Part shown: piece by piece, positions 1-64,000 of the stretch
How the letters are laid out: each line of letters opens with the position of its first letter
Position numbering within the stretch: the stretch's first letter is position 1
Source: Candidatus Omnitrophota bacterium
GTDB lineage: Bacteria > Omnitrophota > Gorgyraeia > JAZDFF01
Length of the DNA stretch: 64,000 bases
NCBI GenBank assembly: GCA_043808095.1
Contig: JAZDFF010000031.1
Coordinates: forward strand, 37,073 to 101,072
Direction of reading: 5' to 3'
Made by a program: the position numbers and the translations under genes
Notes under the pieces: model-generated
Told to the model about the DNA's origin: nothing
The model's database searches: none
Seen by the model: the letters and a program-made list of their open reading frames with translations, nothing else

Positions 1-737
1 TTTACCAACTATATCTCTTGGTTTCGCCATCCGGACATGCCAAAAGCCAGATCCAGCCTCCGGTGATTTTATTTATGGCGGTTCTGCTCTTTGGGGTAAT
101 TCTTGGGGTAACCTTGGTTACTCAGGCGCAGAGAAAAATACCCGTCCAATATGCCCGTCGGATTGTAGGGAGAAAGATGTATGGCGGACAGAGTACCTAC
201 CTGCCTCTAAAGGTGGACCAGTCAGGTGTAATTGCCATCATCTTTGCCCAGTCCATAATTCTATTTCCGGCAACCTTGGCGACATTTATACCCAATCCGG
301 CTTTTCAGCGCCTGGCCAGTGGATTAGTCCGCGGCCATATCCTTTATACTGTATTATATGCGGGGTTAATCATCTTCTTTTGTTATTTTTACACTGCCAT
401 TGTCTTTAATCCGGTGGATATCTCAGATAATATGAAAAAGCACGGCGGTTTTATTCCGGGGATAAGACCGGGTAACCCCACTTCGGAATTTTTGGATTAT
501 GTGATGACGCGAATTACTCTCGCCGGCGCATTATTTATTGTGATTATCGCCATTTTTCCTGATTTAGTTATGGCCTGGCTTAAAATACCATATTTGGTGG
601 CATCGTTTTTTGGCGGCACAGGAATATTAATCATTGTGGGAGTTATGCTGGATACGATTAAGCAGATTGAATCACAACTTCTCATGCGTAATTACGAAGG
701 CTTTATGAAGAAAGGTCAAATTCATGGCAGGAGATAG
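1..737 (+). CDS. secY: Preprotein translocase subunit SecY, C-terminal part (5' end lies outside the window)
   Basis: The translation has typical SecY C-terminal TM segments and motifs. The synteny secY-adk-map-infA is conserved. Confidence 0.9.
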   Translation, partial: YQLYLLVSPSGHAKSQIQPPVILFMAVLLFGVILGVTLVTQAQRKIPVQYARRIVGRKMYGGQSTYLPLKVDQSGVIAIIFAQSIILFPATLATFIPNPAFQRLASGLVRGHILYTVLYAGLIIFFCYFYTAIVFNPVDISDNMKKHGGFIPGIRPGNPTSEFLDYVMTRITLAGALFIVIIAIFPDLVMAWLKIPYLVASFFGGTGILIIVGVMLDTIKQIESQLLMRNYEGFMKKGQIHGRR

Positions 738-1386
738 TCGCATTGTCCTGGTTCTTTTAGGTCCTCCTGGCTCAGGCAAAGGAACGCAAGCAAAGTTACT
801 TTCAGATAATTTTAATCTTGTACATATTTCAACCGGTGATCTACTGCGCAGAGAAGTCGCCCAGGGTACTGACTTAGGTAAAAAGGCAAAAATAATTATG
901 GAAAAAGGCGAGCTGGTTCCGGATTCTTTAGTCAATTCCATGCTAAAAGGAGAGATCAAGCGCCAAGATTCAAAAAATGGGTTTATCTTTGACGGTTATC
1001 CCAGAAACTTAAAACAGGCAGCCCAACTCGATAATATCCTAAAACAAAACAAATTAGATTTAAGCTGGGTAATTTATTTTAAGGCCTCGCTTAATGTAAT
1101 CATCCAACGCTTGTCCGGCAGGAGGGTCTGTGAGGCCTGCGGCGCCAATTATCATATTACTAATATGCCGCCTAAAGTTGCCGGCCGCTGTGACCTCTGT
1201 AATGAAGAACTTATCCAGCGCAAGGATGATTCGAAAGATTCAGTGCGTAAAAGAATCGAAGTTTACGATGAGCAGACCAAGGACCTGGTGAGCTTCTACG
1301 AAAAACAGCTTAAACTGCGGGTGGTTTCAGGCGATCTAAGCGCGCAGGAAGTATTTAAAGAGATAGATAAAATCTTAAAGAAATAA
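724..1386 (+). CDS. adk: Adenylate kinase with Zn-binding lid (CxxC...CxxC)
   Basis: P-loop GPPGSGKGT and LID cysteines CEACG...CDLC. Its start overlaps the secY end. Confidence 0.9.
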   Translation: MAGDSRIVLVLLGPPGSGKGTQAKLLSDNFNLVHISTGDLLRREVAQGTDLGKKAKIIMEKGELVPDSLVNSMLKGEIKRQDSKNGFIFDGYPRNLKQAAQLDNILKQNKLDLSWVIYFKASLNVIIQRLSGRRVCEACGANYHITNMPPKVAGRCDLCNEELIQRKDDSKDSVRKRIEVYDEQTKDLVSFYEKQLKLRVVSGDLSAQEVFKEIDKILKK

Positions 1387-1449
1387 CTTGTTAATTACAG
1401 GGGTTAAATCTCTGGAATCTATTTGAAACAACTGTAATCATTTTAAAAG

Positions 1450-2196
1450 ATGATTGCCATCAGGACACACGAGGAAATAGAATTGATAAGGCGGGCCGGT
1501 AAAATCATCGTCAAGACACTGCAGTTACTTAGAAGTAGAGTTAAGCCGGGAGTAAGCACTCAGGAGCTGGATGAATTGGCAGAAGATTCAATTAGGTCCC
1601 AGGGCGGGGCTCCGGCATTTAAAGGCTATAAAGGGTTTCCGGCAAACATATGTACCTCGATTAATGAAGAGATTGTGCATGGGATTCCGGATGAAAAACG
1701 AATTTTGAGAGAAGGCGATATAGTGGGAATTGATATCGGCGTAGGATGCGAAGGTTATTTTGCGGATGCCGCTATAACCCTTGCGGTAGGTAATATTTAT
1801 AGCCCGCTACAAAAATTGCTTGATGTAACCCGAGACTCTCTTTATTTAGGTATAAAAAAGGCCCGTATCAGGAATCACCTTTCTGACATATCAGCTGCTA
1901 TTCAAAACTTCGTCGAGGCTAATGGTTTTTCTGTTGTCCGTGAATTTGTGGGTCATGGAATTGGTCGGGAGCTCCATGAGAGTCCCGAGATACCAAATTT
2001 TGGTCAGCCGCATACAGGGCCAATGCTAAAAAAGGGCATGGTTTTAGCAATAGAGCCGATGGTAAATATGGGTACCTGGCAGGCTGATTTCCTGGATAAT
2101 AATTGGACGGCCGTAACCAAAGATAGGAAACCTTCAGCGCATTTTGAACATACGATTGTGGTTACTGACTCAAATCCTGAAATTCTGACAAATTAG
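1450..2196 (+). CDS. map: Methionine aminopeptidase type I
   Basis: M24A motifs: metal-ligand context D-I-G..HGIG..E. Position after adk fits. Confidence 0.9.
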   Translation: MIAIRTHEEIELIRRAGKIIVKTLQLLRSRVKPGVSTQELDELAEDSIRSQGGAPAFKGYKGFPANICTSINEEIVHGIPDEKRILREGDIVGIDIGVGCEGYFADAAITLAVGNIYSPLQKLLDVTRDSLYLGIKKARIRNHLSDISAAIQNFVEANGFSVVREFVGHGIGRELHESPEIPNFGQPHTGPMLKKGMVLAIEPMVNMGTWQADFLDNNWTAVTKDRKPSAHFEHTIVVTDSNPEILTN

Positions 2197-2301
2197 GAAC
2201 GCGAATAATATTAGCGACCATTCGCGTTCCTGCCTGCCACAGGCAGGCCTGCCCACCGAAGCCTAAAAGGCGAAGGCAGGGATTAGCGAAAATTAGCGAT
2301 T

Positions 2302-2520
2302 ATGGCCAAAGAAGAACTCATCGAAGTAGAAGGGACAGTTGTTGAATCATTGCCAAATGCTATGTTTAGGGTAAAACTGGATAACGAGCATATGGTTTTA
2401 GCCCATATCTCAGGTAAGATTAGGATGAATTTTATAAGGATTTTGCCTGGTGATCGAGTAAAACTTGAATTATCGCCCTATGATTTATCAAGGGGAAGAA
2501 TTACCTTTAGGAATAAGTAA
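2302..2520 (+). CDS. infA: Translation initiation factor IF-1
   Basis: 72-aa S1-like protein with near-canonical IF-1 sequence. Confidence 0.9.
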
Positions 2521-2585
2521 CAAACGCGAATACAAGCTAATCGAACGCGAATAATCGCGAATAAAAATTAGCGTGAATTAGCGTT

Positions 2586-2627
2586 CCCGCCACAAAGAAT
2601 GGCGGGTCCGCCAAAGAATTGTGGCGG
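2586..2627. repeat. 42-nt hairpin repeat CCCGCCACAAAGAATGGCGGGTCCGCCAAAGAATTGTGGCGG
   Basis: A near-identical copy lies at 5765-5806. Its arms ccgccacaa / ttgtggcgg are reverse complements. Confidence 0.7.
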
Positions 2628-2656
2628 AAGATTCGCGACCATTAGCGTCAAAAAAA

Positions 2657-2770
2657 ATGAAAGTACGAGCATCCGTTAAAACTATTTGTGAGAAATGCAG
2701 GATAATTAAACGACGTGGAATTATCCGTGTCGTTTGTAAGAATCCACAGCATAAGCAGAGACAGGGATAA
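2657..2770 (+). CDS. rpmJ: 50S ribosomal protein L36
   Basis: Hand-translated 37-aa [40 protein letters not shown] with the zinc-ribbon C..C..C..H pattern. Too short for the ORF track. Confidence 0.75.
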
Positions 2771-2890
2771 ATTGTTAGTAACCAGAAACCAGAGAATGCC
2801 TGCTTGTCGTCAGGCGGGGAAACCAGAAAAAATAAAAATCTGGTTACTGTAAACTGTAATCAGGTTTCTTCCGAACGAAAGTGAGGAAAC

Positions 2891-3310
2891 ATGCCCAGAA
2901 TCTTAGGTGTAGACATACCCAAAGAAAAACGTATTGAAATAGCCCTGATGTATCTTTACGGGATTGGCAGAAGCCTCTCGAATAAAGTTTTAAAAGAGGC
3001 CAATGTTGATTTCAATAAACGCGCCAAAGATCTGACCGAAGAAGAAGTTTCTAAAATAACCTCTATCATTCAGAAGGGCTACAAAGTAGAAGGAGATTTG
3101 CGCCGGGAGATTTCTCAAAATATAAAACGTCTCGTTGATATTGGTTCGTATCGGGGACTAAGGCATAGACGCGGACTGCCAGTAAGGGGCCAACGTACGC
3201 GAACTAATGCCCGGACTCGCAAAGGACCGCGCAAGGTCGGCCCGATCGCTATTAAGAGAGAGGAACCGGCAAAAAAAGCAGCTCCGGCAGCGGCAAAACC
3301 AGCCAAGTAA
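2891..3310 (+). CDS. rpsM: 30S ribosomal protein S13
   Basis: [26 protein letters not shown] is the canonical S13 N-terminus. Confidence 0.9.
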
Positions 3311-3393
3311 AATGATTTCAATGATTGAAAGGCAATTAAAATCACGTAATCTATTTTTAATAATCACTGTAATCATTTTTAGAAGGAGAAATA

Positions 3394-3789
3394 ATGGCAA
3401 CTAATAAACCCGAAAAGGCAAAAAAGAAAAAGGCCGTAAAGCAAGTAACGGCCGGTATCGTTCATATCCAGGCAACGTTTAACAATACCATGATTACCAT
3501 AACCGATAAACAGGGCAATACCTTAGTTTGGTCTTGTCCGGGCATAGTCGGTTTTACCGGTTCTAAAAGGTCAACGCCTTTTGCCGCCCAGGTTGCTGCA
3601 GCAGATGCAGCCAGAAAGGCAAAGGATTTAGGGCTTAAAGAAGCAGAGGTATATGTAAAAGGCCCTGGAGCCGGTAGAGAATCTGCGATACGGGCGTTAC
3701 AAGCTGCAGGACTGACGATTACCATAATTAGAGATGTTACGCCGGTTCCGCACAATGGTTGTAGGCCTCCTAAAAGAAGAAGGGTGTAA
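3394..3789 (+). CDS. rpsK: 30S ribosomal protein S11
   Basis: [18 protein letters not shown] is the canonical S11 motif. Confidence 0.9.
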
Positions 3790-3877
3790 GTAAGGCACGA
3801 GATTAATTCCCCCTGCTGCTTCGTTTTGCTCAAGCAAAAGCGAAGCAAAACGGCAGGGGTCATTAAGGAGAAAATAG

Positions 3878-4504
3878 GTGGGCAGATACTTAGAAGCAAA
3901 TTGTAGGCTTTGCCGAAGGGAAGGCATGAAGTTATTCTTAAAAGGCACGCGCTGTTTTACTGAAAAATGTGCCGTCTCAAGAAGGGAGTATGCCCCTGGC
4001 CAGCATGGAAAGACTCGGCAGAAACTCTCAAACTACGGCGTCCAGCTAAGAGAGAAACAAAAACTAAAACGTATGTATGGCATATTAGAACGCCAGTTCC
4101 GTAAATATTTTGAGGTTGCCTCGCATAAAAAAGGCGTTACCGGAAGGACGCTACTTCAGATATTGGAGCGCCGACTCGATAATCTAATCTTTAGGGCAGG
4201 TTTTGCGGTTTCGCGCAATCAGGCCAGGCAGATTGTAAGGCATAATTTTGTATATGTTAATAACCACCGGGTAAACATACCCTCTTTTCTGGTAAAAGAA
4301 AATGATGCTATCTCTATAAAGGCCAAGGAGACTGCGGCAAAGAAGATTAGGGAGAACATCGAGGTAACGAAATCCAGTCCTCAGGCGTCATGGCTTGAGG
4401 TTAATCAGGCAGATCTTAATGCGAAGGTGCTGAGATTGCCTGAAAAAGAAGATATCCAGGTTCCGATTCAGGAACAGTTAGTTGTAGAACTTTACTCTAA
4501 ATAA
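3878..4504 (+). CDS. rpsD: 30S ribosomal protein S4
   Basis: N-terminal CRLCRREG zinc-finger-like region and S4 domain. Confidence 0.9.
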   Translation: MGRYLEANCRLCRREGMKLFLKGTRCFTEKCAVSRREYAPGQHGKTRQKLSNYGVQLREKQKLKRMYGILERQFRKYFEVASHKKGVTGRTLLQILERRLDNLIFRAGFAVSRNQARQIVRHNFVYVNNHRVNIPSFLVKENDAISIKAKETAAKKIRENIEVTKSSPQASWLEVNQADLNAKVLRLPEKEDIQVPIQEQLVVELYSK

Positions 4505-4512
4505 GTGAAGCC

Positions 4513-4580
4513 ACAACTTATGGAAGTCCGCCACAGATTTGTTGGCGGACGACATAAGTTGTATGGCTGAACTTATCCCC
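4513..4580. repeat. Nested hairpin repeat ACAACTTATGG...CCGCCAC..GTTGGCGG...ACATAAGTTGT...GGCTGAACTTATCCC
   Basis: A shorter copy lies at 10365-10412 (acaacttatggaacatagtgacataagttgt ctggccgaatttatccc). Confidence 0.65.
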
Positions 4581-4756
4581 CATCACTTTTTAAAATACTT
4601 TGGGGCGGGGAAGATAAATTTTAATAAAAGAAAAAATATTTTTTTCGAACTCAGCACTATCAATAAAAGTGGTGGGGGGTTAAATTCACAGACGGCTTTC
4701 AGCCTACAATTTACGTCATAAACTCCGTAAATTGGCTGTTCATTTAAGGAGGATAC

Positions 4757-5743
4757 ATGGGAATTAAATGGAAGGATTTCCAGATGCCCAGGAAATTGGA
4801 ATGCGAAGAGTCGAGTTACTCTTCTACCTACGGCAAATTTTTCGCCGAACCTTTTGAAAGGGGTTTTGGCGTAACCCTGGGCAATTCATTACGTAGGATA
4901 TTATTGTCTTCGATTGAAGGCAGTGCCGTCACCTCAATTAAAATTGATGGTGCTTTGCATGAGTTTACCACCATTCCCGGTGTCTTGGAGGATGTAACCG
5001 AGATTATTTTAAATATCAAAAATTTGGTCTTACGTTCTCATTCAAAGAGCCCTAAAACTATTTCAATAAAGGCGTCCAAAAAAGGAGAGGTTTTAGCCAA
5101 GAATATTATCACTGACGAGACTGTTGAGGTAATAAACCCGGACCTTCTTATTGCCACCTTAACTCAGGACACTAATTTTAATTTGGAAATGGAAGTAAGC
5201 CGCGGACGGGGCTATGTTACAGCAGAACAGAATAAAAAGGAAGAGCAGGTTATCGGCGTAGTCCCTATCGATACCGTATTTACCCCCGTAAGAAGAGTTA
5301 ATTTCTTTGTGGAAAACACCCGCATTGGTCAACGCACAGATTATGACAAATTAATTCTGGAAATTACTACTAACGCTAGCATTAATCCTAAAGATGCGCT
5401 TTTATATGCCAGCAACATCTTACAGAGGCATCTTGATGTATTCGTTAATTTCGGGCAATTGCCTGAAGAAGAGGAAGAGGCTGTTAGTAAAGAACAGGAA
5501 GCGTTTTATGAAAAGCTGAGACTGCCTATTTCTGAACTTGAACTTTCCGTGCGGTCATCAAATTGCCTTCAAGAGGCTAATATCAAAACCATTGCGGATT
5601 TAGTGGGAAGGACCGAGGCAGAAATGCTTGGTTTCCGTAATTTCGGTAAAAAATCCTTGGCTGAAATCAACAATATACTAAAGGATATGAATCTTTCTCT
5701 GGGTATGCAGATCGATGCCAAATTACTGGAGAAGAAAGAGTAA
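4757..5743 (+). CDS. rpoA: DNA-directed RNA polymerase subunit alpha
   Basis: The FERGFGVTLGNSLRRILLSS motif and the alpha-CTD are present. The start could instead be the M at 4784. Confidence 0.9.
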   Translation: MGIKWKDFQMPRKLECEESSYSSTYGKFFAEPFERGFGVTLGNSLRRILLSSIEGSAVTSIKIDGALHEFTTIPGVLEDVTEIILNIKNLVLRSHSKSPKTISIKASKKGEVLAKNIITDETVEVINPDLLIATLTQDTNFNLEMEVSRGRGYVTAEQNKKEEQVIGVVPIDTVFTPVRRVNFFVENTRIGQRTDYDKLILEITTNASINPKDALLYASNILQRHLDVFVNFGQLPEEEEEAVSKEQEAFYEKLRLPISELELSVRSSNCLQEANIKTIADLVGRTEAEMLGFRNFGKKSLAEINNILKDMNLSLGMQIDAKLLEKKE

Positions 5744-5887
5744 GAAATGATTACAGTGATTTTTCCCGCCACAAAGATTGGCGGGTCCGCCAAAGCATTA
5801 TGGCGGAAAAAGAGATTACAGTGATTAATTACCGTAATCAATGTTAATAATCACTGGAATCATAACTAATTTTTTAACAGGAATAAC

Positions 5888-6520
5888 ATGAGACATAGAG
5901 TCCTTCGATACCGTCTGAATCGTTTTACCAGTTTTCGGAAAGCAACCCTAAAAAGTCTTGCCAGGGCCGTACTTTTGAATCAGAGGATTAAGACTACCAA
6001 GACGAAGGCCAAGGCCGCCGCAAGGTTGGTAGAAAAATTGATCAGCCTGGGCAAGGCGGATACCCTTTCCGCAAAGCGAAGGGCATTTGCCATACTGACT
6101 GATCACAAATTAGTAAGTTTATTGTTCAATGATATCGCGCCTCGTTTTAAAACCAAAAAAGGCGGTTACACTCGGGTTATTTTGTGGAAAAACCGCCGAG
6201 GAGATAATGCGCAACTGGCGGTTTTGGAACTGACTGAGATTGCTATTAAAGAAAAATCCAAGCCAAAGCCGAAGGAAAAGGCAGAAAAACCAACTGCGCC
6301 TAAACCTGAGGTCGAAGCCAAAGAAGAGGCTCAGAAGCCGGAAAGGCCTAAGATTGTAAAACCTAAGCCGGAGAAACCAAAAGAAGAAAAACACGAAGAG
6401 AAAAAGAAAGAAACGGTAGCTCCCCCAATTAAAGAAGAGCATAAAGAGACCAAAAAACCATCCAAAAAATTCTTTGGTGGCCTGAGAACATTCTTTAAAA
6501 AGCAAAAAGATTCTACCTAG
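5888..6520 (+). CDS. rplQ: 50S ribosomal protein L17 with a long Lys/Pro/Glu-rich C-terminal extension
   Basis: The L17 core covers aa 1-120. A low-complexity KPKPEKPKEE tail of about 90 aa follows. Confidence 0.85.
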   Translation: MRHRVLRYRLNRFTSFRKATLKSLARAVLLNQRIKTTKTKAKAAARLVEKLISLGKADTLSAKRRAFAILTDHKLVSLLFNDIAPRFKTKKGGYTRVILWKNRRGDNAQLAVLELTEIAIKEKSKPKPKEKAEKPTAPKPEVEAKEEAQKPERPKIVKPKPEKPKEEKHEEKKKETVAPPIKEEHKETKKPSKKFFGGLRTFFKKQKDST

Positions 6521-6622
6521 AAAGCTCATCTTGACCCTACTCGGCCGGGTTTTTAGTTTTAGCCCCGGGCGAGCAAAGCGAGTAGAAGGGTTCGCCATTA
6601 AAATGGGAGGAGTAAGAGACCA

Positions 6623-7783
6623 ATGATTCTTAGCCGAAGAGTGAAAGCTGTTTCTCCTTCGCCTACCTTAGCCGTCACTGCGCGTGCCAAACAGATGAAG
6701 GCGGCCAATATTGATTTGGTTAATTTTGCCGCCGGTGAGCCTGACTGGGATACCCCGGATGTTATAAAAGAAGCTGCAATCGACGCCATAAGGTCTGGTT
6801 TTACCAAATATACCCCCACAAGCGGCCTTCCCGAATTAAAACAACAAATCTGTGATAAGTTCAAAAAAGATAATAACATTGCCTACAAGCCGGAGCAGGT
6901 TGTAGTAACCTGTGGCGCAAAACACGCCCTTTACAATATCCTGCAGGCAATTGCCGACAGCGGCCATGAAGTAATTATCCCGTCGCCTTATTGGGTAAGT
7001 TACCCCGAAATGTGCCTACTTGCCGGTGCCAAGCCCGTCTTTGTAAAAACCTCCTTGAAAAATAATTTTAATTTAACCGGAAAGGACCTCAAAAAAGCTA
7101 TCACCAGAAAAACCAAGGCCCTTATTATAAACAGCCCCTCTAACCCTGCGGGTTCGGTTTTATCTATCGACCAACTAAAAGATATTGCCGCTCTCTGCGT
7201 CTCCAATAATATTTATTGTATAAGCGACGAGATTTATGAAAAATTAATCTACGATAATTTAAGGCATGAGTCTATCGGCTCACTCTCGGATGCAATTTAT
7301 AAATTGACCTTTACGGTAAACGGCGTATCAAAGACCTATTCTATGACTGGCTGGCGTATCGGCTATCTGGCAGGGCCTTTGGATGCAGTCCAGGCAATAG
7401 GCAGATTACAGGACCATTCAACTTCAAATCCTTCATCAATCAGCCAGAAAGCGGCAATTGCCGCCTTAAAACTCGAGCCCTCTTTTATCAGCCCGATGGT
7501 TGAAGAGTTCCAAAATAGACGGGACTGCTTCCTGAAAAGGCTGGATAAGGCAGAACTCGCTTATATCAGGCCTCGGGGAGCATTTTATGTCTTTTGCAAC
7601 ATCAAGAAAACCGGGCTTGGTTCGGATGAATTTTGCAAAAGATTCCTTGAGGAGGCCAAGGTTGCCGCTATCCCGGGCAAGGGCTTTGGAAATGATGATT
7701 ACGTGCGTTTTAGTTTTGCGACCAGTATGGCTGATATAGAAAAAGGCCTAGATCGATTAGAAGGATTCCTTAAACGGATTTAA
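6623..7783 (+). CDS. Aspartate/aromatic aminotransferase (class I PLP-dependent)
   Basis: The PLP-lysine context SKTYSMTGWRIGY and an overall AAT class I fold. Confidence 0.8.
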   Translation: MILSRRVKAVSPSPTLAVTARAKQMKAANIDLVNFAAGEPDWDTPDVIKEAAIDAIRSGFTKYTPTSGLPELKQQICDKFKKDNNIAYKPEQVVVTCGAKHALYNILQAIADSGHEVIIPSPYWVSYPEMCLLAGAKPVFVKTSLKNNFNLTGKDLKKAITRKTKALIINSPSNPAGSVLSIDQLKDIAALCVSNNIYCISDEIYEKLIYDNLRHESIGSLSDAIYKLTFTVNGVSKTYSMTGWRIGYLAGPLDAVQAIGRLQDHSTSNPSSISQKAAIAALKLEPSFISPMVEEFQNRRDCFLKRLDKAELAYIRPRGAFYVFCNIKKTGLGSDEFCKRFLEEAKVAAIPGKGFGNDDYVRFSFATSMADIEKGLDRLEGFLKRI

Positions 7784-7913
7784 AAATAAATACATTACAC
7801 CGCTAAACCGCAAAATTGCCGCAAAATCGCAAAATTTTTTAATATTTTCTTTGCGTTTTTGCGCCCACGGTTAGTATTTCTGTAGTTTTGCGCCTTTGCG
7901 GTGTTAAAAGAGC

Positions 7914-9173
7914 ATGAGAAATAAAACCATTGCGGAAAAAATATTATCTAATCACGCCAAGAAGGACCTTAAGGCAGGAGACTTTGCTGTCTGTAATGTA
8001 GATTTCTGTTTTGGACAGGACGGCACCAGTAATATCATAATTGAGCGTATCAAGGAATTAGGCTTTAAGGATTTGGCTTTAAAGAACAGGGCATGCCTGG
8101 TGATTGACCATTCAAGCCCAAGCCCTAACCAGGGAGTTTCCGCCATTCATAACCGTATGCGCGCATTTGCCGCCGGACACGGCCTTATGCTTTATGATAT
8201 CGGTTGTGGCATTTGTCATCAGGTAATCCTCGAGTCAGGCGGGATTCTACCCGGAGATTTAGTCCTGGGCGCGGATTCGCATACCTGTACTTACGGGGCA
8301 CTAGGGGCCCTGTCAACCGGAGTAGGCTCGACTGATTTATCCATTGTCCTGGCAAGCGGCAAAAACTGGTTCAGGGTGCCCCAGACGATAAAGATTATCG
8401 TAAAAGGAAGGCTTAAAAAAGGAGTTGTTGCTAAAGATGTTATACTATATATTATTTCGCTACTCGGTTCGGGTGGTGCAACTTATAAGGCAATAGAATT
8501 TTGCGGCCCAGTCATTGATGACTTGGATATGGACGGCCGTTTCACTATAGCTAATATGGTCGTGGAGCTCGGGGCAAAATGCGGTTTTATGCCGGTAGAT
8601 AAAACTACACACGTCTGGCTGAAATCCCGCGTTAAAAAAAAGATTTCCCCGGTTTCAAGCGATAAAGATGCCGAATACTCTGATATCATAGAGATTGACG
8701 TAACAAAACTTACTCCCCGCATCGCCAAGCCCCATAGCGTAGATAACGGCGCATCAGTTAAAGAGGTGGAAGGTACGAAGATCGATGAGGCATTTTTAGG
8801 CACCTGTACTAACGGCAGGTTAAAAGACCTGGAGATGGCCGCTAAGATTTTAAAAGGTAAAAAAGTAGCCAAATCAGTAAAATTTATCGTAGCCCCGGCG
8901 TCCCGTGAGATTTTCTTAGAGGCGCTTAAAAAAGGAATTATCGAGATATTTATCCAGGCTGGTGCAGCCGTAGTCAATCCCGGATGCGGGCCTTGCGTGG
9001 GTACGCATCAGGGCGTGCCTTCGGATAATGAAGTAGTGATATCTGCCGCAAACAGAAATTTTAAAGGCAGGATGGGTAACCCCAGTGCCTTTATTTATCT
9101 GGCATCTCCTCTGACTGTTGCTGCTTCAGCAATTAAAGGCGAGATTACCGACCCCAGACGTTTCTTGAAATAA
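7914..9173 (+). CDS. leuC: Aconitase-family dehydratase large subunit, archaeal-type LeuC/homoaconitase-like (419 aa)
   Basis: Aconitase-family Fe-S ligand region GTCTNGRL, CGPC. The length is typical of short archaeal-type LeuC/HACN. Confidence 0.7.
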   Translation: MRNKTIAEKILSNHAKKDLKAGDFAVCNVDFCFGQDGTSNIIIERIKELGFKDLALKNRACLVIDHSSPSPNQGVSAIHNRMRAFAAGHGLMLYDIGCGICHQVILESGGILPGDLVLGADSHTCTYGALGALSTGVGSTDLSIVLASGKNWFRVPQTIKIIVKGRLKKGVVAKDVILYIISLLGSGGATYKAIEFCGPVIDDLDMDGRFTIANMVVELGAKCGFMPVDKTTHVWLKSRVKKKISPVSSDKDAEYSDIIEIDVTKLTPRIAKPHSVDNGASVKEVEGTKIDEAFLGTCTNGRLKDLEMAAKILKGKKVAKSVKFIVAPASREIFLEALKKGIIEIFIQAGAAVVNPGCGPCVGTHQGVPSDNEVVISAANRNFKGRMGNPSAFIYLASPLTVAASAIKGEITDPRRFLK

Positions 9174-9204
9174 GCATAATTAAGCGGTTGAGTATTAAAA
9201 AAGG

Positions 9205-9234
9205 TTGCGTTTTGGGCTACGTATCGTCTATAAT
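9205..9234 (+). promoter_or_regulatory. Sigma70-like promoter upstream of pilT (TTGCGT, 18 nt spacer, TATAAT)
   Basis: -35 ttgcgt at 9205-9210 and -10 tataat at 9229-9234. Confidence 0.45.
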
Positions 9235-9309
9235 GTTATTGTCAAACGTTTTGCGTAAAAATACGATAAACGAAATGATAAGTAACTAAACTTATATGGA
9301 GGGTTAAAA

Positions 9310-10356
9310 ATGGAACTACGGGAACTATTATTAATGACCGTGCAGAACAAGGCCTCGGATTTACATCTTACCGAAGATATGCCGCCGATACTGCGTATCG
9401 ACGGAAAGCTTACTCATACAAAGCTTCCTAAACTTAACCGCGAGGGCCTGAAGAAATTGGTTTATACTGTTTTAACGGACAGCCAGAAGGAGAAATTTGA
9501 AAGAGAGCTGGAGTTGGATTTATCCCTGGCCTTGCCCGGTTTGGACCGTTTCAGGGTGAATATTCACGTCCAGAGAGGATCGGTTGAGGCGGCGCTGCGC
9601 CGTATCCCTTTATTAATCCCGACACTTGAAGAGTTGGCCCTTCCTAAGATAGTGACAGAACTTGCGCTTAGGCCCAATGGGCTGGTTTTAGTTACGGGCC
9701 CTACCGGCGTCGGTAAGACTACCACGCTTGCGGCCATGGTAGATTTGATTAACACCCAGAGGGAGCAATTAATAATTTCTATCGAAGACCCGATTGAATA
9801 TATCCATGTGAATAAAAAGAGCATCATTAAACAGCGCGAGGTTTTTACGGATACGCATTCATTCGCCGATGCCTTAAAGCATTGCCTCCGCCAGGATCCT
9901 AACGTCATTGTGGTAGGAGAAATGCGCGATTTGGAGACCATTTCAACGGCTCTTACCGCCGCAGAAACCGGCCACTTGGTTTTGGCAACGCTGCATACCC
10001 CGGACGCGCCCCAGACCATTGAAAGAATCATCGATGTCTTTCCGCCTTATCAGCAGCAACAGGTGAAATTACAGTTGTCCGACTGTATCCAGGGCATCGT
10101 TTCGCAGCTGCTCCTTCCGCGGGCATCGGGAACAGGCAGAGTCGCAGCCACTGAAATTTTAATCGGGACCTCAGCCATCCGTAATCTTATCCGCGAGCAG
10201 GAGATTGAGCAGATCCCGACTCTCATGCAGACCGGTCATCAATACGGCATGAAGATTATGGATAAATGCCTTAAAGAAATGGTTGCGCAGGGTTTGATTA
10301 CCATGGAAGTAGCATTAACCAAGGTAAAGAATCCCAATGAGTTTAAGAGTATGTAA
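9310..10356 (+). CDS. pilT: Type IV pilus retraction ATPase PilT
   Basis: Walker A GPTGVGKTT, the PilT N-terminal region, and Asp and His boxes. Confidence 0.85.
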   Translation: MELRELLLMTVQNKASDLHLTEDMPPILRIDGKLTHTKLPKLNREGLKKLVYTVLTDSQKEKFERELELDLSLALPGLDRFRVNIHVQRGSVEAALRRIPLLIPTLEELALPKIVTELALRPNGLVLVTGPTGVGKTTTLAAMVDLINTQREQLIISIEDPIEYIHVNKKSIIKQREVFTDTHSFADALKHCLRQDPNVIVVGEMRDLETISTALTAAETGHLVLATLHTPDAPQTIERIIDVFPPYQQQQVKLQLSDCIQGIVSQLLLPRASGTGRVAATEILIGTSAIRNLIREQEIEQIPTLMQTGHQYGMKIMDKCLKEMVAQGLITMEVALTKVKNPNEFKSM

Positions 10357-10544
10357 ATGAGGTTACAACTTATGGAACATAGTGACATAAGTTGTCTGGC
10401 CGAATTTATCCCGAGCAATCATTTATTTGAATGGTTGCGAGGGATCTCATTTTTTATCTACTGACGTTTTAGTGGCGGGGAATCATCTGTGCTCATCTGT
10501 GAAATCATTGGTAATGACTTTAAATCTGTGCTAATCTGCGAATT

Positions 10545-11051
10545 ATGGTAATAACAGGCTACGCCTATAAACTCGGCGACAACATCAATACCGACGTAAT
10601 TATCTCGGGCCGTTACAAATTCCAGATCACCGATATGAAAGAGCTCTCAAGGCATATCTTTGAAGATATCGACCCTGATTTTGCCAAAAATATAAAACCG
10701 GGAGAATCTATTATTGTGGCCGGCGAGAATTTCGGCTTAGGTTCATCTCGCGAACAGGCGCCTTTAGCCATAAAGGCCGCAGGTATTGTTGCGGTGGTCG
10801 CCAAAAGTTTTGCCCGCATATTCTTCAGAAATTCATTTAATGTTGGCCTGCCTTTAATTGAATTAGATACTAATCCAATCAGTCAATCGGATAAACTCGA
10901 GATTGATTTAGATAATGGCAGGCTTACTGATTTGACCAAAAACAAAGAACTAAAATCAAAACCCATACCGCCATTTATGCAGGATTTGTTAAAAGAAGAC
11001 GGCGTAATTAATTACTTTAAAAAACACGGCGATTTGAAATTTGACATTTGA
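10545..11051 (+). CDS. leuD: Aconitase-family dehydratase small subunit, archaeal-type LeuD-like (168 aa)
   Basis: LeuD swivel domain and GENFGLGSSREQA motif. It is separated from its large subunit by pilT. Confidence 0.7.
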   Translation: MVITGYAYKLGDNINTDVIISGRYKFQITDMKELSRHIFEDIDPDFAKNIKPGESIIVAGENFGLGSSREQAPLAIKAAGIVAVVAKSFARIFFRNSFNVGLPLIELDTNPISQSDKLEIDLDNGRLTDLTKNKELKSKPIPPFMQDLLKEDGVINYFKKHGDLKFDI

Positions 11052-11132
11052 TTATAAGTATACATCTGTGCTAATCTTGTATCTTTTCATCTGTGCTAAT
11101 CTGTGATTTCTCTTTTTAATTTATAGGAAAAT

Positions 11133-12212
11133 ATGAAACATACAATTACCCTTATCCCAGGTGACGGCATCGGCCCGGAAGTAGCCTTGGCTGCCAGGCG
11201 CTGCGTTGAGGCTACAGGCGTAGATATAAAGTGGGAGGAAGTTATTGCCGGAGAGGAAGCAATTAAGAAATTTAAGACCCCGCTTCCTGAAAATGTCCTT
11301 GAATCGATTAAAAAGAATAAAGTGGCATTAAAAGGCCCGATTACCACGCCTGTTGGCGGCGGTTATCGCTCAATAAATGTCGAGTTGCGCCAGCGGCTGG
11401 GGCTCTTTGCTTGCCTGCGGCCGGCAAAATCCATTCCCGGAGTTATCTCAGCCTATAAAGATATTGATTTGGTGATCGTCCGTGAGAATACCGAAGATTT
11501 ATATGCCGGCATAGAGTTCCAGCAGGGTAAGCCTGATACCCAAGAATTGATTAAGACCCTAAACAAATTACAGAAAAAAGCCATTAAAGTTGACTCAGGC
11601 CTTTCCATCAAGCCTATTTCTATATCTGCCTCTCGTAAGATCGTGCGTTTTGCCTTTGATTACGCACTAAAATTCAACCGCAAAAAAGTTACCTGTGTGC
11701 ACAAGGCAAACATTATGAAGTTTACCGACGGGCTATTTCTCGAAGAGGCAAGAAAAGTCGCCAGGGATTTTGAGGGAAAAATTGAATTTTCTGACTGTAT
11801 CGTAGATAATCTGGCCATGCAGTTAGTAAAAGCCCCGAAGAATTTCGATGTCTTAGTCCTGCCTAATCTATACGGCGATATCATCTCTGACCTCTGCGCC
11901 GGCCTAATCGGCGGCTTAGGCGTGGCAAGCGGGGCAAATATCGGAGATGACATGGCATTATTTGAGCCGGTTCATGGCGCTGCCCCCAAATATGAAGGAA
12001 AAAATAAAATTAACCCTACTGCCTGTATCCTTTCGGCAGTTTTAATGCTCAGATACCTGAATGAATTTAAGGCCGCAGACAAATTAGAGGCTGCTGTTAT
12101 CTCCGTAATCAAAGAAGGCAAATCCGTTACCTACGACCTGAAGAAAGACAGAAACGATCCTACTGCTGTTGGTACTGTCGAGATGACCAACGCTATTATA
12201 AAAAGGATATAA
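11133..12212 (+). CDS. Isocitrate/homoisocitrate dehydrogenase family (NAD-IDH-like beta-decarboxylating dehydrogenase)
   Basis: GGYRSINVELRQRLGLFACLRP and NLYGDIISD. The substrate-loop sequence resembles IDH more than LeuB. Confidence 0.7.
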   Translation: MKHTITLIPGDGIGPEVALAARRCVEATGVDIKWEEVIAGEEAIKKFKTPLPENVLESIKKNKVALKGPITTPVGGGYRSINVELRQRLGLFACLRPAKSIPGVISAYKDIDLVIVRENTEDLYAGIEFQQGKPDTQELIKTLNKLQKKAIKVDSGLSIKPISISASRKIVRFAFDYALKFNRKKVTCVHKANIMKFTDGLFLEEARKVARDFEGKIEFSDCIVDNLAMQLVKAPKNFDVLVLPNLYGDIISDLCAGLIGGLGVASGANIGDDMALFEPVHGAAPKYEGKNKINPTACILSAVLMLRYLNEFKAADKLEAAVISVIKEGKSVTYDLKKDRNDPTAVGTVEMTNAIIKRI

Positions 12213-12300
12213 GAAAATTATAGTTCATTGTTAATGTTTGTCTGTCGTTGTCGATGTTGGTATCGAAACTCGATTCTTGAAGCCGGGAATTATAATATTA

Positions 12301-12350
12301 ATGTAGTTAAACTAGCATCTGGTATCTGGCATCTTGTATCTAGCATCCAT
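12301..12350. repeat. Heptanucleotide tandem repeat (TNGYATC x about 5)
   Basis: tagcatc tggtatc tggcatc ttgtatc tagcatc. Confidence 0.5.
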
Positions 12351-12469
12351 ACCGAGAGACGAGCTTCGATGACTAAAAGAATAATAATCTCCTTTTGATT
12401 AACCAATATTTATCTGTGCTCATCTTGTATCATTTCATCTGTGCTAATCTGTGTAAAGATGCAACCTTA

Positions 12470-12527
12470 GATAGCCTCAGATAACATCAGAAAACCTTAG
12501 ATAACCTCAGATAACATCATATAACCT
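12470..12527. repeat. Tandem CAGATAACAT / TAGATAACCT decamer-like repeats immediately upstream of mdh
   Basis: agatagcctcagataacatcagaaaaccttagataacctcagataacatcatataacc. Confidence 0.5.
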
Positions 12528-13448
12528 ATGAAAGTAGCTGTGATCGGTGCCGGCAACGTCGGCGGAACGCTCGCAATGCGCCTTGCTGAAAAAGACATTG
12601 CCGATGTAGTCTTAGTGGACGTGGTGAAAAACCTCGCCCTGGCCAAGGCCTCTGATATCAAAGACGGCTTAGGAATCTCCAAATTCAATCATAAACTCGA
12701 AGCCGGGCAAGATATCTCTCTTGCAAAAGGCTCACAGGTTGTCGTGATAACTGCCGGCTTGAGTCGAAAACCCGGAATGACCAGAGAGGACCTCTTAAAG
12801 AATAACGCCAAAATAATTACGGATATCAGCCGGGCATTAAAAACCATAATCGAAAAAAAGACCATAATAATCGTAGTCAGTAACCCCGTAGATTTAATGA
12901 GTTATCTGGTTTATAAAGAGACCGGGCTTCATCCGCGCTCAATTATCGGTATGGGCCCTAGCCTTGACGCCAGCCGTTTTGCCAATCTTATTTCCGAAGA
13001 GTTAAAGGTCTCACCGCGGTTTGTAAATACCTCGGTTATCGGCGCTCATGGTGAAACCATGGTAGTATTAAGCCGGTTTAGTTTTGTCCAGGGTAAACCC
13101 CTTAAAGATATATTAGCCCAGGATAAAATCAATTCGCTGGTTGAGCGGACCAAAAACCGCGGGGCAGAGATTGTTTCCTTATTCGGGACAGGGAGTGCCT
13201 ACACTGCGCCTTCATTAGCATCCCTTGAGATGGTTGAGGCGATAATCCGCGATGAACGCCAGAAAGTTATCTGCGCAAGCGCCTATTTAGACGGTGAATA
13301 CGGCCTGAAAGACGTATTTATCGGGGTCCCTATAAATCTCTGTAACCTCGGAATCTGGCGTATCGTCCAGCTCGACCTGAATAAAGAAGAACTAGAGGCC
13401 TTACGCAACTCCGCTGCTTCCATTAAGAACTCATTATCTAGTATCTAG
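12528..13448 (+). CDS. mdh: Malate dehydrogenase (LDH-like MDH family)
   Basis: Rossmann motif GAGNVGG at the N-terminus, an overall LDH/MDH fold, and a length of 306 aa. Confidence 0.8.
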   Translation: MKVAVIGAGNVGGTLAMRLAEKDIADVVLVDVVKNLALAKASDIKDGLGISKFNHKLEAGQDISLAKGSQVVVITAGLSRKPGMTREDLLKNNAKIITDISRALKTIIEKKTIIIVVSNPVDLMSYLVYKETGLHPRSIIGMGPSLDASRFANLISEELKVSPRFVNTSVIGAHGETMVVLSRFSFVQGKPLKDILAQDKINSLVERTKNRGAEIVSLFGTGSAYTAPSLASLEMVEAIIRDERQKVICASAYLDGEYGLKDVFIGVPINLCNLGIWRIVQLDLNKEELEALRNSAASIKNSLSSI

Positions 13449-13500
13449 TATCTATTATCTAGCATCTACTGACTACTATTTACTATCTACTTTCTACTTA
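13435..13500. repeat. Degenerate heptanucleotide tandem repeat (YTATCTA-like, about 9 units) overlapping the mdh stop codon
   Basis: tatcta gtatcta ttatcta gcatcta ctgacta ctattta ctatcta ctttcta. Confidence 0.6.
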
Positions 13501-13502
13501 GC

Positions 13503-14801
13503 ATGTTTGACCTCACAATCATCGGCGCCGGCTGGGCAGGCTACTCCGCAGCCCTGCGCGCCAAAGAATTAGGTAAGTCCGTCTGCCTGATTGAAAAATC
13601 CGATATCGGCGGCACCTGTCTAAACCGCGGCTGTATCCCCACCAAATTCCTCGTTACTGCTGCAAAACAAATCAGCGCATTTAAAAAAGCGAACTCTTAC
13701 GGGATTGAGGTATCTTCCTATAACCTTGACTTTAAAAAGACCATCGAAAATAAAAACGGGCTGATTGCAAAACAACGCGCTACCATGGAAAATCAGCTAA
13801 AGATTAAAGGAATAGAGGTCATTAAATCAGAAGGCCGGCTCACAGGCCCAAACCGGATAAAGGCAGGTGAAAGGGTTATCGAGTCCAAATACATACTCAT
13901 TGCCACCGGCTCTAAGCCCTTTGAGCTGCCTGACCTGAAATTTGACCGCTCTAAATTCATTTCAAGCGATGAACTCTTGAATCAAAGCAGCATCCCGAAA
14001 ACCTTGCTGATAGTAGGAGGGGGAGTAATCGGCTGCGAATTTGCCAGCATTTTTAACAGCCTGGGCTCCAAGGTAACCATTGTAGAATTATTAGATAGGA
14101 TCCTGCCTACCGAAGACAAAGAGGCCTCAAAGAAGCTCGAAGTAACTCTTAAGAAAAAAGGCATAACTATCCATACTGCAAAAAAAGCCCAGGACCTTAA
14201 TTTGAATGATTTTGAAAAAGTCCTGGTCTGCGTTGGAAGGGCCTCTAACACCAGAGATTTAGGCCTGGATGAGTTAGGAGTAAAAATTAATAAAGGCGCT
14301 ATTTGCGTAAATGAGTATTTAGAAACCAGTATCAAAAATATTTATGCCGCAGGCGATTGTATCGCTGGCTATCAACTTGCCCATGTTGCCGCTTATGAGG
14401 GAAAACTCAGCGTAGATAATATGTTCGGCCAGAAACAAAAAGCTGACTATAGCAGTGTGCCGAGCGCCATATTTACCGAGCCAGAGATTGCAAGTGTCGG
14501 GATAGATGAAGATGAGGCAAAGGCCAAAAATATCGAGATAAAGGTTGCTAAATTTAGCTTTCTTGGCCTTGGCCTTGCCCATATAACCGGCGCAACCGAC
14601 GGCTTTATCAAAATAATTGCCGCCAAACATACCGAAGAAATATTGGGCGCAGTTATCTTTGGCCAATCCGCAACCGAATTAATCGGTAGTCTATCTCTTG
14701 CCATTAGAAATAAGCTCACCATCTCTCAGATTAAAAATACTATTTTCCCGCATCCAACCATCTCCGAATCCATTCTTGAAGCAGTATTGAGAACGCAATA
14801 A
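13503..14801 (+). CDS. lpdA: Dihydrolipoyl dehydrogenase-family flavoprotein disulfide reductase
   Basis: FAD motif GAGWAGY, redox-active GGTCLNRGCIPTK, and a C-terminal dimerisation domain. It is short for Lpd at 432 aa. Confidence 0.7.
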   Translation: MFDLTIIGAGWAGYSAALRAKELGKSVCLIEKSDIGGTCLNRGCIPTKFLVTAAKQISAFKKANSYGIEVSSYNLDFKKTIENKNGLIAKQRATMENQLKIKGIEVIKSEGRLTGPNRIKAGERVIESKYILIATGSKPFELPDLKFDRSKFISSDELLNQSSIPKTLLIVGGGVIGCEFASIFNSLGSKVTIVELLDRILPTEDKEASKKLEVTLKKKGITIHTAKKAQDLNLNDFEKVLVCVGRASNTRDLGLDELGVKINKGAICVNEYLETSIKNIYAAGDCIAGYQLAHVAAYEGKLSVDNMFGQKQKADYSSVPSAIFTEPEIASVGIDEDEAKAKNIEIKVAKFSFLGLGLAHITGATDGFIKIIAAKHTEEILGAVIFGQSATELIGSLSLAIRNKLTISQIKNTIFPHPTISESILEAVLRTQ

Positions 14802-14810
14802 ATGAAACGT

Positions 14811-14925
14811 TTAAGGGATAGCAGGGTATAGAAGGGGATAGTAAGGTATAGAAAGGGATTTTTAAAAACCCTGCTAACCTATCCTGACCCTTGCTAACCC
14901 ATCCTAACCCCTAAACGTAGAGAAT
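14811..14925. repeat. Inverted pair of about 20-nt tandem repeats (GGGATAGCAGGGTATAGAAG x2.3 / CCCTGCTAACCTATCCTGA x2.3)
   Basis: Direct reading of the lpd-lipB intergenic region. The two arms are approximately reverse-complementary. Confidence 0.6.
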
Positions 14926-15579
14926 ATGAGCATTAGAGTTATTGACTTAGGCCTCATAGAGTTTCTTAAAGCCCACAAGATTCAAAAACACCTCGTTGAC
15001 GAACTTAAATCTAATGGCTGGCACGACACTCTAATTATCTGCGAACACCCCCCGACTATTACCCTGGGAAGAAAAACCAGGCTGGAAAATCTACTTGCCG
15101 ACGAGAAAACCTTAAAAGAAAGAAAAATATCGGTCTTTCGCGCTGACAGGGGAGGAGATGTCACCTATCACGGCCCCGGCCAAATCATCGCTTACCCTAT
15201 ATTTGACTTACGCAGGTATAAAAAAGACATCCATTGGTTCCTAAGGAAACTCGAAGAAATCACAATTGATTTTTTATGGCGATATAAGATATCTGGTGAA
15301 AGAAAAAAGGGTTTTACCGGCGTTTGGGTCGGTAATAAAAAAATCGTCTCAATCGGTATCGGCATTTCTAACTGGATAACCTTCCATGGTCTGGCTATAA
15401 ATGTTAAAACTAACTTAGAATATTTTTCCCTGATTAAGCCCTGCGGCCTTAAAGTCGAAATGACTTCAATGGAAGCAATCTCAGGTAAAAATTACAATTT
15501 AACTGAAGTAAAGCCAGTATTATTAAGAACTATTGAACAGGGATTCAACCACCGTTTTACTAATAGTTTACAAAAATGA
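14926..15579 (+). CDS. lipB: Octanoyltransferase LipB
   Basis: LipB motifs RADRGGDVTYHGPGQ and the catalytic-region context. Confidence 0.8.
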   Translation: MSIRVIDLGLIEFLKAHKIQKHLVDELKSNGWHDTLIICEHPPTITLGRKTRLENLLADEKTLKERKISVFRADRGGDVTYHGPGQIIAYPIFDLRRYKKDIHWFLRKLEEITIDFLWRYKISGERKKGFTGVWVGNKKIVSIGIGISNWITFHGLAINVKTNLEYFSLIKPCGLKVEMTSMEAISGKNYNLTEVKPVLLRTIEQGFNHRFTNSLQK

Positions 15580-17189
15580 ATCTACAAGGCGTACTATCTT
15601 ATTTTACTGCTTTTACAAGTTTAATATTAGGAACCGTTGTTTTATTAAAAGATAGAAAACAAACTTTAAATATAACTTGGTTTCTAATGAGCGTTTGTAT
15701 TTCAATCTGGGCAGGATTATACGCATTCATGATAACAGCTTCCAATTATAATTTAGCATTGTTTAGTGCTAGAGTGCTTAATTATAGCGCTATGTTCATA
15801 GCTCCTTTTTATTTACATTTCATCGCCTCACTTTTAAATAAAAATAGAGAATATAAATCCTTTGTTATTTCATCATATTTTGCTTTAGGAGCTCTATTGA
15901 TTGTTACTTTAATTTTTCCTAATTATTTTGTTCCTGATGTTATGCCTAAATTTGGATTTAAGTTTTATACTAAAGCAGGGTTTTTGTTTTATCCCTATTT
16001 CATATTATGGGCTTTTTATATTACTTATGCATTCATAAAATTAATTTTCGAAAGCGGAAAATATAACGATTTTAAACGTAACCAAATTCAGTACATAATT
16101 TTTGCTTCTCTAATTGGTTTTCCGGCCGGAACAACTTCTTTTCTTGCAGTCCTTACTAAAAATATATCTCCTTTTGGGGTGCCGTTCATTTCCTTATATA
16201 CTTTTATAATTAGCTATGCAATCATTAAACATCACCTCATGGACATCAACGTTGTTATCCGGCGAAGCCTTGTTTATTCGATTCTTGCAGCCTTTATTAC
16301 CGTTATTTATCTTATTTTTGTAATTTTGGCGGAAAGGCTTCTTCATACCTTTGTCGGCTACAGTTCTCTTGTACCAACAATATTAGCCGCCTTTACCATT
16401 GCCATTTTATTTATACCTTTAAAAAACAAAATCCAAGCCTTTGTGGACAGAGTTTTCTTTAAAGGCACGCTTGTTACGCTTTCCCAGGATAAAGAGCGCC
16501 TGGAACAAGAGGTGAGGCAGGGAGAAAAGCTCGCTGCCATAGGAAGGCTCGCCGCCGGTATTGCCCATGAAATCAAAAACCCCTTGACTTCAATCAAGAC
16601 CTTTACTGAATTCCTGAATGAAAAATTTGATGAGCCGGATTTCCGCGATAAATTTAAGAGGATAGTAGGAGAGGAGGTAGACAGGATTAATCACATCGTT
16701 AATAGCCTCCTTGACCTTAGCCGTCCAAAACCTCTTAACCTTGAGTCAGTTGATGTGCCTGAAATCATTGAGAATATCTTGAACTTACTTGAACCTGACC
16801 TAAGCCAAGCCCGAATCACCATTAAAAAAGATTTTCAAGACAATCTTTCTCAAATTCCTGCTGATCCTAACCAGCTAAAACAAGCGTTTATCAACCTGAT
16901 TCTAAACGCCAAGGATGCCATGAAAGACTCTCTTCAAAAAGAACTCACCATTAAGACTCGAAAAGTTTCTAATTTTCTTCAAATAGAAATAATTGATACA
17001 GGCTGCGGAATTCCACAGGATAAACTAAATTCCATCTTTGAACCGTTTTATTCTACCAAAGAGAAAGGCACCGGCCTGGGCCTGTCAATCGTCCACTCCA
17101 TCATCCAAGCTCACCATGGTAAGATAGAAGTCAAAAGCACTCCTGCCGTTGGGACGACATTCATTGTATCCTTACCATTCCGACCATAA
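15576..17189 (+). CDS. Sensor histidine kinase with N-terminal 7TM domain (HisKA + HATPase_c)
   Basis: Multiple N-terminal TM helices. H-box AHEIKNPLTSIK and G-boxes GTGLGLSIV are present. Confidence 0.8.
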   Translation: MNLQGVLSYFTAFTSLILGTVVLLKDRKQTLNITWFLMSVCISIWAGLYAFMITASNYNLALFSARVLNYSAMFIAPFYLHFIASLLNKNREYKSFVISSYFALGALLIVTLIFPNYFVPDVMPKFGFKFYTKAGFLFYPYFILWAFYITYAFIKLIFESGKYNDFKRNQIQYIIFASLIGFPAGTTSFLAVLTKNISPFGVPFISLYTFIISYAIIKHHLMDINVVIRRSLVYSILAAFITVIYLIFVILAERLLHTFVGYSSLVPTILAAFTIAILFIPLKNKIQAFVDRVFFKGTLVTLSQDKERLEQEVRQGEKLAAIGRLAAGIAHEIKNPLTSIKTFTEFLNEKFDEPDFRDKFKRIVGEEVDRINHIVNSLLDLSRPKPLNLESVDVPEIIENILNLLEPDLSQARITIKKDFQDNLSQIPADPNQLKQAFINLILNAKDAMKDSLQKELTIKTRKVSNFLQIEIIDTGCGIPQDKLNSIFEPFYSTKEKGTGLGLSIVHSIIQAHHGKIEVKSTPAVGTTFIVSLPFRP

Positions 17190-17264
17190 ACGCAAAAATT
17201 CCTTATCAAAAGTAGTTTCTTGAGATATAATAAATGAAGCCATCCTGACTAGACATCGTGATTT

Positions 17265-17327
17265 GGTCGATTTTCGCTTTTAATTTAAATTTTTGCGTTT
17301 TAGCGGCTTTTTGCGTTTTGGCGGTAA
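17265..17327. repeat. TTTTGCG/CCGCAAA-family intergenic repeat
   Basis: ttttcgcttt...ttttgcgttttagcggctttttgcgttttggcgg. Related copies occur at 7801-7904, 18959-18996, 19384-19418 and 25690-25805. Confidence 0.6.
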
Positions 17328-17352
17328 CAACAATTATTATTAGGAGGAAAAT

Positions 17353-17598
17353 ATGACTAGAGTAATTCTACCAGAACTCGGCGAAGGTATAACTAAGGCC
17401 ACAATAACCAATTGGTATTTTGAAGTAGGCGCCGAAGTAAGGCAGGGGGATGATTTAGTAGAGCTTGCTACCGACAAAGCCACTTTTAATCTACCGGCGC
17501 CTTGCTCCGGTGAGTTAGTTGAGATATTATTCTCTGACGGCGACGACGTCCAGGTAGGCGAAGCCTTGGCAATAATTGAAGAAAACACGGGAGAATAG
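17353..17598 (+). CDS. Stand-alone lipoyl-attachment domain protein (E2-type lipoyl domain, 81 aa)
   Basis: LPELGEGITKATITNWYFEVGAEV...ATDKATFNLPAPCSGEL carries the lipoyl-lysine context TDKA. No E2 catalytic domain follows. Confidence 0.6.
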   Translation: MTRVILPELGEGITKATITNWYFEVGAEVRQGDDLVELATDKATFNLPAPCSGELVEILFSDGDDVQVGEALAIIEENTGE

Positions 17599-17647
17599 GA
17601 GAATAATTAAATAGTTTGTTTTTACAACAAAAAAGTTGTAAAAATGC

Positions 17648-17676
17648 TTGACAAGACAACTTTTATGTTGTATATT
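17648..17676 (+). promoter_or_regulatory. Near-consensus sigma70 promoter (TTGACA, 17 nt spacer, TATATT) with flanking ACAAC/GTTGT inverted repeats
   Basis: ttgaca at 17648-17653 and tatatt at 17671-17676. The palindromes ttacaacaaaaaagttgtaa and acaagacaac...atgttgt sit directly upstream of the AbiEii-like gene. Confidence 0.55.
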
Positions 17677-17683
17677 TTAATCT

Positions 17684-18400
17684 ATGGCAACGCGCATAGA
17701 ATATCTTCAAAACAGGGTCTTAGGGACATTATCGGAAAAGCTTGATGAATTCTATTTAGCAGGCGGAACCGCGTTATCATTATATTATTTTCATCACCGT
17801 CAATCGTTAGATTTGGATTTTTTCGCCCAAAAATTTTCCCAAAAAAGTGTTCGCAACATTATTAGGCAATTATCTTTAGCTCTAAATAAAGAAATTGAAT
17901 TAATTAGCGAGGAATCTCGAAAGAACAGAGTAAAGATAATGGTTTATTCTCTAATCATTGACAGAAAACGCTCGTTAAAATTAGATTTTGTAGAGGACTA
18001 TCTTAAGCTTATCAGGCCTCCTAAGCCGATAAACGGGATAAAGGTTTTATCTCTCGAGGATATTTATCTTAGAAAAATTTATGCCATAACCGGAACACAG
18101 CAAATTGAGACAGATTTAGGCGCAAAAGTGACTCATGGGGGAAGACAAGAGGCAAGGGATTTTTACGATTTATACTGCCTTTCTCAGATTTTTATGAGGC
18201 TATCGGCTTTTTGTTTTAAATTTGGTAACCCTTTAATGCGCGAGGGCATTATTAGATGGTTTCGCACCTATAGCCGTATGGATATAAAAACAGGCCTTCT
18301 TGAATTAAAATTAAAAAAGAGTATCGCCTATCTTGAAATGGAGAGGCATTTTAAAAGAGAGGTCGAGAAGATTATTGAAAAAGAGGTTAGTTCAATATGA
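17684..18400 (+). CDS. AbiEii/AbiGii-like nucleotidyltransferase (DUF1814 family; type IV TA / abortive-infection toxin-like)
   Basis: N-terminal motif LAGGTALSLYYFHHRQSLDLDFF matches the GGTAL...R.S.DlD signature of the AbiEii NTase family. Confidence 0.55.
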   Translation: MATRIEYLQNRVLGTLSEKLDEFYLAGGTALSLYYFHHRQSLDLDFFAQKFSQKSVRNIIRQLSLALNKEIELISEESRKNRVKIMVYSLIIDRKRSLKLDFVEDYLKLIRPPKPINGIKVLSLEDIYLRKIYAITGTQQIETDLGAKVTHGGRQEARDFYDLYCLSQIFMRLSAFCFKFGNPLMREGIIRWFRTYSRMDIKTGLLELKLKKSIAYLEMERHFKREVEKIIEKEVSSI

Positions 18401-18930
18401 AATTAAAAAGTGATTGGCTTTGGGATAGAAAAATTACCCCCCAAAAAGCAAAGTCTATATTAAGCAGGCCCGATGATGCGCATTTTTTGGGTTTGGCAAG
18501 CCTTCTATTGTCTAGAAAGAACTCGCCTCAGGAGGTATTTAAGAATTACATTAAGACAATGGATTTCTTGCAAAATTGGCAGAGAATTAAAAGACAGATG
18601 CGTAAAGACAACTGGAATAATCCACGCATAGAATTCTGGCAGGCCATTTATGAGACATTAAAGAAAAAAAATAAGATAAAAATGGTTAATATTTACAATG
18701 GGGAAGAGTTAACAAAACCAAAAAATGAATTTTATAGGACCATTGCCGATAAATTAAAAATGATCCGAAAACAAAAAGGGATAAGCCAGGGCGAATTAGC
18801 CAAGAGGCTTAAGGTTTCTCAGCAGGCGATTTCGCATATTGAGATGGGCAGAGATAATGCCTCTTTACTTACTCTCAAAAAGATCGTCGATGCCTTGGGC
18901 GCTAAGCTTGATGTGGAGATTTCCGGCTGA
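18397..18930 (+). CDS. XRE-family helix-turn-helix protein (C-terminal Cro/C1 HTH), translationally coupled to the upstream NTase
   Basis: ISQGELAKRLKVSQQAISHIEMGRDNASLLTLKKI is an HTH_XRE domain. The start overlaps the upstream stop (ATGA). Confidence 0.7.
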   Translation: MKLKSDWLWDRKITPQKAKSILSRPDDAHFLGLASLLLSRKNSPQEVFKNYIKTMDFLQNWQRIKRQMRKDNWNNPRIEFWQAIYETLKKKNKIKMVNIYNGEELTKPKNEFYRTIADKLKMIRKQKGISQGELAKRLKVSQQAISHIEMGRDNASLLTLKKIVDALGAKLDVEISG

Positions 18931-18958
18931 GATAGTTCAGGGTTAAAAATCTATTTTA

Positions 18959-18996
18959 CACCGCTAAATCGCAAAAGGCCGCAAAACCGCAAAATA
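18959..18996. repeat. CCGCAAA-family repeat (left inverted arm flanking the GxxExxY gene)
   Basis: ccgctaaatcgcaaaaggccgcaaaaccgcaaaa. The reverse-complement arm lies at 19384-19418. Confidence 0.6.
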
Positions 18997-19004
18997 TCTA
19001 AAAC

Positions 19005-19382
19005 ATGACATTAGAGCAAATCAATGAATTATCAAATAAAATTATCGGTTTTGCTATTAAAGTCCATAAAGCCTTAGGCCCTGGGTTTGTTGAAAAAGTA
19101 TACGTAAAGGCATTAATATTTGAATTAGAGAAAAATAAAATCAAGTTTACGCAAGAAAAATCCATTAAAGTTAAATACGAAAATCTTCTCTTGGGCCAAC
19201 ATAGATTAGATTTCTTAATTGAAGACGAAATCATCCTAGAAATAAAAGCAGTTTATGAGATAAATAATTTCCATATGGCGCAAATGCTTTCCTATTTAAA
19301 AGCTGCTGATAAGAAATTGGGTTTAATTTTGAATTTTTCTAGATCAAAATTAGAAATAAAACGAGTTGCTTATAACTTATAA
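19005..19382 (+). CDS. GxxExxY family protein (PD-(D/E)XK nuclease-like)
   Basis: GxxExxY family pattern: KVHKALGPGFVEKVY, D.LIED.IILEIKAV. Confidence 0.7.
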   Translation: MTLEQINELSNKIIGFAIKVHKALGPGFVEKVYVKALIFELEKNKIKFTQEKSIKVKYENLLLGQHRLDFLIEDEIILEIKAVYEINNFHMAQMLSYLKAADKKLGLILNFSRSKLEIKRVAYNL

Positions 19383-19383
19383 C

Positions 19384-19418
19384 TTTGCGCCTTTGCGGAA
19401 TTTTGCGCCTTTGCGGTG
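19384..19418. repeat. TTTGCGG-family repeat (right inverted arm)
   Basis: ctttgcgcctttgcggaattttgcgcctttgcggtg. Confidence 0.6.
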
Positions 19419-19441
19419 TTTCTTTATTTTTCCTTAAAAGT

Positions 19442-19888
19442 ATGGCAAAGATCCAATCTCAAATCTTAGTTAAAAAGGGACGCGAAGAGATCTTTAACCT
19501 GCTTAAGGATATGGAGCGTTTCCCGGAATTCATGCGCGACGTAAAAAGCCTTCATATCTTAGAGCATGTTGATAATAAACTTATTACCAAATGGCAGATT
19601 GAGATAGAGAATACCGCAATCACCTGGAAGGAAGAGGATGTCTTCGACGACAAAAACTATACTCTAAAGTTTCATATGCTTGAAGGCGACTATCAGGAAT
19701 ACCAGGGCTCCTGGCGCCTCGAGCCGCATTCCGGCACCACCCGGATTAAAATAGACGCTGTCTTTGACTGGGGTATCCCGGTTTTAGAGAGATTTGTCGC
19801 AAATGTCCTTGAGCGTAAAGCCCGGCTTGCATTTGAGGGCATGCTCAAATCTATCAAGAAAAGATTGGAAGTTGATTTGCACAGATGA
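19442..19888 (+). CDS. SRPBCC (START/Bet v1-like, polyketide cyclase/CoxG-type) domain protein
   Basis: Its length of about 148 aa from MAKIQSQ and its sequence are typical of SRPBCC ligand-binding proteins. The stop codon lies inside a CACAGATGA repeat. Confidence 0.5.
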   Translation: MAKIQSQILVKKGREEIFNLLKDMERFPEFMRDVKSLHILEHVDNKLITKWQIEIENTAITWKEEDVFDDKNYTLKFHMLEGDYQEYQGSWRLEPHSGTTRIKIDAVFDWGIPVLERFVANVLERKARLAFEGMLKSIKKRLEVDLHR

Positions 19889-19920
19889 GCGCAGATAAAA
19901 GAACAGATGAGCACAGATTC
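19880..19920. repeat. CACAGATGAGCACAGAT repeat (inverted orientation of the ATCTGTGCTAATCTGTG family)
   Basis: acagatgagcgcagataaaagaacagatgagcacagattc. It overlaps a stop codon and the next start. Confidence 0.6.
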
Positions 19921-20287
19921 TGGAATATATAAAGACCTTACCTACAAAATTATTGGCGTACTTTACGAAGTTCATAATGAGCTTGGGCCAGTTCATAAGG
20001 AGAATATTTATCATAAGGCAGTTGCGATAGAGTTAAAAAGTAAAAATATAAACTTCGATGAAGAAAAATATCTGCCTGTTATGTATAAAGGTCATAAAAT
20101 AGGGATATATAAACCGGATTTCATCATTGAAGATAAGGTTATATTGGAAATTAAAGCAGTCCCCTTATTAACTAAGGCGATGTTTGACCAGATTTATTAT
20201 TATCTTAAAGGCTCCAAATATAAACTGGTATTATTGGCTAATTTCGGATCCAGTAAATTAACTCTAAAACGCCGTATTTATACATAA
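19907..20287 (+). CDS. GxxExxY family protein (PD-(D/E)XK nuclease-like), second paralog
   Basis: EVHNELGPVHKENIYHKA and D.IIEDKVILEIKAV. It is a paralog of the gene at 19005-19382. Confidence 0.7.
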   Translation: MSTDSGIYKDLTYKIIGVLYEVHNELGPVHKENIYHKAVAIELKSKNINFDEEKYLPVMYKGHKIGIYKPDFIIEDKVILEIKAVPLLTKAMFDQIYYYLKGSKYKLVLLANFGSSKLTLKRRIYT

Positions 20288-20346
20288 CATCTGTGCTAAT
20301 CTGTGAAAACACACATTTTAACTATTAATCTGTGCTAATCTGTGTG
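20288..20346. repeat. ATCTGTGCTAATCTGTG-family repeat, two tandem units
   Basis: atctgtgctaatctgtgaaaac...atctgtgctaatctgtgtg. Other copies lie at 10485-10540, 11064-11106, 12412-12454 and 50651-50740. Confidence 0.65.
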
Positions 20347-20369
20347 AAGAATTAAATAACTCAAAACAT

Positions 20370-21470
20370 ATGTCAGATTTCGCCATCATAATTCATCCAA
20401 CAAGCGAAGAACTCCTGCACCGCTACGAGCCGGGAATGAAGAAAAAACCCAGGCAGGTAGTGAAAAAACTTCTCGAATGGATGGCTCCTTTTAAGGCATC
20501 TGATGTAAAGGGTCTGCGCTCTGTTACCGGAAAGACCTTAGACGGATACCTGGTAATGTGCCCGCTCTTAATGGAGCAGATGATTTCCCTAAATCCCCGC
20601 AAGGTGCTTAAGGCAATCGCCAATGCCGGAGAACTCGCCTCTAAATTAGGCGTAAAGATTATCGGATTAGGCGCCTATGCCGCATTAATCGGAAATAAAG
20701 GGCTGGAATTGGCGCAAAAGATAAAGATCCCCATTACTACAGGCGCTGCTTATACCCTGGCAATGATTCCCGAGGCTATTCTTCGGGCGATGAAGATTTT
20801 GGATGTGGAGCCTGAGAAAGCCAAGGTGCTTTTTATCGGTTCCGCTAATAATGTCGTTACTACCTGTATTGATATCCTGGGCCATTCATTTAACCGTATC
20901 TACCTCAATGGCCACCACTCCGAGAGGATTGATAATTATATCCGCCAGCAACGTAAAGACAAAGGTATAAATATAGAAAAAATCAATGACATCAGTGAAG
21001 TCCTGGCCCAGGCTGATGTCATTGTCGTAGCCACAAACAGGATTCCGCCTGCCTTTGATGTCCATAAGTTAAAACCGAAGACAATAGTCTTTGATGTCTC
21101 TTACCCCAGAAAAGTCCCCAATAATCTCCGGGATGATATCCTGGTGATTGACGGCCTGGCAGTCCGTCCCCCGGGTGAGGTTGATTTTAATTTTGATTTT
21201 GGCCTGCCGCGAGGCCTATCTTATCCCTGTATGGCAGAGCCATTAGTCCTGGCATTTGAAAACAGATTTGAGAGTTATTCCCTGGGCAGGGAGATCCCCA
21301 TTGAAAAAGTAAGGGAAATCAGCCGCCTGGCTTCCAAGCACGGCTTTGAAATCGTCGACTTTACCAGCCAAGACAGGCTATTTTCAACCGAGCAGGTAAA
21401 ACAAATAAAAACCAACGCGCAGAAAACCCAAACCTCAAAACGCACCATTTTTTCAACACCGATATTTTAG
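20370..21470 (+). CDS. Putative NAD(P)-binding oxidoreductase (shikimate/quinate dehydrogenase-like Rossmann C-terminal half)
   Basis: KVLFIGSANNVVTT...ADVIVVATNRIPPAFD...IVFDVSYP resembles the AroE-type NAD(P)-binding domain. The N-terminal half is unassigned. Confidence 0.35.
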   Translation: MSDFAIIIHPTSEELLHRYEPGMKKKPRQVVKKLLEWMAPFKASDVKGLRSVTGKTLDGYLVMCPLLMEQMISLNPRKVLKAIANAGELASKLGVKIIGLGAYAALIGNKGLELAQKIKIPITTGAAYTLAMIPEAILRAMKILDVEPEKAKVLFIGSANNVVTTCIDILGHSFNRIYLNGHHSERIDNYIRQQRKDKGINIEKINDISEVLAQADVIVVATNRIPPAFDVHKLKPKTIVFDVSYPRKVPNNLRDDILVIDGLAVRPPGEVDFNFDFGLPRGLSYPCMAEPLVLAFENRFESYSLGREIPIEKVREISRLASKHGFEIVDFTSQDRLFSTEQVKQIKTNAQKTQTSKRTIFSTPIF

Positions 21471-21484
21471 ATTAGGAGTTATTT

Positions 21485-22687
21485 ATGGAAGAGATTAAAA
21501 AAATATTAGATTTTATTGATAGAGTAGGTTTGTATCCGGATATAAAAGCTATTTCTGGATCTGCAACGCCAGAAGTTGTTATAAATGGTAGAAAAACTCT
21601 TCTATTTTCTTCAAATAGTTACTTAGGCATAGCCTCATCCGATAAATTGAAACAAGCTGGTATCGATGCTATAAATAAATACGGGATAGGAACCGCAGGA
21701 GCTCGATTGCTTTCAGGAAATTTAGAAATTCATGTGCAAGTAGAGAAAGAAATAGCAAAATTTAAACACTGTGATGATGCCATTGTATTCAATACCGGCT
21801 ATATGACAAACGTAGGAGCTATTAGTGCAGTTATGAATTTGCCCAAAATTGGCCCTAGTTCATTTTTCAAAGGAACGGGCATCATATTCAGTGACGAGTT
21901 AAATCATGCAAGCATTATTGACGGTTGCAAACTGAGTAATGCCAGTGTGATTATATATAAACATGTAGATATGAAGGATTTGGAAGGAAAACTTCGATGG
22001 CAAAGAAAGAGAAGAAAATTAATTATTACAGATGGAGTATTTAGTATGGATGGCGATATTGCTCCTTTAGATAAAATAGCAGAATTGGCAAAAAAATACA
22101 AAGCAATGGTGATGGTTGACGATGCTCACGCGACAGGAGTTTTAGGAAAAAATGGCAGCGGAACCCCAGAGCATTTTAATCTAACTCAAGACGACATAGA
22201 TATTATGATGGGAACTTTAAGTAAGGCATTGGCTGGTGCTGGTGGTTATGTAGCTGGTAAAAAAGACTTGATTAGATATCTGAGAGTAACAAGTAGGCCT
22301 TACATCTTCTCAACTTCAATGCCTGCTAGCAATTCTGCGGCGGTTATTGCAGCTATAAGAGAAATCAAAGACCACCCAGAATTAATAAGAAGGTTATGGG
22401 AAAATGCTAATCAGTTAAGAGAAGGCTTTAAAGAACGAGGGTTTAATACCTTAAAAAGCCAGTCCCAAATTATACCTGTATTAATAGGTGAAGAAAAAAA
22501 GGCCATAGAAGCTGCAAGGATACTTTTTGAAAGAGGTTTTTTTGCTCCCTGCGTGCGTTGGCCAGCAGTGGCTAAAGGTCAAGCGAGGATTAGGTTTACA
22601 GTTATGGCTTCACATTCAGAGCATCAGATAAATCTCCTTTTGGATGAATTTAGCAAGATTAGTAAAGAATTAGGAATTATCAATTAA
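21485..22687 (+). CDS. Alpha-oxoamine synthase family PLP enzyme (BioF/Kbl/SPT/CqsA-LqsA-like)
   Basis: Class II aminotransferase motifs DELNHASIIDG, DDAHATGVLG and the PLP-lysine context GTLSKALAG. Confidence 0.8.
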   Translation: MEEIKKILDFIDRVGLYPDIKAISGSATPEVVINGRKTLLFSSNSYLGIASSDKLKQAGIDAINKYGIGTAGARLLSGNLEIHVQVEKEIAKFKHCDDAIVFNTGYMTNVGAISAVMNLPKIGPSSFFKGTGIIFSDELNHASIIDGCKLSNASVIIYKHVDMKDLEGKLRWQRKRRKLIITDGVFSMDGDIAPLDKIAELAKKYKAMVMVDDAHATGVLGKNGSGTPEHFNLTQDDIDIMMGTLSKALAGAGGYVAGKKDLIRYLRVTSRPYIFSTSMPASNSAAVIAAIREIKDHPELIRRLWENANQLREGFKERGFNTLKSQSQIIPVLIGEEKKAIEAARILFERGFFAPCVRWPAVAKGQARIRFTVMASHSEHQINLLLDEFSKISKELGIIN

Positions 22688-22723
22688 GTTCTTTAAAAGA
22701 ATGTTAATATAAAGAGGGAGGAA

Positions 22724-23500
22724 ATGAAAAGAAAATTAATTTTAGAGGATGTTTACAAGAATTTAGAGGTAAAAAAACAAGTTAGAATTATGGATAAAAC
22801 GGTGGATGTTCCAGTAAAATATGGAACTCAAGCAATAATGGGATTATTCCCCATATCGACAAAAAAGGCAACTAACTTTATTAATAATACAAGATTAAAA
22901 CCAGTAGAATTTTCTTTCGGGACAAGTCTTGTTTCTATTACTATTTTTAACCATATCGTCTGCCCAGTAGGTCCATATAGAGAAATAGCCTTATCAATTC
23001 CAATAATTCACGATACAAAGATTTCAGTTCCTCTTATCCCTTTTTTATTTAATAAGTTTATAAAAAATTTTGGGTTTTACTCATTTTTACTGACAGCCAA
23101 CACAACTATAGGAAGAGAACATGCAGAGAAAATTTGGGGATACCCTTTTTATAATAAAAACATAGAAGTGCAAATTGAGGAAAACGATTCGGGTTTTTCT
23201 GTACTAGCTGAAGAAAAGTTGGAAAAAGTTTTTTCTTTATCGGTGGAGAAAACAAATAAAGAAAAAATAATAAAAAGAGATTATCAAACCTATTTTTTAA
23301 AAGATGATAAATTAATAAACGTAGAATTAAACACAATAGGAATAAGCGGTTATTCCTTAGACAAGAAATCTGGAAAATTAGAATTAGGCTTTCATGAAAT
23401 TAGCAAAATATTGCAGAACTTATCTATCGATTTAACACCTTTAGAAACAATTTATTACAGAGAAGCTATTAAAATAGCGAATATTCCTAAAGCATTATAA
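22724..23500 (+). CDS. Hypothetical protein, possibly acetoacetate decarboxylase-like (ADC family) fold
   Basis: The size of about 258 aa and the segment VGPYREIALSIPI are weakly reminiscent of the ADC family. No firm motif is present. Confidence 0.25.
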   Translation: MKRKLILEDVYKNLEVKKQVRIMDKTVDVPVKYGTQAIMGLFPISTKKATNFINNTRLKPVEFSFGTSLVSITIFNHIVCPVGPYREIALSIPIIHDTKISVPLIPFLFNKFIKNFGFYSFLLTANTTIGREHAEKIWGYPFYNKNIEVQIEENDSGFSVLAEEKLEKVFSLSVEKTNKEKIIKRDYQTYFLKDDKLINVELNTIGISGYSLDKKSGKLELGFHEISKILQNLSIDLTPLETIYYREAIKIANIPKAL

Positions 23501-23515
23501 CATTCGTTATAGAAA

Positions 23516-25681
23516 ATGATCTATTATTTTAGTTTTAGTTCTTTATTGGGTGGGTTAATAGCTTTATTGACGGGTTTTGTAGTCTATTTCAAAAATAGAA
23601 ATAATATTCTTAATAAGACTTGGCTGTGGCTTAGTTTAAGCGTTGCAATTTGGAGTACCTGTTATTTTCTTCTTATCACATCTCCGACTAAAGACAATGC
23701 TCTTATTTATAATTTGGTCCTGCATTACGCTGCAATTTTTATTCCAGCCTTTTATTTACACTTTATTTTTTCTTTGATTGGATTGTCGCAAAAGAAAAGA
23801 ATAACATTATTTTTATGTTATACAATGAGTTTTGCTTTGGCAAGCATTAATCATTCTACGCTTTTTGTAAAAGATGTCTTGCCGAAATATATTTTTAATT
23901 TTTATCCAGATGCAGGAAAACTTTACTTTCTTTTCTTTCTAGACTTTTTTATTTGGATTAATTACGCTCTTTATGAATTATTCATGACTTATAAAAACAC
24001 TACGGGGTTTAAATCTTTGCAAATTAAATATGTAGGCATTGCTTCTATAGCTGGGTTTATAGGTGGCGGTAGTGTTTTTCTGCTTACTTTCAATATTCCT
24101 GCGCCACCTTTCGGCCTGGCTTTATTTTCTTTATATCCTATAGTAATTGCTTATTCCATTGTTAAATACCGCCTCATGGATATCACTGTTGCTATCACCC
24201 GCACAACTATCTTTGTTTTTGTATACAGCTTGGTATTAGGAATTCCATTTTTTATAGCCAAAACCTGGAGGCCATGGTTAGAAGATATATTTAAATCAAA
24301 TTGGTATTTTGTGCCTTTGGGCTTTCTTGGCTTCTTAGCCATGACTGGTCCGTCTATATACCTCTACATTCAGAAGAAGGCTGAAAATAGACTGCTTCGC
24401 GAGCAGAGACGCTACCAAGAGACTTTACGTCAGGCATCTGCAGGAATGGTACGCATACGGGATTTGAAGAAATTGCTCAATCTCATAGTCTATATGGTAA
24501 GGCGCGCAGTAAAATTAACCCATGTCTGTATCTATCTCTTTGATGAGAAGGCCAACCAATATACCCTTCAGGCAGTACGGGACCAGAATAGAGTGTTTGT
24601 AACTAACTTAGAGTTAGGTAATCATTTAGTTAAGCACCTTAGGGAATACCGCAAGCCCCTGGTTTATGAAGAATTAAAACGGCTTTCAGAAGATAAACGA
24701 GATCTTTCTTTTGTCCTGGCTGAGGCTGAGATGAAAAGGATAAATGCCTCAGTCATTGTTCCAAGTTTTGTTGAGGATAAACTCCTTGGTTTTATTGCTA
24801 TGGGCGATAAACTTTCCGGGAAGATTTTTACTGAGGATGATTTGGCTGTGTTTTCAGTATTGGCGAATCAGGCGGCTCTTGCTATTGAAAATGCCCAGTT
24901 CTATGACGAAGTTCAGGAAACCCAGGAGCAGTTATTCCAGGCAGAAAAAATGGCTACTCTTGGTACAATGGCAGACGGGCTCTCGCATCAGATAAATAAT
25001 CGTTTTCATGCTATGGGTTTAATTGCCGGCGATGCCCTGGATTCGATTAAACTCACCAATGCCGAAAGCCTGCCTGAGGATTCCAAAAAACTGCTCGGTG
25101 AAATAAAACACGCCTTAGAAAAAGTCCAGGATAATGTTATGCAGGGAGGAGAGGTGGTAAAAGGTCTCTTAAAATATTCCCGTCCGGGTGAAGAAGGCTT
25201 TGAAGCCATTACCTTAGACCAGATTATTGACGCCTCTTTAGAGATGGTTCAGTATAAGGTCAAATTAAAGGAATTGGATTTCGTAAGAGACTACGCTAAA
25301 GACTTGCCAAAAGCAAAAGTTAACCTTACCCAACTGCAGGAGGTATTCTTTAACCTTATTGATAATGCCAACGACGCGATGAGACAGAGAAAAGAGGAGT
25401 TAAAAGAGGCTGATTATCGTCCAAAAATTACTGTAAATGCCCAGGGCCTTGATAATGTCCTGCAGATTAAAATAAGCGACAATGGCATCGGCGTAAAAAA
25501 AGAAGACTTCCATAAATTATTCACCCCGTTTTTTACCACCAAGGCCTCCAGCCGAAAAGGAACCGGCCTTGGCCTATTCGTGATAAAAAAGATTGTCACC
25601 AGTAACCACGGTCAAATCTCCGTCGAATCCGAATACCAAAAAGGCACTACCTTCACGATAGAACTTCCGGTTGCCAAATGA
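23516..25681 (+). CDS. Sensor histidine kinase: N-terminal 7TM domain, GAF, HisKA and HATPase_c (721 aa)
   Basis: TM-rich N-terminus paralogous to 15576 and 27386. A GAF-like middle region is followed by H-box LSHQINNRFHAM and ATPase boxes. Confidence 0.8.
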   Translation: MIYYFSFSSLLGGLIALLTGFVVYFKNRNNILNKTWLWLSLSVAIWSTCYFLLITSPTKDNALIYNLVLHYAAIFIPAFYLHFIFSLIGLSQKKRITLFLCYTMSFALASINHSTLFVKDVLPKYIFNFYPDAGKLYFLFFLDFFIWINYALYELFMTYKNTTGFKSLQIKYVGIASIAGFIGGGSVFLLTFNIPAPPFGLALFSLYPIVIAYSIVKYRLMDITVAITRTTIFVFVYSLVLGIPFFIAKTWRPWLEDIFKSNWYFVPLGFLGFLAMTGPSIYLYIQKKAENRLLREQRRYQETLRQASAGMVRIRDLKKLLNLIVYMVRRAVKLTHVCIYLFDEKANQYTLQAVRDQNRVFVTNLELGNHLVKHLREYRKPLVYEELKRLSEDKRDLSFVLAEAEMKRINASVIVPSFVEDKLLGFIAMGDKLSGKIFTEDDLAVFSVLANQAALAIENAQFYDEVQETQEQLFQAEKMATLGTMADGLSHQINNRFHAMGLIAGDALDSIKLTNAESLPEDSKKLLGEIKHALEKVQDNVMQGGEVVKGLLKYSRPGEEGFEAITLDQIIDASLEMVQYKVKLKELDFVRDYAKDLPKAKVNLTQLQEVFFNLIDNANDAMRQRKEELKEADYRPKITVNAQGLDNVLQIKISDNGIGVKKEDFHKLFTPFFTTKASSRKGTGLGLFVIKKIVTSNHGQISVESEYQKGTTFTIELPVAK

Positions 25682-25689
25682 TACAAGGG

Positions 25690-25805
25690 AACCGCAAAGA
25701 ACGCAAAAGTAGATAGCTATTAAAAACACCGCAAAGTTCGCAAAGAATAATTTTGGCGGTTTAGCGGTGAAAAAGTTTAAATTCAATTTTTTGCGCTTTG
25801 GCGAT
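25690..25805. repeat. CCGCAAA/TTTGCGG-family inverted repeat pair (empty element)
   Basis: accgcaaagaacgcaaaag...caccgcaaagttcgcaaag ... ttttggcggtttagcggtg ... ttttttgcgctttggcg. Confidence 0.55.
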
Positions 25806-25822
25806 TAAAAAGGAGCAAAACC

Positions 25823-26188
25823 ATGCCAAAATTATTGATCGTTGATGATGAGCCTGATGTAACAGAATTTGCCAAGAACTTTTTCAAAAAGCGAAAATTT
25901 GACGTCACAACCGCCTCAAACGGGCCTGAGGCCCTTGAGATTATCCAAAGAAATAAACCCGATATAATGCTTTTAGATATCAAGATGGAAGGAATGGATG
26001 GCTTAGAGGTCCTCGAAAAAATTGGCGAAATTACCAAAGATGTCAGGATAATTATGGTTTCAGGGATCGAAGAGAAAGAGTCCGTAGAAAAGGCTAAAAA
26101 ATTAGGCGCAATCGGATTTGTCCATAAGCCGCTGGTGTTGGAAGAATTAGAGAGAGTCGTTTTAAAAGAGGCTGAGAAGATCAAATAG
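25823..26188 (+). CDS. Stand-alone response regulator receiver (CheY-like)
   Basis: DDE at the N-terminus, phospho-acceptor LLDIKMEGMDG, and the conserved Lys context. Confidence 0.85.
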   Translation: MPKLLIVDDEPDVTEFAKNFFKKRKFDVTTASNGPEALEIIQRNKPDIMLLDIKMEGMDGLEVLEKIGEITKDVRIIMVSGIEEKESVEKAKKLGAIGFVHKPLVLEELERVVLKEAEKIK

Positions 26189-26194
26189 AAATAT

Positions 26195-27364
26195 ATGGGA
26201 CTAATAGACTACAAATCGGAACTTGAGGCTGCTGCAAAAAGCATGATCCTGGTACATCATCCGGGCATGCTCATTAAGATGATGGTGCGCATGCTGGTAA
26301 ATAAAGTGCGTCTGCACCATGCCGGAATCCTGCTTTATAATAAAGACCGCAACACCTATATCCTGACGATCTCAAGAGGACAGCGCGGCTTAAAAATTCC
26401 CGCCGGTTATGCCCGCGTAGAGCCCAGCGCAGGACTAGTCAGGTTCTTCAGTAGCAAAAACACCCATTTTAAAGACTCAGTGCTGACAGTCGAACGGATT
26501 AATGCCTACCTTAGAAAAAAAGAAATTTCCCAAAATCAATCTTTGGCTGAGATACTTGTTGAGGCCAAGCGGCAGATGTCTGATTTTGGAGCTGTTACTG
26601 CTATACCGATTTTCTTTCAACAGGATCTATTGGGCGTAATGCTCTTTGGAAAGAAGCGCTCAGGCAAAAAATTCCTGAAGGAAGAACTTAATTTCTTTGT
26701 GGCCTTATCCAGTAATGTGGCCATGGCTATTAGAAACGCCCAGTTATTTGAGGATTTGGCAATCGAGGTTGAAAGGAATCATCGGCTATTTATCCATACT
26801 GCAATGGCCCTGGCAAGCGCCATTGATGCCAAGGACCACTATACCCACGGCCATACCCAGCGGGTTACGGATTATTGCCTGGCTATAGCGCGAAGGCTCA
26901 TTATGCAAAAGGTCCTTAAGCCTAAGGAGGGTTTTCTTGAAAATCTACGCACTTCCGGCCTTCTTCACGATATCGGAAAAATCGGCGTGCCTGAGGCTAT
27001 TTTAGGCAAAGAACAGAAACTAACTGATGATGAAATAACTAAAGTCAAACAGCATTCTTTGATTGGAGTAACAATATTGCAGCCGATAAAGGAATTGGCT
27101 GAGCCTATTTTGGGGGTAAGGTATCATCATGAAAATTTTGACGGAACAGGCTACCCCGAGGGTAAAATTGCCGAAGATATCCCGATTTTTGCCCGCATCA
27201 TCCGTGTCGCCGATGCCTATGATGCCATGACCTCAGACCGTCCCTACCGCAAAGCCTTTACCAAGCACGAAGCCGTCGAAGAATTAAAAAAATACGCCGG
27301 CACCCAATTTGACCCTGCCATTGTCGATGCAGTCGTCGAGCTCTTTCACGAAGGAAATATATAA
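26195..27364 (+). CDS. GAF domain - HD-GYP phosphodiesterase (c-di-GMP)
   Basis: HDIGKIGVP and HHENFDGTGYPEGK, the HD and GYP motifs. The N-terminal half is GAF-like. Confidence 0.8.
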   Translation: MGLIDYKSELEAAAKSMILVHHPGMLIKMMVRMLVNKVRLHHAGILLYNKDRNTYILTISRGQRGLKIPAGYARVEPSAGLVRFFSSKNTHFKDSVLTVERINAYLRKKEISQNQSLAEILVEAKRQMSDFGAVTAIPIFFQQDLLGVMLFGKKRSGKKFLKEELNFFVALSSNVAMAIRNAQLFEDLAIEVERNHRLFIHTAMALASAIDAKDHYTHGHTQRVTDYCLAIARRLIMQKVLKPKEGFLENLRTSGLLHDIGKIGVPEAILGKEQKLTDDEITKVKQHSLIGVTILQPIKELAEPILGVRYHHENFDGTGYPEGKIAEDIPIFARIIRVADAYDAMTSDRPYRKAFTKHEAVEELKKYAGTQFDPAIVDAVVELFHEGNI

Positions 27365-27385
27365 AAAAGCGGTTACTAAAAACAG

Positions 27386-29014
27386 TTACTTAGTAACCTT
27401 GTTCTTCTTTAACTCAATGATAAACTCACTCCTAACGCCAACCTTACTTTCCACTCCAATGCTCCCGCCATGTTCCTTAATTATCCCGTGGGTAATAGAC
27501 AGTCCTAGGCCTGTTCCGGTTTCCTTGGTGCCGTAAAATGGGTCAAAGATATGAGGAAGGTCTTTTGTCTGAATACCGGCTCCTGTATCCTTAATGCTTA
27601 TCTCAACCCAACCAGGCTCCTTATCTACAGTCTTTATGGTCAGGATTCCGCCCTGTGGCATTGCATCGAGCGCGTTGAGGATGATATTTAAGAACGCCTG
27701 TTTTATCTGAACCGGGTCAAGGTTTAGGATAGGATTTGTAGAGTTAAATTCTTTGACTAAGGCAACTTTCTTTTTTAATAAATCATTGGTTAAAAGCGAA
27801 AATGTATCTTCTAATAATTGGTGGATATCGCAGTCTTGTAGCTTAAGAGGGGTGGGCCTGGCAAAGTCAAGCAGGCCGTGGACGATATTATTGATTTTAT
27901 CTACCTCAGAGCCGACAATCCTTTGAAATTTCTCCAAGAATTCCGGATTGTCTTTATTTTCCTTAAGATACTCGGTAAAGGTCTTAATCGAGGTTAAGGG
28001 ATTCTTAATTTCATGGGCCATGCCTGCGGCTAGCGTTGCAACTGCCTTCATTTTCTCTGAGCGACGTATCTCTTCCTCCAGGCGTTCTTTTTCCAGTGCC
28101 AGGGAAGAGAGAGTGCCTTTGAAAAACAGTCGATCAATGATTTTCTGGATTCTGTCTTTGACAGGGTTAAAAAATAGGGCAATTACAAACGCCGCAAGGA
28201 TTGAAGCAACAAGAGAGCTATAGCCCATAAAAGTATGTAACAAGCGTTCAAGGAGCATAACAAAAATTAGATAGGTTGCTGTGATAAAGGCAACCAGAAG
28301 AGAATAAACTAGGCCTTTTTGAATGACTACTTTTATGTCCATGAGTTGGTGTTTGATTATTGCATAGGCCGACACAAAAATAAATATCGGAACAAGATAA
28401 TTACTAAATGGATTAAGAGGATAAAAATGCAAGTTATACATATAAGCCAAATTTGATAGGCCTCCTATATAACCGATAATAGTTGCCCAAAATAAATATT
28501 TTAATTGATTTTTTTTAGTTCCTGTTGATTTTCGATATTTCACATAGAAAAGCCTTTCTGCATAAATAACTGTTATTAAAAAATAGTACCATGTTAGGAT
28601 ATAAAGTGGCCCAACAAAAAAAGAATACTTGATAAATTGATTTGGAATTACTTTGTTAAGATATAATTTAGATGGAAATGTTAATAGGAAGATAATGGCA
28701 ATGACATAAGCAGATTTAAGAATAAAAGCTTTTTTAATATTTAATAATTTGACGACAAAATGTAAAAATAGCACCGGAATCAAAATTACTCCGATATGTT
28801 CCAATTTTCCAAACAGAAGCACCAAATTTTCTTTACCGATCCATCCAATCCAAGATTGACAAAAACTCCATTCAGCAATACATAAACAGAATATAAAAAA
28901 TATTTTGTTTACTGTTTGTTTTCTATTAGAAAAAAATACAAAAATACCAAGAGCAAGTGAAGTAAAACTCGAGAATAATAATGCAAACCTGTAATTAAAT
29001 TCGTAAAATTCCAT
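27386..29014 (-). CDS. Sensor histidine kinase with N-terminal 7TM domain (paralog of 15576..17189)
   Basis: The C-terminal part of the TM domain and the HK core are near-identical in places to 15576..17189 (AIIKHQLMDIKVVI..., AHEIKNPLTSIKTFTEYL). Confidence 0.8.
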   Translation of the reverse strand: MEFYEFNYRFALLFSSFTSLALGIFVFFSNRKQTVNKIFFIFCLCIAEWSFCQSWIGWIGKENLVLLFGKLEHIGVILIPVLFLHFVVKLLNIKKAFILKSAYVIAIIFLLTFPSKLYLNKVIPNQFIKYSFFVGPLYILTWYYFLITVIYAERLFYVKYRKSTGTKKNQLKYLFWATIIGYIGGLSNLAYMYNLHFYPLNPFSNYLVPIFIFVSAYAIIKHQLMDIKVVIQKGLVYSLLVAFITATYLIFVMLLERLLHTFMGYSSLVASILAAFVIALFFNPVKDRIQKIIDRLFFKGTLSSLALEKERLEEEIRRSEKMKAVATLAAGMAHEIKNPLTSIKTFTEYLKENKDNPEFLEKFQRIVGSEVDKINNIVHGLLDFARPTPLKLQDCDIHQLLEDTFSLLTNDLLKKKVALVKEFNSTNPILNLDPVQIKQAFLNIILNALDAMPQGGILTIKTVDKEPGWVEISIKDTGAGIQTKDLPHIFDPFYGTKETGTGLGLSITHGIIKEHGGSIGVESKVGVRSEFIIELKKNKVTK

Positions 29015-29168
29015 ATGCTTTATTTAAATAGAGAAGGGTTCATATTATCTTCGCCACTTTTTCTTTTTTTAACACCGCCAAGACGCCAAATTACTGTCTA
29101 TTGTGAGTCATTCGCAAAGGCGCAAAACCTCTGGCTGCTGATAGAGGGAGAGAGATTCCCGGACTTTT

Positions 29169-29441
29169 TTACCTATAAATTTCTCTTCTGTGGCCTAAGT
29201 CAATGATGTATATGATTAAGGTATTTTTATGGATAGTATAAATGATACGATAATCGCCTACGCGTAAAGAATAATCACCTGAAAGCTTACCTTGTAGGCG
29301 TTTTCCCTGATAAGGATCTGTTTTTAGAGTTTCTATGACGGTTATTAGGCGGGAATACAGTTTTTTATCTATTCTAAATATCTTTTCTAATGCTCCAGCC
29401 GCAAGCCGCGAAAATTCTATTTTAAACATCTGTTTTCTCAA
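29169..29441 (-). CDS. RelE/ParE-family type II toxin
   Basis: 90 aa. The C-terminal YRIIYTI...IIDLGHRREIY pattern is typical of RelE/ParE. Confidence 0.65.
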   Translation of the reverse strand: MRKQMFKIEFSRLAAGALEKIFRIDKKLYSRLITVIETLKTDPYQGKRLQGKLSGDYSLRVGDYRIIYTIHKNTLIIYIIDLGHRREIYR

Positions 29442-29709
29442 TTCTTGCGCGTAACTCTTCTAAAGAAACGGTTTTTCCGGCTTTAATTTCTTTCTTGGCC
29501 TGTTTTATCCTTCTTGCGGATTCTTTGTCCGAGAGGATCTCGATTGTTTCTAAAAATCCTTCATAATCATCGGGGCTTAGCATAATTGCGATCGGTTTTC
29601 CTCTTTTAGTAATAATATAGCGGTCTAGTTTGGTATCTATATTTCTTATTACCTTCGGTAATCCCGGGCGCAACGCCTTTAACGTAATGGCATTAACCAT
29701 TTTAACCAC
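29422..29709 (-). CDS. Phd/YefM-family antitoxin
   Basis: 95 aa. It overlaps the downstream toxin gene and has a Phd/YefM-like N-terminal fold signature. Confidence 0.6.
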   Translation of the reverse strand: MVKMVNAITLKALRPGLPKVIRNIDTKLDRYIITKRGKPIAIMLSPDDYEGFLETIEILSDKESARRIKQAKKEIKAGKTVSLEELRARIEKTDV

Positions 29710-29755
29710 CTCCTGAATAAAGTATACACTAAAGAGTATACTTTGTCAAGGAAGA

Positions 29756-30133
29756 TTAGATTATCTTTTCGACCTTTTCGAGTAAATCTTTTGACTCGAA
29801 GGGCTTGACGATATAGTCAGAGGCGCCGCTTTTTACAGCCTCTGTTGCCATTTCTACGCTTTTATAGCCGCTGACTACCGCGATTTTCTGATTTGGAGAA
29901 AGGCCCTTAATCTGTTTTAAGATATCCAGGCCGCTAATCTTGGGCATCTTGATATCAAGAAGGATAAGGTCAGGTTTTTGCCCCTTTTTGAGGCATTCCA
30001 GGCACTCCTGGCCGTCTGTAGCAAAGGAAAGGTCATAGTCCTTGCCTAAAATCAGCCTCAGCGACTCGCGGATGCCTTCTTCGTCATCGATGCAGTGGGA
30101 AATCTCACCAAACAGACCGATGCCAAAGCACAA
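29756..30133 (-). CDS. Response regulator receiver domain protein, possibly 5'-truncated at the junction with the Rhs gene
   Basis: The REC motifs (DDEE, LLDIKMP, SGY, KPF) are complete. The N-terminal few residues are encoded antisense to the Rhs coding sequence, and the only candidate start is a TTG. Confidence 0.55.
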   Translation of the reverse strand: MCFGIGLFGEISHCIDDEEGIRESLRLILGKDYDLSFATDGQECLECLKKGQKPDLILLDIKMPKISGLDILKQIKGLSPNQKIAVVSGYKSVEMATEAVKSGASDYIVKPFESKDLLEKVEKII

Positions 30134-33100
30134 GTTTTAAACTTTACCTATGACTCGCTCAATCGCTTAACTAGTAAATCCGCAGGCGACAAGACATCGG
30201 TTACTTATCAATACGACAGCGGCCCATACGGCATCGGCCGCTTGAGCAAAATCCCAGATACCTCAGGCCAGACCGAGTTTTTCTACGACAATTTAGGCCG
30301 CGAGATTAAATCTATCAAGACTGTGAGCGCAATTACTTATACTGTTGAGCGCACCTATGATGCCCTGGATAGGCTCACCAGCCTTAAATACCCTGATAAT
30401 AGCATGGTCTTCTACGAGTATAATCCTCAGGGCATCCAAAATGTCCATAGTTATTCATCCGACACTAACGGCCTTAAATTGTATTTGAATTGCAATGGCT
30501 CCGATGGTTCAAGAAATTTTATAGATGCAACCGGCAAAAACGTTAGTGTTTATGGCAATGCCCAAATAGATACTGATCAATACCAGTTTGGCGGTGCCTC
30601 TGGTTTGTTTGACGGCAATGGAGATTATCTCTCATTAGCAGATAGTGATGACTGGAGCTTTGGTTCAGAAGATTTTACAATAGATTTTTGGGTGAGATTT
30701 AATGCATTACCGTCGTCTGGGGATGGGGCGACAATTCTAAGTCAAAGAGAGTCGACTATTAGATGGTATGTGACATTGTGGAACAGAAGTGGAACTTATG
30801 AATGGCATTTCCAGACATCGGATGTTTCTAATAGTATTGTGGTGGTAAAGGCTACGACTGTAGCCATTGATACTTGGTATCATATAGCGGTTGTCCGCGA
30901 TGGCAATAATTTTATGATATTCCAAGACGGCGTTCAAGTAGGCACTACTGTAGCGAGTGCTGATTCTGTACCTGATGTAGCAGGACCATTAGATATAGGA
31001 ACTTTTAATAGAATAGACGCTAATTTGAATGGTTGGTTAGATGAGTTAAGAATTTCTAAAGGTATAGCCCGCTGGACATCCAATTTTACTCCACCAGATG
31101 AATCTGATTACTCCCAGTATAACTATGAAACCTTCATTGCCAACATCGACTATTCACCCACCGGCCAGATTACCAAGATTGTTTATGGAAATGGCACCGA
31201 AACCAACTATGCCTACAATCCCAATACGCTGCGGCTATCGCATCTGACTACGGGTTTATCCGGTCAGGCCGCCACTCTGCAAGACCTGCAATACCAATTC
31301 GACAATGTGGGCAATATCTCAAACATAGCCGACTCAATAAATACTGCCACCCAATCATTCAACTATGATGATTTGAATCGCCTCATTCAGGCGCAAGGCG
31401 CTTACGGCGCATTTAGTTATACTTATGATTCTATCGGCAATATGACTAATAAAGAAGGAGTGGCCTTAACTTATGGCAAGGCCGGGAAACTTCCTCATGC
31501 TGTTACTCAATACGGCTCGACGCTAATTGACTACGACGTTAACGGCAATATGGCCACTAAAGACAACCTGCAATATACCTATGATGCGGAAAACCGCCTG
31601 ACTGAAGTGGAAGACACAACCGCCACCCAGCCACAAACCCTGAATATCAGCCTGCAGCCGGGTTGGAATTTTGTTTCTTTTGCTGTTCTGCCCTCGATTA
31701 CCACGATTAGCTCAGTATTGGCCTCAATCGCCGGAAAATACGACCAGGTTTCTCGATACAATTCAACAACCAGATCCTTCGAGCATTATGTGGGTAATTC
31801 TAAATACGACCAGTTTTCTACCTTTGAATATGGCAAGGGTTATCAGATTTATGTCACTTCAGCAACAGGCGCGGCCCTGACTGTCACCGGAAATATCCCT
31901 TCTTCATTGGATATTTCGCTAAAATCCGGCTACAACCTGATTGCCTGTCCCCAAATGGCTGAGACACCGGTTGAAGAGGCGCTAAAACCTTTAAAATTAG
32001 GGGTTGATTATTCCAAGGTCCTGCATTATAATAAAAACTTAGCGCTCTTTGAAAAGTATGACGCAGAAAGCCACGAGTTCTCAAGCCTGAATCCGGGCGA
32101 GAGTTATTATCTCTATTGCCTGAAAAATACGAGCTGGGTGGCGCAGAATACCGCGCCGACGACAACTTTTGCTTATGACGGCGACGGCGGAAGGGTAAAG
32201 AAGACAGTCGGCTCAAATACCACCACCTACATCGGCTCGCTGTTTGAAAAAGACTCAAGCGGCAAGACTACTAAGTATATTTTCTCGGGAGCAAATCGGG
32301 TCTGCACAGTTGAATCAACCGGCGATAAATACTTCCATCATTCGGATCATCTGGGAAGCAGTAACGTCGTGAGCGACGACAACGGCCAGCAAATTGGCCT
32401 CACCGAATTCACTCCCTACGGCTCAGTTTCACAACAGGCCGGCACCTTTGACCCCAAACACAAGTTTACCGGAAAAGAACTCGACGCGAGTACGGGGTTG
32501 TATTTTTACGGCGCCCGCTACTACGACCCTACCATCGGGAGATTCATAACTGCCGATACGATTGTCCAGTCGCCCTACGATCCCCAAAGCCTGAATAGGT
32601 ATTCTTACTGTCGAAACAACCCTCTAAACTACACTGACCCGACTGGGCATAGTTGGAAGAAGTTTTGGAATAGCTTTGCTGGAGCGTTTGTAGCTGTTGC
32701 CCTTGCTTTTGTGCTTGGTCCTGCTGGGTTGTACTGGGTAGGTTCAACCATGGCCTGGGCAATCGGAGGGGCGGCAGGAGGAGCCCTCACAGGTGGACTT
32801 GAAGGCGGTTGGAAGGGTGCTTTAATAGGCGGGGCTCTAGGAGGTGCCCTAGGTGGTTTTGGCGCTTGGGGAGTAAGGGAATTTGGAGCTGGTTTTGGCT
32901 ATGGGATGTTAGCTGCCGGTGCAGGAGTGGCCGGCGCTACCGATAGCTGGGATAGCTTTGCAGGAGGAGTTGTCGGAGGAATTGCTGGAGCAGCAGTTGG
33001 GAATATTTGGAATGATTTTACTGGTGCACAGTCAGGAGTTAATAGAAATGATTTGGCTGCACAAACTGAACAATTAAAACAAGCCCAGCAAGCCCTTAAT

Positions 33101-33553
33101 ATAGAGCCGAATGAAACGATTAGAGTAGGCACAAGAGATGCAGTTTTAAATGCCGACCATCAATTAATACGAAGACAAAATGGTATGATTGTGGAGGCTG
33201 GTGCTGGTGAAGGTGGCAAGATGACAGTTTTCCAATATAATCCCCAAGATTATATTAATCCTGCTTCTCGTGTAAATCTAGCACCTACTCAAAAGCACAC
33301 CTTATCTGCTCTGTATGAAGGTAAACTACATTTACGATGGTCTAATCCTGTCCCTGTTAATTCAGCAAAACTAGATACTTTAATTAGCGGAGTTCAATCA
33401 ATATGGTCGGCTGCAAATTATGCTGCTGGAGCATTTAATAGTAACTATGCTATAAATACTTTTGTTTACGGTTCAGCGCCACTTGGAACAAAAATAACAG
33501 GTCTACATACATGGAGACCGAGTTTCTCGGGTAATTATGGGAAGGACCAATGA
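30095..33553 (+). CDS. Rhs/YD-repeat toxin, N-terminally truncated: YD repeats, LamG-like insert, RHS core ending DPTGH, glycine-zipper C-terminal toxin domain
   Basis: Repeated YD motifs (TYQYD, TYTYD, FAYDGDGGR), the core YFYGARYYDPTIGRFITADT...NYTDPTGH, then a unique 300-aa C-terminus. The ORF begins mid-repeat with a GTG. Confidence 0.8.
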   Translation: MGNLTKQTDAKAQVLNFTYDSLNRLTSKSAGDKTSVTYQYDSGPYGIGRLSKIPDTSGQTEFFYDNLGREIKSIKTVSAITYTVERTYDALDRLTSLKYPDNSMVFYEYNPQGIQNVHSYSSDTNGLKLYLNCNGSDGSRNFIDATGKNVSVYGNAQIDTDQYQFGGASGLFDGNGDYLSLADSDDWSFGSEDFTIDFWVRFNALPSSGDGATILSQRESTIRWYVTLWNRSGTYEWHFQTSDVSNSIVVVKATTVAIDTWYHIAVVRDGNNFMIFQDGVQVGTTVASADSVPDVAGPLDIGTFNRIDANLNGWLDELRISKGIARWTSNFTPPDESDYSQYNYETFIANIDYSPTGQITKIVYGNGTETNYAYNPNTLRLSHLTTGLSGQAATLQDLQYQFDNVGNISNIADSINTATQSFNYDDLNRLIQAQGAYGAFSYTYDSIGNMTNKEGVALTYGKAGKLPHAVTQYGSTLIDYDVNGNMATKDNLQYTYDAENRLTEVEDTTATQPQTLNISLQPGWNFVSFAVLPSITTISSVLASIAGKYDQVSRYNSTTRSFEHYVGNSKYDQFSTFEYGKGYQIYVTSATGAALTVTGNIPSSLDISLKSGYNLIACPQMAETPVEEALKPLKLGVDYSKVLHYNKNLALFEKYDAESHEFSSLNPGESYYLYCLKNTSWVAQNTAPTTTFAYDGDGGRVKKTVGSNTTTYIGSLFEKDSSGKTTKYIFSGANRVCTVESTGDKYFHHSDHLGSSNVVSDDNGQQIGLTEFTPYGSVSQQAGTFDPKHKFTGKELDASTGLYFYGARYYDPTIGRFITADTIVQSPYDPQSLNRYSYCRNNPLNYTDPTGHSWKKFWNSFAGAFVAVALAFVLGPAGLYWVGSTMAWAIGGAAGGALTGGLEGGWKGALIGGALGGALGGFGAWGVREFGAGFGYGMLAAGAGVAGATDSWDSFAGGVVGGIAGAAVGNIWNDFTGAQSGVNRNDLAAQTEQLKQAQQALNIEPNETIRVGTRDAVLNADHQLIRRQNGMIVEAGAGEGGKMTVFQYNPQDYINPASRVNLAPTQKHTLSALYEGKLHLRWSNPVPVNSAKLDTLISGVQSIWSAANYAAGAFNSNYAINTFVYGSAPLGTKITGLHTWRPSFSGNYGKDQ

Positions 33554-34482
33554 TAAAAAAATATTATATAATCGGTATTATAATATTAGTTTTTTTTACA
33601 GCAAAAGGCTTTGCAATAGAAGAGGTTAATATGTATCACGAATTGAAAAAAATTGATAAGTCTGGTATTTGGAAAAATATTTGGTGCGATGGGTATGAAA
33701 TACATCTATGTAACTTGCCTTTCTATAAAAGAGGAACAAAGTTATTTGAAGTAGAAAACCGTAAATTTATGCTTATAGGAAATCGTGAATTATCGCCTGA
33801 TGCAAAGAAAATAGCATTTACACTTGAGACTTATAAGCATAGAGCTTATCAGAATATTATTCGTACAGATCTCTATATAATGAATAGCGATGGAACAAAC
33901 CTTACGAAATTACCAACCGATGTATTTGAAAATATCTTTCTAATCGGTTTTTTAGGAGACGGCAAGCTTGTATTGGAACATTCCGAAGTAGAAAATTACC
34001 TTCATAAACCAGAAACTCGGGTAATCTATACCATAGACCTAAATACAAATAAAATTAATAAATTTGCTAATCAAAAAATTTCAATTAGTAGTCTCAATGC
34101 TTCTGCGAAAGGTGATTTATTAATATGCCCAGAACAGAATATGACTATTGTTTATGATGTTGAAAATAATGCAACCAAAAAAATGAATATAAAAATGGAT
34201 GCGCCTGTTCTGTCACCGGATGGTAAAAAAATTCTTTTCAGACGCGGCGATATGATGGGAAGTTATTACATTGTTAATATTGACGGAACTAATGAAGAAT
34301 TGTTGCTGTCAGATGAGAAGATTCGATATTTACTCAAAGGTTCTGGAGATTATAGAGATTTAGTCTATGCGAGTTGGTCTCCCGATTCAAGATTCCTCTT
34401 GTTTACTGAATCTTCGGACCTACAAAAAGGTAAGTCGTTTGTATTAGATATTGGCTCTAAAGAGATAGTTAAGATAAGGTAA
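33550..34482 (+). CDS. Putative Rhs immunity protein: secreted/anchored TolB/PD40-like beta-propeller protein
   Basis: Start overlaps the Rhs stop (ATGA). There is an N-terminal hydrophobic segment and PD40-like segments (DGTNLTKLPTD, SPDGKKILF, WSPDSRFLLF). Confidence 0.4.
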   Translation: MIKKYYIIGIIILVFFTAKGFAIEEVNMYHELKKIDKSGIWKNIWCDGYEIHLCNLPFYKRGTKLFEVENRKFMLIGNRELSPDAKKIAFTLETYKHRAYQNIIRTDLYIMNSDGTNLTKLPTDVFENIFLIGFLGDGKLVLEHSEVENYLHKPETRVIYTIDLNTNKINKFANQKISISSLNASAKGDLLICPEQNMTIVYDVENNATKKMNIKMDAPVLSPDGKKILFRRGDMMGSYYIVNIDGTNEELLLSDEKIRYLLKGSGDYRDLVYASWSPDSRFLLFTESSDLQKGKSFVLDIGSKEIVKIR

Positions 34483-34616
34483 TTTACAAGGCGAATTCCG
34501 GGGAATTCCGGGGACACACACGTAATTCACGGATTATTTGAATTTCATAAAATTACTAGACGCTTTATTTAAACACTTGGAAAATAAGGACAGCGACTAT
34601 TTATTTTTATATCTAA

Positions 34617-35981
34617 GCAAGTTCGCTCTTTGAAAAAGACTCAAGCGGCAAGAGCACCAAATACATTTTTTCAGGCGCAAACCGGGTCTGCACAGTTGAA
34701 TCAACGGGCAATAAGTATTTTCACCACTCAGACCATTTAGGCTCAAGCAATGTCGTTAGCGATGCCAATGGCGCTCAAGTCGGCCTGACTGAATTCACTC
34801 CCTACGGTTCAGTCTCAAAACAAACCGGCACCTTTGACCCCAAACACAAGTTCACCGGCAAAGAACTCGACGCGAGTACGGGGTTGTATTTCTACGGCGC
34901 CCGCTACTACGACCCTACCATCGGGAGATTCATTACTCCTGATTCAATAGTTCAAGCTCCAAGCGACCCACAGTCACTAAACCGATATTCTCAATCCCGG
35001 AACAACCCAATCACCTATATTGATCCCAATGGTCGATGGTTCTGGGCTGCTATAATTATTGGTGCTATTTTAGGGGGAGGTTCAGCAGCGGCAAATCACC
35101 AGCCTATATGGCAAGGTGTGCTTATGGGAGCTTTAGGGGGTTTGATGATTGGTGGAGGAGCAGCTGCTTTTGGTTTTTGGGGAGCAGTAGGAGGTGGAAT
35201 GATTGCCGGTGCATCTAATTCTGCTGTGTTTGGAGGCAATATTGGATTTGGTGCTCTTATTGGCGGTCTGGGAGCTGGCATAGGTTATGGTTTAGGTTCA
35301 TGGGCAAGTGGATGGAATGAGGGTAGTTTTTGGGGACAATTAGGTGCAGCAGTAACTGCAGGCAGCGTCGCAGGCGGAGTAGGAGCAGAACTTCAAGGTG
35401 GTAAATTCGGCCAAGGCGCGGGGATGGGAGCAGCATATGGGGCTGCTGGATTTTTTGGATCAAAAGCAGGCAATTGTCTTGACCCACGTATTCGTCAGGC
35501 ACAAAAATATGAACAAGAAGTTAGAAAAATGCACGCTCTTAATAGCAAAAATAACGACATGATAAAGATTGATGTTGGTGCGAGACCGGCGGTAGGTCCT
35601 GCAGATCATCGTTTTTTATTGAAATGGGAGATGGGTTCAAGATATCCAGGAAGTGGCCCTATAGAAACTACAAATACTATGGGCGATCTATCAAATTGGC
35701 CAACCTATAGGCATACTCAAAGTGCTATCAAATCGGGAATGGCACACTATGCTACCGCTGAAGTCAGCGCATCAGGTTTAGTTGATGCAATAGCCCTTTA
35801 CGAGCAGTATTGGGTTAATACGAATACAATTTATAGTGGTGGGAGTTATAATAGTAACTATGCCATAAATACTGTAATCTATAGTGCAGGTGGAACTGTG
35901 CCAGGAGGATTGGGCTTGACCCCCGCTTTTGGTACTGTACCCGCTTCCGCATTCTATCCCTATATACCTAAAGAACGATGA
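34617..35981 (+). CDS. Orphan Rhs C-terminal cassette (displaced rhs-CT): copy of the Rhs core end plus a divergent glycine-zipper CT domain; lacks an N-terminus
   Basis: Nucleotide identity to 32240-32560 is high. The translation LFEKDSSGKS...YFYGARYYDPTIGRFITPDS...DPNGR is followed by a different CT, whose C-terminal motif NSNYAINT is shared with the main CT. Confidence 0.65.
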   Translation, partial: ASSLFEKDSSGKSTKYIFSGANRVCTVESTGNKYFHHSDHLGSSNVVSDANGAQVGLTEFTPYGSVSKQTGTFDPKHKFTGKELDASTGLYFYGARYYDPTIGRFITPDSIVQAPSDPQSLNRYSQSRNNPITYIDPNGRWFWAAIIIGAILGGGSAAANHQPIWQGVLMGALGGLMIGGGAAAFGFWGAVGGGMIAGASNSAVFGGNIGFGALIGGLGAGIGYGLGSWASGWNEGSFWGQLGAAVTAGSVAGGVGAELQGGKFGQGAGMGAAYGAAGFFGSKAGNCLDPRIRQAQKYEQEVRKMHALNSKNNDMIKIDVGARPAVGPADHRFLLKWEMGSRYPGSGPIETTNTMGDLSNWPTYRHTQSAIKSGMAHYATAEVSASGLVDAIALYEQYWVNTNTIYSGGSYNSNYAINTVIYSAGGTVPGGLGLTPAFGTVPASAFYPYIPKER

Positions 35982-36385
35982 GCAAAATGAAGCAAAGTAT
36001 TATAGTACTCTCTATAGTATTAATTACAATTTATTTGTTAAATAATAATAGAGGAATCGCTATGGAGGATAAACTAGATCACAAGACTGTCATTAAAGAA
36101 GAATTAAAACAGATAGAGATTTCCGATGGAGTTAGTAAAAAGGAGGCAATTATTATTGCTCAGAATGAATTAATTAAAGATGGACTTGAAAAAGAGTATT
36201 ACATTTCTAAGCCAATAATAACGGAAAGTAAGTTGGTAGACGGGTGTTGGTTTGTTAGGTTTAACATGAAATTTAAATTCGGATATATATTGGAAAAAAT
36301 ATTATTTCTTGGAAGATGGTGCGGATACCATATTGAAAAGAAATCAGGCGAAATAAAAATGAAAGATTGGGGTCCTGACTTATAA
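35978..36385 (+). CDS. Small secreted/membrane-anchored protein, candidate immunity protein for the orphan CT
   Basis: ATGA overlap with the orphan CT. It has an N-terminal signal/TM segment and is paralogous to 37344..37712. Confidence 0.35.
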   Translation: MSKMKQSIIVLSIVLITIYLLNNNRGIAMEDKLDHKTVIKEELKQIEISDGVSKKEAIIIAQNELIKDGLEKEYYISKPIITESKLVDGCWFVRFNMKFKFGYILEKILFLGRWCGYHIEKKSGEIKMKDWGPDL

Positions 36386-36568
36386 ATAAAAAATCATAGA
36401 TATCTTTGTTCTCAAATGCAATTTAAGAAATAGGAGTTCTTATACCAATTTTTATATAGACTTATAAAGAGGCATTTATGAAAAGAGCACTTCTAGTCAG
36501 CATAAGCAATAATGGTGTCAGAACTCAATAACCCTTTTAATATATAAAATTGTCGTGTAAAAATTCCG

Positions 36569-37263
36569 GGGACACGTACCTTTTATTTAACAAATAATAT
36601 CAGATGACGTAGAAACATCCATGAGTCCACGAATGGCAAGAATTGTTTTTTCTAATATGCCTCATCACATAGTTCAGCGAGGTAATAGAAGGCAGGATGT
36701 ATTTTTTGAAGATGAAGACCGCGAGATTTATTTACGTTTATTAAAAGAACAGATACAAAAGTATGAAGTCCAAGTATGGGCGTATTGTCTTATGAGTAAC
36801 CACGTACATTTAATCGTTGTTCCCGCCAATAAAGATTCTTTAGCGAAAGCCATAGGAGAAACCCATAAAAGATATACCAGAATGATCAATTTCCGAGAAG
36901 GATGGCGTGGATATCTTTGGGAGGGTAGATTTAAGAGTTTTCTCTTGGATGAAAAGTATGTCTATGCCGCTGTTCGTTACGTTGAGAGAAATCCGGCAAG
37001 AGTTAAGATTGTAAAAAGAGCGGAAGATTACCCTTGGTCAAGTGCCAAGGCCCATATTAAACGTCTAAATGGAACCGTCTTAAGTGATTTCTATCTCTTA
37101 GATGAAATAGCAGATTGGTCAGATTATTTACGCCAGGAGGATAAAGAAGAAGACTTGAAGATATTTAGGCGTCATGGCAGTGTGGGTAAACCAATAGGGG
37201 ATGCTAAATTCATAAAACGGACTCGGATTAATCAGTTCAATTAGGTACGTGTCCCCGGAACTT
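36569..37263 (+). mobile_element. REP-associated tyrosine transposase (RAYT/IS200-like) unit with flanking inverted REP-like sequences TTCCGGGGACACGTACC
   Basis: ttccggggacacgtacc at 36569-36585 and its reverse complement ggtacgtgtccccggaa at 37247-37263 bracket the tnp ORF. A related gaattccggggaattccggggacacacacg lies at 34491-34522. Confidence 0.65.
36621..37244 (+). CDS. IS200/IS605-family Y1 (HUH) transposase, RAYT-like
   Basis: HUH motif SNHVHLIV, a downstream conserved Tyr region (YVERNPARVKIV...YPWSS), and a typical N-terminus MARIVFSNMPHHIVQRGNRRQDVFF. Confidence 0.75.
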   Translation: MSPRMARIVFSNMPHHIVQRGNRRQDVFFEDEDREIYLRLLKEQIQKYEVQVWAYCLMSNHVHLIVVPANKDSLAKAIGETHKRYTRMINFREGWRGYLWEGRFKSFLLDEKYVYAAVRYVERNPARVKIVKRAEDYPWSSAKAHIKRLNGTVLSDFYLLDEIADWSDYLRQEDKEEDLKIFRRHGSVGKPIGDAKFIKRTRINQFN

Positions 37264-37343
37264 ACAATTTATAGTATTGGTAGTAGCGTTCCAGGATGTG
37301 TGCAAGCACCAGAATTTTCTAAATTTCCTTATAGAAAATAAAA

Positions 37344-37712
37344 ATGATAATACTTATAAACAAATTTATTATACTGAGTTTGGTTATACTACTTATATTT
37401 CTGAAGCCTAAAATTGGAGGCGCTATGGCTGAAAGACCGATTCAAGATGAAATGCAAATAAAGGTTGATTTGTCAGATGGCGTTAATAAAGAAGAGGCGA
37501 TAATTCTTGCAAAGAACTACTTAATACATAAAGGGCTAGAGAAAAATGTAATCATTTTTAAGGCCAAAGTTAGAGAAAGTCGGTTATTTAAAGAATGTTG
37601 GACTGTTTACTTTCCTCCATCTCCTAATATTCGGGCAAGAATACCATTTGATTTTGTGGTAGACGTAGATAAAAAAACCGGTGAAATAAAACTAGCTGGT
37701 TGGAATAAATAG
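37344..37712 (+). CDS. Small secreted protein, paralog of 35978..36385
   Basis: Shared segments DGV.K.EAII.A.N.LI.KGLEK and KK.GEIK...W. A signal/TM segment is present at the N-terminus. Confidence 0.35.
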   Translation: MIILINKFIILSLVILLIFLKPKIGGAMAERPIQDEMQIKVDLSDGVNKEEAIILAKNYLIHKGLEKNVIIFKAKVRESRLFKECWTVYFPPSPNIRARIPFDFVVDVDKKTGEIKLAGWNK

Positions 37713-37978
37713 TAAAATTATACAGAGTAATAAAAATAATGGTGGCGGAACTCAATAAGTTTTTATAAATAAAAATTTAAAATGATAATTCATATAATTA
37801 CTTATTCCAGTACCACTTTTATTATTTTTAAATTGACATTTTAAGGGAAAGTAGTATTCTGGGTATGTAATCTTTTTACACATCAAACTACAATGGAGTG
37901 GAATAAGGTTAAAATAAGTAAATTCATAAAACGGCTCTTCAAATATGGGCTGTTTTTTATTTTAAAAGAGGAGGAAAA

Positions 37979-38383
37979 ATGAAGAAAAATTATTTATTAT
38001 TGTTTAGTATTTTATTACTATTTGGTTGTTCAACAGCCGGCTCTCACCTTAAATCGGTTCAGTCTGACGTAGCTGACAGGGTAACTGTAGGAAAAGTCCA
38101 ACGCGAGATTCGTATTGGTATGTCATCTGCTCAAGTGGCTGAAGTATTAGGCTCTCCTAATATTGTTAGCACTGACGAAAATCGGAGAGAGGTATGGATT
38201 TATGATAAGATTGCTACGGATGTTTCTTATTCAAATAATGAAGGCGGGGCTACTTTGCTACTATTAGGCATTACTGGTTCTTCGGGTGCAGTATCGAAAT
38301 CTCAAAGGACTTTAACAGTTATTATTAAGTTTGATGAAAACAGCAAAGTCCGAGATTTTGCTTATCATACATCTAGCTTTTAG
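37979..38383 (+). CDS. Lipoprotein, BamE/SmpA-OmlA-like
   Basis: Lipobox LLFGC. GMSSAQVAEVLGSPN...EVWIY resembles the SmpA_OmlA fold. Confidence 0.4.
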   Translation: MKKNYLLLFSILLLFGCSTAGSHLKSVQSDVADRVTVGKVQREIRIGMSSAQVAEVLGSPNIVSTDENRREVWIYDKIATDVSYSNNEGGATLLLLGITGSSGAVSKSQRTLTVIIKFDENSKVRDFAYHTSSF

Positions 38384-38404
38384 GACGAAAATAAAACAGA
38401 CAAA

Positions 38405-38957
38405 AATGCGAAGCTTTCCAAAATTATTCTTATGTTTATTTTTGAGTTTGGGACTAATTAGCTGTGTCAGTATTCCTACAGGTTTTCTAAAGCTTAACGA
38501 AGGCTATTTAGAAAAAAGGCAATTGCAAATAAGGCAATACGACACAACTAATGAAGAACAGATTATAACGGCTGTCGCTGGAGTTTTACAAGATTTAGGT
38601 TTTACTTTGGATGATAGCGAAACCAAATTAGGGTTGGTATCTGCTTCTAAAAAAGCTGATGCAATAAGTGCAGGTCAAGTTACCGGCGCAATCTTCCTTG
38701 ACATGTTATCCGCTTTAGGTGGTAATTATTCTAATAACGCCGCAAGGTGTGATAAATCTCAGGTAGTTAAAGCCTCGGTAATTACGAAACTAAGCCTTGA
38801 AGGAAATAAGATGGTTGTTCGAGTTACATTTCAGCGAATTGTTTGGAACATGAGTAATCAAATCAACAGAGTAGAAACTATTAATGATCCGGAAATATAT
38901 CAGAAGTTTTATGATAGTTTATCAAAAGCGATATTTTTGGAGGCTCAGAAAATATGA
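38405..38957 (+). CDS. Lipoprotein of unknown function (paralog pair member 1)
   Basis: Lipobox LISC. It is homologous to 38954..39388 (DTT...Q.V...LQDL.F..D......GS..SK ... DPE.YQ.F...L.KAIFL.AQ). Confidence 0.4.
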
Positions 38958-39388
38958 GAAAATTAACAAGATATTGCGGTATTCTTATGATTTTATTTTT
39001 GAGTGTTGTATTGTCTGGGTGTGCAACTACCGCTGGAAAGGCTTTTGAGACCAAAGAAAGTCAGGTTAAATTAAGAAGTATCCAGACAAGAGCTTTTGAT
39101 ACAACCGATAAGAAGAAAATGATGCAAACTGTAATAAGCACGCTACAAGACTTAGATTTTGTTGTTGATAAAGCCGATTTTATGCTCGGTTCCATTACCG
39201 GTTCTAAATTTCTTGGGCACGAGGTTGTGACAATGACGGTTATTGTTAGACCACGGGGAGAAAAACAGTTGTTAGTAAGGGCAAACGCCCAATATGGGAT
39301 TAAGACAGTAGAAGATCCAGAAACCTATCAAGATTTCTTTACTGCTTTAGAAAAGGCAATATTTTTAACAGCGCAGCAGGTTGATTAA
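38954..39388 (+). CDS. Lipoprotein of unknown function (paralog pair member 2)
   Basis: Lipobox LSGC. The two genes form a tandem duplicate and overlap by 4 nt. Confidence 0.4.
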   Translation: MRKLTRYCGILMILFLSVVLSGCATTAGKAFETKESQVKLRSIQTRAFDTTDKKKMMQTVISTLQDLDFVVDKADFMLGSITGSKFLGHEVVTMTVIVRPRGEKQLLVRANAQYGIKTVEDPETYQDFFTALEKAIFLTAQQVD

Positions 39389-39574
39389 AGGTTTAAAGAA
39401 AATAGTATAATAAATAAATTGATAATGGATTCCAAAAATAAAGGAAAAAAAGCTCAATAATTCTTTTAAAATTCAAACAGAATAATTTATTATTGTAAAT
39501 TCCATCCCAGATACTCTGCCTGGGATTTTTTGTTTGTTGCGCTGGGTTTATAATTGTGATAAAATTATGAGCCT

Positions 39575-40705
39575 ATGAAAGAAAAAAGAGTGCTCCTGAT
39601 GTACATCACCGAATTTTCCGGGCATTACCATGCTGCTCATGCTATAGAAAACGCCCTTAAACTCAAAGACCATAAGGTAGAGACCTTAAATATCAATGCC
39701 TTCCACTACACCAGTCCCATCACCGAGAAAATTGTCCACAAGATTTACATGGGGGTCATCAAGAGGACCCCGAGGATCTGGGAATACCTCTACGACAACC
39801 CTAACTTTATAAATGGCACCAGCAGTATAAAAAAATTCATTAATAAATTTAATTCCCCGAAATTAAAACGGCTTTTTGACCGGTTTAAGCCCCGGGCGAT
39901 TGTTTGTTCCCAGGCCTTTCCCTGCGGTATGACCGCTGCCTTTAAAAAGGCATATAACATTGATGTGCCGTTAATCGGCGTATTGACGGATCATGCGCCG
40001 CATTCATACTGGCTTTATGATAACGTGGATTATTACGTTGTTCCATCGCAGGATGCCAAAGAGGTCTTTGTTAAAAAGGGAGTGGCCCCTGAGCGCATAA
40101 AGGTATTGGGGATACCTATTGACCCCAAGTTCGCCAGGCCCAAAAATAAGGAAAGAACCGCAAGGCGCCTTAAATTAGACCTGCATACTCCGATAGTACT
40201 TTTAATGGGAGGCGGCCAGGGAATAGGGCCGATAAATAAAATTATAAAATATCTTGATAAAGCCAGGGCGAATTTTCAGATTGCAGTAATAACCGGGACC
40301 AATAAGAAGTTAATTAAAAAATTAAAGGATAGCCGCAATAAATTTAATAAAAAGATTACGGTCTTTGGTTATGTGCATAATGTTGATGAATTGATGGAGG
40401 TCTCTAAACTCCTTATTACAAAAGCCGGCGGAATAACCACTACCGAGGCCCTGGCAAAAGGCCTGCCTATGATTATCATAAAGCCTATTCCCGGACAGGA
40501 AGATTCTAACTGCGAATTCTTATTGAGGCATAAGGCGGCAATAAAGATTAGAAAAGCAAAAGAAGTCACTTCTTGCGTCGAGAGATTGATTAATGCCGAA
40601 GGAAGGTTACATCAGATGGGTTTGAATGCAAGAAAAATAAGCAAGCCGCAGGCAGCTTTGGATATTGCGGAGTTAATATTAAGATCATCCTCCTACGCTG
40701 AATAA
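39575..40705 (+). CDS. GT28-family lipid glycosyltransferase (MGDG synthase/UgtP-like)
   Basis: MurG/MGD-like C-terminal domain with GGGQGIGP and an N-terminal MGDG_synth-like region. Confidence 0.6.
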   Translation: MKEKRVLLMYITEFSGHYHAAHAIENALKLKDHKVETLNINAFHYTSPITEKIVHKIYMGVIKRTPRIWEYLYDNPNFINGTSSIKKFINKFNSPKLKRLFDRFKPRAIVCSQAFPCGMTAAFKKAYNIDVPLIGVLTDHAPHSYWLYDNVDYYVVPSQDAKEVFVKKGVAPERIKVLGIPIDPKFARPKNKERTARRLKLDLHTPIVLLMGGGQGIGPINKIIKYLDKARANFQIAVITGTNKKLIKKLKDSRNKFNKKITVFGYVHNVDELMEVSKLLITKAGGITTTEALAKGLPMIIIKPIPGQEDSNCEFLLRHKAAIKIRKAKEVTSCVERLINAEGRLHQMGLNARKISKPQAALDIAELILRSSSYAE

Positions 40706-40803
40706 TTTCTACTTCGCCAAGGCTTCGTAGAATAAATTTCGAGTCAGCTTCCCTGCCTGCCGGCAGGCAGGGGCGGATTTCACTGAATGGATAAGTTGAA
40801 ATT

Positions 40804-41712
40804 TTGTTAAGGTGTTCAATGTTAGAATATCAAAAATACCAATTAGGAATTTATTTGGCCACGCACCTGCCCTTGGCGGCTAGTTACGCCCTGGCAAATA
40901 TCTTGTCCGAATTGCATTATTTATCTTCTAAAAAAGACCGAGACACTATCAGGGGAAACCTAAAGGCGATTTTGCCCGATGCCAGCCCCAGGCAGATTGA
41001 GCGATATACCCATGAGGTATTCAGGAATTTCGGCAGGTATATAGTTGAGTTTTTCCGTTTTGCCAAGATTGACCAGGAATTTATCGACCGGCATGTTAAG
41101 ATAGAAGGCAGGGAACACGTTGAAGAGGCCCTAAAAAGAGGCAAGGGTGTGATTGCCCTGTCTGCACATCTGGGGAATTGGGAGTTAGGAGGAGTGATTG
41201 TTGCCAGGAGCGGTTATTCTTTTATAGCAGTAGCCCTTACACACTGTGACAAAAGGATTAATAATTTTTTTAATTTCCAGAGGGAATTCCACGGGGTTAA
41301 GGTTTTACAGGTAAAGACCGGCATCCGAGATTGTTTTAAGGCCCTAAAACAAAACCAGATAATTGCCCTTGTCGGAGACCGGGATTTTACCAATAGCGGG
41401 ATAATCAGCAATTTTCTGGGAAGGCAGTCGGATTTGCCAAGGGGGCCGGCAGTTTTTCATTTAAGGACGGGCGCTCCGATTGTGCCGGTATTTATGATAA
41501 GGGAGGGCCCTACTTATAATTTCCGCCTGGTGATTGAGAAACCTATAGAATTTACTCCTTGTGGCGACGAGGAAAAAGATATCAAAGACCTGACAGATAT
41601 TTGCAGCAAGGCAATCGAAACCTATGTCCGCAGGTACCCAGAGCAATGGCTGATGTTTAGGCAGTTTTGGTATGACCCGGACACGCCGAAGGAAGAGATC
41701 AAGATAATCTGA
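40804..41712 (+). CDS. Lipid A biosynthesis lauroyl/myristoyl acyltransferase family (LpxL/HtrB-like LPLAT)
   Basis: Acyltransferase motif SAHLGNWELGG. Confidence 0.7.
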   Translation: MLRCSMLEYQKYQLGIYLATHLPLAASYALANILSELHYLSSKKDRDTIRGNLKAILPDASPRQIERYTHEVFRNFGRYIVEFFRFAKIDQEFIDRHVKIEGREHVEEALKRGKGVIALSAHLGNWELGGVIVARSGYSFIAVALTHCDKRINNFFNFQREFHGVKVLQVKTGIRDCFKALKQNQIIALVGDRDFTNSGIISNFLGRQSDLPRGPAVFHLRTGAPIVPVFMIREGPTYNFRLVIEKPIEFTPCGDEEKDIKDLTDICSKAIETYVRRYPEQWLMFRQFWYDPDTPKEEIKII

Positions 41713-41901
41713 TTGATACTGCTGATAGCATTAATCAAATGTCTAATATCGAATTTCTAATGCCTAATAAATGTTCAAATTCTTAATATCTAATTTAAAA
41801 TTAGACATTTTCCCGCCAAAAGCGGGATCCCGCTGGATTCTTTCTATTGTGCGGGATAATCACTGTAATCTTTTTGGTAATCACCGTAATCATTATTTAA
41901 T

Positions 41902-42576
41902 ATGAAGACATGCGTACTCATCCCCTCATATAACGAGGAAAAAACCATAGGCGGTATCGTTAAGAAAGTGCGCGCTCTTGAGCTGGATGTAATTGTAGTT
42001 GATGATGGTTCATCCGATAATACCGAGAAGGCCGCAAAAGAGGCAGGGGCCTTAGTTATAAGCCATCCGAAAAATCATGGCAAGGGTTTTGCCCTGCGTA
42101 ACGGCTTTACTTATACTTTGGGCCAGGATTACGAAGCGGTTATTACGATGGACGGCGACGGCCAGCATGACGTGCAGGATATAAAAAAATTCCTAAAGGC
42201 AACGGAATCCAATCCTCAGCTTGGCGTTATCGTGGGAAACCGCATGCTTAATACCAAGGACATGCCGTTTATCAGGTTTTTAACCAATATCTTTATGTCT
42301 TTTGTGATTTCTATGTTTTCCCGCCAGGAGATTGCCGATACCCAGTGCGGATTTAGGTTAGTAAGGCGCGCAGTTTTAGAAAATATAAGGTTATTCACTT
42401 CTAATTTTGAGATTGAATCCGAGATACTTATCCGGGCGGGGCGCCTGGGATACAAGATTTCCTCAATCCCAATCCAGACGATTTATCTTACGAAGTCGAG
42501 TAAAATCAGCCCGTTTATAGATACCTTTAGATTCATTAAATTCATCATTAAAGAGATATGGATTTCGATTTTTTAA
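41902..42576 (+). CDS. GT2-family glycosyltransferase (dolichyl/polyprenyl-phosphate sugar transferase-like)
   Basis: CVLIPSYNEE...VIVVDDGSSDNT and DGDGQHD motifs. Confidence 0.7.
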   Translation: MKTCVLIPSYNEEKTIGGIVKKVRALELDVIVVDDGSSDNTEKAAKEAGALVISHPKNHGKGFALRNGFTYTLGQDYEAVITMDGDGQHDVQDIKKFLKATESNPQLGVIVGNRMLNTKDMPFIRFLTNIFMSFVISMFSRQEIADTQCGFRLVRRAVLENIRLFTSNFEIESEILIRAGRLGYKISSIPIQTIYLTKSSKISPFIDTFRFIKFIIKEIWISIF

Positions 42577-43196
42577 GAAAAAAGATGGTTGAAGAGCAGC
42601 TTATCCGACGGGGGATAAAAAACGAGCGTGTGCTGGCTGCCTTTTCTAAAGTCCCGCGGCATAAATTTATCCCGGAAAATCTCCATGACAGCGCCTACGG
42701 AGATTTCCCTCTTGCCATAGGAGAGGGCCAGACTATTTCCCAGCCTTATATGGTGGCGATAATGACTGAGCATTTAGACCCAAAGAAATCAGAAAAAATA
42801 CTGGAGATTGGCACCGGCTCAGGATATCAGGCAGCCATACTTGCGGAATTGGCTGGGGAGGTCTATTCGGTTGAGCGATTTGACGGCCTTTCAAAGAAGG
42901 CTGAAATGGTTCTTTCAGAGCTCGGTTATAAAAATATCCATCTTAAGGTGGATGACGGGACCTTAGGCTGGAGGGAATTTGCGCCTTTTGATGGAATCAT
43001 TATTACTGCCGGCGCCCCAAAGGTGCCCAATAATTTAGTGGGGCAGCTTACAGATGATGGAAGGATGCTTATTCCTATAGGAGGGAGTTTCAGCCAGGTG
43101 CTTACTTTGGTGAAAAAACAAATAGGCCAGATAACCTGCAAAGAAATCTGCGGCTGCGTGTTTGTGCCTCTTGTGGGAAAACATGGCTGGCAATAA
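42558..43196 (+). CDS. pcm: Protein-L-isoaspartate O-methyltransferase
   Basis: GEGQTISQPYMVA and SAM-binding LEIGTGSGYQ. Confidence 0.85.
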   Translation: MDFDFLRKKMVEEQLIRRGIKNERVLAAFSKVPRHKFIPENLHDSAYGDFPLAIGEGQTISQPYMVAIMTEHLDPKKSEKILEIGTGSGYQAAILAELAGEVYSVERFDGLSKKAEMVLSELGYKNIHLKVDDGTLGWREFAPFDGIIITAGAPKVPNNLVGQLTDDGRMLIPIGGSFSQVLTLVKKQIGQITCKEICGCVFVPLVGKHGWQ

Positions 43197-43302
43197 AACA
43201 CGAATTTCCACAGATTGCCTGCCTGCAGTGTAGGCAGGCACACGAATAAACACGAATACTAAAAGATACCGGATCATGACTCCATTTGTTTAAGAGGACA
43301 GT

Positions 43303-43806
43303 ATGATACAGATTTATACCGGTGACGGAAAAGGCAAAACTACGGCGGCCCTGGGCCTTGCCATACGCGCGGCAGGCGCAGGCCTTAAGGTTTATATCGG
43401 CCAATTTCTAAAAGGAAGGACTTACTGCGAACTAGAATCTTTAGAGAAGATTAAAAATATAAAGATTGAACGCTTTGGCCGGACTTGTTTCATCAAAAAA
43501 CGGCCTACGAAAAAAGACCTGGAATTAGCGAAAAGGGGATTTAAAAAAATCGAAGAGATTATCTGCAAAGGCTGTTATGACCTGGTGATTTTAGACGAGA
43601 TCAATATCGCTGTTTCCCTAGGGCTCCTGGAATTAGGCCAGCTTTTAAGGCTTATCAAAAAGACTCCCGGAGATGTCGAGCTGGTTTTAACCGGACGCTA
43701 CGCACACCCCGAGATTATTAAGGTTGCGGATTTAGTCAGCGAAATAAAAGATATAAAACATTATTATGAAAAAGGGGTAAAGGCAAGGAGAGGTATTGAA
43801 TATTGA
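43303..43806 (+). CDS. cobO: Cob(I)yrinic acid a,c-diamide / cob(I)alamin adenosyltransferase (CobO/BtuR type)
   Basis: N-terminal motif IQIYTGDGKGKTTAALG. Confidence 0.8.
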   Translation: MIQIYTGDGKGKTTAALGLAIRAAGAGLKVYIGQFLKGRTYCELESLEKIKNIKIERFGRTCFIKKRPTKKDLELAKRGFKKIEEIICKGCYDLVILDEINIAVSLGLLELGQLLRLIKKTPGDVELVLTGRYAHPEIIKVADLVSEIKDIKHYYEKGVKARRGIEY

Positions 43807-43939
43807 AAATGATTACAGTGATTACCAAAAAGATTCCAGGGATTAAAGAAGATTGAAACGCCAGTTGGCAAATTTTGCTTGCGTCCCAAAAGTTTCTATG
43901 ACATCAAGAAAAATTTAACCGCCAGTTGGCAAATTTTTC

Positions 43940-43968
43940 TTGACAGATTAAAGCAAAAGTTGTATTTT
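43940..43968 (+). promoter_or_regulatory. Sigma70-like promoter (TTGACA, 17 nt spacer, TATTTT) preceding the cobalamin riboswitch
   Basis: ttgaca at 43940-43945 and tatttt at 43963-43968. A 24-nt direct repeat cgccagttggcaaatttt lies at 43858 and 43921. Confidence 0.45.
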
Positions 43969-43989
43969 AATATAGAGATTTTCGTATTA

Positions 43990-44200
43990 GGTTAAGGGAA
44001 ATCCGTGCTTCGATTTCGCTTAGAATGAACACTGAGTGAAACGAAGTGTTAAAATCGGATGCGGTCCCGCCGCTGTAACCCCGGGCTTTTTATAAAAAAA
44101 AGCGGACCCTTTTAGCAGAAAATACCACTGCCTCAAAGAAACGTCGAGGTGGGAAGGTGGCTAAAAGGGCGGGGGAGCCAGAAGACCTACCTAATAAAAT
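43990..44200 (+). ncRNA. Cobalamin (AdoCbl) riboswitch
   Basis: Core AAGGGAA...GTGTTAAAATCGGATGCGGTCCCGCCGCTGTAACC matches the GGUGAAAAUCC / GCNGNNCCCGCCACUGU core. The B12-box-like GAGCCAGAAGACCTACC lies at 44175-44191. The element sits upstream of btuFCD. Confidence 0.55.
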
Positions 44201-44268
44201 GATTTAGCGTTTTATGTTTCGCTAAACGCTACATCCTCGCGGAAGGGCTAAGTAAAAAAAGGGTGCAA

Positions 44269-44299
44269 CCCCGACGTAAATGTCGGGGTTTTTTATTTT
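44269..44299 (+). terminator. Rho-independent terminator (riboswitch expression platform)
   Basis: Stem ccccgacg taaa tgtcgggg followed by ttttttatttt. Confidence 0.6.
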
Positions 44300-44394
44300 G
44301 CCAGACGATACGTGGGACGAAGACGGATAATCCCAAACTTGCGCAGAAATTTCTTCGAAATTTTCAGGCGCTTAATCGAGGGAAAGATTAATAG

Positions 44395-45219
44395 ATGAAG
44401 AAGGCAATCTTATCGATAATATTTCTTTTCTTGTTCTTAAATACGGCGGCAGCCTCTCCAAGATACATTTCGTTTGCTCCTTCGACCACTGAAATTTTGT
44501 TTGCCCTGGGATTGGACGATGAAATCGTAGGAGTAAGTACATTCTGTAATTATCCCCCAAAAGCGCAGGAAAAAGAAAAAGTTGGCACATTTAGCCAACC
44601 GAATATCGAGAAAATCTTATCTTTAAAACCAGATATTATATTCTGCACCGGTCTTGAGCAGGCAGGCACAGTTAAAGAATTGAAGCAACTTAACCTCAAA
44701 GTTTATGTTAGCGACCCCTGTGATATTGAAGGATTATTTAATTCAATTCGGGAAATAGGTAGACTCACCAGCAAAGAAAAAGAGGCAGATGCCCTAATCG
44801 GCAAAATGAAGACGGCTATCAGCGAAATTAGTTCTTTGGTCAAATTGATTAATAAAAAAGACATGCCCAGAGTATTCGTTGAGATATGGTATGACCCGTT
44901 AATGACAGCAGGCAAGGGTTCTTTTATCGACGAGTTGCTTAGGTTAGCCGGTGGAGTGAATATTGCCTACGATACTCCACGACCTTATAGTTATTTTAGC
45001 CCTGAACAGGTACTAAAACGAAATCCCACATGTATTATTCTGACTTATATGAGTAATGAAAAACCCCTAATGGCAGTTAGCAGACGCTTTGGCTGGGAGG
45101 AAATCTCTGCAGTCAAAAACAACCGCATATATAACGATATTAATCCGGACCTCTTGTTACGTCCTGGACCGCGTTTAGTCGAAGGCCTAAAAGAATTGCA
45201 CAAAAGGCTATATCCTTAA
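44395..45219 (+). CDS. btuF: ABC transporter periplasmic cobalamin/siderophore-binding protein (BtuF-like)
   Basis: Signal peptide, class III SBP fold features, and riboswitch-controlled context. Confidence 0.7.
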   Translation: MKKAILSIIFLFLFLNTAAASPRYISFAPSTTEILFALGLDDEIVGVSTFCNYPPKAQEKEKVGTFSQPNIEKILSLKPDIIFCTGLEQAGTVKELKQLNLKVYVSDPCDIEGLFNSIREIGRLTSKEKEADALIGKMKTAISEISSLVKLINKKDMPRVFVEIWYDPLMTAGKGSFIDELLRLAGGVNIAYDTPRPYSYFSPEQVLKRNPTCIILTYMSNEKPLMAVSRRFGWEEISAVKNNRIYNDINPDLLLRPGPRLVEGLKELHKRLYP

Positions 45220-46176
45220 ATGAATCCATCTTTAAAAAGAAAAATCCTATTATTATTGGTAATATTGGTTTTTGCTTTATTGCTTGGGATTACCAAAGGC
45301 TCAGTTAAATTATCCGTTGTAGAGTTGTTACTTAAGGAAAACAGGCAAATTTTTTATCTTAGGCTTTCACGTATCCTGTTGGCTATAATTACGGGAAGCG
45401 GCCTGGCAGTCTCAGGGATTGTTCTTCAGGCCGTCTTAAGAAATCCGCTGGCAGAACCTTACTTATTAGGCACATCAAGCGGCGCAGGCCTAGCAGCAGT
45501 ATTAGCCATAATCATAGGTATTTCCAGTGTATATCTTCCCTTTGTGGCCTTTTTGGGAGCCATCCTAGCTATCCTCTTAGTCTATAACCTGGCTAAAAGA
45601 GATAACAAGATTCCGGTGCAGTCACTTGTTCTTTCTGGAGTAATTGTATCTATAGCGCTATCCAGTATAATTGTTTTTTTGATATCTGTCTCCGTCAATG
45701 AGACATTACACGGTATTTTGTGGTGGTTGTGGGGAAGTTTGCAGGTTTATGATTTTAGGCTTCTTTTTATAGTCAGCATCATAGTTGTTATAGGGACATT
45801 GATGGTATTCGTACTTTCACAGGATTTAAATGCCATCAGTATCGGAGAAGAAGAGGCAATTCATTTAGGCGTAAAGACTGAAACAATAAAGAAGGCATTA
45901 TTTTTTATCACTTCTTTAATTACAGCCAGCCTTGTTTGTATCTGCGGCGTGATCGGATTCGTAGGTTTAATTATCCCCCATGCTATGAGGTTTATCGTCG
46001 GCCCAAATCATAAGGTGCTTATTCCTGTCTCTTGTTTAGCAGCATCAGCCTTTATGATTATCTGCGATTTGCTTTCGCGAACAATCATGTCGCCATTAGA
46101 AATCCCTATTGGAGTGATTACTGCCATCGTCGGAGCACCGATATTTATTATCTTATTTAAAACGTCCAATAAATAG
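45220..46176 (+). CDS. btuC: ABC transporter permease, FecCD family (BtuC-like)
   Basis: Multi-TM FecCD-family sequence. Confidence 0.8.
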   Translation: MNPSLKRKILLLLVILVFALLLGITKGSVKLSVVELLLKENRQIFYLRLSRILLAIITGSGLAVSGIVLQAVLRNPLAEPYLLGTSSGAGLAAVLAIIIGISSVYLPFVAFLGAILAILLVYNLAKRDNKIPVQSLVLSGVIVSIALSSIIVFLISVSVNETLHGILWWLWGSLQVYDFRLLFIVSIIVVIGTLMVFVLSQDLNAISIGEEEAIHLGVKTETIKKALFFITSLITASLVCICGVIGFVGLIIPHAMRFIVGPNHKVLIPVSCLAASAFMIICDLLSRTIMSPLEIPIGVITAIVGAPIFIILFKTSNK

Positions 46177-46184
46177 AATAATCC

Positions 46185-46976
46185 ATGGATAATCTTTTAA
46201 AGATAAATAACCTTTGGGGCGGTTACGGTAAAGAGATGGTAATAAAAAACGTCTCATTTGAAATAAAAAGAGGAGATTTTTTAGGTATTATCGGTCCCAA
46301 TGGTTCAGGAAAATCGACTTTGCTTAGATTAATGAGCCGTGCATTGAATCCCCAAAAGGGTAATATCGCGCTTGAGGATATAGATATAAGTAAGACGGAC
46401 TTAAAAGAATTCTGTTGTAAGGTTGCTTTTGTGCCTCAAGATACCTTGATTAATTTTGACTTTGGTGTTTTTGAGATAGTGCTCATGGGAAGGATTCCGC
46501 ATCTTAAGAGGCTGCAGCTTGAAACCAGAAAGGACTTCTTAATAGCAGAAGAGGCGCTTTCATTGACCGATACTTTATATTTGAAAGAAAGGCAGATAGA
46601 TAGGCTGAGTGCCGGAGAGCGACAACGGGTGATTATCGCTAAGGCCCTGACCCAGGAGCCTATATTGTTATTTCTTGATGAACCCACGTCTCATCTGGAT
46701 ATAGGTCATCAGATACAGATCTTAGATTTGTTGAAAAAACTGAATAGGGAGAGAGGCCTTACCATAGTCATGGTTTTACATGATTTAAACCTAGCCAGTG
46801 AGTATTGCAATCGCTTGGTCTTATTAGACGAAGGAAAGATCTTTAAAGAAGGCTCTCCTTATGAAGTCTTAACTTATCAGAATATTGAAACAGTATATAA
46901 GACCGTTGTTGTAGTGAATAAAAATCCTATTTCCCAAAAGCCTTATGTACTTTTAGTCCCCCGGGAGAATAAATGA
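46185..46976 (+). CDS. btuD: ABC transporter ATP-binding protein (BtuD/FepC-like)
   Basis: Walker A GPNGSGKST, signature LSAGERQR, and Walker B LLFLDEPTSHLD. Confidence 0.8.
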   Translation: MDNLLKINNLWGGYGKEMVIKNVSFEIKRGDFLGIIGPNGSGKSTLLRLMSRALNPQKGNIALEDIDISKTDLKEFCCKVAFVPQDTLINFDFGVFEIVLMGRIPHLKRLQLETRKDFLIAEEALSLTDTLYLKERQIDRLSAGERQRVIIAKALTQEPILLFLDEPTSHLDIGHQIQILDLLKKLNRERGLTIVMVLHDLNLASEYCNRLVLLDEGKIFKEGSPYEVLTYQNIETVYKTVVVVNKNPISQKPYVLLVPRENK

Positions 46977-47545
46977 CTACGAGACTAATATTAGTAAGGC
47001 ACGGTCAGACTCCTTACGCTAGAGAGAAGAGATACTGCGGTTTAAGCGACATCGGGCTAGACGATAAAGGCATTAAAGAAGCAAAGGCTCTACGTAAAAG
47101 ACTATGCAGAAAGAATATTCAAGAGGTTTATTCAAGCGATCTTAAACGAGCATTGGATTTCGCAAAAATCATTTTTGAGAATTCTTCCATAAAAAGCACG
47201 GCTCAATTGAGAGAAATGAATTTTGGTATATTTGAGGGGCTTACTTATGGAGAGATCATGGAAAAATATCCGGAAATTTATACCAAATGGCTAAATGACC
47301 CCTTAATTACTCGAATTCCTAGGGCCGAGTCTTGGGTAGAATTCAGAAGAAGAATTAAACGAACATTAATTAAAATGATTAAACTTAACAAGAACAAGAC
47401 ATTGGCCATAGTCACTCATGCCGGACCGATAAGGATAATTCTAAGCGATATTTTGAGAACGAAGGATATCTGGCAAATAAACCCGGATACAGCTAGCCTC
47501 AATATCATCGAGTATAAAAATAAAAAAGCAAGATTAGTCGAGTGA
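46973..47545 (+). CDS. cobC: Histidine phosphatase family, alpha-ribazole phosphatase (CobC-like)
   Basis: RHGQT catalytic motif, and cobalamin context. Confidence 0.65.
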   Translation: MTTRLILVRHGQTPYAREKRYCGLSDIGLDDKGIKEAKALRKRLCRKNIQEVYSSDLKRALDFAKIIFENSSIKSTAQLREMNFGIFEGLTYGEIMEKYPEIYTKWLNDPLITRIPRAESWVEFRRRIKRTLIKMIKLNKNKTLAIVTHAGPIRIILSDILRTKDIWQINPDTASLNIIEYKNKKARLVE

Positions 47546-47554
47546 AAATTTAGA

Positions 47555-48073
47555 ATGGGAAAGATTATTTTTATTTTAGGTGGGGCAAGAAGCGGTAAAA
47601 GTCAGTTTGCAATAAAACTGGCTAAAAGAAAACCGCAAAGAGTTGCATTTATTGCCACGTGTTCGGCCCAAGATAAAGAAATGAAAAAACGCATTTGTCT
47701 ACACAAAAAATCAAGGCCTTCAGATTGGCAGACTTTTGAAGAGCTGCATGATTTAGCCCCATTATTAAAAAAAATAGGCCGCAAATTTGATATTATCATA
47801 ATAGATTGCTTAACTCTCTGGATATCTAATTTGTTGATAAAAGGTATAAACGGAAATGTAATTGAAAATAAAGCTAAGGAGAACTTTGCTGCCCTTAGAA
47901 CAATCAAGGGCAAATCTATTATTGTCTCAAATGAAGTCGGTTTAGGGATTGTGCCTGTTAATAAACTTGCAAGAGATTTTAGAGATATAGCAGGAAGAGT
48001 AAACCAAATTGCAGTCGGTGAATCCAACGAGGTGTTTTTACTGGTTTCGGGGATACCCTTAAAGATAAAATGA
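47555..48073 (+). CDS. cobU: Adenosylcobinamide kinase / adenosylcobinamide-phosphate guanylyltransferase
   Basis: P-loop GGARSGKS and the CobU fold. Confidence 0.8.
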   Translation: MGKIIFILGGARSGKSQFAIKLAKRKPQRVAFIATCSAQDKEMKKRICLHKKSRPSDWQTFEELHDLAPLLKKIGRKFDIIIIDCLTLWISNLLIKGINGNVIENKAKENFAALRTIKGKSIIVSNEVGLGIVPVNKLARDFRDIAGRVNQIAVGESNEVFLLVSGIPLKIK

Positions 48074-49128
48074 AAATCATAGATTGCGTAATCGAAAATA
48101 TAAGCGGGCTTGATTATGAACTTATGAAAAAGGCCCAGGATAGGCTGGATAATTTAACCAAGCCTCAAGGCAGTCTCGGAAGATTAGAGGAATTGGCGAA
48201 AATTATTGTAGGCATAACGCGAACAGCGTCCCCTGAGCTTAAAAATAAAGTTATCTTTACCCTTGCCGCAGACCACGGCGTTGCCGAAGAAAATGTTAGT
48301 GCTTACCCCAGAGAAGTTACCAGCCAGATGGTCTACAATTTTATAGACTGCGGCGCCGCGATAAACGTATTGGCAAAACATGTTGGTGCCAGGGTTGTGG
48401 TAGTAGATATCGGGGTAGCTTCTGATTTAAAACCCCATCCCAAATTAATGATTAAAAAAATAAATTATGGCACTAAGAATATAGTAAAAGGCTCGGCAAT
48501 GACTAAGGCCGAGGCAGAAAAGTCTATAGAAACGGGGATTAGCATTTTTGAAGAGGAGTTGAAAAAAGGGATTAATATTATCGGAACAGGCGAGATGGGT
48601 ATTGCAAATACTACTGCCTCAAGCGCAATAACTGCCCTTTTAACAAATAAGCCCCCGGAAGAAGTTACAGGAAGAGGTACAGGGATAGATGACAAGGTGT
48701 TAGAAAATAAAATCAAAATAATAAAAACGGCTTTAAAAATTAACCGGCCCAACCCCAGAGATCCCATAGATATCTTATCAAAAATAGGCGGGTTCGAGAT
48801 AGGAGGCCTTGTGGGGTTAATTTTGGCTGCTGCCTCAAAAAGGGTTCCTGTAGTAATTGATGGCTTTATTTCAGGGACAGCTGCATTGATAGCATACCAT
48901 TTAGAACCAAAGACAAAAGATTATATGATTGCCAGCCACTGTTCAGTAGAAAGAGGCCACAAAATTATCTTAGAGCATATGGGCCTTAAGCCCATATTAG
49001 ATTTAGACCTAAGGCTGGGGGAAGGTACGGGAGCTGCCCTGGGGATAAATATTATAGATGCGTCAATAAAGATTTTAACCCAGATGGCGACATTTAAAAA
49101 GGCTGGCGTTTCAGAAAAAACCCAATGA
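48070..49128 (+). CDS. cobT: Nicotinate-nucleotide--dimethylbenzimidazole phosphoribosyltransferase
   Basis: CobT family motifs GEMGIANTT and LGEGTGAAL. Confidence 0.85.
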   Translation: MKIIDCVIENISGLDYELMKKAQDRLDNLTKPQGSLGRLEELAKIIVGITRTASPELKNKVIFTLAADHGVAEENVSAYPREVTSQMVYNFIDCGAAINVLAKHVGARVVVVDIGVASDLKPHPKLMIKKINYGTKNIVKGSAMTKAEAEKSIETGISIFEEELKKGINIIGTGEMGIANTTASSAITALLTNKPPEEVTGRGTGIDDKVLENKIKIIKTALKINRPNPRDPIDILSKIGGFEIGGLVGLILAAASKRVPVVIDGFISGTAALIAYHLEPKTKDYMIASHCSVERGHKIILEHMGLKPILDLDLRLGEGTGAALGINIIDASIKILTQMATFKKAGVSEKTQ

Positions 49129-49179
49129 CCCATTCGACTTCGCTCAGGGTCATCCTGAGCGACTGAAAGGAGTCGAAGG

Positions 49180-49926
49180 ATGAGGAGCTTATTATTAGCT
49201 ATACAGTTTCTGACCATAATCCCAGTTAAAATCAAGAATGTCACTGACAAAAATTTTGCGAATTCAATGGTATATTTTCCGGTTGCAGGATTATTGATAG
49301 GCCTGATTTTAGCTGCAATAGCTCACCTGTTGTCCATTTTAAACTTCCAATATTTTGTATCAAATATTATTCTGGTTATTTCGCTAGTTATCATTACGGG
49401 AGGCATTCATCTGGATGGATTATCCGACACCTCCGATGCCCTATTAAGCAGAAAAGACAAAGACGAGATGTTAAGGATTATGCGGGATTCCCATATTGGG
49501 GTAATGGGAGCCCTGAGCATAATTTGTATTATATTGTTAAAGATATCTTTCCTTAGTTCTATTAATTCACCGTCAAAATTCGTATCGTTGGTTTTGATGT
49601 GCACTTTAAGCAGGTGGTCACTTGTATTAATGATGTTTTCCTTTCCTTATGCTAGAGAGGAAGGGAAGGCGAAAGTTTTTGTGCAAGGGGTTAATTTAAA
49701 GATATTAACTTTGGCTACAGTGATTGCCTTAGGCATTGCAGTTTCGGTCTGGCAGTTAAAAGGGCTATTAATCTTTGCGTTGACAGCGATAGGCAGTTAT
49801 GTAATCGGTAAATCCATAAATGATAAAATTAAAGGTTTAACCGGAGATTCTCTCGGGGCAATAAATGAACTCATAGAGGTCATTATATTATTTGGTGTAT
49901 GTATCTTAGAAAGGAGCGTTCTATGA
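49180..49926 (+). CDS. cobS: Cobalamin-5'-phosphate synthase (CobS)
   Basis: Polytopic membrane protein with CobS family motifs. Confidence 0.75.
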   Translation: MRSLLLAIQFLTIIPVKIKNVTDKNFANSMVYFPVAGLLIGLILAAIAHLLSILNFQYFVSNIILVISLVIITGGIHLDGLSDTSDALLSRKDKDEMLRIMRDSHIGVMGALSIICIILLKISFLSSINSPSKFVSLVLMCTLSRWSLVLMMFSFPYAREEGKAKVFVQGVNLKILTLATVIALGIAVSVWQLKGLLIFALTAIGSYVIGKSINDKIKGLTGDSLGAINELIEVIILFGVCILERSVL

Positions 49927-50660
49927 ATAACTTAGCAGTTATTTCTTCCTGGAGTGGCGGCAAAGACGGTTGTCTGGCCTGTTATAAAGCAATAAAACAG
50001 GGTTATCAGGTAAAATTTCTTCTTAATTTTATTTCTCGGGAACATAAGCGCTGTTGTTTTCACGGAATCGAGTCCGGCCTCTTGAAATTGCAGGCTGAAG
50101 CAGTAGGATTCCCTCTTATCCAAAAAGAGGTTACTGCCGATATGCAGAAATACGAAGAGGAATTTAAAGAAGCTGTACTTGAATTAAAAACCAAAGGGAT
50201 TAAAACGATGGTTTTCGGAGATATATATCTACTGGACCAGATAAATTGGGTCGAACGCGTCTGTAAAGACTTAGAGATTGTCCCTCTAGAACCACTTTGG
50301 AACGTTCCTCCTTCGGAAATTATAGAAGAGTTTATTGATTTAGGCTTTAAGGCAATCATTGTCAGTTGTAAGGCCGATAAATTAGGAGGGGATTTTATCG
50401 GAAGGTGCTTGGATAAAGAAATAGTGAAAGAGTTCAAAAAGAGAAATGTTTGTCCCTGCGGAGAGAACGGCGAGTTTCATACCCTTGTTATCGACGGCCC
50501 CTTGTTTAAAAAAAGAATTGAGATATTAGAAAGCAGGCCCGTACTTAAAGAAGGGTTTTGGAAACATTGGTTTCTGGATATAAAAAAAATAATCCAGATA
50601 GACAAAGGAAATCCTTGTGTGATTCAGAGTGTTGCCCTGCAACGGTGTTATCACAGATGA
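49923..50660 (+). CDS. MJ0570/Dph6-like PP-loop ATP pyrophosphatase family protein
   Basis: PP-loop SWSGGKDG at the N-terminus (from MNNLAVISSW), the ...EFHT motif, and ATGA coupling to cobS. Confidence 0.55.
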   Translation: MNNLAVISSWSGGKDGCLACYKAIKQGYQVKFLLNFISREHKRCCFHGIESGLLKLQAEAVGFPLIQKEVTADMQKYEEEFKEAVLELKTKGIKTMVFGDIYLLDQINWVERVCKDLEIVPLEPLWNVPPSEIIEEFIDLGFKAIIVSCKADKLGGDFIGRCLDKEIVKEFKKRNVCPCGENGEFHTLVIDGPLFKKRIEILESRPVLKEGFWKHWFLDIKKIIQIDKGNPCVIQSVALQRCYHR

Positions 50661-50740
50661 GCACAGATTGTAAGATACAGATAAACACAGAGAAGAATTT
50701 CTGTGATAATTTGTGAAATTTTTTCTGTGCAAATCTGTGG
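50651..50740. repeat. CACAGATGAGCACAGAT / TCTGTGCAAATCTGTGG inverted repeat pair (empty member of the ATCTGTG family)
   Basis: cacagatgagcacagattg...acagataaacacagag ... tctgtgataatttgtg...tctgtgcaaatctgtgg. It provides the stop codon of the upstream gene. Confidence 0.6.
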
Positions 50741-50791
50741 TTAAGCCCGGTCGATTGCCTATTTTGGAGAATATTCACACGGGAGGAGAAG

Positions 50792-52672
50792 ATGAAGATT
50801 TATAAAATTAAACCTGTGTTGAGTCTGTTGCTATTATGTCTATTTCTTTTAGCTTCCATAAACAGTCAAGCAACTGAACCCGAAGCAGACAATTATTCAC
50901 TCGATCTCGAAAAAATAGTAGTAACTGCCTCAAAAATAGAACAGTTATATAAATATTCTACACAAAATATAAGCATAATTACTAGTAAAGATTTAGAGTC
51001 TACTGCTAAAGATGAGATTACTGAAGTTTTGGATTTATTGCCATCTGTAGATATATTAGAATATGGTTCTAGCGGTTCTACGCGCTCAGTCCATACCAGA
51101 GGTGCCTCATCAACTCAAGTTCTCACACTTATTGATGGAAGGCCGTTAAATACACCTCGCGATGGCGCTACAGACTTTAATCAAATCCCCCTTTCTAATA
51201 TTGAGAGAATTGAAGTATTACGCGGGCCTGCCAGTAGCATCTATGGAGCAAGCGCGATAGGAGGGGTTATCAATATAATTACCAAGAGCCCAAAAGAAAA
51301 AATGCAAACCGAACTATTTAGTAAGTTCGGCTCTTTTAGCACAAAACACGCTTATTTAACGAATGGATATAAGATTAAAGATTTCGATTATTCTTTATCT
51401 TATGATTACTTTGCTTCGCACGGTCATAGGGATAATTCCGATTATTTAAGTAATAATGTCAATACAAAATTTGGCTATCAACTTAACCAAGATAATCGTA
51501 TTACAGCCTCTTGCGGTTATTATAACTCTGAGGTAGGTGCCCCTGGTCAAGTTTCTTATCCAGACCTTGATGACAGACAAGAGGCATTCAAAAAATACAT
51601 TGACCTTACCTATACTGGGAAACTGTTAGAGGGGCAAGATATATTATTAAAATTATTCCACAATTTTGATAGGCTTGAGTTCATCGAGACGCCTAATCCT
51701 CTTGATAAAACTACAAATCAAACTAAGGTGTATGGGATAGATGCACAAATTTCTCAAACTTTTTTTGATATCTTTCGGACAGCGATTGGAACAAGCTTTC
51801 AGGAAAATAGACTTAACAGTTCAGGCAGCGGTAAACATACATACAATTTAAAAGGTGCTTATTTTGAATCAGAGACAGATTTCTTAAAACTCGGTTCTTT
51901 AAAGTTCGGGGCGCGCTGGGATGATTACTCCAATTTCGGAGATAGAATCAGCCCGAGTGTAAGTTCTGAATTTTGGTTATTTGATACTTTTAAACTTCAT
52001 GCCTTAGCAGCAAAATCTTTTCGCGCACCTACGTTTAATGACCTTTACTGGCCAAGAGAAGAATATTTTTGGGAGGGTATTTCTGTCGGTGGCGTGGAAG
52101 GAAATCCAAATCTGGGTTCAGAAAAGGCCATGTCTTACGAAGTGGGCTTAAGTGGATATTTGTTTAATAAATTCAAAGCCGACGTCACCTTATTTAAGAC
52201 AAAACTCAGAGATTTAATCGAATGGTCTGTTGATAACAATTGGTGGTGGAAACCGGAAAATGTGAATTCTGCAACAATAAAAGGAGTAGAACTCGAGACA
52301 GAATTTGTACTAAAAGAGAATCTTAAGGCTAATTTTAATTATACATATCTTGAGGCTAAAGATGTTAATACAAAAAAGTGGTTAATCTATCGGCCTAGGC
52401 ACCTGTATAAGTTAAAATTCGTATATTTACCTACCTCTAAATTCGAACTGGGACTGAGCATGATATATAAAACCAAAAGGTTTGCCAATGCAGATAACAC
52501 GGTGTATCTTAAACATTACTTTGTGCCGAATCTAAATTTTATTTATCGAATAAATAAAAATGTACAAATCAATTTCGAGGTTAATAACATTTTTGATAGA
52601 CAATACCAAGAGGAAAGAGACTACTCTATGCCAGGAAGGGCATTTTATGGAGGGATGAAGTTTTCATTTTGA
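50792..52672 (+). CDS. TonB-dependent outer-membrane receptor (BtuB-like)
   Basis: Signal peptide, TonB box region (IVVTASK), plug and barrel motifs, and a C-terminal aromatic residue. Confidence 0.8.
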   Translation: MKIYKIKPVLSLLLLCLFLLASINSQATEPEADNYSLDLEKIVVTASKIEQLYKYSTQNISIITSKDLESTAKDEITEVLDLLPSVDILEYGSSGSTRSVHTRGASSTQVLTLIDGRPLNTPRDGATDFNQIPLSNIERIEVLRGPASSIYGASAIGGVINIITKSPKEKMQTELFSKFGSFSTKHAYLTNGYKIKDFDYSLSYDYFASHGHRDNSDYLSNNVNTKFGYQLNQDNRITASCGYYNSEVGAPGQVSYPDLDDRQEAFKKYIDLTYTGKLLEGQDILLKLFHNFDRLEFIETPNPLDKTTNQTKVYGIDAQISQTFFDIFRTAIGTSFQENRLNSSGSGKHTYNLKGAYFESETDFLKLGSLKFGARWDDYSNFGDRISPSVSSEFWLFDTFKLHALAAKSFRAPTFNDLYWPREEYFWEGISVGGVEGNPNLGSEKAMSYEVGLSGYLFNKFKADVTLFKTKLRDLIEWSVDNNWWWKPENVNSATIKGVELETEFVLKENLKANFNYTYLEAKDVNTKKWLIYRPRHLYKLKFVYLPTSKFELGLSMIYKTKRFANADNTVYLKHYFVPNLNFIYRINKNVQINFEVNNIFDRQYQEERDYSMPGRAFYGGMKFSF

Positions 52673-52775
52673 AATTCTTGCTTGTAAGAGCAGCGGCTTA
52701 AAATTAGAATTTTAAAATCGCTTTTGGGAAGTAAAATCTCTCGACAATCAGTAGTTGTTGAGGTATATTTAAACT

Positions 52776-53447
52776 ATGAAAAGGACTCCGCCTTTTTTGT
52801 TTTTTTCCATTATCTCGGCATTAATCCACGTCCTGATTTTATTTTCTTCGCCTAATGCACAGGCCTTAAAAGAGAGAAGGCTTTTGGCTAAAGAAATAAC
52901 GGTGACCTACCAGAAATTTAAGGACATCTCCCAGAAAGAAAGAGCATTGTTTCAACAATACAGGCCAGAACTGGGGCCTAAGATAGCAAGTGCCAAAGAC
53001 CTGCCTTTAAAGGTTAAAAATATCGAACCCTTGCTCTTAAAAGAGCGATTTTACCAAGATTTAAAAATTACGGCTGATAAAAAGCCCTTAATCCCTAAGT
53101 CGGGCCTTAACCAGAAAAAGGTTTCTCTGCCTGAGCTAGAGCAGCCTCAGATTAAGAACCCCCTTTATCTTAGTTACTATCAGGATATCCGGGCCAGGAT
53201 TAAGCATTTTGCTTATAGTAATTATACCCGCCTGGAAAAGGGCGAGATATATATGACTTTTATAATTTCCTCTGACGGAAGCCTAAAAGATATCAAAGTC
53301 CTTAATGATAAATCTACAGATAGCCCATACCTAAAAGGGATAAGCCTCAAGAGCGTAAAAGAGGCAACTCCCTATCCCAATTTCCCCAAAGAACTAAACT
53401 ACCCGCAGCTGTCCTTTAATGTCATAATCTCCTATGAGATAGATTGA
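52776..53447 (+). CDS. tonB: Energy transducer TonB (C-terminal TonB_C domain)
   Basis: N-terminal TM anchor, a proline/lysine-rich linker and TonB_C-like C-terminus. Confidence 0.6.
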   Translation: MKRTPPFLFFSIISALIHVLILFSSPNAQALKERRLLAKEITVTYQKFKDISQKERALFQQYRPELGPKIASAKDLPLKVKNIEPLLLKERFYQDLKITADKKPLIPKSGLNQKKVSLPELEQPQIKNPLYLSYYQDIRARIKHFAYSNYTRLEKGEIYMTFIISSDGSLKDIKVLNDKSTDSPYLKGISLKSVKEATPYPNFPKELNYPQLSFNVIISYEID

Positions 53448-53605
53448 TTCTTACTCCCGGCTCAAATCCCGTTTATCTAATAACCTAATAGCTATCTTTT
53501 AAAGGTTGAGATTTATAAATCTGGCATCTATGATATAGCATCCAGAATCTTAAAAACTCGCTTTACAATGAGTATAAATGATGGTAAAATATCTACCTAA
53601 AAATA

Positions 53606-53717
53606 GGGCGTCACAAAAGTGCCGCCCTTGATTACTGTGATTAAGAAAACAGATTACAGCGATTAAGCATGTCATCGAGATAATCACTGGAATCTTATTT
53701 AAAATCACTGTAATCAT
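53606..53717. repeat. Composite intergenic repeat: GGGCGTCACAAAAGTGCCGCCC hairpin plus TGATTACAGTGATT / AATCACTGTAATCA inverted units
   Basis: Same composite, in inverse orientation, at 61147-61276. The TGATTACAGTGATT family also lies at 1392-1440, 2836-2862, 3340-3380, 5745-5866, 41851-41905, 43803-43830 and 58295-58355. Confidence 0.65.
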
Positions 53718-53774
53718 AGGCTGGAACGGCTTTCGTGACAGCCTATTCCTAAAAAGAAAAGGAGATGATTAAAT

Positions 53775-53933
53775 ATGTCAGAGGTTGAAATAAGAAGGGG
53801 TGAGTCTTTTGAGGCTGCCCTGCGCCGGTTTAAGCAAAAAATCGAGCGTGATGGTATCCTGAAAGAAGTAAGGGACCGCAAGCACTACGAGAAGCCAAGC
53901 GAGAAAAAGCGTAAGAAAAGCCGAAGAAGGTAA
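53775..53933 (+). CDS. rpsU: 30S ribosomal protein S21
   Basis: Hand-translated 52-aa ORF MSEVEIRRGESFEAALRRFKQKIERDGILKEVRDRKHYEKPSEKKRKKSRRR. Confidence 0.75.
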   Translation: MSEVEIRRGESFEAALRRFKQKIERDGILKEVRDRKHYEKPSEKKRKKSRRR

Positions 53934-54852
53934 TGTTTGCGTTATCCACATCCTGGAATGCCCAAAAGTTTGACAACGGCAAGGAATTAATCAAGGAAAT
54001 AACAGAATTAGATTTTAAAAATATCGAACTTAGTTTTAATCTTACCCCTCTGATCCTGGATGACATTTACTCCTTTTAAAAAAAGGCGTAATTAAAGTAA
54101 TAAGTTTGCACAATTTTTGCCCTGTACCCGAAGGCCTGGAGAGGTCAAAAGCGCTTCCTGATTGTTATTCACTTGCCAGCCTAGACGAGGGAATTCGTAA
54201 AGACGCAGTAAATCATACCAAAAAGACCATTGATACCGCCACTAGTTTTAAGGCTAAGGCAGTGGTTTTACATTGCGGCCGGGTTGAAATGCCGGATAAA
54301 ACAATTGCATTAATCGAGTTATTCAAAAAAGGCCTAATTCATTCAGAAGAATATAGAAATCTCAAGGCTCAAGCCCTGGAAGAGAGAGAAGAAAAACTTG
54401 AGCCATTTTTAAATCAGGCCCTAAAAAGCCTGGCTGAACTTTTAGGATATGCAAAGGAAAAAGGGATTGTTCTGGGTATTGAAAATAGGTTTTATCTTCG
54501 CGAGATACCTAATTTTAATGAAATAGGTTTATTTTTAAAAACCTTTCCTAACAAAAATATAGCCTATTGGCACGATGCAGGTCATGCCAAGGTTCAAGAG
54601 AATTTAGGATTTAATTATCATCTCGAATATCTTAAGGCGTATTATAAAAGAATGATAGGGATGCATCTTCATGGCGTGGAGGGCACAGTTGACCATCTAT
54701 CTCCCTTAGACGGGGAAATTGATTTCACTGATTTAGTCGGTTTTACCCAAAAAGACACTTTAAAGGTTATTGAATCCCATAAGACAGCAAGCCCCAGCCA
54801 ATTAGCGGAAGCGGCAAAATACTTAAGAGGTATTTTTAATGACTACGATTAG
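53933..54852 (+). pseudogene. Sugar phosphate isomerase/epimerase (xylose isomerase-like TIM barrel) interrupted by a frameshift in an A7 homopolymer
   Basis: The 48-aa N-terminal ORF (53933-54079) and the 248-aa ORF (54106-54852) are one protein in different frames. The junction is ttttaaaaaaagg at about 54074-54086. Confidence 0.5.
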
Positions 54853-55654
54853 GCAGCCTGCTGTCAGCGGCCAATTTTATTACAGTTCCCCCGAGGCATT
54901 AAAAAAACAGATTGCCTCTTTTATTGATCAAGATGCCAAAAAACAGACTGTCTTGGCTATGGTCCTGCCGCATGCAGGATATGTTTATTCTGGAAGGGTG
55001 GCCGTTCAAACTATTAGCAATGCCGAGTTTAAAGAGACATTCATTCTTATAGGCCCGAATCATACCGGACACGGAAAGGCCTTTAGCATAATGACTGAGG
55101 GTTCCTGGCGCACGCCCTTTGGCGAGGTCCCTATTGACGAAAAATTAGCTAAAGAGATTTTGAATGACTCAGGGAATCTTTCCGAAGATACCCCGGCCCA
55201 GCGATACGAGCATTCTCTGGAAGTAGAATTACCCATACTCCAGTATTTTAAATCTGATTTTAAAATTGTTCCTCTGGTAATTGCACCGGCAGATAAAAGG
55301 ACCTATGAACGTATTGGTATTGAATTAGCCGGGACCATTAAAAGATTAAATGTAACTGATAAGGTAATTATTATTGCCAGCTCCGATATGACCCATTACG
55401 AACCACAAGAAGAAGCAGAAAAAAAGGACAGACTGGCAATTGAGGCTATTTTAAAATTAGACCACAGTCTTTTATTAGAGCGTGTCGCGGACCTGGATAT
55501 ATCAATGTGTGGTTATGCTGCGGTTGTCATAATGCTGGTTAGCGCAAAGAGGTTGGGTGCTAAAGAGGCAAGGCTTATCAGGTACGAAACTAGCGGTGAA
55601 GCTTCAGGAGACTATAGTTCTGTAGTAGGTTATGCCGGCATAATTATAAACTAG
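54839..55654 (+). CDS. MEMO1-family protein (AmmeMemoRadiSam system protein B-like)
   Basis: AVSGQFYYSSPEAL...LAMVLPHAGYVYSG motif set. Confidence 0.7.
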   Translation: MTTIRQPAVSGQFYYSSPEALKKQIASFIDQDAKKQTVLAMVLPHAGYVYSGRVAVQTISNAEFKETFILIGPNHTGHGKAFSIMTEGSWRTPFGEVPIDEKLAKEILNDSGNLSEDTPAQRYEHSLEVELPILQYFKSDFKIVPLVIAPADKRTYERIGIELAGTIKRLNVTDKVIIIASSDMTHYEPQEEAEKKDRLAIEAILKLDHSLLLERVADLDISMCGYAAVVIMLVSAKRLGAKEARLIRYETSGEASGDYSSVVGYAGIIIN

Positions 55655-55673
55655 ACGGGGGGGGAAAAGCACG

Positions 55674-56021
55674 ATGAATGACGACGCCAAAAAACAAATA
55701 GACGAGTCTTGGAAAGAAACGGTAGAAAAGGAAAAGACAGTTAAAGACTCAGAGATTAAACAGGAAAAATTTCAGATTCCTAAACCGGATTTTAAATTTT
55801 TTATTTCTACGCTCAGCCTTCAGGCATTTATTGCCCTGGGCGAATTAGAAAATCCGGTCAGCCACAAAAAAGAAGAAGATCTTAACCAGGCAAAGTTTCT
55901 TATTGATACCCTGGATATGCTAAAAGAAAAAACCAAAGGTAATCTTGACGAAGAAGAAGCCAGTATCTTAGAAGATGTACTCTATGAATTAAAGATGAAA
56001 TATGTAGCGAAGGGAGGTTAA
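55674..56021 (+). CDS. DUF1844 domain protein
   Basis: FISTLSLQAFIALGELENPVS...QAKFLIDTLDML is a DUF1844-like pattern. Confidence 0.5.
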   Translation: MNDDAKKQIDESWKETVEKEKTVKDSEIKQEKFQIPKPDFKFFISTLSLQAFIALGELENPVSHKKEEDLNQAKFLIDTLDMLKEKTKGNLDEEEASILEDVLYELKMKYVAKGG

Positions 56022-56022
56022 A

Positions 56023-56196
56023 ATGATCGATAAAGAATTATTAGATATATTGGCATGCCCGGCTTGTAAGGCTGATGTAGAGCTTAAAAATGAAAAAATC
56101 GTCTGCACTAAATGCGGCCGTAAATACCCCATTCGTGATGGTATCCCCATAATGCTAATTGATGAAGCCGAACCTCCCACAAAGAAAGGCGAGTAA
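56023..56196 (+). CDS. Trm112/YcaR-family small zinc-ribbon protein
   Basis: Hand-translated 57-aa [52 protein letters not shown]. Confidence 0.6.
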
Positions 56197-56198
56197 CC

Positions 56199-56654
56199 AT
56201 GAAACCGAGAATCTTAATTATCCATGGTCCGAATTTGAATCTTTTGGGAAAAAGAGAGCCTGATATTTATGGTAAGTTTACCTTAAAAGAAATCGACGGG
56301 AAACTTAAAAATTTAGGCGATTCCCTCGGCGTTACGATAAAGGCGGTGCAGTCAAATCATGAAGGCGAGATAGTCGATTTTATCGGCAGCGCACCGGGAA
56401 AATTTGACGCAGTTGTTATAAACCCTGCAGCCTATACCCATACCAGCGTGGCTATTCGTGATGCGATTTCCGCTATTCATATTCCAGTAATCGAGGTACA
56501 TCTCTCAAACATCTATGGCCGGGAGGATTTTCGCCATACCTCGCTGATTTCTGCGGTATGCTCCGGAGGAGTATTTGGTTTTGGAATAGAAAGTTATCTC
56601 CTGGGGCTGCGCGCCGCATTATTTTTGGTTAAGAATAAGCGCAAATCCCGCTAG
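56199..56654 (+). CDS. aroQ: 3-dehydroquinate dehydratase, type II
   Basis: [21 protein letters not shown] and the HLSNI motif. Confidence 0.85.
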
Positions 56655-56688
56655 AGATTAATCTGGCGGATCCTATCTTACGGAATAA

Positions 56689-57747
56689 ATGAACCTGCGT
56701 ATAGAAAGGCTCATTGATTTATTGCTTAAAGAAAATTTAAGCGGCCTTCTTATAAACCATCCGGCAAATATCCAATACCTTAGCGACTATCGCGGCCAAG
56801 AATCCTACCTTATTATCTCGGCAAAACACACTGTTTTTCTTACCGATTTTCGTTATATCGAAGAGGCCAAGACTGCTTTAAAGGGAATAGAGGTTAGGCA
56901 GATAACTGAGGCGCATTTTGAATCTCTCTCCGGGGTAATCAAAGACCTTGGTCTAAAGAGACTCGGGTTTGAGGCTGAATATACCTCTGTTTTAGAGCAT
57001 AAAAAACTTAAATCCTTACTGGCTAAAGGCGTCGAATTAATCCCGACAACGGATTTAGTAGAGAAATTGCGCTTAGTTAAGGACAGCAGTGAGGTAAAAA
57101 AGATTAGGTCAGCCATAGAGCTTACTGGAAAGGCCCTTAAATTCTTTAATTCTATTTTGAAACCAGGGGTAAAAGAAATAGACCTGGCTGCTGAGCTTGG
57201 CCGTTTCATTAAGAAAAACGGCGGCCTGGCAGAGGCATTTCCCATAATTATTGCCTCTGGAAAGAACTCAAGTTATCCTCATGCTGCATTAACCCATAAG
57301 CCAATTAAAAGAGGAGAGCCGGTTATGGTTGATCTAGGAGTTGACTTTTTGGGCTACAAATCCGACTTGACAAGGATATTCTTTTTAGATAAAATAAGTC
57401 CAAGGATTAGAAGTATTTACGACGTTGTACGAGAGGCACAGGAGAGGGCGTTTAAAAGGATAAAACCAGGCTCGCCTATCAGCCAAATCGACAAGGCAGC
57501 CCGTGAATATATTGTTCAAAAAGGCTATGGAAAATTTTTTGGGCATAGCTTAGGTCACGGTATCGGCTTAGAAGTCCACGAAGGCCCACCAATTTCTTCA
57601 AGGAATAATGATTGTATAATCCCGGGAATGGTTTTTACTATTGAACCGGCTATTTATCTTCCGGGTAAGTTTGGGATTAGAATAGAGGATGATGTCCTCG
57701 TAACCGAAAAAGGAGCAAAGATTTTAAGTGACAGTATCAATAAATGA
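56689..57747 (+). CDS. pepP: Xaa-Pro aminopeptidase (M24B family)
   Basis: M24 metal ligands and the HGLGHGIGLEVHE context. Confidence 0.8.
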   Translation: MNLRIERLIDLLLKENLSGLLINHPANIQYLSDYRGQESYLIISAKHTVFLTDFRYIEEAKTALKGIEVRQITEAHFESLSGVIKDLGLKRLGFEAEYTSVLEHKKLKSLLAKGVELIPTTDLVEKLRLVKDSSEVKKIRSAIELTGKALKFFNSILKPGVKEIDLAAELGRFIKKNGGLAEAFPIIIASGKNSSYPHAALTHKPIKRGEPVMVDLGVDFLGYKSDLTRIFFLDKISPRIRSIYDVVREAQERAFKRIKPGSPISQIDKAAREYIVQKGYGKFFGHSLGHGIGLEVHEGPPISSRNNDCIIPGMVFTIEPAIYLPGKFGIRIEDDVLVTEKGAKILSDSINK

Positions 57748-58288
57748 AATCAAGGTCGGATTAACCGTCCTCGTAGAGAGAGAAATCTATACTGTAGTAG
57801 ATTTACATCATGTTAAGCCCGGTAAAGGCGCTGCCTTTGTACGCACAAAGTTAAAAAACCTAAAGACCCAAAATGTTCTTGAGAGGACATTCCGCGGGGA
57901 CGAAAAGATTGAAGAGGCATTCATTGAACAGAGGAAGCTCCAATTTTTATATAGGGCAGGGGATGCCTTTCATTTTATGGACCAGGAATCATTTGAAGAG
58001 ACCGTTCTCCCTTATGAAAAGATAAAAGATACACAAGGGTGGCTTAAAGATAATATCGAGGTAACTGCACTCTTTTTTAAAGATGAATTATTGTCGGCAA
58101 ATGTCCCCAACTTTATTGAATTTAAGATAGTTAGTACGGAAACAGGCCTAAGAGGAGATTCTTCAAAGGCCGGGACGAAACCTGCGAAATTAGAGACAGG
58201 TAAAATCGTACAGGTGCCTTTATTTATCGAAGAGGGTAATTTTATAAGAGTAGATACGCGCAGCGGCGAATATATTGAAAGAGCCTAG
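57728..58288 (+). CDS. efp: Elongation factor P
   Basis: Canonical EF-P N-terminus with KPGKGAAFVRTKLKNL. Confidence 0.9.
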   Translation: MTVSINEIKVGLTVLVEREIYTVVDLHHVKPGKGAAFVRTKLKNLKTQNVLERTFRGDEKIEEAFIEQRKLQFLYRAGDAFHFMDQESFEETVLPYEKIKDTQGWLKDNIEVTALFFKDELLSANVPNFIEFKIVSTETGLRGDSSKAGTKPAKLETGKIVQVPLFIEEGNFIRVDTRSGEYIERA

Positions 58289-58368
58289 TAAAAAATGATT
58301 GCAGCGATTAGTAATTATGATTACAGTGATTAAATCTCTGGAATCATCTATTAATAAAGGAGGTTCGC

Positions 58369-58821
58369 GTGAACCTTAAAGAGATTAAAGAGATGATTGC
58401 CCTAATGAATGAAAATAATCTCACCGAATTAGAGATAGAGCGCGAGGGCATGCGGATTAAGTTAAAAAAGGGCATGGATGAAGCCGAGATTAGGCAGATA
58501 AGTTATACTCAAACAGATAAGACTGCTCCTCATCAGAGCTTTATTGAAGAAGAGAAAGCCCCGCCACAGGTATCTAAAAATGCCTTTGAGATAAAGGCGC
58601 CGATGGTCGGGACATTCTACCGGACGCCTTCTCCGGAGGCGCCTCCTTTTATTGAGGTTGGCCAAGAGATAGAGGTGGGACAGGTCATCTGTATAATCGA
58701 GGCCATGAAATTAATGAATGAGATAAAATCCGAGGTCAGAGGAAAAATCCTAGAGATTTGTGTTGATAATGCTGAACCGGTAGAATTTGGTCAGGTAATA
58801 TTTTTAATCCAGCCGCAATAG
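58369..58821 (+). CDS. accB: Acetyl-CoA carboxylase biotin carboxyl carrier protein
   Basis: Biotinyl-lysine motif [10 protein letters not shown]. Confidence 0.85.
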
Positions 58822-58825
58822 AGTT

Positions 58826-60175
58826 ATGTTTTCAAAAATTCTCATCGCCAATAGAGGCGAAATCGCCTTAAGAATAATCCGTGCATGTAAAGAACTTGGA
58901 ATCAGGACGGTAGCCGTATATTCACAGGCAGATAAAGAATCTTTACATGTACAGTTTGCCGATGAAGCTGTATGCATCGGCCCTGCCAGTAGTTCTGAAA
59001 GCTACCTTAATATCCCCGCTATTATCAGTGCCGCTGAAATTACCGACGTGGAAGCAATCCATCCGGGATATGGTTTTTTAGCGGAAAATCCGCATTTCGC
59101 CGAGATCTGCGAATCATGCCAGATTGCTTTTATCGGGCCTAGCCCTGCGACCATGAGACTTATGGGCGACAAAATGGCAGCAAGAATAGCTATGAAAAAA
59201 GCAGGTCTTCCAATTATCCCAGGCAGCACCTCTCTTATTAAAGGAAAAGATGATGCCTTAAAGACCGCCAAGCGCATCGGCTATCCTGTGGTCATTAAGG
59301 CAGCAGCCGGCGGAGGCGGAAGAGGCATGCGTATTTGTCATAATGATATAAGGCTGATCAGCGCGATGATGACTGCCCAGTCCGAAGCCGAGGCGGCCTT
59401 TGGAAATGACGCTGTATACATAGAAAAATGTATTTCCGACACCAGGCATATTGAATTTCAGATTTTAGCGGATAATTACGGCCATGTAATTCATCTTGGC
59501 GAAAGAGATTGCAGCCTACAAAGGAGGTATCAAAAAATATTAGAAGAAACTCCCTCAACGGTATTAGATGCCCGGCAACGTCATAAGATCGGAGAGATGG
59601 CTGTCAGGGCAGCCAAATCCGTGGGGTATCGCAATGTCGGCACAATGGAATTTTTAGTTGAAAAATCCGGAAATTTTTATTTTATGGAGATGAACACGCG
59701 CATCCAGGTTGAACATGCAATAACCGAAATGGTTACTGGCATAGACCTGATAAAAGAACAGATTCACATAGCTTGCGGTGAAAAACTTAAAATACAGCAG
59801 GATGACGTAAAGATCCATGGTCACGCTGTTGAGTGCCGAATCAATGCTGAAGACCCGGAAAATGATTTTATGCCTTGTCCGGGAAAAATTCAGATTTATA
59901 ATCTGCCGGGCGGATTTGGCGTGCGCGTAGACACGCATATCTATACCGGTTATGAGATAAGCCCGCACTACGATTCATTAATCGCTAAATTAATTACTCA
60001 CGCAAACACCAGGATTGAGGCGATAAAAATTATGAAGCGTGCCCTTGATGAATTTATCATTGAGCCGATTAAAACCACAATTGCCGTGCATAAAAGTATC
60101 GTTGATAATCCATTATTTTTAAAAGGTGAAATAAATACGAACTTTGTGGAAAAGATCTTTAAAAAGAAAGAGTAA
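58826..60175 (+). CDS. accC: Biotin carboxylase
   Basis: Canonical AccC sequence throughout, with an ATP-grasp fold. Confidence 0.9.
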
Positions 60176-60186
60176 GGAGCCAGACT

Positions 60187-60543
60187 ATGAGAGAAACAAC
60201 CAGCAATGATTTTGGCATAGTAAAAATACATAAAAAAGTTATAAGCTCTATCGCCTCGATTGCTACCAAAGAGGTAGAGGGCGTAGTGAAAATCGGAGGA
60301 AGTTTTAAAAGTAGTTTACTCCAATCGTTACTGAAAAGTGACTATTGCGCCATTATCGTCGACATAGACAAGAACAATGAAGTCAGGATTTCAATACCCG
60401 TCGTAATTCGATACGGCTTTAATCTACCTTCTGTTGCTGGCCAAATCCAAGATAATGTACGTAAGGCCTTTGAAAAAATGACGGATTTATCTCTAAAAGA
60501 GATTAATGTAAATGTCCAGGAAATTGAAGGGGGTAATAAATGA
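60187..60543 (+). CDS. Asp23/Gls24-family (alkaline shock) protein
   Basis: N-terminal motif GIVKIHKKVISSIASIATKEVEGV. Confidence 0.7.
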   Translation: MRETTSNDFGIVKIHKKVISSIASIATKEVEGVVKIGGSFKSSLLQSLLKSDYCAIIVDIDKNNEVRISIPVVIRYGFNLPSVAGQIQDNVRKAFEKMTDLSLKEINVNVQEIEGGNK

Positions 60544-61139
60544 AATTTTTTACTTATTTGGGAGTAAGTTTTAATACCTTTTTAACTTTAGTCATTGGTT
60601 TACTTCTAATATTATTTGCCTTACAGATAATCACCATCGAGCATATTACAGCTGCTCTCTATTTTATCGAAGGCCAGCAGCTGGCCATCGGTTTAATCGG
60701 ATTTTTATTCATCTTAACTGGCTTTGCCCTTTCACAGTCAATTTTAGGTAAGATTCAGCGTGAGAAAACAGTTGCCTTTACTAATCCTCAAGGAGAAGTA
60801 ATTGTATCTTTGACTGCCGTAGAAGACCTTATCCGCAGAATAATTTCAATAATTCCAGAGGTAAAAGATTCCCGGCCGACTGTCATAGCAGGTAAAAAGG
60901 GTATCAGCATTGACCTGCGCCTTACATTAAGGACAGAGGTAAATATACCGGAGTTTACCTCTAGACTACAAGAATTAGTCAGATCTAGAATTCAGGATAT
61001 TCTCGGTGTTGAAGAGACTATTAGCATCAGGATTTTTGTAGTAAAGATTTCCGTGGATGAACCCAGAAAAAAGAAAGAGGCTCAGCATCAAGAAGACGAA
61101 CCAATTATTCCGTTTCAAGGCTACGGTAAGAACTTATAA
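60540..61139 (+). CDS. Membrane protein with C-terminal Asp23-like domain
   Basis: Two to three TM helices, then an Asp23-like segment EVIVSLTAVEDLIRRIIS.... Confidence 0.45.
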   Translation: MKFFTYLGVSFNTFLTLVIGLLLILFALQIITIEHITAALYFIEGQQLAIGLIGFLFILTGFALSQSILGKIQREKTVAFTNPQGEVIVSLTAVEDLIRRIISIIPEVKDSRPTVIAGKKGISIDLRLTLRTEVNIPEFTSRLQELVRSRIQDILGVEETISIRIFVVKISVDEPRKKKEAQHQEDEPIIPFQGYGKNL

Positions 61140-61304
61140 TAAAGATTGATTCCTATGATTGAAAAAATGATTGCAGTGATTTTTAATAAGATTCCAGAGA
61201 TTATCTCACTGAGTTTGAATCGCCGTAATCTGTTTTACTAATCACTGTAATCAAGGGCGGCACTTTTGTGGCGCCCTAATGATTTGAAGAAAGGAGAGGT
61301 TTTA

Positions 61305-62333
61305 ATGCCAAAGATTGGAATATTAACAGGCGGCGGCGATTGTCCCGGGTTAAACCCTGTTATCCGAGCCGTTGTAAGAAAAGGTTTTAATGAAGGCTAT
61401 GAAGTGGTAGGGATTAAAAATGGCTGGAAAGGGCTGATTGAAAATGATACTTGCGTTCTTACTTTAGGAAATGTCTCGGGAATTCTTCCTAAGGGAGGTA
61501 CCATACTGGGTACAAGTCGGACTAATCCTTATAAAAAACCGGAAGACGTTAAGAAAATGCTCCAGAATTATAAACAATTAGGACTCTGTGCCCTGATAGC
61601 CGTAGGCGGCGAGGATACCTTGGGTGTAGCCACGAAGTTAATAAAAGATGGTTTAAAAATCGTTGGCGTTCCCAAGACCATAGACAATGACATTTCAGCA
61701 ACCGATTATACCTTTGGATTTGATACCGCATTAAATACTGCTACTGAATGTATAGACAGATTACATACTACCGCAGAAAGTCATCATCGTATAATTGTGG
61801 TTGAGGTTATGGGCCGCCATGCCGGTTGGATTGCTACTGAAGCAGGAATTGCAGGAGGGGCTGATGTTATTTTAATTCCTGAGCTTCCTATTGATATAAA
61901 GGAGGTCTGCGACCTTATTAAAAAGCGGCACCAAAGAGGAAAGACCTTTAGCATTATAATAGTTGCCGAAGGTGCCCAATTTAAAGTAGGGCAGGCAATT
62001 ACCCAAGAGACTAATTTAGATGAATTTGGCCATGCCAGATTAGGCGGCATCGGCGATCAATTGGGAAAAATTATTGAAAAAGAAACCGGATATGAAACCA
62101 GAGTTTCGGTATTGGGCCATCTTCAAAGAGGAGGTACTCCTTCGGCGTTTGACCGAGTCTTAGGCACCCGTTTTGGTATCAAGGCGGTTGAGTTGGTCAA
62201 AAAAGACGACTTTGGCAAGATGGTTGCCTTATCCGGAAATAAAATTATAGCCATACCTATTGAAGAATCAGTTAAGGAATTAAAGACAGTAGATATGGAA
62301 CTATACGGTATTGCTAGGGAGTTTTTTGGCTAA
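61305..62333 (+). CDS. 6-phosphofructokinase, probably PPi-dependent type
   Basis: PFK motifs GGDCPGLN. At the E. coli PfkA positions 104 and 124 it has Asp (GGEDT) and Lys (PKTIDND), residues diagnostic of PPi-PFKs. An RBS aggag lies 8 nt upstream of the ATG at 61305. Confidence 0.7.
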   Translation: MPKIGILTGGGDCPGLNPVIRAVVRKGFNEGYEVVGIKNGWKGLIENDTCVLTLGNVSGILPKGGTILGTSRTNPYKKPEDVKKMLQNYKQLGLCALIAVGGEDTLGVATKLIKDGLKIVGVPKTIDNDISATDYTFGFDTALNTATECIDRLHTTAESHHRIIVVEVMGRHAGWIATEAGIAGGADVILIPELPIDIKEVCDLIKKRHQRGKTFSIIIVAEGAQFKVGQAITQETNLDEFGHARLGGIGDQLGKIIEKETGYETRVSVLGHLQRGGTPSAFDRVLGTRFGIKAVELVKKDDFGKMVALSGNKIIAIPIEESVKELKTVDMELYGIAREFFG

Positions 62334-62399
62334 GTGAGGACATTACTTATGCCTGCCTTCCGATGAGGCAGGTGTTCGTAAGTTATACGCTCATTAAAT

Positions 62400-62966
62400 A
62401 TGAAAAATACAATTCGCAGAATACTTCAGGATTCAATCAAGGTAAAAGAAAATGTCCTGAAGACGCAGATTTTGGTCATTGAGAAAGTTGCCAGAGAAGT
62501 TATTGCATGTCTTAAAACCGGTCACAAGATAATCTTCTTGGGAAACGGCGGTTCAGCAGCTGACAGTCAACACTTGGCTGCAGAGCTGGTGGGAAGATTT
62601 CAGAAGAATAGACGTGGTCTTGCTGCCATTTCTTTAAATGTAAATACCTCGGTCATAACTGCCTTGGCCAATGATTATGGCTATGAGTATGTATTTTCAA
62701 AACAGCTTGAGGCCCTGGCAGAAAAAGGCGATCTTGTCATCGCCATTTCTACAAGTGGCAATGCCAAAAATGTGATTATGGCAGTAAAAAAAGCTGGGGC
62801 AATGAAGATTAAGACTATCGGGTTAACTGGTGGGACAGGAGGAGACCTGACAAAATTAGCAGACACCTCAATTACTATTGCTTCCAAAATTACCGCCAGG
62901 ATCCAGGAAGCGCATATCTGTATTGGGCATATAATCTGTGAATTAGTCGAAGAGGCATTGTTTTGA
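62400..62966 (+). CDS. gmhA: D-sedoheptulose 7-phosphate isomerase (SIS domain)
   Basis: GNGGSAADSQHLAAELVGRF. Confidence 0.85.
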   Translation: MKNTIRRILQDSIKVKENVLKTQILVIEKVAREVIACLKTGHKIIFLGNGGSAADSQHLAAELVGRFQKNRRGLAAISLNVNTSVITALANDYGYEYVFSKQLEALAEKGDLVIAISTSGNAKNVIMAVKKAGAMKIKTIGLTGGTGGDLTKLADTSITIASKITARIQEAHICIGHIICELVEEALF

Positions 62967-63451
62967 TGATCAAAGTAAAAATTAAAAGCCAGAATCAGCT
63001 TAAAGAAATCCTTAATAAGTTAAGAATAAGGGGGAAAACAATAGTTTTTACGAACGGATGTTTTGATCTTTTGCATTACGGTCATGTAAAATGCCTTGAA
63101 GAGGCAAAGAAACTCGGTGATTACCTGATTGTGGCTGTAAATAGCGATAGTTCTGTTCGGCGCCTGAAAGGAAAAAATAGGCCAATTACGCCAGAGGCCT
63201 CAAGGGCTAGGATCATCGCTGCCTTAGAAAGCGTAGATTTTGTTACTATTTTTAATGAAGACACGCCATTAAATTTAATTAAAAAAATTCGGCCTGATGT
63301 ATTAGTCAAGGGGGCAGATTGGAAGGTCAAAAATATCGTCGGCAGGGATGTTCTGGCTAATTACGGTGCTAGGATTTCGACTGTTCCATTAGTAAAAGGT
63401 TATTCGACAACCGAATTCATTAAGAAAATTGCCAAAAGTTTTTTTAGATAA
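62963..63451 (+). CDS. D-glycero-beta-D-manno-heptose 1-phosphate adenylyltransferase (RfaE domain II / HldE C-terminal-type cytidylyltransferase)
   Basis: FTNGCFDLLHYGHVKCLEEAK is the nucleotidyltransferase H-x-G-H motif. Confidence 0.8.
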   Translation: MMIKVKIKSQNQLKEILNKLRIRGKTIVFTNGCFDLLHYGHVKCLEEAKKLGDYLIVAVNSDSSVRRLKGKNRPITPEASRARIIAALESVDFVTIFNEDTPLNLIKKIRPDVLVKGADWKVKNIVGRDVLANYGARISTVPLVKGYSTTEFIKKIAKSFFR

Positions 63452-63866
63452 AAAAATATTGCGTTTAATCGACGCAAATTTAAATCGCATAAAAGAGGGC
63501 ATTCGGGTCTTAGAAGATATCAACCGGTTTGTGCTTGATGACAAGTGTTCTTCAGGAGACCTTAAAAAGATTCGGCATCATATTTTTAGATTAATCAAAA
63601 GCCTTCCCATTAGAGTCGATACCCTCATTTATGCCAGAGAAATAGAGTCTGACGTCGGACGCCCAAGCATCAAATCCGAAAACAAAAGAAGGAATTTAGA
63701 AGATATATTCTGTGCAAATGTCCAGCGGATTAAGGAATCTCTCCGGGTCTTAGAAGAGTTTTCAAAACTTTTTAATGCAAAAATAGCTACTGAATTTAAA
63801 TTTATAAGATACAAAGTATATGGCCTGGAGAAAAAAACAATAAAAAGAATCAGGGATTGTAAATAA
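63429..63866 (+). CDS. Hypothetical protein with an internal repeat (IKEGIRVLEDINRF / IKESLRVLEEFSKLF)
   Basis: ORF only. It lies directly upstream of thiC but carries no recognisable ThiE-length domain. Confidence 0.3.
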   Translation: MPKVFLDKKILRLIDANLNRIKEGIRVLEDINRFVLDDKCSSGDLKKIRHHIFRLIKSLPIRVDTLIYAREIESDVGRPSIKSENKRRNLEDIFCANVQRIKESLRVLEEFSKLFNAKIATEFKFIRYKVYGLEKKTIKRIRDCK

Positions 63867-63874
63867 ATTTGAAG

Positions 63875-64000
63875 ATGACTCGACTAGATTTAGCAAAAAG
63901 CGGAAAAATCACTGGCGAAATGAAAAGGGTCGCCAAATTTGAGCATACAGCCCCTGAGATTATTAGAGATGGCATTGCCAAGGGTAAGATAGTCATCCCT
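63875..64000 (+). CDS. thiC: Phosphomethylpyrimidine synthase ThiC, N-terminal fragment (continues beyond the window)
   Basis: MTRLDLAKSGKITGEMKRVAKFEHTAPEIIRDGIAKGKIVIP matches the ThiC N-terminal region. Confidence 0.55.
   Translation, partial: MTRLDLAKSGKITGEMKRVAKFEHTAPEIIRDGIAKGKIVIP

Follow-up and report, generated by a model that had tools for sequence, protein, structure and literature searches.

A truncated Rhs toxin gene of a Candidatus Omnitrophota bacterium with a predicted papain-like C-terminal domain and a candidate exported beta-propeller immunity protein

Tse1 (Tae1) of Pseudomonas aeruginosa is a canonical Cys-His NlpC/P60 enzyme that acts as a periplasmic papain-like hydrolase toxin, and it is inhibited by Tsi1 (Tai1), an exported propeller-type beta-sheet immunity protein. 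The nearest structural relatives of Tsi1 are DPP-IV propellers (PMC3391265). TseH, a T6SS effector of V. cholerae (PDB 6v98) to which the membrane enzymes Lnb and LnsA are related, has a Glu81-His64-Cys172 triad (PMC11160734). A shell of YD repeats and an Rhs core with DPxG motifs are common to Rhs polymorphic toxins, bacterial teneurin-like proteins and the TcB-TcC cocoons of Tc toxins. DPxG motifs have been described (PMC13018210). These systems further share a hypervariable C-terminal domain (CT), an immunity gene immediately 3' and orphan CT/immunity modules, which in Rhs toxins carry a duplicated core tip. The locus studied here resembles these systems in several respects and lies in a stretch of 64,000 nucleotides (the window) of a Candidatus Omnitrophota genome. 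As an explanation of the whole locus, we propose the remnant of a Sec-exported Rhs toxin with a membrane-linked papain-like CT and a propeller immunity protein, to which we assign a probability of about 0.6.

The carrier gene, an Rhs/TcC-type polymorphic toxin ORF, extends from 30095 to 33553 (plus strand, as all other features unless stated), starts with GTG and encodes 1152 aa. An earlier note had described it as a truncated gene with YD repeats, an RHS core and a LamG-like insert, and all of these points were borne out. RHS_repeat (PF05593, E 6.5e-20, Pfam) and the YD/RHS repeats of TIGR01643 (E 1.5e-9, NCBIfam) were matched within the ORF, the Rhs-associated core (TIGR03696, E 7.2e-24, aa 772-852) is located at 32408..32650, and a LamG/concanavalin-like domain (Laminin_G_3, PF13385, E 4.2e-19, aa 173-322) interrupts the YD shell at 30611..31060. 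The core ends in DPTGH (aa 848-852, last nucleotide 32650), the site at which autoproteolytic release of the CT would be expected from what is known of Rhs/TcC proteins. As to the truncation, alignment with P0054, a relative of 2460 aa, pairs residue 2 of the ORF with residue 1287 of that protein. Full-length relatives have SpvB, FG-GAP, TcdB_mid and RHS domains and signal-like N-termini, whereas no SpvB, TcdB_mid, FG-GAP or signal peptide was found in the 1152-aa ORF by Pfam scan and by the P0054 alignment. The comparison thus points to a truncated remnant that has lost the N-terminal half known from TcB-TcC, Rhs and teneurin-like proteins and, with it, about half of the YD shell of its full-length relatives. 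Since the export and shell-forming half is missing, the main gene probably cannot deliver the toxin.

The Rhs homology (DAVGNL...) starts at a junction, atcgat (30086..30091), where the 5' end of a minus-strand receiver-domain gene (..IDDEEG) also lies; the Response_reg match in the latter covers profile positions 3-111 and begins at ORF residue 14. Either a deletion or rearrangement left a scar here or the assembly was joined at this point, and the truncation could be an artefact of metagenome assembly. The histidine kinase/response regulator genes beside the locus were considered as a conserved neighbourhood and rejected, as such genes also adjoin locus L006 but in a different gene order. 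Among the annotated ORFs near the locus, no genes for TcA, a T6SS or another delivery system were seen, and no PAAR or VgrG domain was seen in the carrier by Pfam scan or in the architectures of its relatives.

The LamG insert is also present at the aligned position in P0054 (44% identity) and in the giant protein of locus L003, which suggests a trait of this protein lineage that is not unique to the window gene. A second shell insert (aa 515-689, 31637..32161) contains two related units (LQPGWNFVSF...GKGYQIYV and LKSGYNLIAC...ESYYLYC); it gave no Pfam match, and the same segment was found in P0015, P0019, P0030, P0039 and P0074.

The CT that follows DPTGH (hereafter CT1) comprises 300 aa encoded by nucleotides 32651-33550, and the start at 32652 proposed earlier is one base out of frame. 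Its second part, a globular domain of 173 aa (33032..33550), had been regarded as a region with no motif, a view that conservation and structure modelling overturned. The CT matched no Pfam, NCBIfam or curated toxin family, in agreement with its earlier placement outside the known toxin families. A word-indexed search for homologues of the CT returned only 3 proteins, and the family emerged from an exhaustive profile search, which yielded about 77 cluster representatives with the domain nearly always at the extreme C-terminus. Across the family alignment, H43 and N138 are invariant, and R35, E55, G57, T90, Y130, N136 and S137 are conserved in at least 90% of members; the conserved residues of CT1 are R1014, H1022 (33158-33160), E1034 (33194-33196), T1069, Y1109 and the motif N1115-S1116-N1117 (33437-33445). 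An AF2 model of the domain (pLDDT 94.1, pTM 0.90) places the H- and E-bearing strands first and S137 where the last helix begins. The model indicates a permuted papain-like (PPPDE/LRAT/TseH-like) hydrolase fold. We regard the domain as a new family, and we propose a putative active site in which His1022, oriented by Glu1034, would work with Ser1116 of the N-S-N motif. Motifs of ADP-ribosyltransferases, deaminases and nucleases were also considered for the conserved R, H, E and S and were discarded, because neither residue order nor fold agrees with them; a known anti-phage system was likewise discarded, as PADLOC gave nothing relevant.

Among described folds, the PPPDE/DeSI enzymes (Peptidase_C97, PF05903) share with the CT domain the circularly permuted papain-like arrangement, a His on an early strand and a nucleophile position at the start of a late helix, and their H...N-C-N-H-F motifs follow the same order as His1022 and N-S-N. 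They are, however, eukaryotic and viral deSUMOylases/deubiquitinases with a catalytic Cys, where the CT has Ser. PF05903 was weakly matched by 6 of 52 members, across the profile region with the catalytic Cys motif; the best relative reached 18.6 bits against a gathering threshold of 29.2 and the window CT itself was unmatched. The domain does not belong to C97 in its curated form. TseH has the same His-Glu-nucleophile order, but it differs in its Cys nucleophile, its T6SS delivery and its lack of a Gly-zipper linker, and the identity over aligned residues is 8%. The top structural match of the model in BFVD was an LRAT. In LRAT/PLAAT (H-RAS-like suppressor) phospholipase-acyltransferases and the C92 YaeF/YiiX amidases, nevertheless, the nucleophile is a Cys and the arrangement is His-His, and neither group gave a sequence-level match to the CT domain. 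The transmembrane anchor of LRAT/PLAAT proteins is C-terminal, whereas the hydrophobic segment of the CT precedes the enzyme domain. The search of the CT profile against PDB sequences returned one chance-level match, an S-layer protein (E 0.25).

The position of S137 is occupied by Ser in at least 90% of the family, by Glu or Asp in a stand-alone subgroup, and never by Cys. Papain-like families with serine in place of cysteine do exist (PMC10318531). The stand-alone homologues are secreted proteins with Sec signals or lipoproteins. Because they carry Glu/Asp at this position, and one of them (L024) still has a small immunity-type gene 3', the Ser may not be an essential nucleophile.

The first part of the CT (32651..33031) is a linker in which a hydrophobic helix is followed by a Gly/Ala-rich "glycine-zipper" stretch, as judged from composition and hydropathy. 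The first 125 aa of the CT contain 28% Gly, 20% Ala, 25 small-xxx-small-xxx-small motifs and a segment with a Kyte-Doolittle value of 2.13, in line with the Gly-rich hydrophobic stretch reported before in about 300 aa after DPTGH. Such a segment raises the question of whether the zipper itself is the toxin, oligomerising as a pore former or ionophore that depolarises the target membrane, in the manner of EsxX, CdzC/D, Tse4/Ssp6 or ionophoric CdiA-CTs, with the globular domain as a receptor-binding or folding module. Gly-zipper toxins and Gly-zipper permeabilisation are documented, a linker of this kind is present in most family members, relatives of the CT weakly match Gly-zipper_OmpA/YMGG in Pfam, and the GxxxG-type runs with a hydrophobic segment on an antibacterial toxin recall EsxX, CdzC/D and the Tde1 N-terminus. 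In the present family, however, the conserved unit is not the linker: the same globular domain is preceded by at least three types of linker, including a plain transmembrane helix with a Ser/Pro-rich stretch and little Gly (L015, L020), and in the stand-alone homologues a zipper is lacking altogether. Nor does the partner gene track the zipper, since the CT1-type linker also occurs with another, small partner family, and partner type follows the clade of the enzyme domain. The globular domain, moreover, has an enzyme fold in which His and Asn are invariant and Arg, Glu and Ser nearly so, and all partners examined are soluble proteins with an N-terminal export signal only, as opposed to the polytopic membrane proteins usual for immunity to pore formers. 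We therefore regard a pore former as unlikely. The Gly-zipper linker is interchangeable, and it is probably not the toxic principle, because the conserved, always C-terminal and partner-matched part is the globular domain; we propose that the linker is a membrane-inserting tether. The membrane-acting CT put forward earlier may thus hold in the form of a membrane-tethered enzyme, while a pore-forming mechanism is not indicated.

Directly downstream, with an ATGA overlap, ORF 33550..34482 encodes a protein of 310 aa with an N-terminal signal segment (MIKKYYIIGIIILVFFTAKGFA). A PD40 match (PF07676, 29.6 bits against a Pfam cut-off of 20.9), weak DPPIV_N and TolB-propeller matches, and weak profile matches to PQQ, TolB, DPP-IV and tricorn propellers in the PDB (E 0.009-0.5) indicate an exported PD40-type beta-propeller; the overlap, signal/TM segment and PD40/TolB-like repeats had all been read correctly beforehand. 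Identification as TolB was rejected, as TIGR02800 scored 28 bits where its cut-off is 343 and was matched by the propeller part only, the N-terminal TolB domain is absent and the genomic context is wrong. An exact look-up of the window propeller returned no recorded gene, although an identical protein (P0082) is present in the protein database. The subfamily is distinct, with 35-70% identity within it and at most 28% to generic TolB/PD40 proteins. The weak DPPIV_N and PD40 matches parallel the DPP-IV kinship of Tsi1. The two systems nonetheless differ, in that Tse1 is free T6SS cargo and CT1 an Rhs CT, and Tsi1 a three-sheet partial propeller and the window partner, judged from its sequence, a full-size one with PD40 repeats and about 285 residues in its mature form. 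The PDB profile search with the propeller did not match Tsi1, and no Tae/Tai family was matched at the locus in Pfam or NCBIfam.

Several observations suggest that the propeller is the cognate immunity protein of CT1. In 11 of 11 independent loci a propeller of this subfamily is encoded immediately 3' of a CT1-clade domain, at partner identities of 32-70%. The CTs linked to propellers group as one clade in the CT tree, and the earlier proposal of a coupled, exported partner is supported, although a single phylum or unassigned metagenome contigs account for nearly all of the examined loci and part of the synteny could reflect shared ancestry and not selection. At L005, the partner is a divergent PD40 protein, again with an N-terminal export signal. 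The fold had been called unusual for an immunity protein, rightly so, as Zhang et al. (2012) did not find beta-propellers among immunity proteins; Tsi1 is a precedent. This same absence, together with the frequency of beta-propellers in Tc/Rhs delivery portions and the reported activation of a T6SS lipase by its own "immunity" protein, would fit a propeller that serves as a periplasmic chaperone, activator or receptor/delivery partner, with protection coming from elsewhere or being unneeded. We consider such an accessory role improbable, and less credible than a pore former: the propeller occupies the immunity slot, immediately 3' of the CT with a stop/start overlap; it accompanies the CT in orphan modules that have no delivery part (L001, L003); and Tsi1 demonstrates that a propeller-like fold is able to inhibit a papain-like toxin. 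After sister CT clades, furthermore, the same slot holds an unrelated small exported protein, which fits co-evolving inhibitors better, and a copy of this small partner exists without a toxin in the window (37344-37712).

A second core-tip and CT module with a small partner gene (34621-36385), on which the earlier note was silent, lies downstream of the propeller gene. The orphan module (34621..35981, hmmsearch E 8.5e-51) consists of a duplicated Rhs core tip and a second CT (CT2). The tip has about 83% nucleotide identity to 32236-32650, an identity that breaks off at the DPxG site; CT2 has another Gly-zipper linker and a hydrolase domain of the same family with 31% identity to CT1. With an ATGA overlap, it is followed by a gene for an exported 135-aa protein with the motif SDGVSKKEAIIIAQN (35978..36385), the candidate CT2 immunity protein. 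Homologues of this protein lie 3' of non-CT1 CTs in 15 of 19 cases, and it is a member of the partner family that serves most other clades of the CT family. An IS200-like/REP-associated Y1 tyrosine transposase gene (36621..37244; PF01797, E 1.4e-15; NF047646, E 1.7e-16, under its curated cut-off) separates the orphan module from an orphan immunity gene, and a Y1 transposase also adjoins the truncated CT in L001. The orphan gene (37344..37712) encodes a 122-aa paralogue of the 135-aa protein (36% identity, E 2e-17) and has no adjoining toxin; a copy 89% identical to it is located 3' of a CT in L011.

These data are consistent with the following mechanism for the proposed Rhs toxin. The locus would be the 3' remnant of a Sec-exported TcB/TcC-type toxin with an SpvB-FG-GAP-TcdB_mid-YD architecture. 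Intact relatives would enclose the CT in the shell and free it upon self-cleavage at DPTGH, as in Rhs/TcC proteins. The Gly/Ala-rich hydrophobic linker may then insert into the target-cell membrane or tether the CT to it, leaving the 173-aa permuted papain-like domain as the probable toxic principle, with Ser1116 at the N-terminal end of the C-terminal helix. The bond that this domain would hydrolyse or transfer is an amide or ester bond in an envelope component, candidate substrates being a peptidoglycan peptide or an acyl chain of a lipid or lipoprotein, and its place of action would be the periplasm or the outer face of the cytoplasmic membrane. Because the partner families carry N-terminal export signals, neutralisation is expected outside the cytoplasm, where the exported propeller would bind and block the enzyme domain much as Tsi1 does with Tse1; sister clades, CT2 included, would be neutralised by the unrelated small exported protein instead. 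That the zipper moves the enzyme domain across the cytoplasmic membrane, to act in the cytoplasm, for example as an isopeptidase or deacylase on a cytosolic protein, recalls the proposal made for the Tde1 N-terminus, the described Gly-zipper-dependent translocation of a T6SS effector (PMC10240207) and the cytosolic or nuclear location of the PPPDE/DeSI isopeptidases, the closest sequence-level relatives, but is very improbable given the export signals of both partner families and of the L005 partner and the Sec-signal or lipoprotein nature of the stand-alone homologues.

Beyond this locus, the comparison raises the possibility of a new family, for the most part restricted to Omnitrophota, of membrane-tethered Ser-His-Glu permuted-papain toxins with two unrelated exported immunity folds, one of them a complete PD40 propeller, for and against which we see the odds as even. 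If true, this would add to the polymorphic-toxin repertoire an enzymatic toxin family missing from Pfam and NCBIfam, and a further serine-based papain-like enzyme, a rare and poorly understood kind (PMC10318531). It would also provide the first full-size beta-propeller immunity family and, inside one toxin family, a natural example of an immunity protein being replaced wholesale, and sister clades with unrelated immunity proteins could show how toxin-immunity specificity is rebuilt in evolution. Omnitrophota is an uncultivated phylum with suspected host-dependent or predatory lifestyles, and the locus would give a first view of its interbacterial weaponry. For this genome, the modest reading is a decayed toxin gene whose immunity genes were kept, and what remains would be immunity and a reservoir of CT modules.

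The Rhs ORF (30095..33553, plus strand) encodes 1152 aa from a GTG start and overlaps, through a 4-nt ATGA, the ORF of a 310-aa propeller protein (33550..34482, plus strand). Pfam and NCBIfam profiles recognized RHS_repeat (E 6.5e-20), Laminin_G_3 (aa 173-322, E 4.2e-19) and the TIGR03696 Rhs-associated core (aa 772-852, E 7.2e-24) in it, and no curated family of either collection matched the 300-aa C-terminal part (CT, or CT1). The earlier note's description of the locus (ORFs, overlap, domain matches) was borne out throughout; its start of the CT, 32652, misses the reading frame by one base, since DPTGH (aa 848-852) has its last base at nt 32650, and frame and motif together place the CT at 32651-33550. 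The YD shell also holds a second insert (31637-32161, Rhs aa 515-689), without Pfam assignment, composed of two related units, LQPGWNFVSF...GKGYQIYV and LKSGYNLIAC...ESYYLYC, and kept in many relatives (proteins P0015, P0019, P0030, P0039 and P0074). Within 32500-34500 the GC content is 0.54 over the Gly-rich CT linker vs 0.32-0.33 over the propeller gene, with a window background of ~0.40; this sharp contrast arises partly from the codons for Gly and Ala and may also be a trace of the modular origin of the CT/immunity cassette.

A word-based search with the CT returned three relatives only; when 1.84 billion representatives were searched exhaustively with a profile, 80 matches at E<=1e-3 were obtained, ~77 of them real, almost all at the extreme C-terminus of Rhs-type proteins. 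Scanning species-representative genomes yielded 14 such loci, 12 in Omnitrophota, one in Planctomycetia and one in Elusimicrobia. In the alignment of 52 sequences, His43 and Asn138 (H1022 and N1117 of the Rhs ORF) are invariant, and Arg35, Glu55, Gly57, Thr90, Tyr130, Asn136 and Ser137 (R1014, E1034, G1036, T1069, Y1109, N1115 and S1116) are at least 90% conserved. Six of the 52 members weakly matched Pfam PPPDE, over the profile region with the N-C-N-H-F motif, and the best BFVD match of the domain was a viral LRAT; its structural relatives are presumably the circularly permuted papain-like enzymes, an assignment on which these two independent lines agree. The conserved residues follow one another as His (strand 2), Glu (strand 3) and Ser (start of the last helix), the same order as in the TseH triad His64-Glu81-Cys172 (PMC11160734), and PPPDE/DeSI and TseH are the closest structural relatives. 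Against the PDB, Foldseek and the sequence-profile search were both negative. We conclude from sequence and predicted structure that the globular domain constitutes a putative new family of the clan of permuted papain-like enzymes in which Ser occupies the predicted nucleophile position; papain-like families of the Ser type have been documented but are rare (PMC10318531). Membership in C97 was rejected on a sub-threshold score and the lack of Cys. Stand-alone homologues with a Sec signal or lipobox also occur (locus L007, 1722-2702; locus L024, 2076-3044 and 3066-3416; proteins P0041, P0048, P0050, P0057 and P0064), some with an additional N-terminal domain of ~175 aa. In the Sec-signal subgroup Glu or Asp replaces Ser; His and Glu are kept, and N-E-N or N-D-N stands where Rhs-borne forms have Ser. 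Two stand-alone homologues lie directly after a CT1-like/propeller pair, and downstream of one in L024 comes a lipoprotein that belongs to the small immunity family.

The propeller protein bears a Sec-type signal segment, with PD40 above the Pfam threshold and weak DPPIV_N and TolB propeller matches, and the profile of its subfamily matched generic propellers only in the PDB. The subfamily is tight (35-70% identity, vs at most 28% to ordinary TolB/PD40 proteins), and the identification as TolB was rejected on a membership test. In 11/11 independent loci, comprising every subfamily member with reachable context (the window, L001, L003/4, L005, L006, L007, L008/9, L023, L024/25, L026-28 and L029), the propeller gene is the immediate 3' neighbour of an ORF whose last domain is the CT domain, and the stop codon of the one often overlaps the start codon of the other; L001 and L003 carry the pair as an orphan module without delivery part. 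This linkage, the ATGA overlap and the signal segment uphold the main inference of the earlier note, that the coupled downstream ORF encodes an exported candidate immunity protein. On the CT-domain tree the propeller-linked CTs form one clade (8/8 with a visible downstream gene), and the other clades are followed in 15/19 cases by a small exported protein with the motif SDG(V/I)(N/S)KEEAIIIAQN. Partner type thus tracks the clade of the enzyme domain, not the type of linker, as a cognate inhibitor of that domain would be expected to do. Since all partners are exported, the expected place of neutralisation, and by inference also of toxin action, is outside the cytoplasm. A deep outlier on the tree (L005, 3839-4888) has a different PD40 propeller downstream. 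This second orphan CT, a very divergent member of the family (E 1e-16, motif E-N-S-N-F), and its partner, a 363-aa signal-peptide PD40 propeller 25% identical to that of the window, span L005 3839-5921, and suggest that propeller-type partners may be older than the CT1 clade. The 291-aa metagenome protein P0042 resembles the small immunity family in its N-terminal half (…RIPFGFSLDIDIQSGAVKY…) and consists of the CT enzyme domain in its C-terminal half; it is probably a gene call joining an immunity gene to the following orphan CT, or otherwise a real fusion.

Gly accounts for 28% and Ala for 20% of residues ~1-125 of CT1, which include one clearly hydrophobic helix, and weak Gly-zipper Pfam matches were found in its relatives, features that would suit a glycine-zipper pore former. 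The CT1-type zipper, however, precedes enzyme domains of several clades, the zipper of CT2 (the second C-terminal domain, in the orphan module at 34621..35981, plus strand) differs from it, and in loci L015 and L020 the linker consists of one hydrophobic helix with a Ser/Pro-rich stretch after it. Judged by sequence, the linker is modular, and the hydrophobic segment joined to a catalytic domain, with a Ser/Pro-rich spacer in some relatives, looks like a membrane tether and not the toxic element itself. The proposal of a membrane-acting CT may still be right in the sense of an enzyme tethered to the membrane; given the modular linker and a partner that follows the enzyme clade, a papain-like hydrolase that is held at the membrane and acts in the envelope describes the mechanism better than a glycine-zipper pore former does.

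The carrier is a usual protein of the Rhs/TcC type, and the copy in the window is a decayed form of this known delivery scaffold. Its full-length relatives (2100-2500 aa) have signal-like N-termini and SpvB, FG-GAP, TcdB_mid and RHS domains, the TcdB/TcaC export type of Zhang et al. (2012), with Laminin_G_3 and PT-HINT in some. Residue 2 of the window ORF aligns with residue 1287 of the 2460-aa relative P0054, so that about 1285 residues are missing, and the LamG insert occupies the same site in both proteins, the domain being, on this alignment, a lineage feature. Rhs homology begins at ~nt 30089, where it meets the 5' end of an almost complete minus-strand receiver-domain gene (Pfam profile positions 3-111); the junction is the scar left by a deletion or rearrangement, or may be an assembly join, and delivery of the toxin by the truncated gene is probably no longer possible. 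A hypothetical protein encoded on a 170-kb contig of a Candidatus Omnitrophota MAG matches the 310-aa propeller protein at 100% identity. A type II toxin-antitoxin pair (29169-29709, minus strand; ParE-family toxin, E 4.5e-14; Phd/YefM antitoxin, E 1.6e-14) lies immediately upstream of the truncated gene, flanked by the receiver-domain gene on one side and a HisKA_7TM histidine kinase on the other.

On the 3' side, the core tip is duplicated from ~nt 34621 over roughly 400 nt at ~83% identity, which collapses at the DPxG site, and the repeat runs into CT2, the C-terminal part of which shares 31% identity with that of CT1 (E 2e-14). Directly 3' of CT2, again with an ATGA overlap, is the gene of a 135-aa exported protein (35978..36385, plus strand); a transposase of the Y1 (IS200/REP-type) group comes next, and then a 122-aa protein paralogous to the 135-aa one. 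Orphan modules behind a main gene are the layout classically seen in Rhs loci. Shortly 3' of the propeller gene (34493-34513) are two direct tandem copies of GAATTCCGGGG, and a related motif, AATTCCGGGGACAC, ~50 nt upstream of the transposase gene (36561-36575). The pattern has 4 matches vs 1.35 expected, a count reached in 4/100 shuffles and not clearly above chance; the repeats may mark the boundaries of modules, as ends of elements or as REP-like sites. Further on (37979-39388), a BamE-like lipoprotein (PF04355, E 3.3e-6) precedes two overlapping ORFs of 208 and 144 aa, without Pfam family, with signal or lipobox-like N-termini and similar C-terminal ends, …DPEIYQKFYDSLSKAIFLEAQ and …DPETYQDFFTALEKAIFLTAQ; the two look like paralogues.

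Among known systems, the closest functional analogue of CT1 and the propeller is Tse1/Tsi1, where a partial propeller resembling those of DPP-IV inhibits a papain-like amidase within the periplasm (PMC3391265). Assignment of the window proteins to Tae/Tai was rejected, as neither homology nor, among the ORFs annotated near the locus, a T6SS context was seen. Beta-propellers were not found among immunity proteins in the 2012 survey of polymorphic toxins (Zhang et al., 2012), and no full-propeller immunity protein was found in the literature searched. Claims that reach past domain identity, fold, conservation, export signals and gene linkage are inference; the CT would represent a new family of toxin domains, and the propeller an uncommon fold for its candidate immunity protein.

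Follow-up and report, generated by a model that had tools for sequence, protein, structure and literature searches.

Orphan modules in which a start-less fragment of the rhs core 3' end is joined to a divergent C-terminal toxin tip (CT) and followed by its own small immunity gene have been described in Enterobacteriaceae (E. coli, Salmonella, Dickeya, and Serratia) (Poole et al. 2011, PMC3150448; Starsta et al. 2020, PMC7043789). These orphan rhs-CT/rhsI modules lie downstream of a main rhs-immunity pair in arrays with embedded transposase genes, and from one genome to another tips move between the main and the orphan position. The same features, except that the rhs gene ahead of the orphan is itself incomplete, are found in the locus described here, which lies in a 64-kb stretch of DNA (the window) from a metagenome-assembled genome (MAG) of Candidatus Omnitrophota. 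The segment 34617–36385 very probably represents an orphan, or displaced, Rhs C-terminal toxin and immunity cassette, the second of three in an rhs array. The two groups differ, however, in that the Rhs proteins of Omnitrophota have a Sec signal and SpvB, FG-GAP, and TcdB_midN domains and resemble TcB-TcC fusions, as opposed to PAAR/VgrG-linked T6SS effectors; also, in the present array the gene at the head is 5'-truncated, the partner proteins are exported, and the toxin domain is unclassified. The orphan-cassette arrangement itself is already well known, and current understanding is not overturned by the present findings, but the toxin domain constitutes an undescribed family.

The "main" rhs gene (30095–33553), its partner (33550–34482), and the orphan follow each other on the + strand, on which all features discussed below lie unless otherwise stated. 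The 1152-aa ORF of the rhs gene (MFH1202244.1) encodes YD repeats, a LamG insert, a second β-sandwich insert, the core end, a glycine zipper (32651–33040), and the CT1 toxin domain (33041–33550), and has Pfam matches to RHS_repeat and Laminin_G_3. It begins within a YD repeat, adjoins a divergent REC gene at that gene's 5' end, and aligns with residues 1239–2200 only of a full-length 2200-aa relative; the N-terminal 1238 residues of this relative, corresponding to the approximately 1240 residues missing from the main gene, are absent from the window. Because of this truncation, no delivery-competent Rhs is visible in the 64 kb. The CT1 partner, whose start overlaps the rhs stop codon (ATGA), is a 310-aa exported PD40/TolB-like β-propeller protein with a hydrophobic N terminus and matches to Pfam PD40 and to an NCBIfam TolB-like family. 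A pair of CT1-type tip and 309-aa partner with the same 4-bp overlap is kept in two related genomes, L004 and L005, where it is the orphan pair (67 and 69% identity). A BamE-like lipoprotein (37979–38383) and the next two lipoproteins were considered as members of the array but rejected, since homologues are absent from other rhs loci.

The orphan is a 454-codon open frame (34617–35981, with its stop at 35979–35981) composed of a core-end fragment (34617–35036), a glycine zipper (35037–35477), and the CT2 toxin domain (35478–35978). It has no Rhs body, no signal peptide or N-terminal delivery domains, and no canonical start codon: a stop just upstream of 34617 closes the frame, in which the first ATG, GTG, or TTG is a TTG at 34884. 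In the NCBI annotation, it is given as a 398-aa product from a CTG at 34785. Of the conserved core, about 140 codons from the 3' end are retained, including the region of the Rhs-associated core/autoproteolysis (DPxG-type) motif, and residues 60–139 match the Rhs-associated core domain TIGR03696 with 79.2 bits against a cut-off of 32.5. The first-pass annotation of this DNA had noted a repeat of the Rhs core end at about 34620–34930 and 32240–32560, and a repeat search located it as a 300-nt direct repeat with 85% identity between copy A (32237–32536) and copy B (34623–34922). In the nucleotide alignment of the core ends (MAFFT), which had been suggested as a check, the left edge is sharp at about 34622, and past the repeat a weaker similarity can be followed to about 35030. 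In a comparison of 104 codons, 36 differences are synonymous and 11 are non-synonymous (dS 0.88, dN/dS 0.05). The preponderance of synonymous differences shows that the repeat does not stem from chance, an artefact, or recent duplication.

Beyond the core, the orphan contains a segment of 151 residues, 31% of them Gly and 5 of them charged, with 20 GxxxG and 36 triple small-xxx-small motifs, in agreement with its earlier description as a second Gly-zipper CT. The accompanying statement that the two tips share only a C-terminal motif and a DH-containing segment is not sustained, as CT1 and CT2 can be aligned across the whole 165-aa toxin domain with 33–34% identity. Word-indexed searching of proteins gave almost nothing for the isolated toxin domain or for I135, the orphan partner, and an exhaustive profile search was used for the toxin domain; this identified 101 protein clusters in which the domain is always C-terminal, including Rhs proteins of 1951–3568 aa with SpvB/FG-GAP N termini, and every named source is Omnitrophota. 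Across 73 domain sequences, conservation is complete or almost complete at H44, Y119, and N125-S126-N127 and almost complete at R36 and E51; all the family-invariant residues are present in the orphan CT2. Profile searches with the domain gave no match in Pfam, NCBIfam, or PDB sequences, and a Foldseek search of PDB with its AF2 model, which has an α/β structure (pLDDT 80, pTM 0.78), gave nothing significant (best E 0.3, TM below 0.2). As the domain has no match among these families, sequences, and folds, it is the conservation of residues that suggests an enzyme. In the model, S126 is placed at the start of helix 126–136, and this location at a predicted helix N terminus is only a lead toward a nucleophile like that of LRAT/NlpC-P60 proteins. 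A relationship with this permuted papain-like group (PLAAT), prompted by the resemblance of NSNY to the NCEH motif, found no support: comparison with human PLAAT3 gave an hhalign probability of 0.6% over a 19-residue motif only, and the 165-aa domain has no Pfam LRAT or NlpC match and no PDB fold match.

The stop codon of the toxin overlaps (ATGA) the start of I135 (35978–36385), a 135-aa exported protein that is presumed to be the CT2 immunity protein. This overlap and a strongly hydrophobic N-terminal segment, constituting an N-terminal export signal, bear out the description of a translationally coupled signal-peptide protein. Homologues of I135 are present downstream of every CT2-type toxin examined, including those of L001 (41% identity), L002 (38%), L003 (34%), L008 (40%), L013 (36%), and also L010; some of them have a lipobox, and all three partner proteins of the window have hydrophobic N termini. 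It should be noted that NCBI starts both I135 and I122, the partner in the third cassette, at internal Met codons and thus leaves out the signal peptide. No family was found for I135 in sequence-profile searches of Pfam, NCBIfam, and PDB, and its model, which is of moderate quality (pLDDT 70) and is based on a shallow alignment of 4 sequences, has no significant fold match in a Foldseek search of PDB (best E 0.026). A PepSY-like resemblance, suggested by the sequence pattern, was discarded, there being no Pfam match in its support. In the contig index, no record matched I135, P0001, or I310 exactly.

Related genomes carry the same tips in other positions. The first-pass annotation had suggested a search for full-length rhs genes with the orphan tip, and such a gene is present in L008, where a single 2502-aa Rhs ORF (2981–10489) ends in a tip of the CT2 type (57% domain identity) and is followed by the I135 homologue, which is of 133 aa; the arrangement in L010 is the same. 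In L001, the CT2 type is an orphan, and the CT3 type, present as a remnant in the window, is the main tip. Core-end identity is 85% in the window, 82–96% in L001, and 68–72% between genomes, but CT2 is 65% identical to the orphan tip of L001 and ≤42% to other tips; the grouping is therefore discordant, with core ends associating by genome and tips across genomes. The proposal of a displaced-toxin architecture that allows CT switching is consistent with the anatomy of the locus and with the exchanges seen in L008 and L004/L005, but the truncation of the head gene means that the window, as assembled, contains no intact gene to switch into. Site-specific cutting at shared orphan 5' breakpoints was rejected because the breakpoints do not coincide across genomes.

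Although every element that had been described under the claim of an orphan rhs-CT cassette is present, the array extends further than was seen then and also contains a transposase and a third cassette, part of which is deleted; the 5' truncation of the main rhs gene and a REP-like motif at cassette boundaries were likewise overlooked. The third cassette (37265–37712) consists of the end of a tip and an intact immunity gene and is cut by a RAYT-like Y1 (IS200-like) transposase. Its CT3 remnant (37265–37341) comprises the last 24 codons and the stop of a third toxin tip (...IYSIGSSVPGCVQAPEFSKFPYRK*), and I122 (37344–37712), the 122-aa orphan immunity gene cognate to the deleted CT3, is a paralogue of I135, with which its product is 36% identical; it is 92.6% identical to the protein that follows the main Rhs of L001. 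At the nucleotide level, 37265–37711 is 94% identical to the terminal part of the full-length Rhs and the adjoining immunity gene in L001, and this homology starts 3 nt past the right inverted repeat of the transposase element. The transposase gene (36621–37244, 207 aa) is flanked by inverted 17-mers, the left one (TTCCGGGGACACGTACC) at 36564–36580 and the right one at 37245–37261 on the − strand; a third copy is found at 34506, and there is none outside the rhs locus in the 64 kb. The protein matches Pfam Y1_Tnp (E 1.4e-15, 58 bits versus a cut-off of 23) and NCBIfam REP_Tyr_transpos, the latter with 60.4 bits, under the cut-off of 80. The REP-like motif (GAATTCCGGGGAATTCCGGGGACAC, 34496–34520), in the spacer between the first cassette and the orphan, is located at cassette boundaries, with related copies after immunity genes in L001 and L004, and the 12-mer TTCCGGGGACAC occurs 3 times in the window, always within the rhs locus, as compared with 0.12 expected. 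A scheme in which the RAYT-like transposase and the motif (C[CA]GGGGACA[CT]...) are dedicated partners of rhs arrays in Omnitrophota, the motif marking cassette 3' ends and the transposase, or recombination between motif copies, inserting, deleting, and shuffling cassettes, is speculative and has a low probability; if true, it would provide a site-directed route to the turnover of Rhs tips beside homologous recombination in the core.

The cassette may have originated by recombination of an incoming rhs 3' end into the resident core, an event that displaced the previous tip to a downstream position. The toxin of the orphan is probably silent and would be kept as recombination stock, and the orphan immunity gene could protect against neighbors that deploy a toxin of the CT2 type. 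As part of a full-length, Sec-exported TcB/TcC-like Rhs, the tip would be stored in the YD cocoon and freed by autoproteolysis; the freed glycine zipper might insert into the cytoplasmic membrane of the target. On the periplasmic side of this membrane, the C-terminal domain, to judge from its conservation, may have an enzymatic role, and the exported immunity protein would inhibit it there by binding. Since its head gene is 5'-truncated, the array as assembled is most likely a reservoir for immunity and recombination, not an active weapon.

Other interpretations of the locus differ in how far they regard the orphan as functional. It is possible, if rather unlikely, that the array is a decaying relic, a graveyard in which the CT2 frame is merely undisrupted so far and only the immunity genes, if anything, are maintained. 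The truncated main gene, the orphan without a canonical start, and the reduction of CT3 to 24 codons when its immunity gene is intact (93% protein identity to the L001 copy) are in accord with decay, but the 454-codon stop-free frame keeps every family-invariant residue, and the low dN/dS of the core fragment reflects long maintenance in functional genes, although it cannot date a loss of function. A quite different role, as an independently expressed small toxin made from a non-canonical or internal start, either in a TA-like module or as a stand-alone secreted toxin, has precedents in Salmonella, where orphan Rhs tips can be expressed and function as TA-like modules (PMC7043789), and in L013, where a 542-aa protein combines its own signal-peptide-like N terminus with a core end and a toxin of the CT2 type; the gene is followed by an I135 homologue, and there is no full rhs in its vicinity. 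For the orphan of the window this appears improbable: it has no signal peptide and no ATG, GTG, or TTG before 34884, a promoter and terminator scan of the locus found sites no more frequently than in shuffled sequence and no convincing promoter for the orphan, and an exported immunity protein would give no protection against a toxin made in the cytoplasm. The source is a MAG, in which a chimeric junction is conceivable at the head gene, at about 30095, but an assembly or sequencing duplication artefact, named beforehand as an outcome that would dispose of the orphan cassette, is so improbable that, for the orphan, it can in effect be regarded as refuted: 15% of sites, mostly synonymous, differ between the copies, the tips and partners are distinct, the same architecture recurs in other genomes, and an independent Logan assembly (contig L006, SRR27925880) reproduces 35157–37966 with 99.96% identity.

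Within the reading of the cassette as an orphan toxin and immunity pair, it is also necessary to consider which part of the tip is toxic. The 20 GxxxG motifs in 151 residues are compatible with the zipper itself being the toxin, a membrane-depolarizing pore like Tse5-CT or EsxX, with the C-terminal domain as an appendage for targeting or regulation; glycine-zipper toxins carried by Rhs and LXG proteins depolarize membranes and have membrane-bound immunity proteins (PMC12744356). The zipper is, furthermore, common to tips with unrelated C-terminal domains, those of P0013 and of the main tip of L004, for which a Pfam scan found no family. However, the C-terminal domain and the partner co-vary while the zipper is shared, which places specificity in the C-terminal domain; the invariant H, Y, and N-S-N and near-invariant R and E look, from the sequences, as if they could be catalytic, and translocation is an alternative role of glycine zippers (PMC10240207). 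A toxic zipper is considered rather unlikely.

The structure of the locus can be compared with several characterized systems. The transposase element resembles RAYT and IS200/IS605 Y1 elements in its Y1_Tnp domain, flanking 17-nt inverted repeats, and solo repeat copies in intergenic spacers, but its score is under the NCBIfam cut-off (60 versus 80 bits) and, unlike the REP sequences of RAYT, the repeat is not dispersed in the 64 kb, being found only inside the rhs locus. Tse5 (RhsP1) of Pseudomonas aeruginosa, with its immunity protein Tsi5, likewise combines an Rhs cocoon and a hydrophobic glycine-zipper tip with immunity located at or in the membrane (PMC12744356). Only the core region aligns with Tse5 (8cp6_B, E 0.0012, query residues 34–139), and the orphan differs in having a conserved 165-aa domain after the zipper and a partner with a soluble α/β domain; for the orphan zipper, no homology to a characterized glycine-zipper toxin of the Tse5-CT, EsxX, and CdzC/D type was found, and a search of PDB with the zipper alone gave no significant match. 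The core-end fragment also aligns with the C-terminal core of TccC3 in the TcB-TcC cocoon of Tc toxins (TcdB2-TccC3, 4O9X/6H6E) with an E of about 1e-13, and full-length relatives carry the SpvB, FG-GAP, and TcdB_toxin_midN domains; in contrast to Tc toxins, no TcA partner is seen here and the tips are accompanied by immunity genes, a pairing that indicates interbacterial rather than anti-eukaryotic use.

The mosquito salivary gland surface proteins SGS1 and SGS4 (8FJP, 9ON3; PMC9935623) have the same order of an Rhs shell, an aspartyl-protease site, predicted TM helices, and a C-terminal α+β domain. SGS1 is the best PDB sequence match of the orphan (E 2.7e-18), and the alignment passes the DPxG site and extends through the first ∼80 of 150 zipper residues, part of which may be compositional since the zipper segment alone has no significant PDB match. 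SGS1 differs in being eukaryotic and horizontally acquired and in its unrelated terminal Tox-SGS domain (the A2 profile found nothing in PDB). Its putative TM helices after the core, described as "daisy-chained," sit inside its Rhs shell (PMC9935623), and the post-core glycine-zipper module common to the two proteins offers a possible bacterial context for them. The findings extend the C-terminal displacement model of Rhs diversification to Omnitrophota, a poorly known and largely uncultured phylum in which Rhs proteins are Sec-exported TcB/TcC-like cocoons instead of T6SS cargo. They also define an uncharacterized toxin domain whose exported immunity partners have at least two unrelated folds, those of a small α/β protein and a TolB-like β-propeller. 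This pairing recommends the domain as a candidate in which to investigate the different ways of neutralizing a single toxin fold.

The orphan reading frame (34617-35981, + strand) opens with a second copy of the Rhs core end, as the first-pass annotation had proposed; a repeat search of the window found a 300-nt direct repeat between 32237-32536 and 34623-34922 with 85% identity. When the core ends are aligned at the nucleotide level, the left edge is sharp, with 8-10 matches per 30-nt window before 34623 and 20-30 from there on, and a fainter likeness extends to about 35030. The 104 repeated codons, read in the rhs frame, contain 36 synonymous and 11 nonsynonymous changes (dS 0.88, dN/dS 0.05), which indicates that the copies separated long ago and diverged under protein-level constraint. 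This mostly synonymous divergence therefore excludes assembly duplication and recent local duplication as sources of the repeat; the sequencing duplication that the earlier reading had listed as a possible refutation is also contradicted by an independent Logan assembly (L006), which matches 35157-37966 at 99.96%. The frame is preceded directly by a stop codon and contains no ATG, GTG, or TTG before the TTG at 34884; the NCBI annotation of this Candidatus Omnitrophota MAG has a 398-aa “RHS repeat-associated core domain-containing protein” (MFH1202246.1) starting with CTG at 34785.

The orphan product has three parts: a Rhs core end of ~140 residues, a 151-aa segment, and a 165-aa domain. The core end scores 79 bits against TIGR03696 (cut-off 32.5), and among PDB sequences it is closest to SGS1, TcdB2-TccC3, YenC2, and bacterial Rhs shells. 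The middle segment is the glycine zipper that had been recognized initially; Gly makes up 31% of it, and it has 20 GxxxG motifs but just 5 charged residues. The tip of the main gene (CT1) is laid out like that of the orphan (CT2), and although the two had been thought to share only an NSNYAINT-type motif and a DH segment, their C-terminal domains align over the full length with 33-34% identity, so that the two tips are paralogous throughout. When 1.84 billion representatives were searched exhaustively with a profile of the toxin domain (E ≤ 1e-3), 101 clusters matched, with aligned stretches that end at or near the C terminus of the protein; some are Rhs proteins, 1951-3568 aa long, that carry signal peptides and SpvB/FG-GAP/TcdB_midN regions, and the source is Omnitrophota in 6 of 6 genome hits and wherever one is named. 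H44, Y119, N125, and N127 are invariant in 73 domain sequences, S126 (99%), G53 (99%), and R36 (97%) hardly vary, and position 51 is always E, D, or Q. In a confident AF2 model (pLDDT 80, pTM 0.78), three successive β-strands hold or adjoin R36, H44, and E51, and S126 opens the last helix. Neither Pfam and NCBIfam nor the sequences and folds of the PDB gave a match for the domain; one of its motifs resembles the NCEHF helix of LRAT-like enzymes, but hhalign did not bear this out.

The 135-aa partner, I135 (35978-36385), overlaps the toxin stop through an ATGA at 35978, and its earlier description as a coupled signal-peptide protein holds. I135, its paralogue I122 (a 122-aa immunity protein), and the 310-aa partner of CT1 all have strongly hydrophobic N-terminal segments, and several homologues of I135 show a signal-peptidase-like site, G-I-A|M, others a lipobox; export of the partners is therefore a well supported prediction, although the NCBI start codons of I135 and I122 are internal Mets. 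Every CT2-type toxin examined is followed by an I135 homologue, with identities to I135 of 41% (L001), 38% (L002, where an extra BamE-like lipoprotein precedes it), 34% (L003), 40% (L008), 32% (L010), and 36% (L013). The I135 model is of moderate quality (pLDDT 70) and gave no significant match in a fold search. The CT1 and CT2 domains are homologous (33% identical), and their exported partners are unrelated, a TolB-like β-propeller of 310 aa (33550-34482) and an α/β protein of 135 aa; each pairing is conserved in other genomes. Each of the two small immunity genes has, at a distance of about 25-125 nt on its downstream side, a copy of a 44-nt direct repeat with 77% identity (36508-36551 and 37735-37778; AATAATGGTG.C.GAACTCAATAA...).

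Tips and partners recur in other arrangements. In Omnitrophota MAG234 (L001), a full 2200-aa Rhs and its immunity gene are followed by a CT2-type orphan with an I135 homologue, a BrnT toxin-antitoxin pair, a second orphan with its immunity gene, and a Y1 transposase. In L004/L005, a full 2426-aa Rhs precedes a CT1-type orphan, 67% identical to the main tip in the window, which overlaps by 4 bp a 309-aa protein 69% identical to the β-propeller. The recombinant variants that the first-pass annotation had suggested seeking in related genomes do exist: a single 2502-aa Rhs ORF in L008 ends in a CT2-type domain (57% identity) followed by a 133-aa I135 homologue, and the arrangement in L010 is similar. 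Core ends group by genome (identity is 85% in the window and 82-96% in L001, against 68-72% from one genome to another), and CT2 groups with the L001 orphan tip at 65%, other tips reaching at most 42%. The 5′ breakpoints of the orphans differ between loci, which fits recombination, homologous or illegitimate, and not cutting at one fixed position. The region 34617-36385 has the architecture of an orphan rhs-CT/immunity cassette; the displaced-toxin reading is supported for the cassette, with the qualification that the head gene is truncated.

The main rhs gene (30095-33553, + strand) starts within a YD repeat and aligns only with residues 1239-2200 of the L001 protein; the N-terminal 1238 residues are nowhere in the window, so that about 1240 are absent. 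It adjoins, head to head, the 5′ end of a response-regulator receiver (REC) gene (29756-30133, − strand), with the junction at 30080-30133. A genuine rearrangement could account for this junction, and so could a MAG chimera; in L013 a REC gene with 51% identity adjoins a CT2-type gene, which hints at a real genomic neighborhood. The L013 segment (2218-4223, Logan SRR22387757) encodes a stand-alone 542-aa protein with a signal-peptide-like N terminus, core end, and CT2-type toxin, and the I135 homologue next downstream has a lipobox. Inserted between the REC gene and a histidine kinase gene (27386-29014) is a pair (29169-29709, − strand), called from sequence pattern only, of a 90-aa RelE/ParE-like toxin and a 95-aa Phd/YefM-like antitoxin. 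Two inserts occur in the Rhs shell, one LamG/concanavalin-like (30500-31100; residues 173-322, Pfam Laminin_G_3) and a second that is β-sandwich-like (about 31600-32150); several full-length Omnitrophota relatives have both, and they may be receptor-binding domains.

Beyond I135 is a third cassette: a tip remnant, CT3 (37265-37341, + strand), comprises the last 24 codons of an L001-main-type tip and is followed by the intact I122 immunity gene (37344-37712, + strand, 122 aa); 37265-37711 shares 94% nucleotide identity with the terminal part of the full-length L001 Rhs and its immunity gene. A RAYT-like Y1 transposase gene (36621-37244, + strand) is flanked by inverted TTCCGGGGACACGTACC repeats (36564-36580 and 37245-37261); CT3 homology restarts 3 nt past the right one, and the transposase has removed the rest of the tip. 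A 12-mer present in both repeats has three copies in the window (34506-34517, 36564-36575, and 37249-37260), all within the rhs locus (0.12 expected), the first being in the spacer ahead of the orphan. These copies represent a REP-like motif, TTCCGGGGACA[CT], which in three genomes (that of the window, L001 at 9938, and L004 at 8136 and 8251) marks cassette boundaries directly after immunity genes and is absent from the 64-kb window outside the rhs locus; in L010 and L012, related motifs are near the transposase genes. The Omnitrophota sequence fetched, about 190 kb without redundancy, contains four distinct RAYT-like genes (window 36564-37261, L001 14553-15065, L010 11082-11651, and L012 2492-2911) with mutual identities of 31-45%, each with its own flanking inverted repeats; all four have an rhs or cassette gene no more than 250 nt away, and none is elsewhere. 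Just past the array, 37979-39388 encodes a BamE-like lipoprotein (134 aa) and, after it, two lipoproteins of 208 and 144 aa that are paralogues of each other (28% identity); the other rhs loci fetched have no homologues of them.

In the full-length relatives, the YD cocoon would enclose the tip, and an aspartyl autoprotease would release it at a DPxG site. The alignment with mosquito SGS1, the best PDB sequence match, continues beyond this site over the first ~80 of the 150 zipper residues, and the matching residues in the SGS1 structure are helices that line the shell interior and are predicted to become transmembrane (PMC9935623); the zipper alone has no score against the PDB, and the similarity may therefore be partly compositional. 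Glycine zippers form depolarizing pores in Tse5 and EsxX (PMC12744356), a precedent for the zipper itself being the toxin, and in Tde1 they make membranes permeable for translocation (PMC10240207). Another tip, P0013, and the L004 main tip have this zipper ahead of unrelated C-terminal domains, and the C-terminal domain co-varies with the partner; a toxic zipper is accordingly rather unlikely, and the favored model is that the zipper would be a common membrane-insertion module and the 165-aa domain a specific, probably enzymatic, warhead acting at the periplasmic face, where the exported partner would neutralize it.

Parts of the region invite comparison with Tse5-type pore toxins, LRAT-like enzymes, and bona fide RAYTs, without demonstrated membership in these groups. 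The signs of displacement and exchange among the Omnitrophota loci are those reported for rhs orphans of enterobacteria (PMC3150448, PMC7043789). The arrangement is already known; what is new is the phylum, an unclassified toxin domain whose exported partners have two unrelated folds, and a recurrent association with a transposase and its motif.

What the first reader, a model, noticed from the sequence alone, without database searches (positions are those of the whole stretch)
36516..37760. REP-flanked RAYT (IS200-like Y1 transposase) splitting a duplicated small-protein module
The HUH transposase (SNHVHLIV, C-terminal Tyr region) is bracketed by perfect inverted 17-mers TTCCGGGGACACGTACC / GGTACGTGTCCCCGGAA. 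A third related copy (gaattccggggaattccggggacacacacg) lies at 34491-34522, exactly at the boundary between the immunity-like gene and the orphan CT. Paralogous small secreted genes (35978-36385 and 37344-37712), each followed by aataatggtgNcNgaactcaataa, sit on both sides. The REP-like sequence may therefore mediate the cassette shuffling in this Rhs locus.
Basis: seen in the sequence. Interest (0 to 1): 0.55.

Follow-up and report, generated by a model that had tools for sequence, protein, structure and literature searches.

The report
Tyrosine transposase embedded in Rhs array
A small DNA-cutting enzyme gene of the RAYT/TIRYT kind, bracketed by its own inverted recognition sequence, sits between the toxin-immunity cassettes of an Rhs toxin locus in an Omnitrophota genome, and every close relative with enough flanking DNA occupies the same kind of place, so this enzyme may help to rearrange such toxin cassettes.

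Summary
A 207-aa Y1 HUH protein (36621-37244) is bracketed by a perfect inverted 17-mer. A third variant copy lies just after the first immunity gene.

The element is best called a TIRtron: a RAYT-like "TIRYT" gene flanked by terminal inverted repeats carrying the published GGGGWSAS motif. It is neither a classical REP-flanked RAYT nor an IS200.

It does not split a duplicated module. The small genes are the immunity genes of two successive toxin cassettes. The right repeat abuts the last 25 codons of a third toxin, so most of that toxin is gone.

Two results are new.
- All 10 distinct loci whose enzyme is at least 62% identical (pairwise; 65% or more by best tblastn segment) and that have usable upstream DNA lie downstream of, and collinear with, an Rhs gene. 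Only 3 of 31 more distant relatives do.
- Cognate repeat copies recur directly after immunity genes at cassette junctions in several arrays.

A catalytic role in cassette shuffling is suggested but not shown.

The parts
30095..33553 (+). Rhs fragment 1: YD-repeat shell, Laminin_G_3 insert, Rhs core and toxin CT1. It is 5'-truncated at about 30090.
   Evidence: Pfam RHS_repeat and Laminin_G_3. tblastn to L004/L007 Rhs proteins starts at a position equivalent to about residue 1340 of a 2679-aa relative. Head-to-head fusion with a receiver-domain ORF.
33550..34482 (+). Gene after CT1 (310 aa, PD40 / beta-propeller-like), the putative immunity gene 1.
   Evidence: Pfam PD40, weak. Position directly after CT1 with a 4-nt overlap.
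34491..34527 (+). Solo TIR copy, variant TTCCGGGGACACACACGTAATT, preceded by a tandem partial duplication (GAATTCCGGG x2). It marks the junction between cassette 1 and cassette 2.
   Evidence: D12, I2. It is 100% identical over 24 nt to the left TIR of the L131 enzyme gene.
34623..35981 (+). Orphan 2: Rhs core remnant plus toxin CT2. There is no start codon until the TTG at 34884.
   Evidence: 85% identical over 300 nt to 32237-32536 (D1). NCBIfam Rhs_assc_core. Translation. The CT2 tail is 63.5% identical to the C-terminus of an intact 2549-aa Rhs protein in L213.
35978..36385 (+). Immunity-type gene 2 (135 aa, N-terminal hydrophobic anchor).
   Evidence: ATGA overlap with the CT2 stop. Homologues follow the toxin in L213 and L004.
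36508..36531 (+). 24-nt junction motif, copy 1 (AATAATGGTGTCAGAACTCAATAA), 32 nt before the left TIR.
   Evidence: The same motif lies next to TIR copies in L028, L131 and L214.
36561..36581 (+). Left terminal inverted repeat (core 36564-36580, TTCCGGGGACACGTACC).
   Evidence: I1. Conserved in homologues 18-190 nt upstream of the start codon.
36621..37244 (+). TIRYT gene (RAYT-like Y1 HUH nuclease/transposase). The annotated start may be 36633 (MARIV...).
   Evidence: Pfam Y1_Tnp. NCBIfam REP_Tyr_transpos 60 bits, below the cut-off of 80. 4ER8 by sequence and by fold. HUH and Tyr are invariant in 23 homologues.
37243..37263 (-). Right terminal inverted repeat (core 37244-37260). It overlaps the TAG stop codon.
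   Evidence: I1. The right arm starts within 6 nt of the stop codon in 8 of the 12 homologue copies examined and up to 82 nt after it in the rest. Homology with the closest relative L001 (84% nt) ends at 37265.
37264..37341 (+). Remnant of toxin CT3: the last 25 codons plus the stop (TIYSIGSSVPGCVQAPEFSKFPYRK*).
   Evidence: 19 of 22 nt identical to CT2 at 35825-35846 (D7). The tail resembles those of CT2 and L213 (IYS.G..VPG...F.PY). It ends 3 nt before the immunity-type gene 3.
37344..37712 (+). Immunity-type gene 3 (122 aa), a paralogue of gene 2.
   Evidence: 82% nt identity to L131 3051-3413, where it lies between two TIR(+) copies and has no toxin.
37735..37758 (+). 24-nt junction motif, copy 2 (AATAATGGTGGCGGAACTCAATAA).
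   Evidence: It aligns with the L131 post-immunity region, which carries an extra TIR that this site lacks.

Best explanation
The feature is a TIRtron. It is a single-copy gene for a RAYT-like Y1 HUH single-strand DNA nuclease/transposase (a TIRYT). The gene is flanked by a 17-21-nt terminal inverted repeat of the GGGGWSAS type, and the whole unit of about 700 bp spans roughly 36561-37263.

It belongs to an Omnitrophota clade of such genes that is found at the 3' side of Rhs toxin loci, collinear with the Rhs gene. Here it occupies the junction after cassette 2 of a degenerate Rhs array. That array consists of a 5'-truncated fragment with CT1 and imm1, then orphan CT2 with imm2, then the CT3 remnant with imm3. 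The right repeat abuts the last 25 codons of CT3. So toxin 3 has been removed and its immunity gene kept.

The third repeat copy at 34506 is a solo arm at the cassette 1/2 junction, and it is of a different lineage variant.

Inferred mechanism. Like E. coli TnpA-REP, the enzyme probably recognises its repeat on single-stranded DNA, most likely as a stem formed by two inverted arms, and then cuts and rejoins it. This would spread arms locally and cause deletions or fusions at arm boundaries. Because arms lie after immunity genes, such events would act on whole cassettes.

What is shown: the identity of the element, the anatomy of the locus, the conservation and co-variation of the arms, and the Rhs linkage. 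What is inferred: the catalysis, and any role in cassette shuffling.
For: Identity.
- Pfam Y1_Tnp, E 1.4e-15.
- 4ER8 is the only solved relative found by sequence. It is also the best fold match, E 1.2e-8 and TM 0.74, ahead of IS608/ISDra2 at TM about 0.6.
- HUH and Tyr are invariant in the family.

Arms.
- The 17-nt inverted repeat is perfect.
- The same arms flank homologues. Lineage-specific variants are changed on both arms: L212 GACGCGTAC, L007/L130 ACAATACTTAATT, L214 AATCTGGGGACACGTACTAATT, L172 ACGACACTTAATT.
- GGGGACAC fits the TIRYT consensus GGGGWSAS (PMC3733652; PMC6006769).
- There is no local hairpin at either end.

Discrete unit.
- Homology with the 85%-identical relative L001 ends 5 nt past the right arm.
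- The two copies in L172 are 97% identical while their flanks are 81% identical.

Anatomy.
- CT3 remnant.
- The imm2/imm3 family follows CT2-type toxins in intact Rhs genes.

Rhs linkage.
- 10 of 10 distinct loci at >=62% pairwise identity (>=65% best tblastn segment) with >=2.9 kb of upstream DNA have an Rhs gene upstream on the same strand.
- Only 3 of 31 loci at <=62% identity do. Fisher p = 2.6e-7.
- In those more distant loci the upstream genes are ordinary: 8 of 10 sampled had housekeeping-type Pfam families and 2 had no Pfam match.

Arms at junctions.
- Copies lie 7-40 nt after immunity genes in L007 (3 junctions), L209, L131 and the window, and 67 nt or more after them in L214 (3 junctions).
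- The arrangement is polar: 27 (+) against 1 (-) upstream of the gene, and 13 (-) against 3 (+) downstream.
Against: - No biochemical data exist for any TIRYT, so cutting and rejoining is assumed by analogy with E. coli TnpA-REP.
- The order of events at CT3 cannot be reconstructed. It could be insertion then deletion, or recombination between arms. No 5' part of CT3 is present left of the element.
- Homology between the window and L131 around imm3 stops at the gene ends and not at the arms. Precise arm-to-arm cassette transfer is therefore not seen.
- Solo arms of the same subtype elsewhere lie next to ordinary genes, so the repeat is not specific to Rhs.
- The Rhs linkage could reflect an old insertion that was inherited, or the tolerance of orphan arrays for insertions.
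- The 10 loci are not phylogenetically independent in a strict sense.
- The genome-wide copy number in the source genome is unknown.
Confidence: 0.72

Rival explanations
1. Classical RAYT/REP system. On this view the 17-mer is a high-copy repetitive extragenic palindrome scattered through the genome, the gene is its domesticated mobiliser, and its presence in the Rhs locus is incidental.
For: - The fold and sequence are closest to E. coli TnpA-REP, and the best NCBIfam hit is REP_Tyr_transpos.
- The 17-mer is dispersed in many genomes without an adjacent gene.
- In other genomes 55 of 102 non-TAATT copies have an inverted partner within 90 nt, which forms REP/REPIN-like hairpins.
- One Omnitrophota MAG (Gpa_28) has at least 10 copies on 8 contigs.
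Against: - The NCBIfam score of 60 is below the cut-off of 80.
- Each end here is a single non-palindromic arm with no hairpin, and there is no GTAG/GTGG foot.
- All 3 copies in the 64 kb are inside the Rhs locus.
- The arrangement matches the published TIRYT/TIRtron class instead.
- The 10 of 10 Rhs linkage is not incidental.
Confidence: 0.12
2. Conventional autonomous IS200/IS605-type insertion sequence that happened to land in a tolerant, decaying Rhs locus.
For: - The Pfam family is shared with IS200.
- L172 has two 97%-identical copies.
- Many metagenome contigs end within about 200 nt of the gene, as they do at repeats.
- The right arm directly truncates coding sequence in the window and in L172.
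Against: - IS200/IS605 elements have subterminal hairpins and no terminal inverted repeats. Here the reverse is seen.
- The NCBIfam IS200 score is 23.6 against a cut-off of 55.
- The gene is single copy in the window.
- The family is nearly absent from plasmids and phages at more than 60% identity.
- A chance landing cannot explain 10 of 10 collinear Rhs-adjacent positions among proteins only 60-85% identical to each other.
Confidence: 0.08
3. Dedicated cassette-exchange system. The enzyme and its arms form an integron-like device for Rhs toxin/immunity cassettes. Each cassette ends in an arm, the enzyme gene closes the array, and any upstream (+) arm paired with the terminal (-) arm defines an excisable single-stranded unit. 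That unit carries cassettes, with or without the enzyme gene, and can re-enter another Rhs locus.
For: - Arms lie directly after immunity genes in at least 6 arrays.
- The arrangement is strongly polar.
- The enzyme sits at or near the distal end of the array in all 10 loci, with Rhs genes of two architectures (SpvB/TcdB type and DUF6531 type) and non-syntenic downstream flanks.
- The window's solo arm is the variant of another lineage (L131), as if it arrived with a cassette.
- imm3 is shared with L131, where it lies between two arms.
- An arm is present in L131 and absent in the window at the same site after imm3.
Against: - No case was found of the same cassette in two arrays with homology ending at the arms.
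- L212, L213 and L130 have no extra arms.
- Local accumulation of arms around their enzyme gene is already known for REPtrons and TIRtrons and would give the same picture.
- No circular junctions or activity data are available.
Confidence: 0.2
4. Passive co-inheritance. A domesticated or inert gene was inserted once next to an ancestral Rhs locus and has simply stayed there. The arm copies at junctions would then be decayed local duplicates without function.
For: - RAYT-type genes are typically single-copy and vertically inherited (PMC5581495).
- The association is sharp at a clade boundary, as a single ancestral event would give.
- Phd/ParE genes adjacent in both the window and L004 indicate shared ancestry of the neighbourhood.
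Against: - Downstream flanks are otherwise not syntenic, and the Rhs architectures differ.
- Arms are kept as perfect or co-varying pairs in lineages only 60-70% identical in protein, which indicates continuing selection on the arm-enzyme pair.
- L172 shows a recent duplication or conversion of the unit.
- The closest relative, L001, has a different right flank starting exactly at the arm.
Confidence: 0.25

Closest known systems
TIRYT / TIRtron (Di Nocera, De Gregorio & Rocco 2013, BMC Genomics 14:522, PMC3733652)
   Same: A RAYT-like Y1 HUH gene flanked by long terminal inverted repeats rather than REP hairpins. The repeat carries the motif GGGGWSAS (here GGGGACAC). One arm overlaps the 3' end of the gene. 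Arm copies occur singly, as dimers and in clusters near the gene.
   Different: That paper describes no link to Rhs or other toxin loci, and Omnitrophota were not covered. This clade lacks the C-terminal HTH domain that Quentin et al. 2018 report for most TIRYTs. Partial 'stutter' copies beside the arms are not described there.
E. coli TnpA-REP / RAYT and its REPtron (PDB 4ER8; Nunvar 2010, Ton-Hoang 2012 and Messing 2012, named from my own knowledge and)
   Same: It is the closest solved structure by sequence and by fold. It shares the HUH plus single Tyr in a Y-x-x-x-N-P context. The gene is single copy and bracketed by inverted copies of its cognate repeat. The repeat is also dispersed without the gene.
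   Different: REPs are self-complementary hairpins with a GTAG foot and hundreds of copies. Here each arm is non-palindromic and no abundance is shown. The protein has an extra conserved region of about 80 aa at the C-terminus. The NCBIfam score is below the family cut-off.
IS200/IS605 TnpA (IS608, ISDra2)
   Same: Same Pfam family and the same catalytic core fold. The chemistry is presumably single-strand 'peel and paste'.
   Different: Those elements have subterminal hairpins and no terminal inverted repeats, and they occur in multiple copies. The fold match is weaker (TM about 0.6 over 105-115 columns). The NCBIfam IS200 score is far below the cut-off.
Rhs orphan toxin/immunity arrays formed by C-terminal displacement (Jackson et al. 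2009; Koskiniemi et al. 2014; E. coli Rhs elements with H-rpt insertion sequences; all from my own knowledge)
   Same: A main fragment is followed by promoterless orphan modules that keep a stretch of core homology (85% over 300 nt), each with a downstream immunity gene. Mobile-element genes are interspersed.
   Different: The associated gene here is a Y1 HUH enzyme with cognate sites at the cassette junctions. It is not an IS5-like H-rpt or an integrase. The association is conserved across a whole enzyme clade.
Integron (IntI plus attC-bounded cassettes), as an analogy of function only
   Same: There is an array of promoterless cassettes, each followed by a short recombination-type site that is presumably read as single-stranded DNA. 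One recombinase gene sits at the end of the array.
   Different: The enzyme class is unrelated (HUH nuclease versus tyrosine recombinase). The enzyme is at the distal end and not the proximal end. Cassette mobility is not demonstrated.

Membership tests
TIRYT/TIRtron (Di Nocera 2013) | Protein homologous to RAYTs with the HUH motif and the catalytic Tyr | tested here: met
   Pfam Y1_Tnp. HUH and Tyr120 invariant. 4ER8 is the best match by sequence and by fold.
TIRYT/TIRtron (Di Nocera 2013) | Gene flanked by long terminal inverted repeats unrelated to GTAG REP hairpins | tested here: met
   17-nt perfect (21 nt at 95%) inverted repeat at 36561-36581 / 37243-37263. No local hairpin. Conserved in homologues.
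TIRYT/TIRtron (Di Nocera 2013) | TIR carries the consensus GGGGWSAS | tested here: met
   GGGGACAC at 36568-36575 and its inverse. Consensus as quoted.
TnpA-Y1 subclass 2.1 (Quentin 2018) | Long protein with a C-terminal HTH-like domain (Bac_DnaA_C, HTH_23 or HTH_28) | tested here: not met
   No Pfam hit in the C-terminal 80 aa, or in three full-length homologues, even at E <= 10. The proteins are 203-231 aa.
RAYT/REPtron (Nunvar 2010; Bertels & Rainey 2011) | Flanking repeats are palindromic REPs (hairpin with a GTAG/GTGG foot) | tested here: not met
   Single non-self-complementary arms. Folding z-scores of the two element ends are between -0.02 and -0.82. There is no GTAG or GTGG at the arm ends.
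RAYT/REPtron (Nunvar 2010; Bertels & Rainey 2011) | The flanking 16-mer is highly abundant genome-wide (tens to hundreds of copies) | tested here: inconclusive
   Only 3 copies in 64 kb, all in the Rhs locus. The rest of the genome was not available.
RAYT/REPtron (NCBIfam NF047646 equivalog) | Score at or above the curated cut-off | tested here: not met
   60.4 bits against a cut-off of 80.
IS200/IS605 | Subterminal imperfect hairpins at both ends, no terminal inverted repeats | tested here: not met
   No significant hairpins. Terminal inverted repeats are present.
IS200/IS605 (NCBIfam NF033573 equivalog) | Score at or above the curated cut-off | tested here: not met
   23.6 bits against a cut-off of 55.
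Rhs orphan toxin/immunity cassette | Promoterless fragment that keeps Rhs core homology, then a variable C-terminal toxin, then a small immunity gene | tested here: met
   Orphan 2: core homology of 85% over 300 nt and Rhs_assc_core. The CT2/imm2 family pair recurs in intact Rhs genes of L213 and L004. Toxicity and immunity themselves are not testable here.
Integron-like cassette system (analogy) | The same cassette is found in different arrays with boundaries at the recombination site | tested here: not met
   Homology of imm3 between the window and L131 stops at the gene ends, 26-83 nt from the arms.

The most novel reading that the evidence does not exclude
A clade of TIRYT-type HUH enzymes and their inverted-repeat arms forms a single-strand-DNA cassette-handling system for Rhs polymorphic toxins. 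Each toxin/immunity cassette ends in an arm and the enzyme gene closes the array. Pairing of any upstream arm with the terminal inverted arm would allow excision, deletion or transfer of whole cassettes. That would explain how orphan arrays are built and pruned, including pruning that removes a toxin but keeps its immunity gene.
Probability: 0.2. Interest if true: 0.85.

Novelty: new variant of a known kind. Interest (0 to 1): 0.62.

Why it matters
How arrays of orphan toxin/immunity modules behind rhs, cdi and similar genes are assembled, shuffled and pruned is still explained mainly by homologous recombination at the conserved core. The downstream boundary and the source of new cassettes remain unclear.

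This analysis found an enzyme clade that is Rhs-linked in all 10 usable loci. It found cognate sites lying directly after immunity genes in several independent arrays. It also found two cases where an arm abuts truncated Rhs or toxin coding sequence: the window, where the downstream immunity gene is kept, and both copies in L172. In a third case (L131) an immunity gene stands alone between two arms. Together these give a concrete and testable candidate for the missing activity.

The result also gives the almost unstudied TIRYT class its first conserved genomic context, and hence a possible cellular role. In addition it shows that one 17-nt arm is conserved unchanged across several phyla, and it also occurs in archaeal MAGs.

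If the link proves passive, the result is still useful. It corrects the annotation from a generic 'transposase' to a TIRtron and documents how such elements disarm toxin cassettes.

Tried and rejected
- **Exact-protein look-up of the 207-aa ORF.** It found nothing. The deposited protein starts 4 codons later (P0001), and its look-up returned only a 2.8-kb independent contig.
- **Conventional hairpin ends.** DNA folding of both ends and both strands gave z-scores near 0. This reading was rejected.
- **Known RNA families in 33500-38500.** None at E <= 1. The promoter and terminator scan gave nothing above shuffle expectation.
- **Literature search.** No paper in the library holds the arm sequence. 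None links RAYT with polymorphic toxins, and the single RAYT-plus-Rhs hit was not read. Only 3 records (2 distinct works) mention TIRYT.
- **C-terminal HTH domain of subclass 2.1.** Not found.
- **Plasmid or phage carriage.** Only distant relatives (<60% identity) were found.
- **Same enzyme with a different cassette.** L209/L210/L211 and L214/L215 turned out to be the same loci at 99% identity, so they were uninformative.
- **The 24-nt motif as a degenerate inverted arm pairing with the TIR.** Partial complementarity can be drawn by eye, but the folding did not support it. It is left open.
- **Solo arms of the TAATT subtype as always toxin-linked.** Rejected. Of 10 sampled neighbours, 8 are ordinary or non-toxin genes and 2 have no Pfam match.
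- **Rhs linkage as a property of the whole protein family.** Rejected. It holds for the >=62% pairwise clade only.
- **Reconstruction of the event that removed CT3.** Neither simple insertion nor a single crossover fits the flanks, so it is left open.
Full report

Yes.
- The 17-mer TTCCGGGGACACGTACC lies at 36564-36580. Its exact reverse complement lies at 37244-37260.
- A 14/17 variant, TTCCGGGGACACACACG, lies at 34506-34522.
- That makes three matches at <=3 mismatches in 64 kb against 0.03 expected from shuffles. A looser search for the core finds nothing else in the window.
- The inverted repeat extends to 21 nt (I1).
- Between the arms is one ORF, 36621-37244. The deposited protein starts at 36633. 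It hits Pfam Y1_Tnp (E 1.4e-15).
- The two small genes 35978-36385 and 37344-37712 are 36% identical (E 2e-17).
- The 24-nt motif occurs twice against 0.00 expected.
- An independent short-read assembly reproduces 35157-37966 at 99.96% identity, so the order of parts is not an assembly artefact.
- The organism is a Candidatus Omnitrophota MAG.

**2. What is the gene?**

It is a RAYT-like enzyme, not an IS200-type transposase.
- NCBIfam ranks REP_Tyr_transpos first (60 bits) and IS200 far behind (24 bits). Both scores are below their cut-offs.
- The only solved structure found by sequence is E. coli TnpA-REP, 4ER8.
- An AlphaFold model (pLDDT 87, pTM 0.86) matches 4ER8 best: E 1.2e-8, TM 0.74 over 166 columns. 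IS608 and ISDra2 TnpA score TM about 0.6 over 105-115 columns.
- In 23 homologues the HUH motif (N60-H-V-H63) and Tyr120 in R-Y-V-E-R-N-P are invariant. So are several residues of an extra C-terminal region of about 80 aa.

**3. What are the flanking 17-mers?**

They are a conserved property of the protein family.
- Most homologues 62-74% identical to the window protein have the same arm 18-190 nt upstream of the start codon. In most of them its inverse begins at or within a few nt of the stop codon. In two (L002, L131) the two arms match only in part, and in L209 and L212 the right arm lies 32-82 nt past the stop.
- Where the arm differs, it usually differs on both sides. Examples are L212 (GACGCGTAC), L007 and L130 (ACAATACTTAATT), L214 (AATCTGGGGACACGTACTAATT) and L172 (ACGACACTTAATT).
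- This two-sided co-variation shows that the pair is under selection as an inverted repeat.
- Neither end folds into a local hairpin; z-scores lie between -0.02 and -0.82.

The literature already has a name for this arrangement.
- Di Nocera et al. 2013 called RAYT-like genes flanked by long terminal inverted repeats TIRYTs, and the whole unit a TIRtron. They noted a shared arm motif, GGGGWSAS (PMC3733652). GGGGACAC fits it.
- Quentin et al. 2018 equate TIRYTs largely with their subclass 2.1, which has a C-terminal HTH domain (PMC6006769). No such domain is detectable here.
- I therefore file this protein as a TIRYT in the 2013 sense, but not as a member of subclass 2.1.

**4. Is the arm a dispersed repeat?**

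Yes, in public genomes.
They come from Omnitrophota, Planctomycetota, Syntrophia, Aminicenantes, Thermotogae and others, and from archaeal Methanoregula MAGs.
- A few hits in high-GC actinomycetes are probably chance.
- Most copies have no adjacent enzyme gene.
- Two subtypes appear:
  - One continues ...GTACCGATCCC. It usually has an inverted partner, GGTACATGTCCCC, within 90 nt (55 of 102 copies), which gives REP/REPIN-like hairpins.
  - The other continues ...GTACCTAATT. This is the subtype of the window's right arm, and it is mostly solitary (6 of 32 copies have a partner).
- In the window's own genome nothing shows abundance. All three copies are in the Rhs locus.

**5. Anatomy of the locus**

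- **Rhs fragment 1 (30095-33553)** is itself 5'-truncated. Its YD-repeat homology starts at about 30090. That corresponds to about residue 1340 of a 2679-aa relative. It is fused head-to-head to a receiver-domain ORF on the other strand.
- It ends in toxin CT1, followed by a 310-aa beta-propeller-like gene.
- **Solo arm.** Nine nt after that gene's stop comes the solo arm with its duplicated 5' part.
- **Orphan 2.** About 100 nt further, at 34623, orphan 2 begins. It has 300 nt at 85% identity to the core region of fragment 1 (D1), Rhs_assc_core, no start codon before 34884, and then CT2.
- **imm2** overlaps the CT2 stop.
- **CT2 and imm2 form a family pair.**
  - The tail of CT2 is 63.5% identical to the C-terminus of an intact 2549-aa Rhs protein in L213.
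  - That protein is followed by a 128-aa homologue of imm2 and imm3.
  - L004 shows the same arrangement.
- **Right of the element.** The 22 nt starting 3 nt after the arm match CT2 at 35825-35846 in 19 positions (D7).
  - The frame reads TIYSIGSSVPGCVQAPEFSKFPYRK*. This resembles the tails of CT2 (VIYSAGGTVPGG...AFYPY) and of L213.
  - It ends 3 nt before imm3.
- **Conclusion on the small genes.** They are the immunity-type genes of cassettes 2 and 3. The element has replaced all of toxin 3 except its last 25 codons. The match is short, so I rate 'CT3 remnant' as probable, not certain.
- **Right boundary of the unit.** Homology with the closest relative (L001, 85% aa) ends 5 nt beyond the right arm, and its next genes are different (GmrSD_C, DUF1016). 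The arm is therefore the boundary of a discrete unit.

**6. The unexpected result: linkage to Rhs**

- The first homologues with long contigs all lay just downstream of giant Rhs/YD genes.
All four were the same.
- I combined these with 80 metagenome loci. Every distinct locus in the closest clade that also has at least 2.9 kb of upstream DNA has an Rhs gene upstream on the same strand. That is 10 of 10. The clade is defined as >=65% identity by best tblastn segment, which corresponds to 62-74% by global pairwise alignment.
- Among enzymes <=62% identical, 3 of 31 do. Three others have Rhs homology downstream (L172, L195, L148).
- Fisher p = 2.6e-7, with the caveat that the loci are related.
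- Ten sampled upstream neighbours of the distant group include TonB receptors, a sulfatase and a CoA ligase among others, two have no Pfam match, and none is a recognisable toxin.
- The 10 enzymes are mutually only 60-85% identical.
- The Rhs genes are of two architectures, SpvB/TcdB_midN and DUF6531. The genes beyond the enzyme differ from locus to locus.

**7. Arms at cassette junctions**

Copies of each locus's own arm variant recur after immunity genes.
- L007: after all three cassettes, at distances of 38, 7 and 17 nt.
- L209: 8 nt after the immunity gene.
- L131: 58 and 29 nt.
- Window: 9 nt.
- L214: all three junctions. There the arm opens a repeat module of about 330 nt, 95-100% conserved, that ends in a partial inverted arm.

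The arrangement is polar. There are 27 (+) copies against 1 (-) copy upstream of the enzyme gene, and 13 (-) against 3 (+) downstream.

Further observations fit the same picture.
- In L172, two units 97% identical sit in flanks that are 81% identical. Each has its right arm directly against Rhs YD-repeat coding sequence. This parallels the window's arm against CT3.
- In L131 the imm3 homologue (82% nt identity) stands alone between two (+) arms with no toxin.
- After imm3, L131 has an arm that the window lacks at the aligned position.
- The window's solo arm at 34506 is not the resident variant. It is identical over 24 nt to the arm of the L131 enzyme.
It lies 19-37 nt from arms in L028, L131 and L214.

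**8. How it most likely works**

What is shown:
- a RAYT-fold HUH/Tyr protein;
- a selected inverted-repeat pair;
- a discrete unit;
- a conserved position in Rhs arrays;
- arms at cassette ends;
- arms abutting truncated toxin or Rhs sequence.

What is inferred by analogy with E. coli TnpA-REP, which binds a REP stem-loop and cleaves and rejoins single-stranded DNA (summarised in PMC6006769):
- The enzyme probably acts on a stem formed by two inverted arms on single-stranded DNA.
- The two arms of the unit, 661 nt apart, could pair and extrude the gene.
- Any upstream (+) arm could pair with the terminal (-) arm in the same way. For example, 34506-34527 and 37239-37260 are 86% complementary over 22 nt (I2). 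This would extrude whole cassettes.
- Cut-and-rejoin at such stems would give local spread of arms, deletions ending exactly at an arm (as at CT3), and possibly excision of cassettes.

I commit to the following. The unit is a TIRtron whose activity, or whose arms acting as recombination points, removed toxin 3 (confidence about 0.7 for identity and anatomy). A role of the enzyme in Rhs cassette rearrangement in general I put at about 0.45. A dedicated cassette-exchange system I put at about 0.2.

Evidence against the strongest reading:
- Homology of imm3 between the window and L131 stops at the gene ends, not at the arms.
- Three of the ten loci have no extra arms.
- Solo arms elsewhere sit beside ordinary genes.
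- Clustering of repeats around their enzyme gene is already known for REPtrons and TIRtrons.

**9. Novelty and verdict**

- The element class is known but very little studied. Only 3 records (2 distinct works) in the library mention TIRYT.
- No paper in the library holds the arm sequence. None links RAYT-type enzymes with polymorphic toxins, and the one paper that mentions both RAYT and Rhs was not examined.
- I rate it a new variant of a known kind: an Rhs-array-linked TIRYT clade with arms punctuating the cassettes.
'REP', 'splitting a duplicated module' and 'mediates shuffling' are respectively imprecise, wrong and unproven.

Noticed in passing
window 34491-34510; also L045, L071, L085, L112, L128, L004 5663-5720, L001, L214 junctions: 'Stutter': just outside many arms lie one to three tandem partial copies. 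Each consists of 2-4 nt of flank plus the first 6-15 nt of the arm (for example GAATTCCGGG GAATTCCGGGGACAC...). 13 of 32 TAATT-type copies have TCCGG again within 40 nt upstream, where a 5-mer is expected in about 3.5% of cases. This might be a footprint of repeated nick, short synthesis and rejoin at the arm boundary, or it might be slippage at the G-run.
   Followed up: partly
window 29756-30133 (-) and 30090-30100: Rhs fragment 1 is 5'-truncated. It lacks roughly 1300 N-terminal residues compared with the L004 relative. It is fused head-to-head to a CheY-like receiver ORF whose first residues also look replaced. No full-length Rhs gene is in the window, so the whole locus is an array of fragments.
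   Followed up: partly
window 29167-29757 (-) versus L004 5883-6473: A Phd/YefM-ParE toxin-antitoxin pair upstream of the Rhs fragment is 77% identical in DNA to the pair that lies immediately downstream of the enzyme gene in L004, but it is inverted. This points to a rearrangement with one breakpoint next to the TIRtron.
   Followed up: no
window 37769-37845: The start region of imm3 (37331-37359) is repeated at 83% identity after the second motif copy (37769-37797). The repeat opens a 20-codon ORF (MIIHIITYSS...). It may be the stub of a fourth immunity gene.
   Followed up: no
L011-L128 (genome scan): The exact 17-mer is conserved across distant phyla and occurs in archaeal Methanoregula MAGs. 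In the hairpin-forming subtype the two arms differ at one fixed position (GGGGACACGTACC ... GGTACATGTCCCC). This gives a C/A mismatch on one strand and a G-T wobble on the other, a strand-marking asymmetry.
   Followed up: partly
L214 3627-4165, 5908-6505, 7936-8339: The cassette junctions hold a module of about 330 nt (arm, 24-nt-type motif, conserved leader, partial inverted arm) repeated at 95-100% identity. It looks like a non-autonomous derivative of the TIRtron. A second repeat family, GGACCAGGTCAC...GGGGACAGGTCA, which also fits GGGGWSAS, flanks it.
   Followed up: partly
L172 1017-1807 and 6161-6949; L007 3236-4456: Two TIRtron copies lie 5.1 kb apart in direct orientation, each followed at once by an orphan Rhs fragment. 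In L172 copy b a 406-aa ORF (4878-6098) directly precedes the unit, and in L007 an equally long AAA_14/DUF4143 gene lies upstream of the enzyme gene. Homology between the two ORFs was not tested. If they are related, this could be a passenger gene.
   Followed up: no
window 1-64000: Gene orientation is extremely one-sided. Of 58 ORFs of at least 150 aa, the only minus-strand one that does not overlap a longer plus-strand ORF is 27386-29014. The shorter minus-strand genes at 29167-30133 are the other exceptions.
   Followed up: no
window 32650-33000 and 35040-35440: Both CT1 and CT2 begin with a long glycine-zipper-like hydrophobic stretch (GxxxG runs). The immunity-type proteins have an N-terminal membrane anchor. 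This would fit a membrane- or periplasm-acting toxin.
   Followed up: no
L213 8061-8471 and 11498-11794; L002 4420-4992; L131 7268-7801: Further Y1_Tnp genes or fragments (about 30% identical, or truncated) lie beside the Rhs-linked enzyme gene in several arrays. More than one HUH lineage seems to gather there.
   Followed up: no
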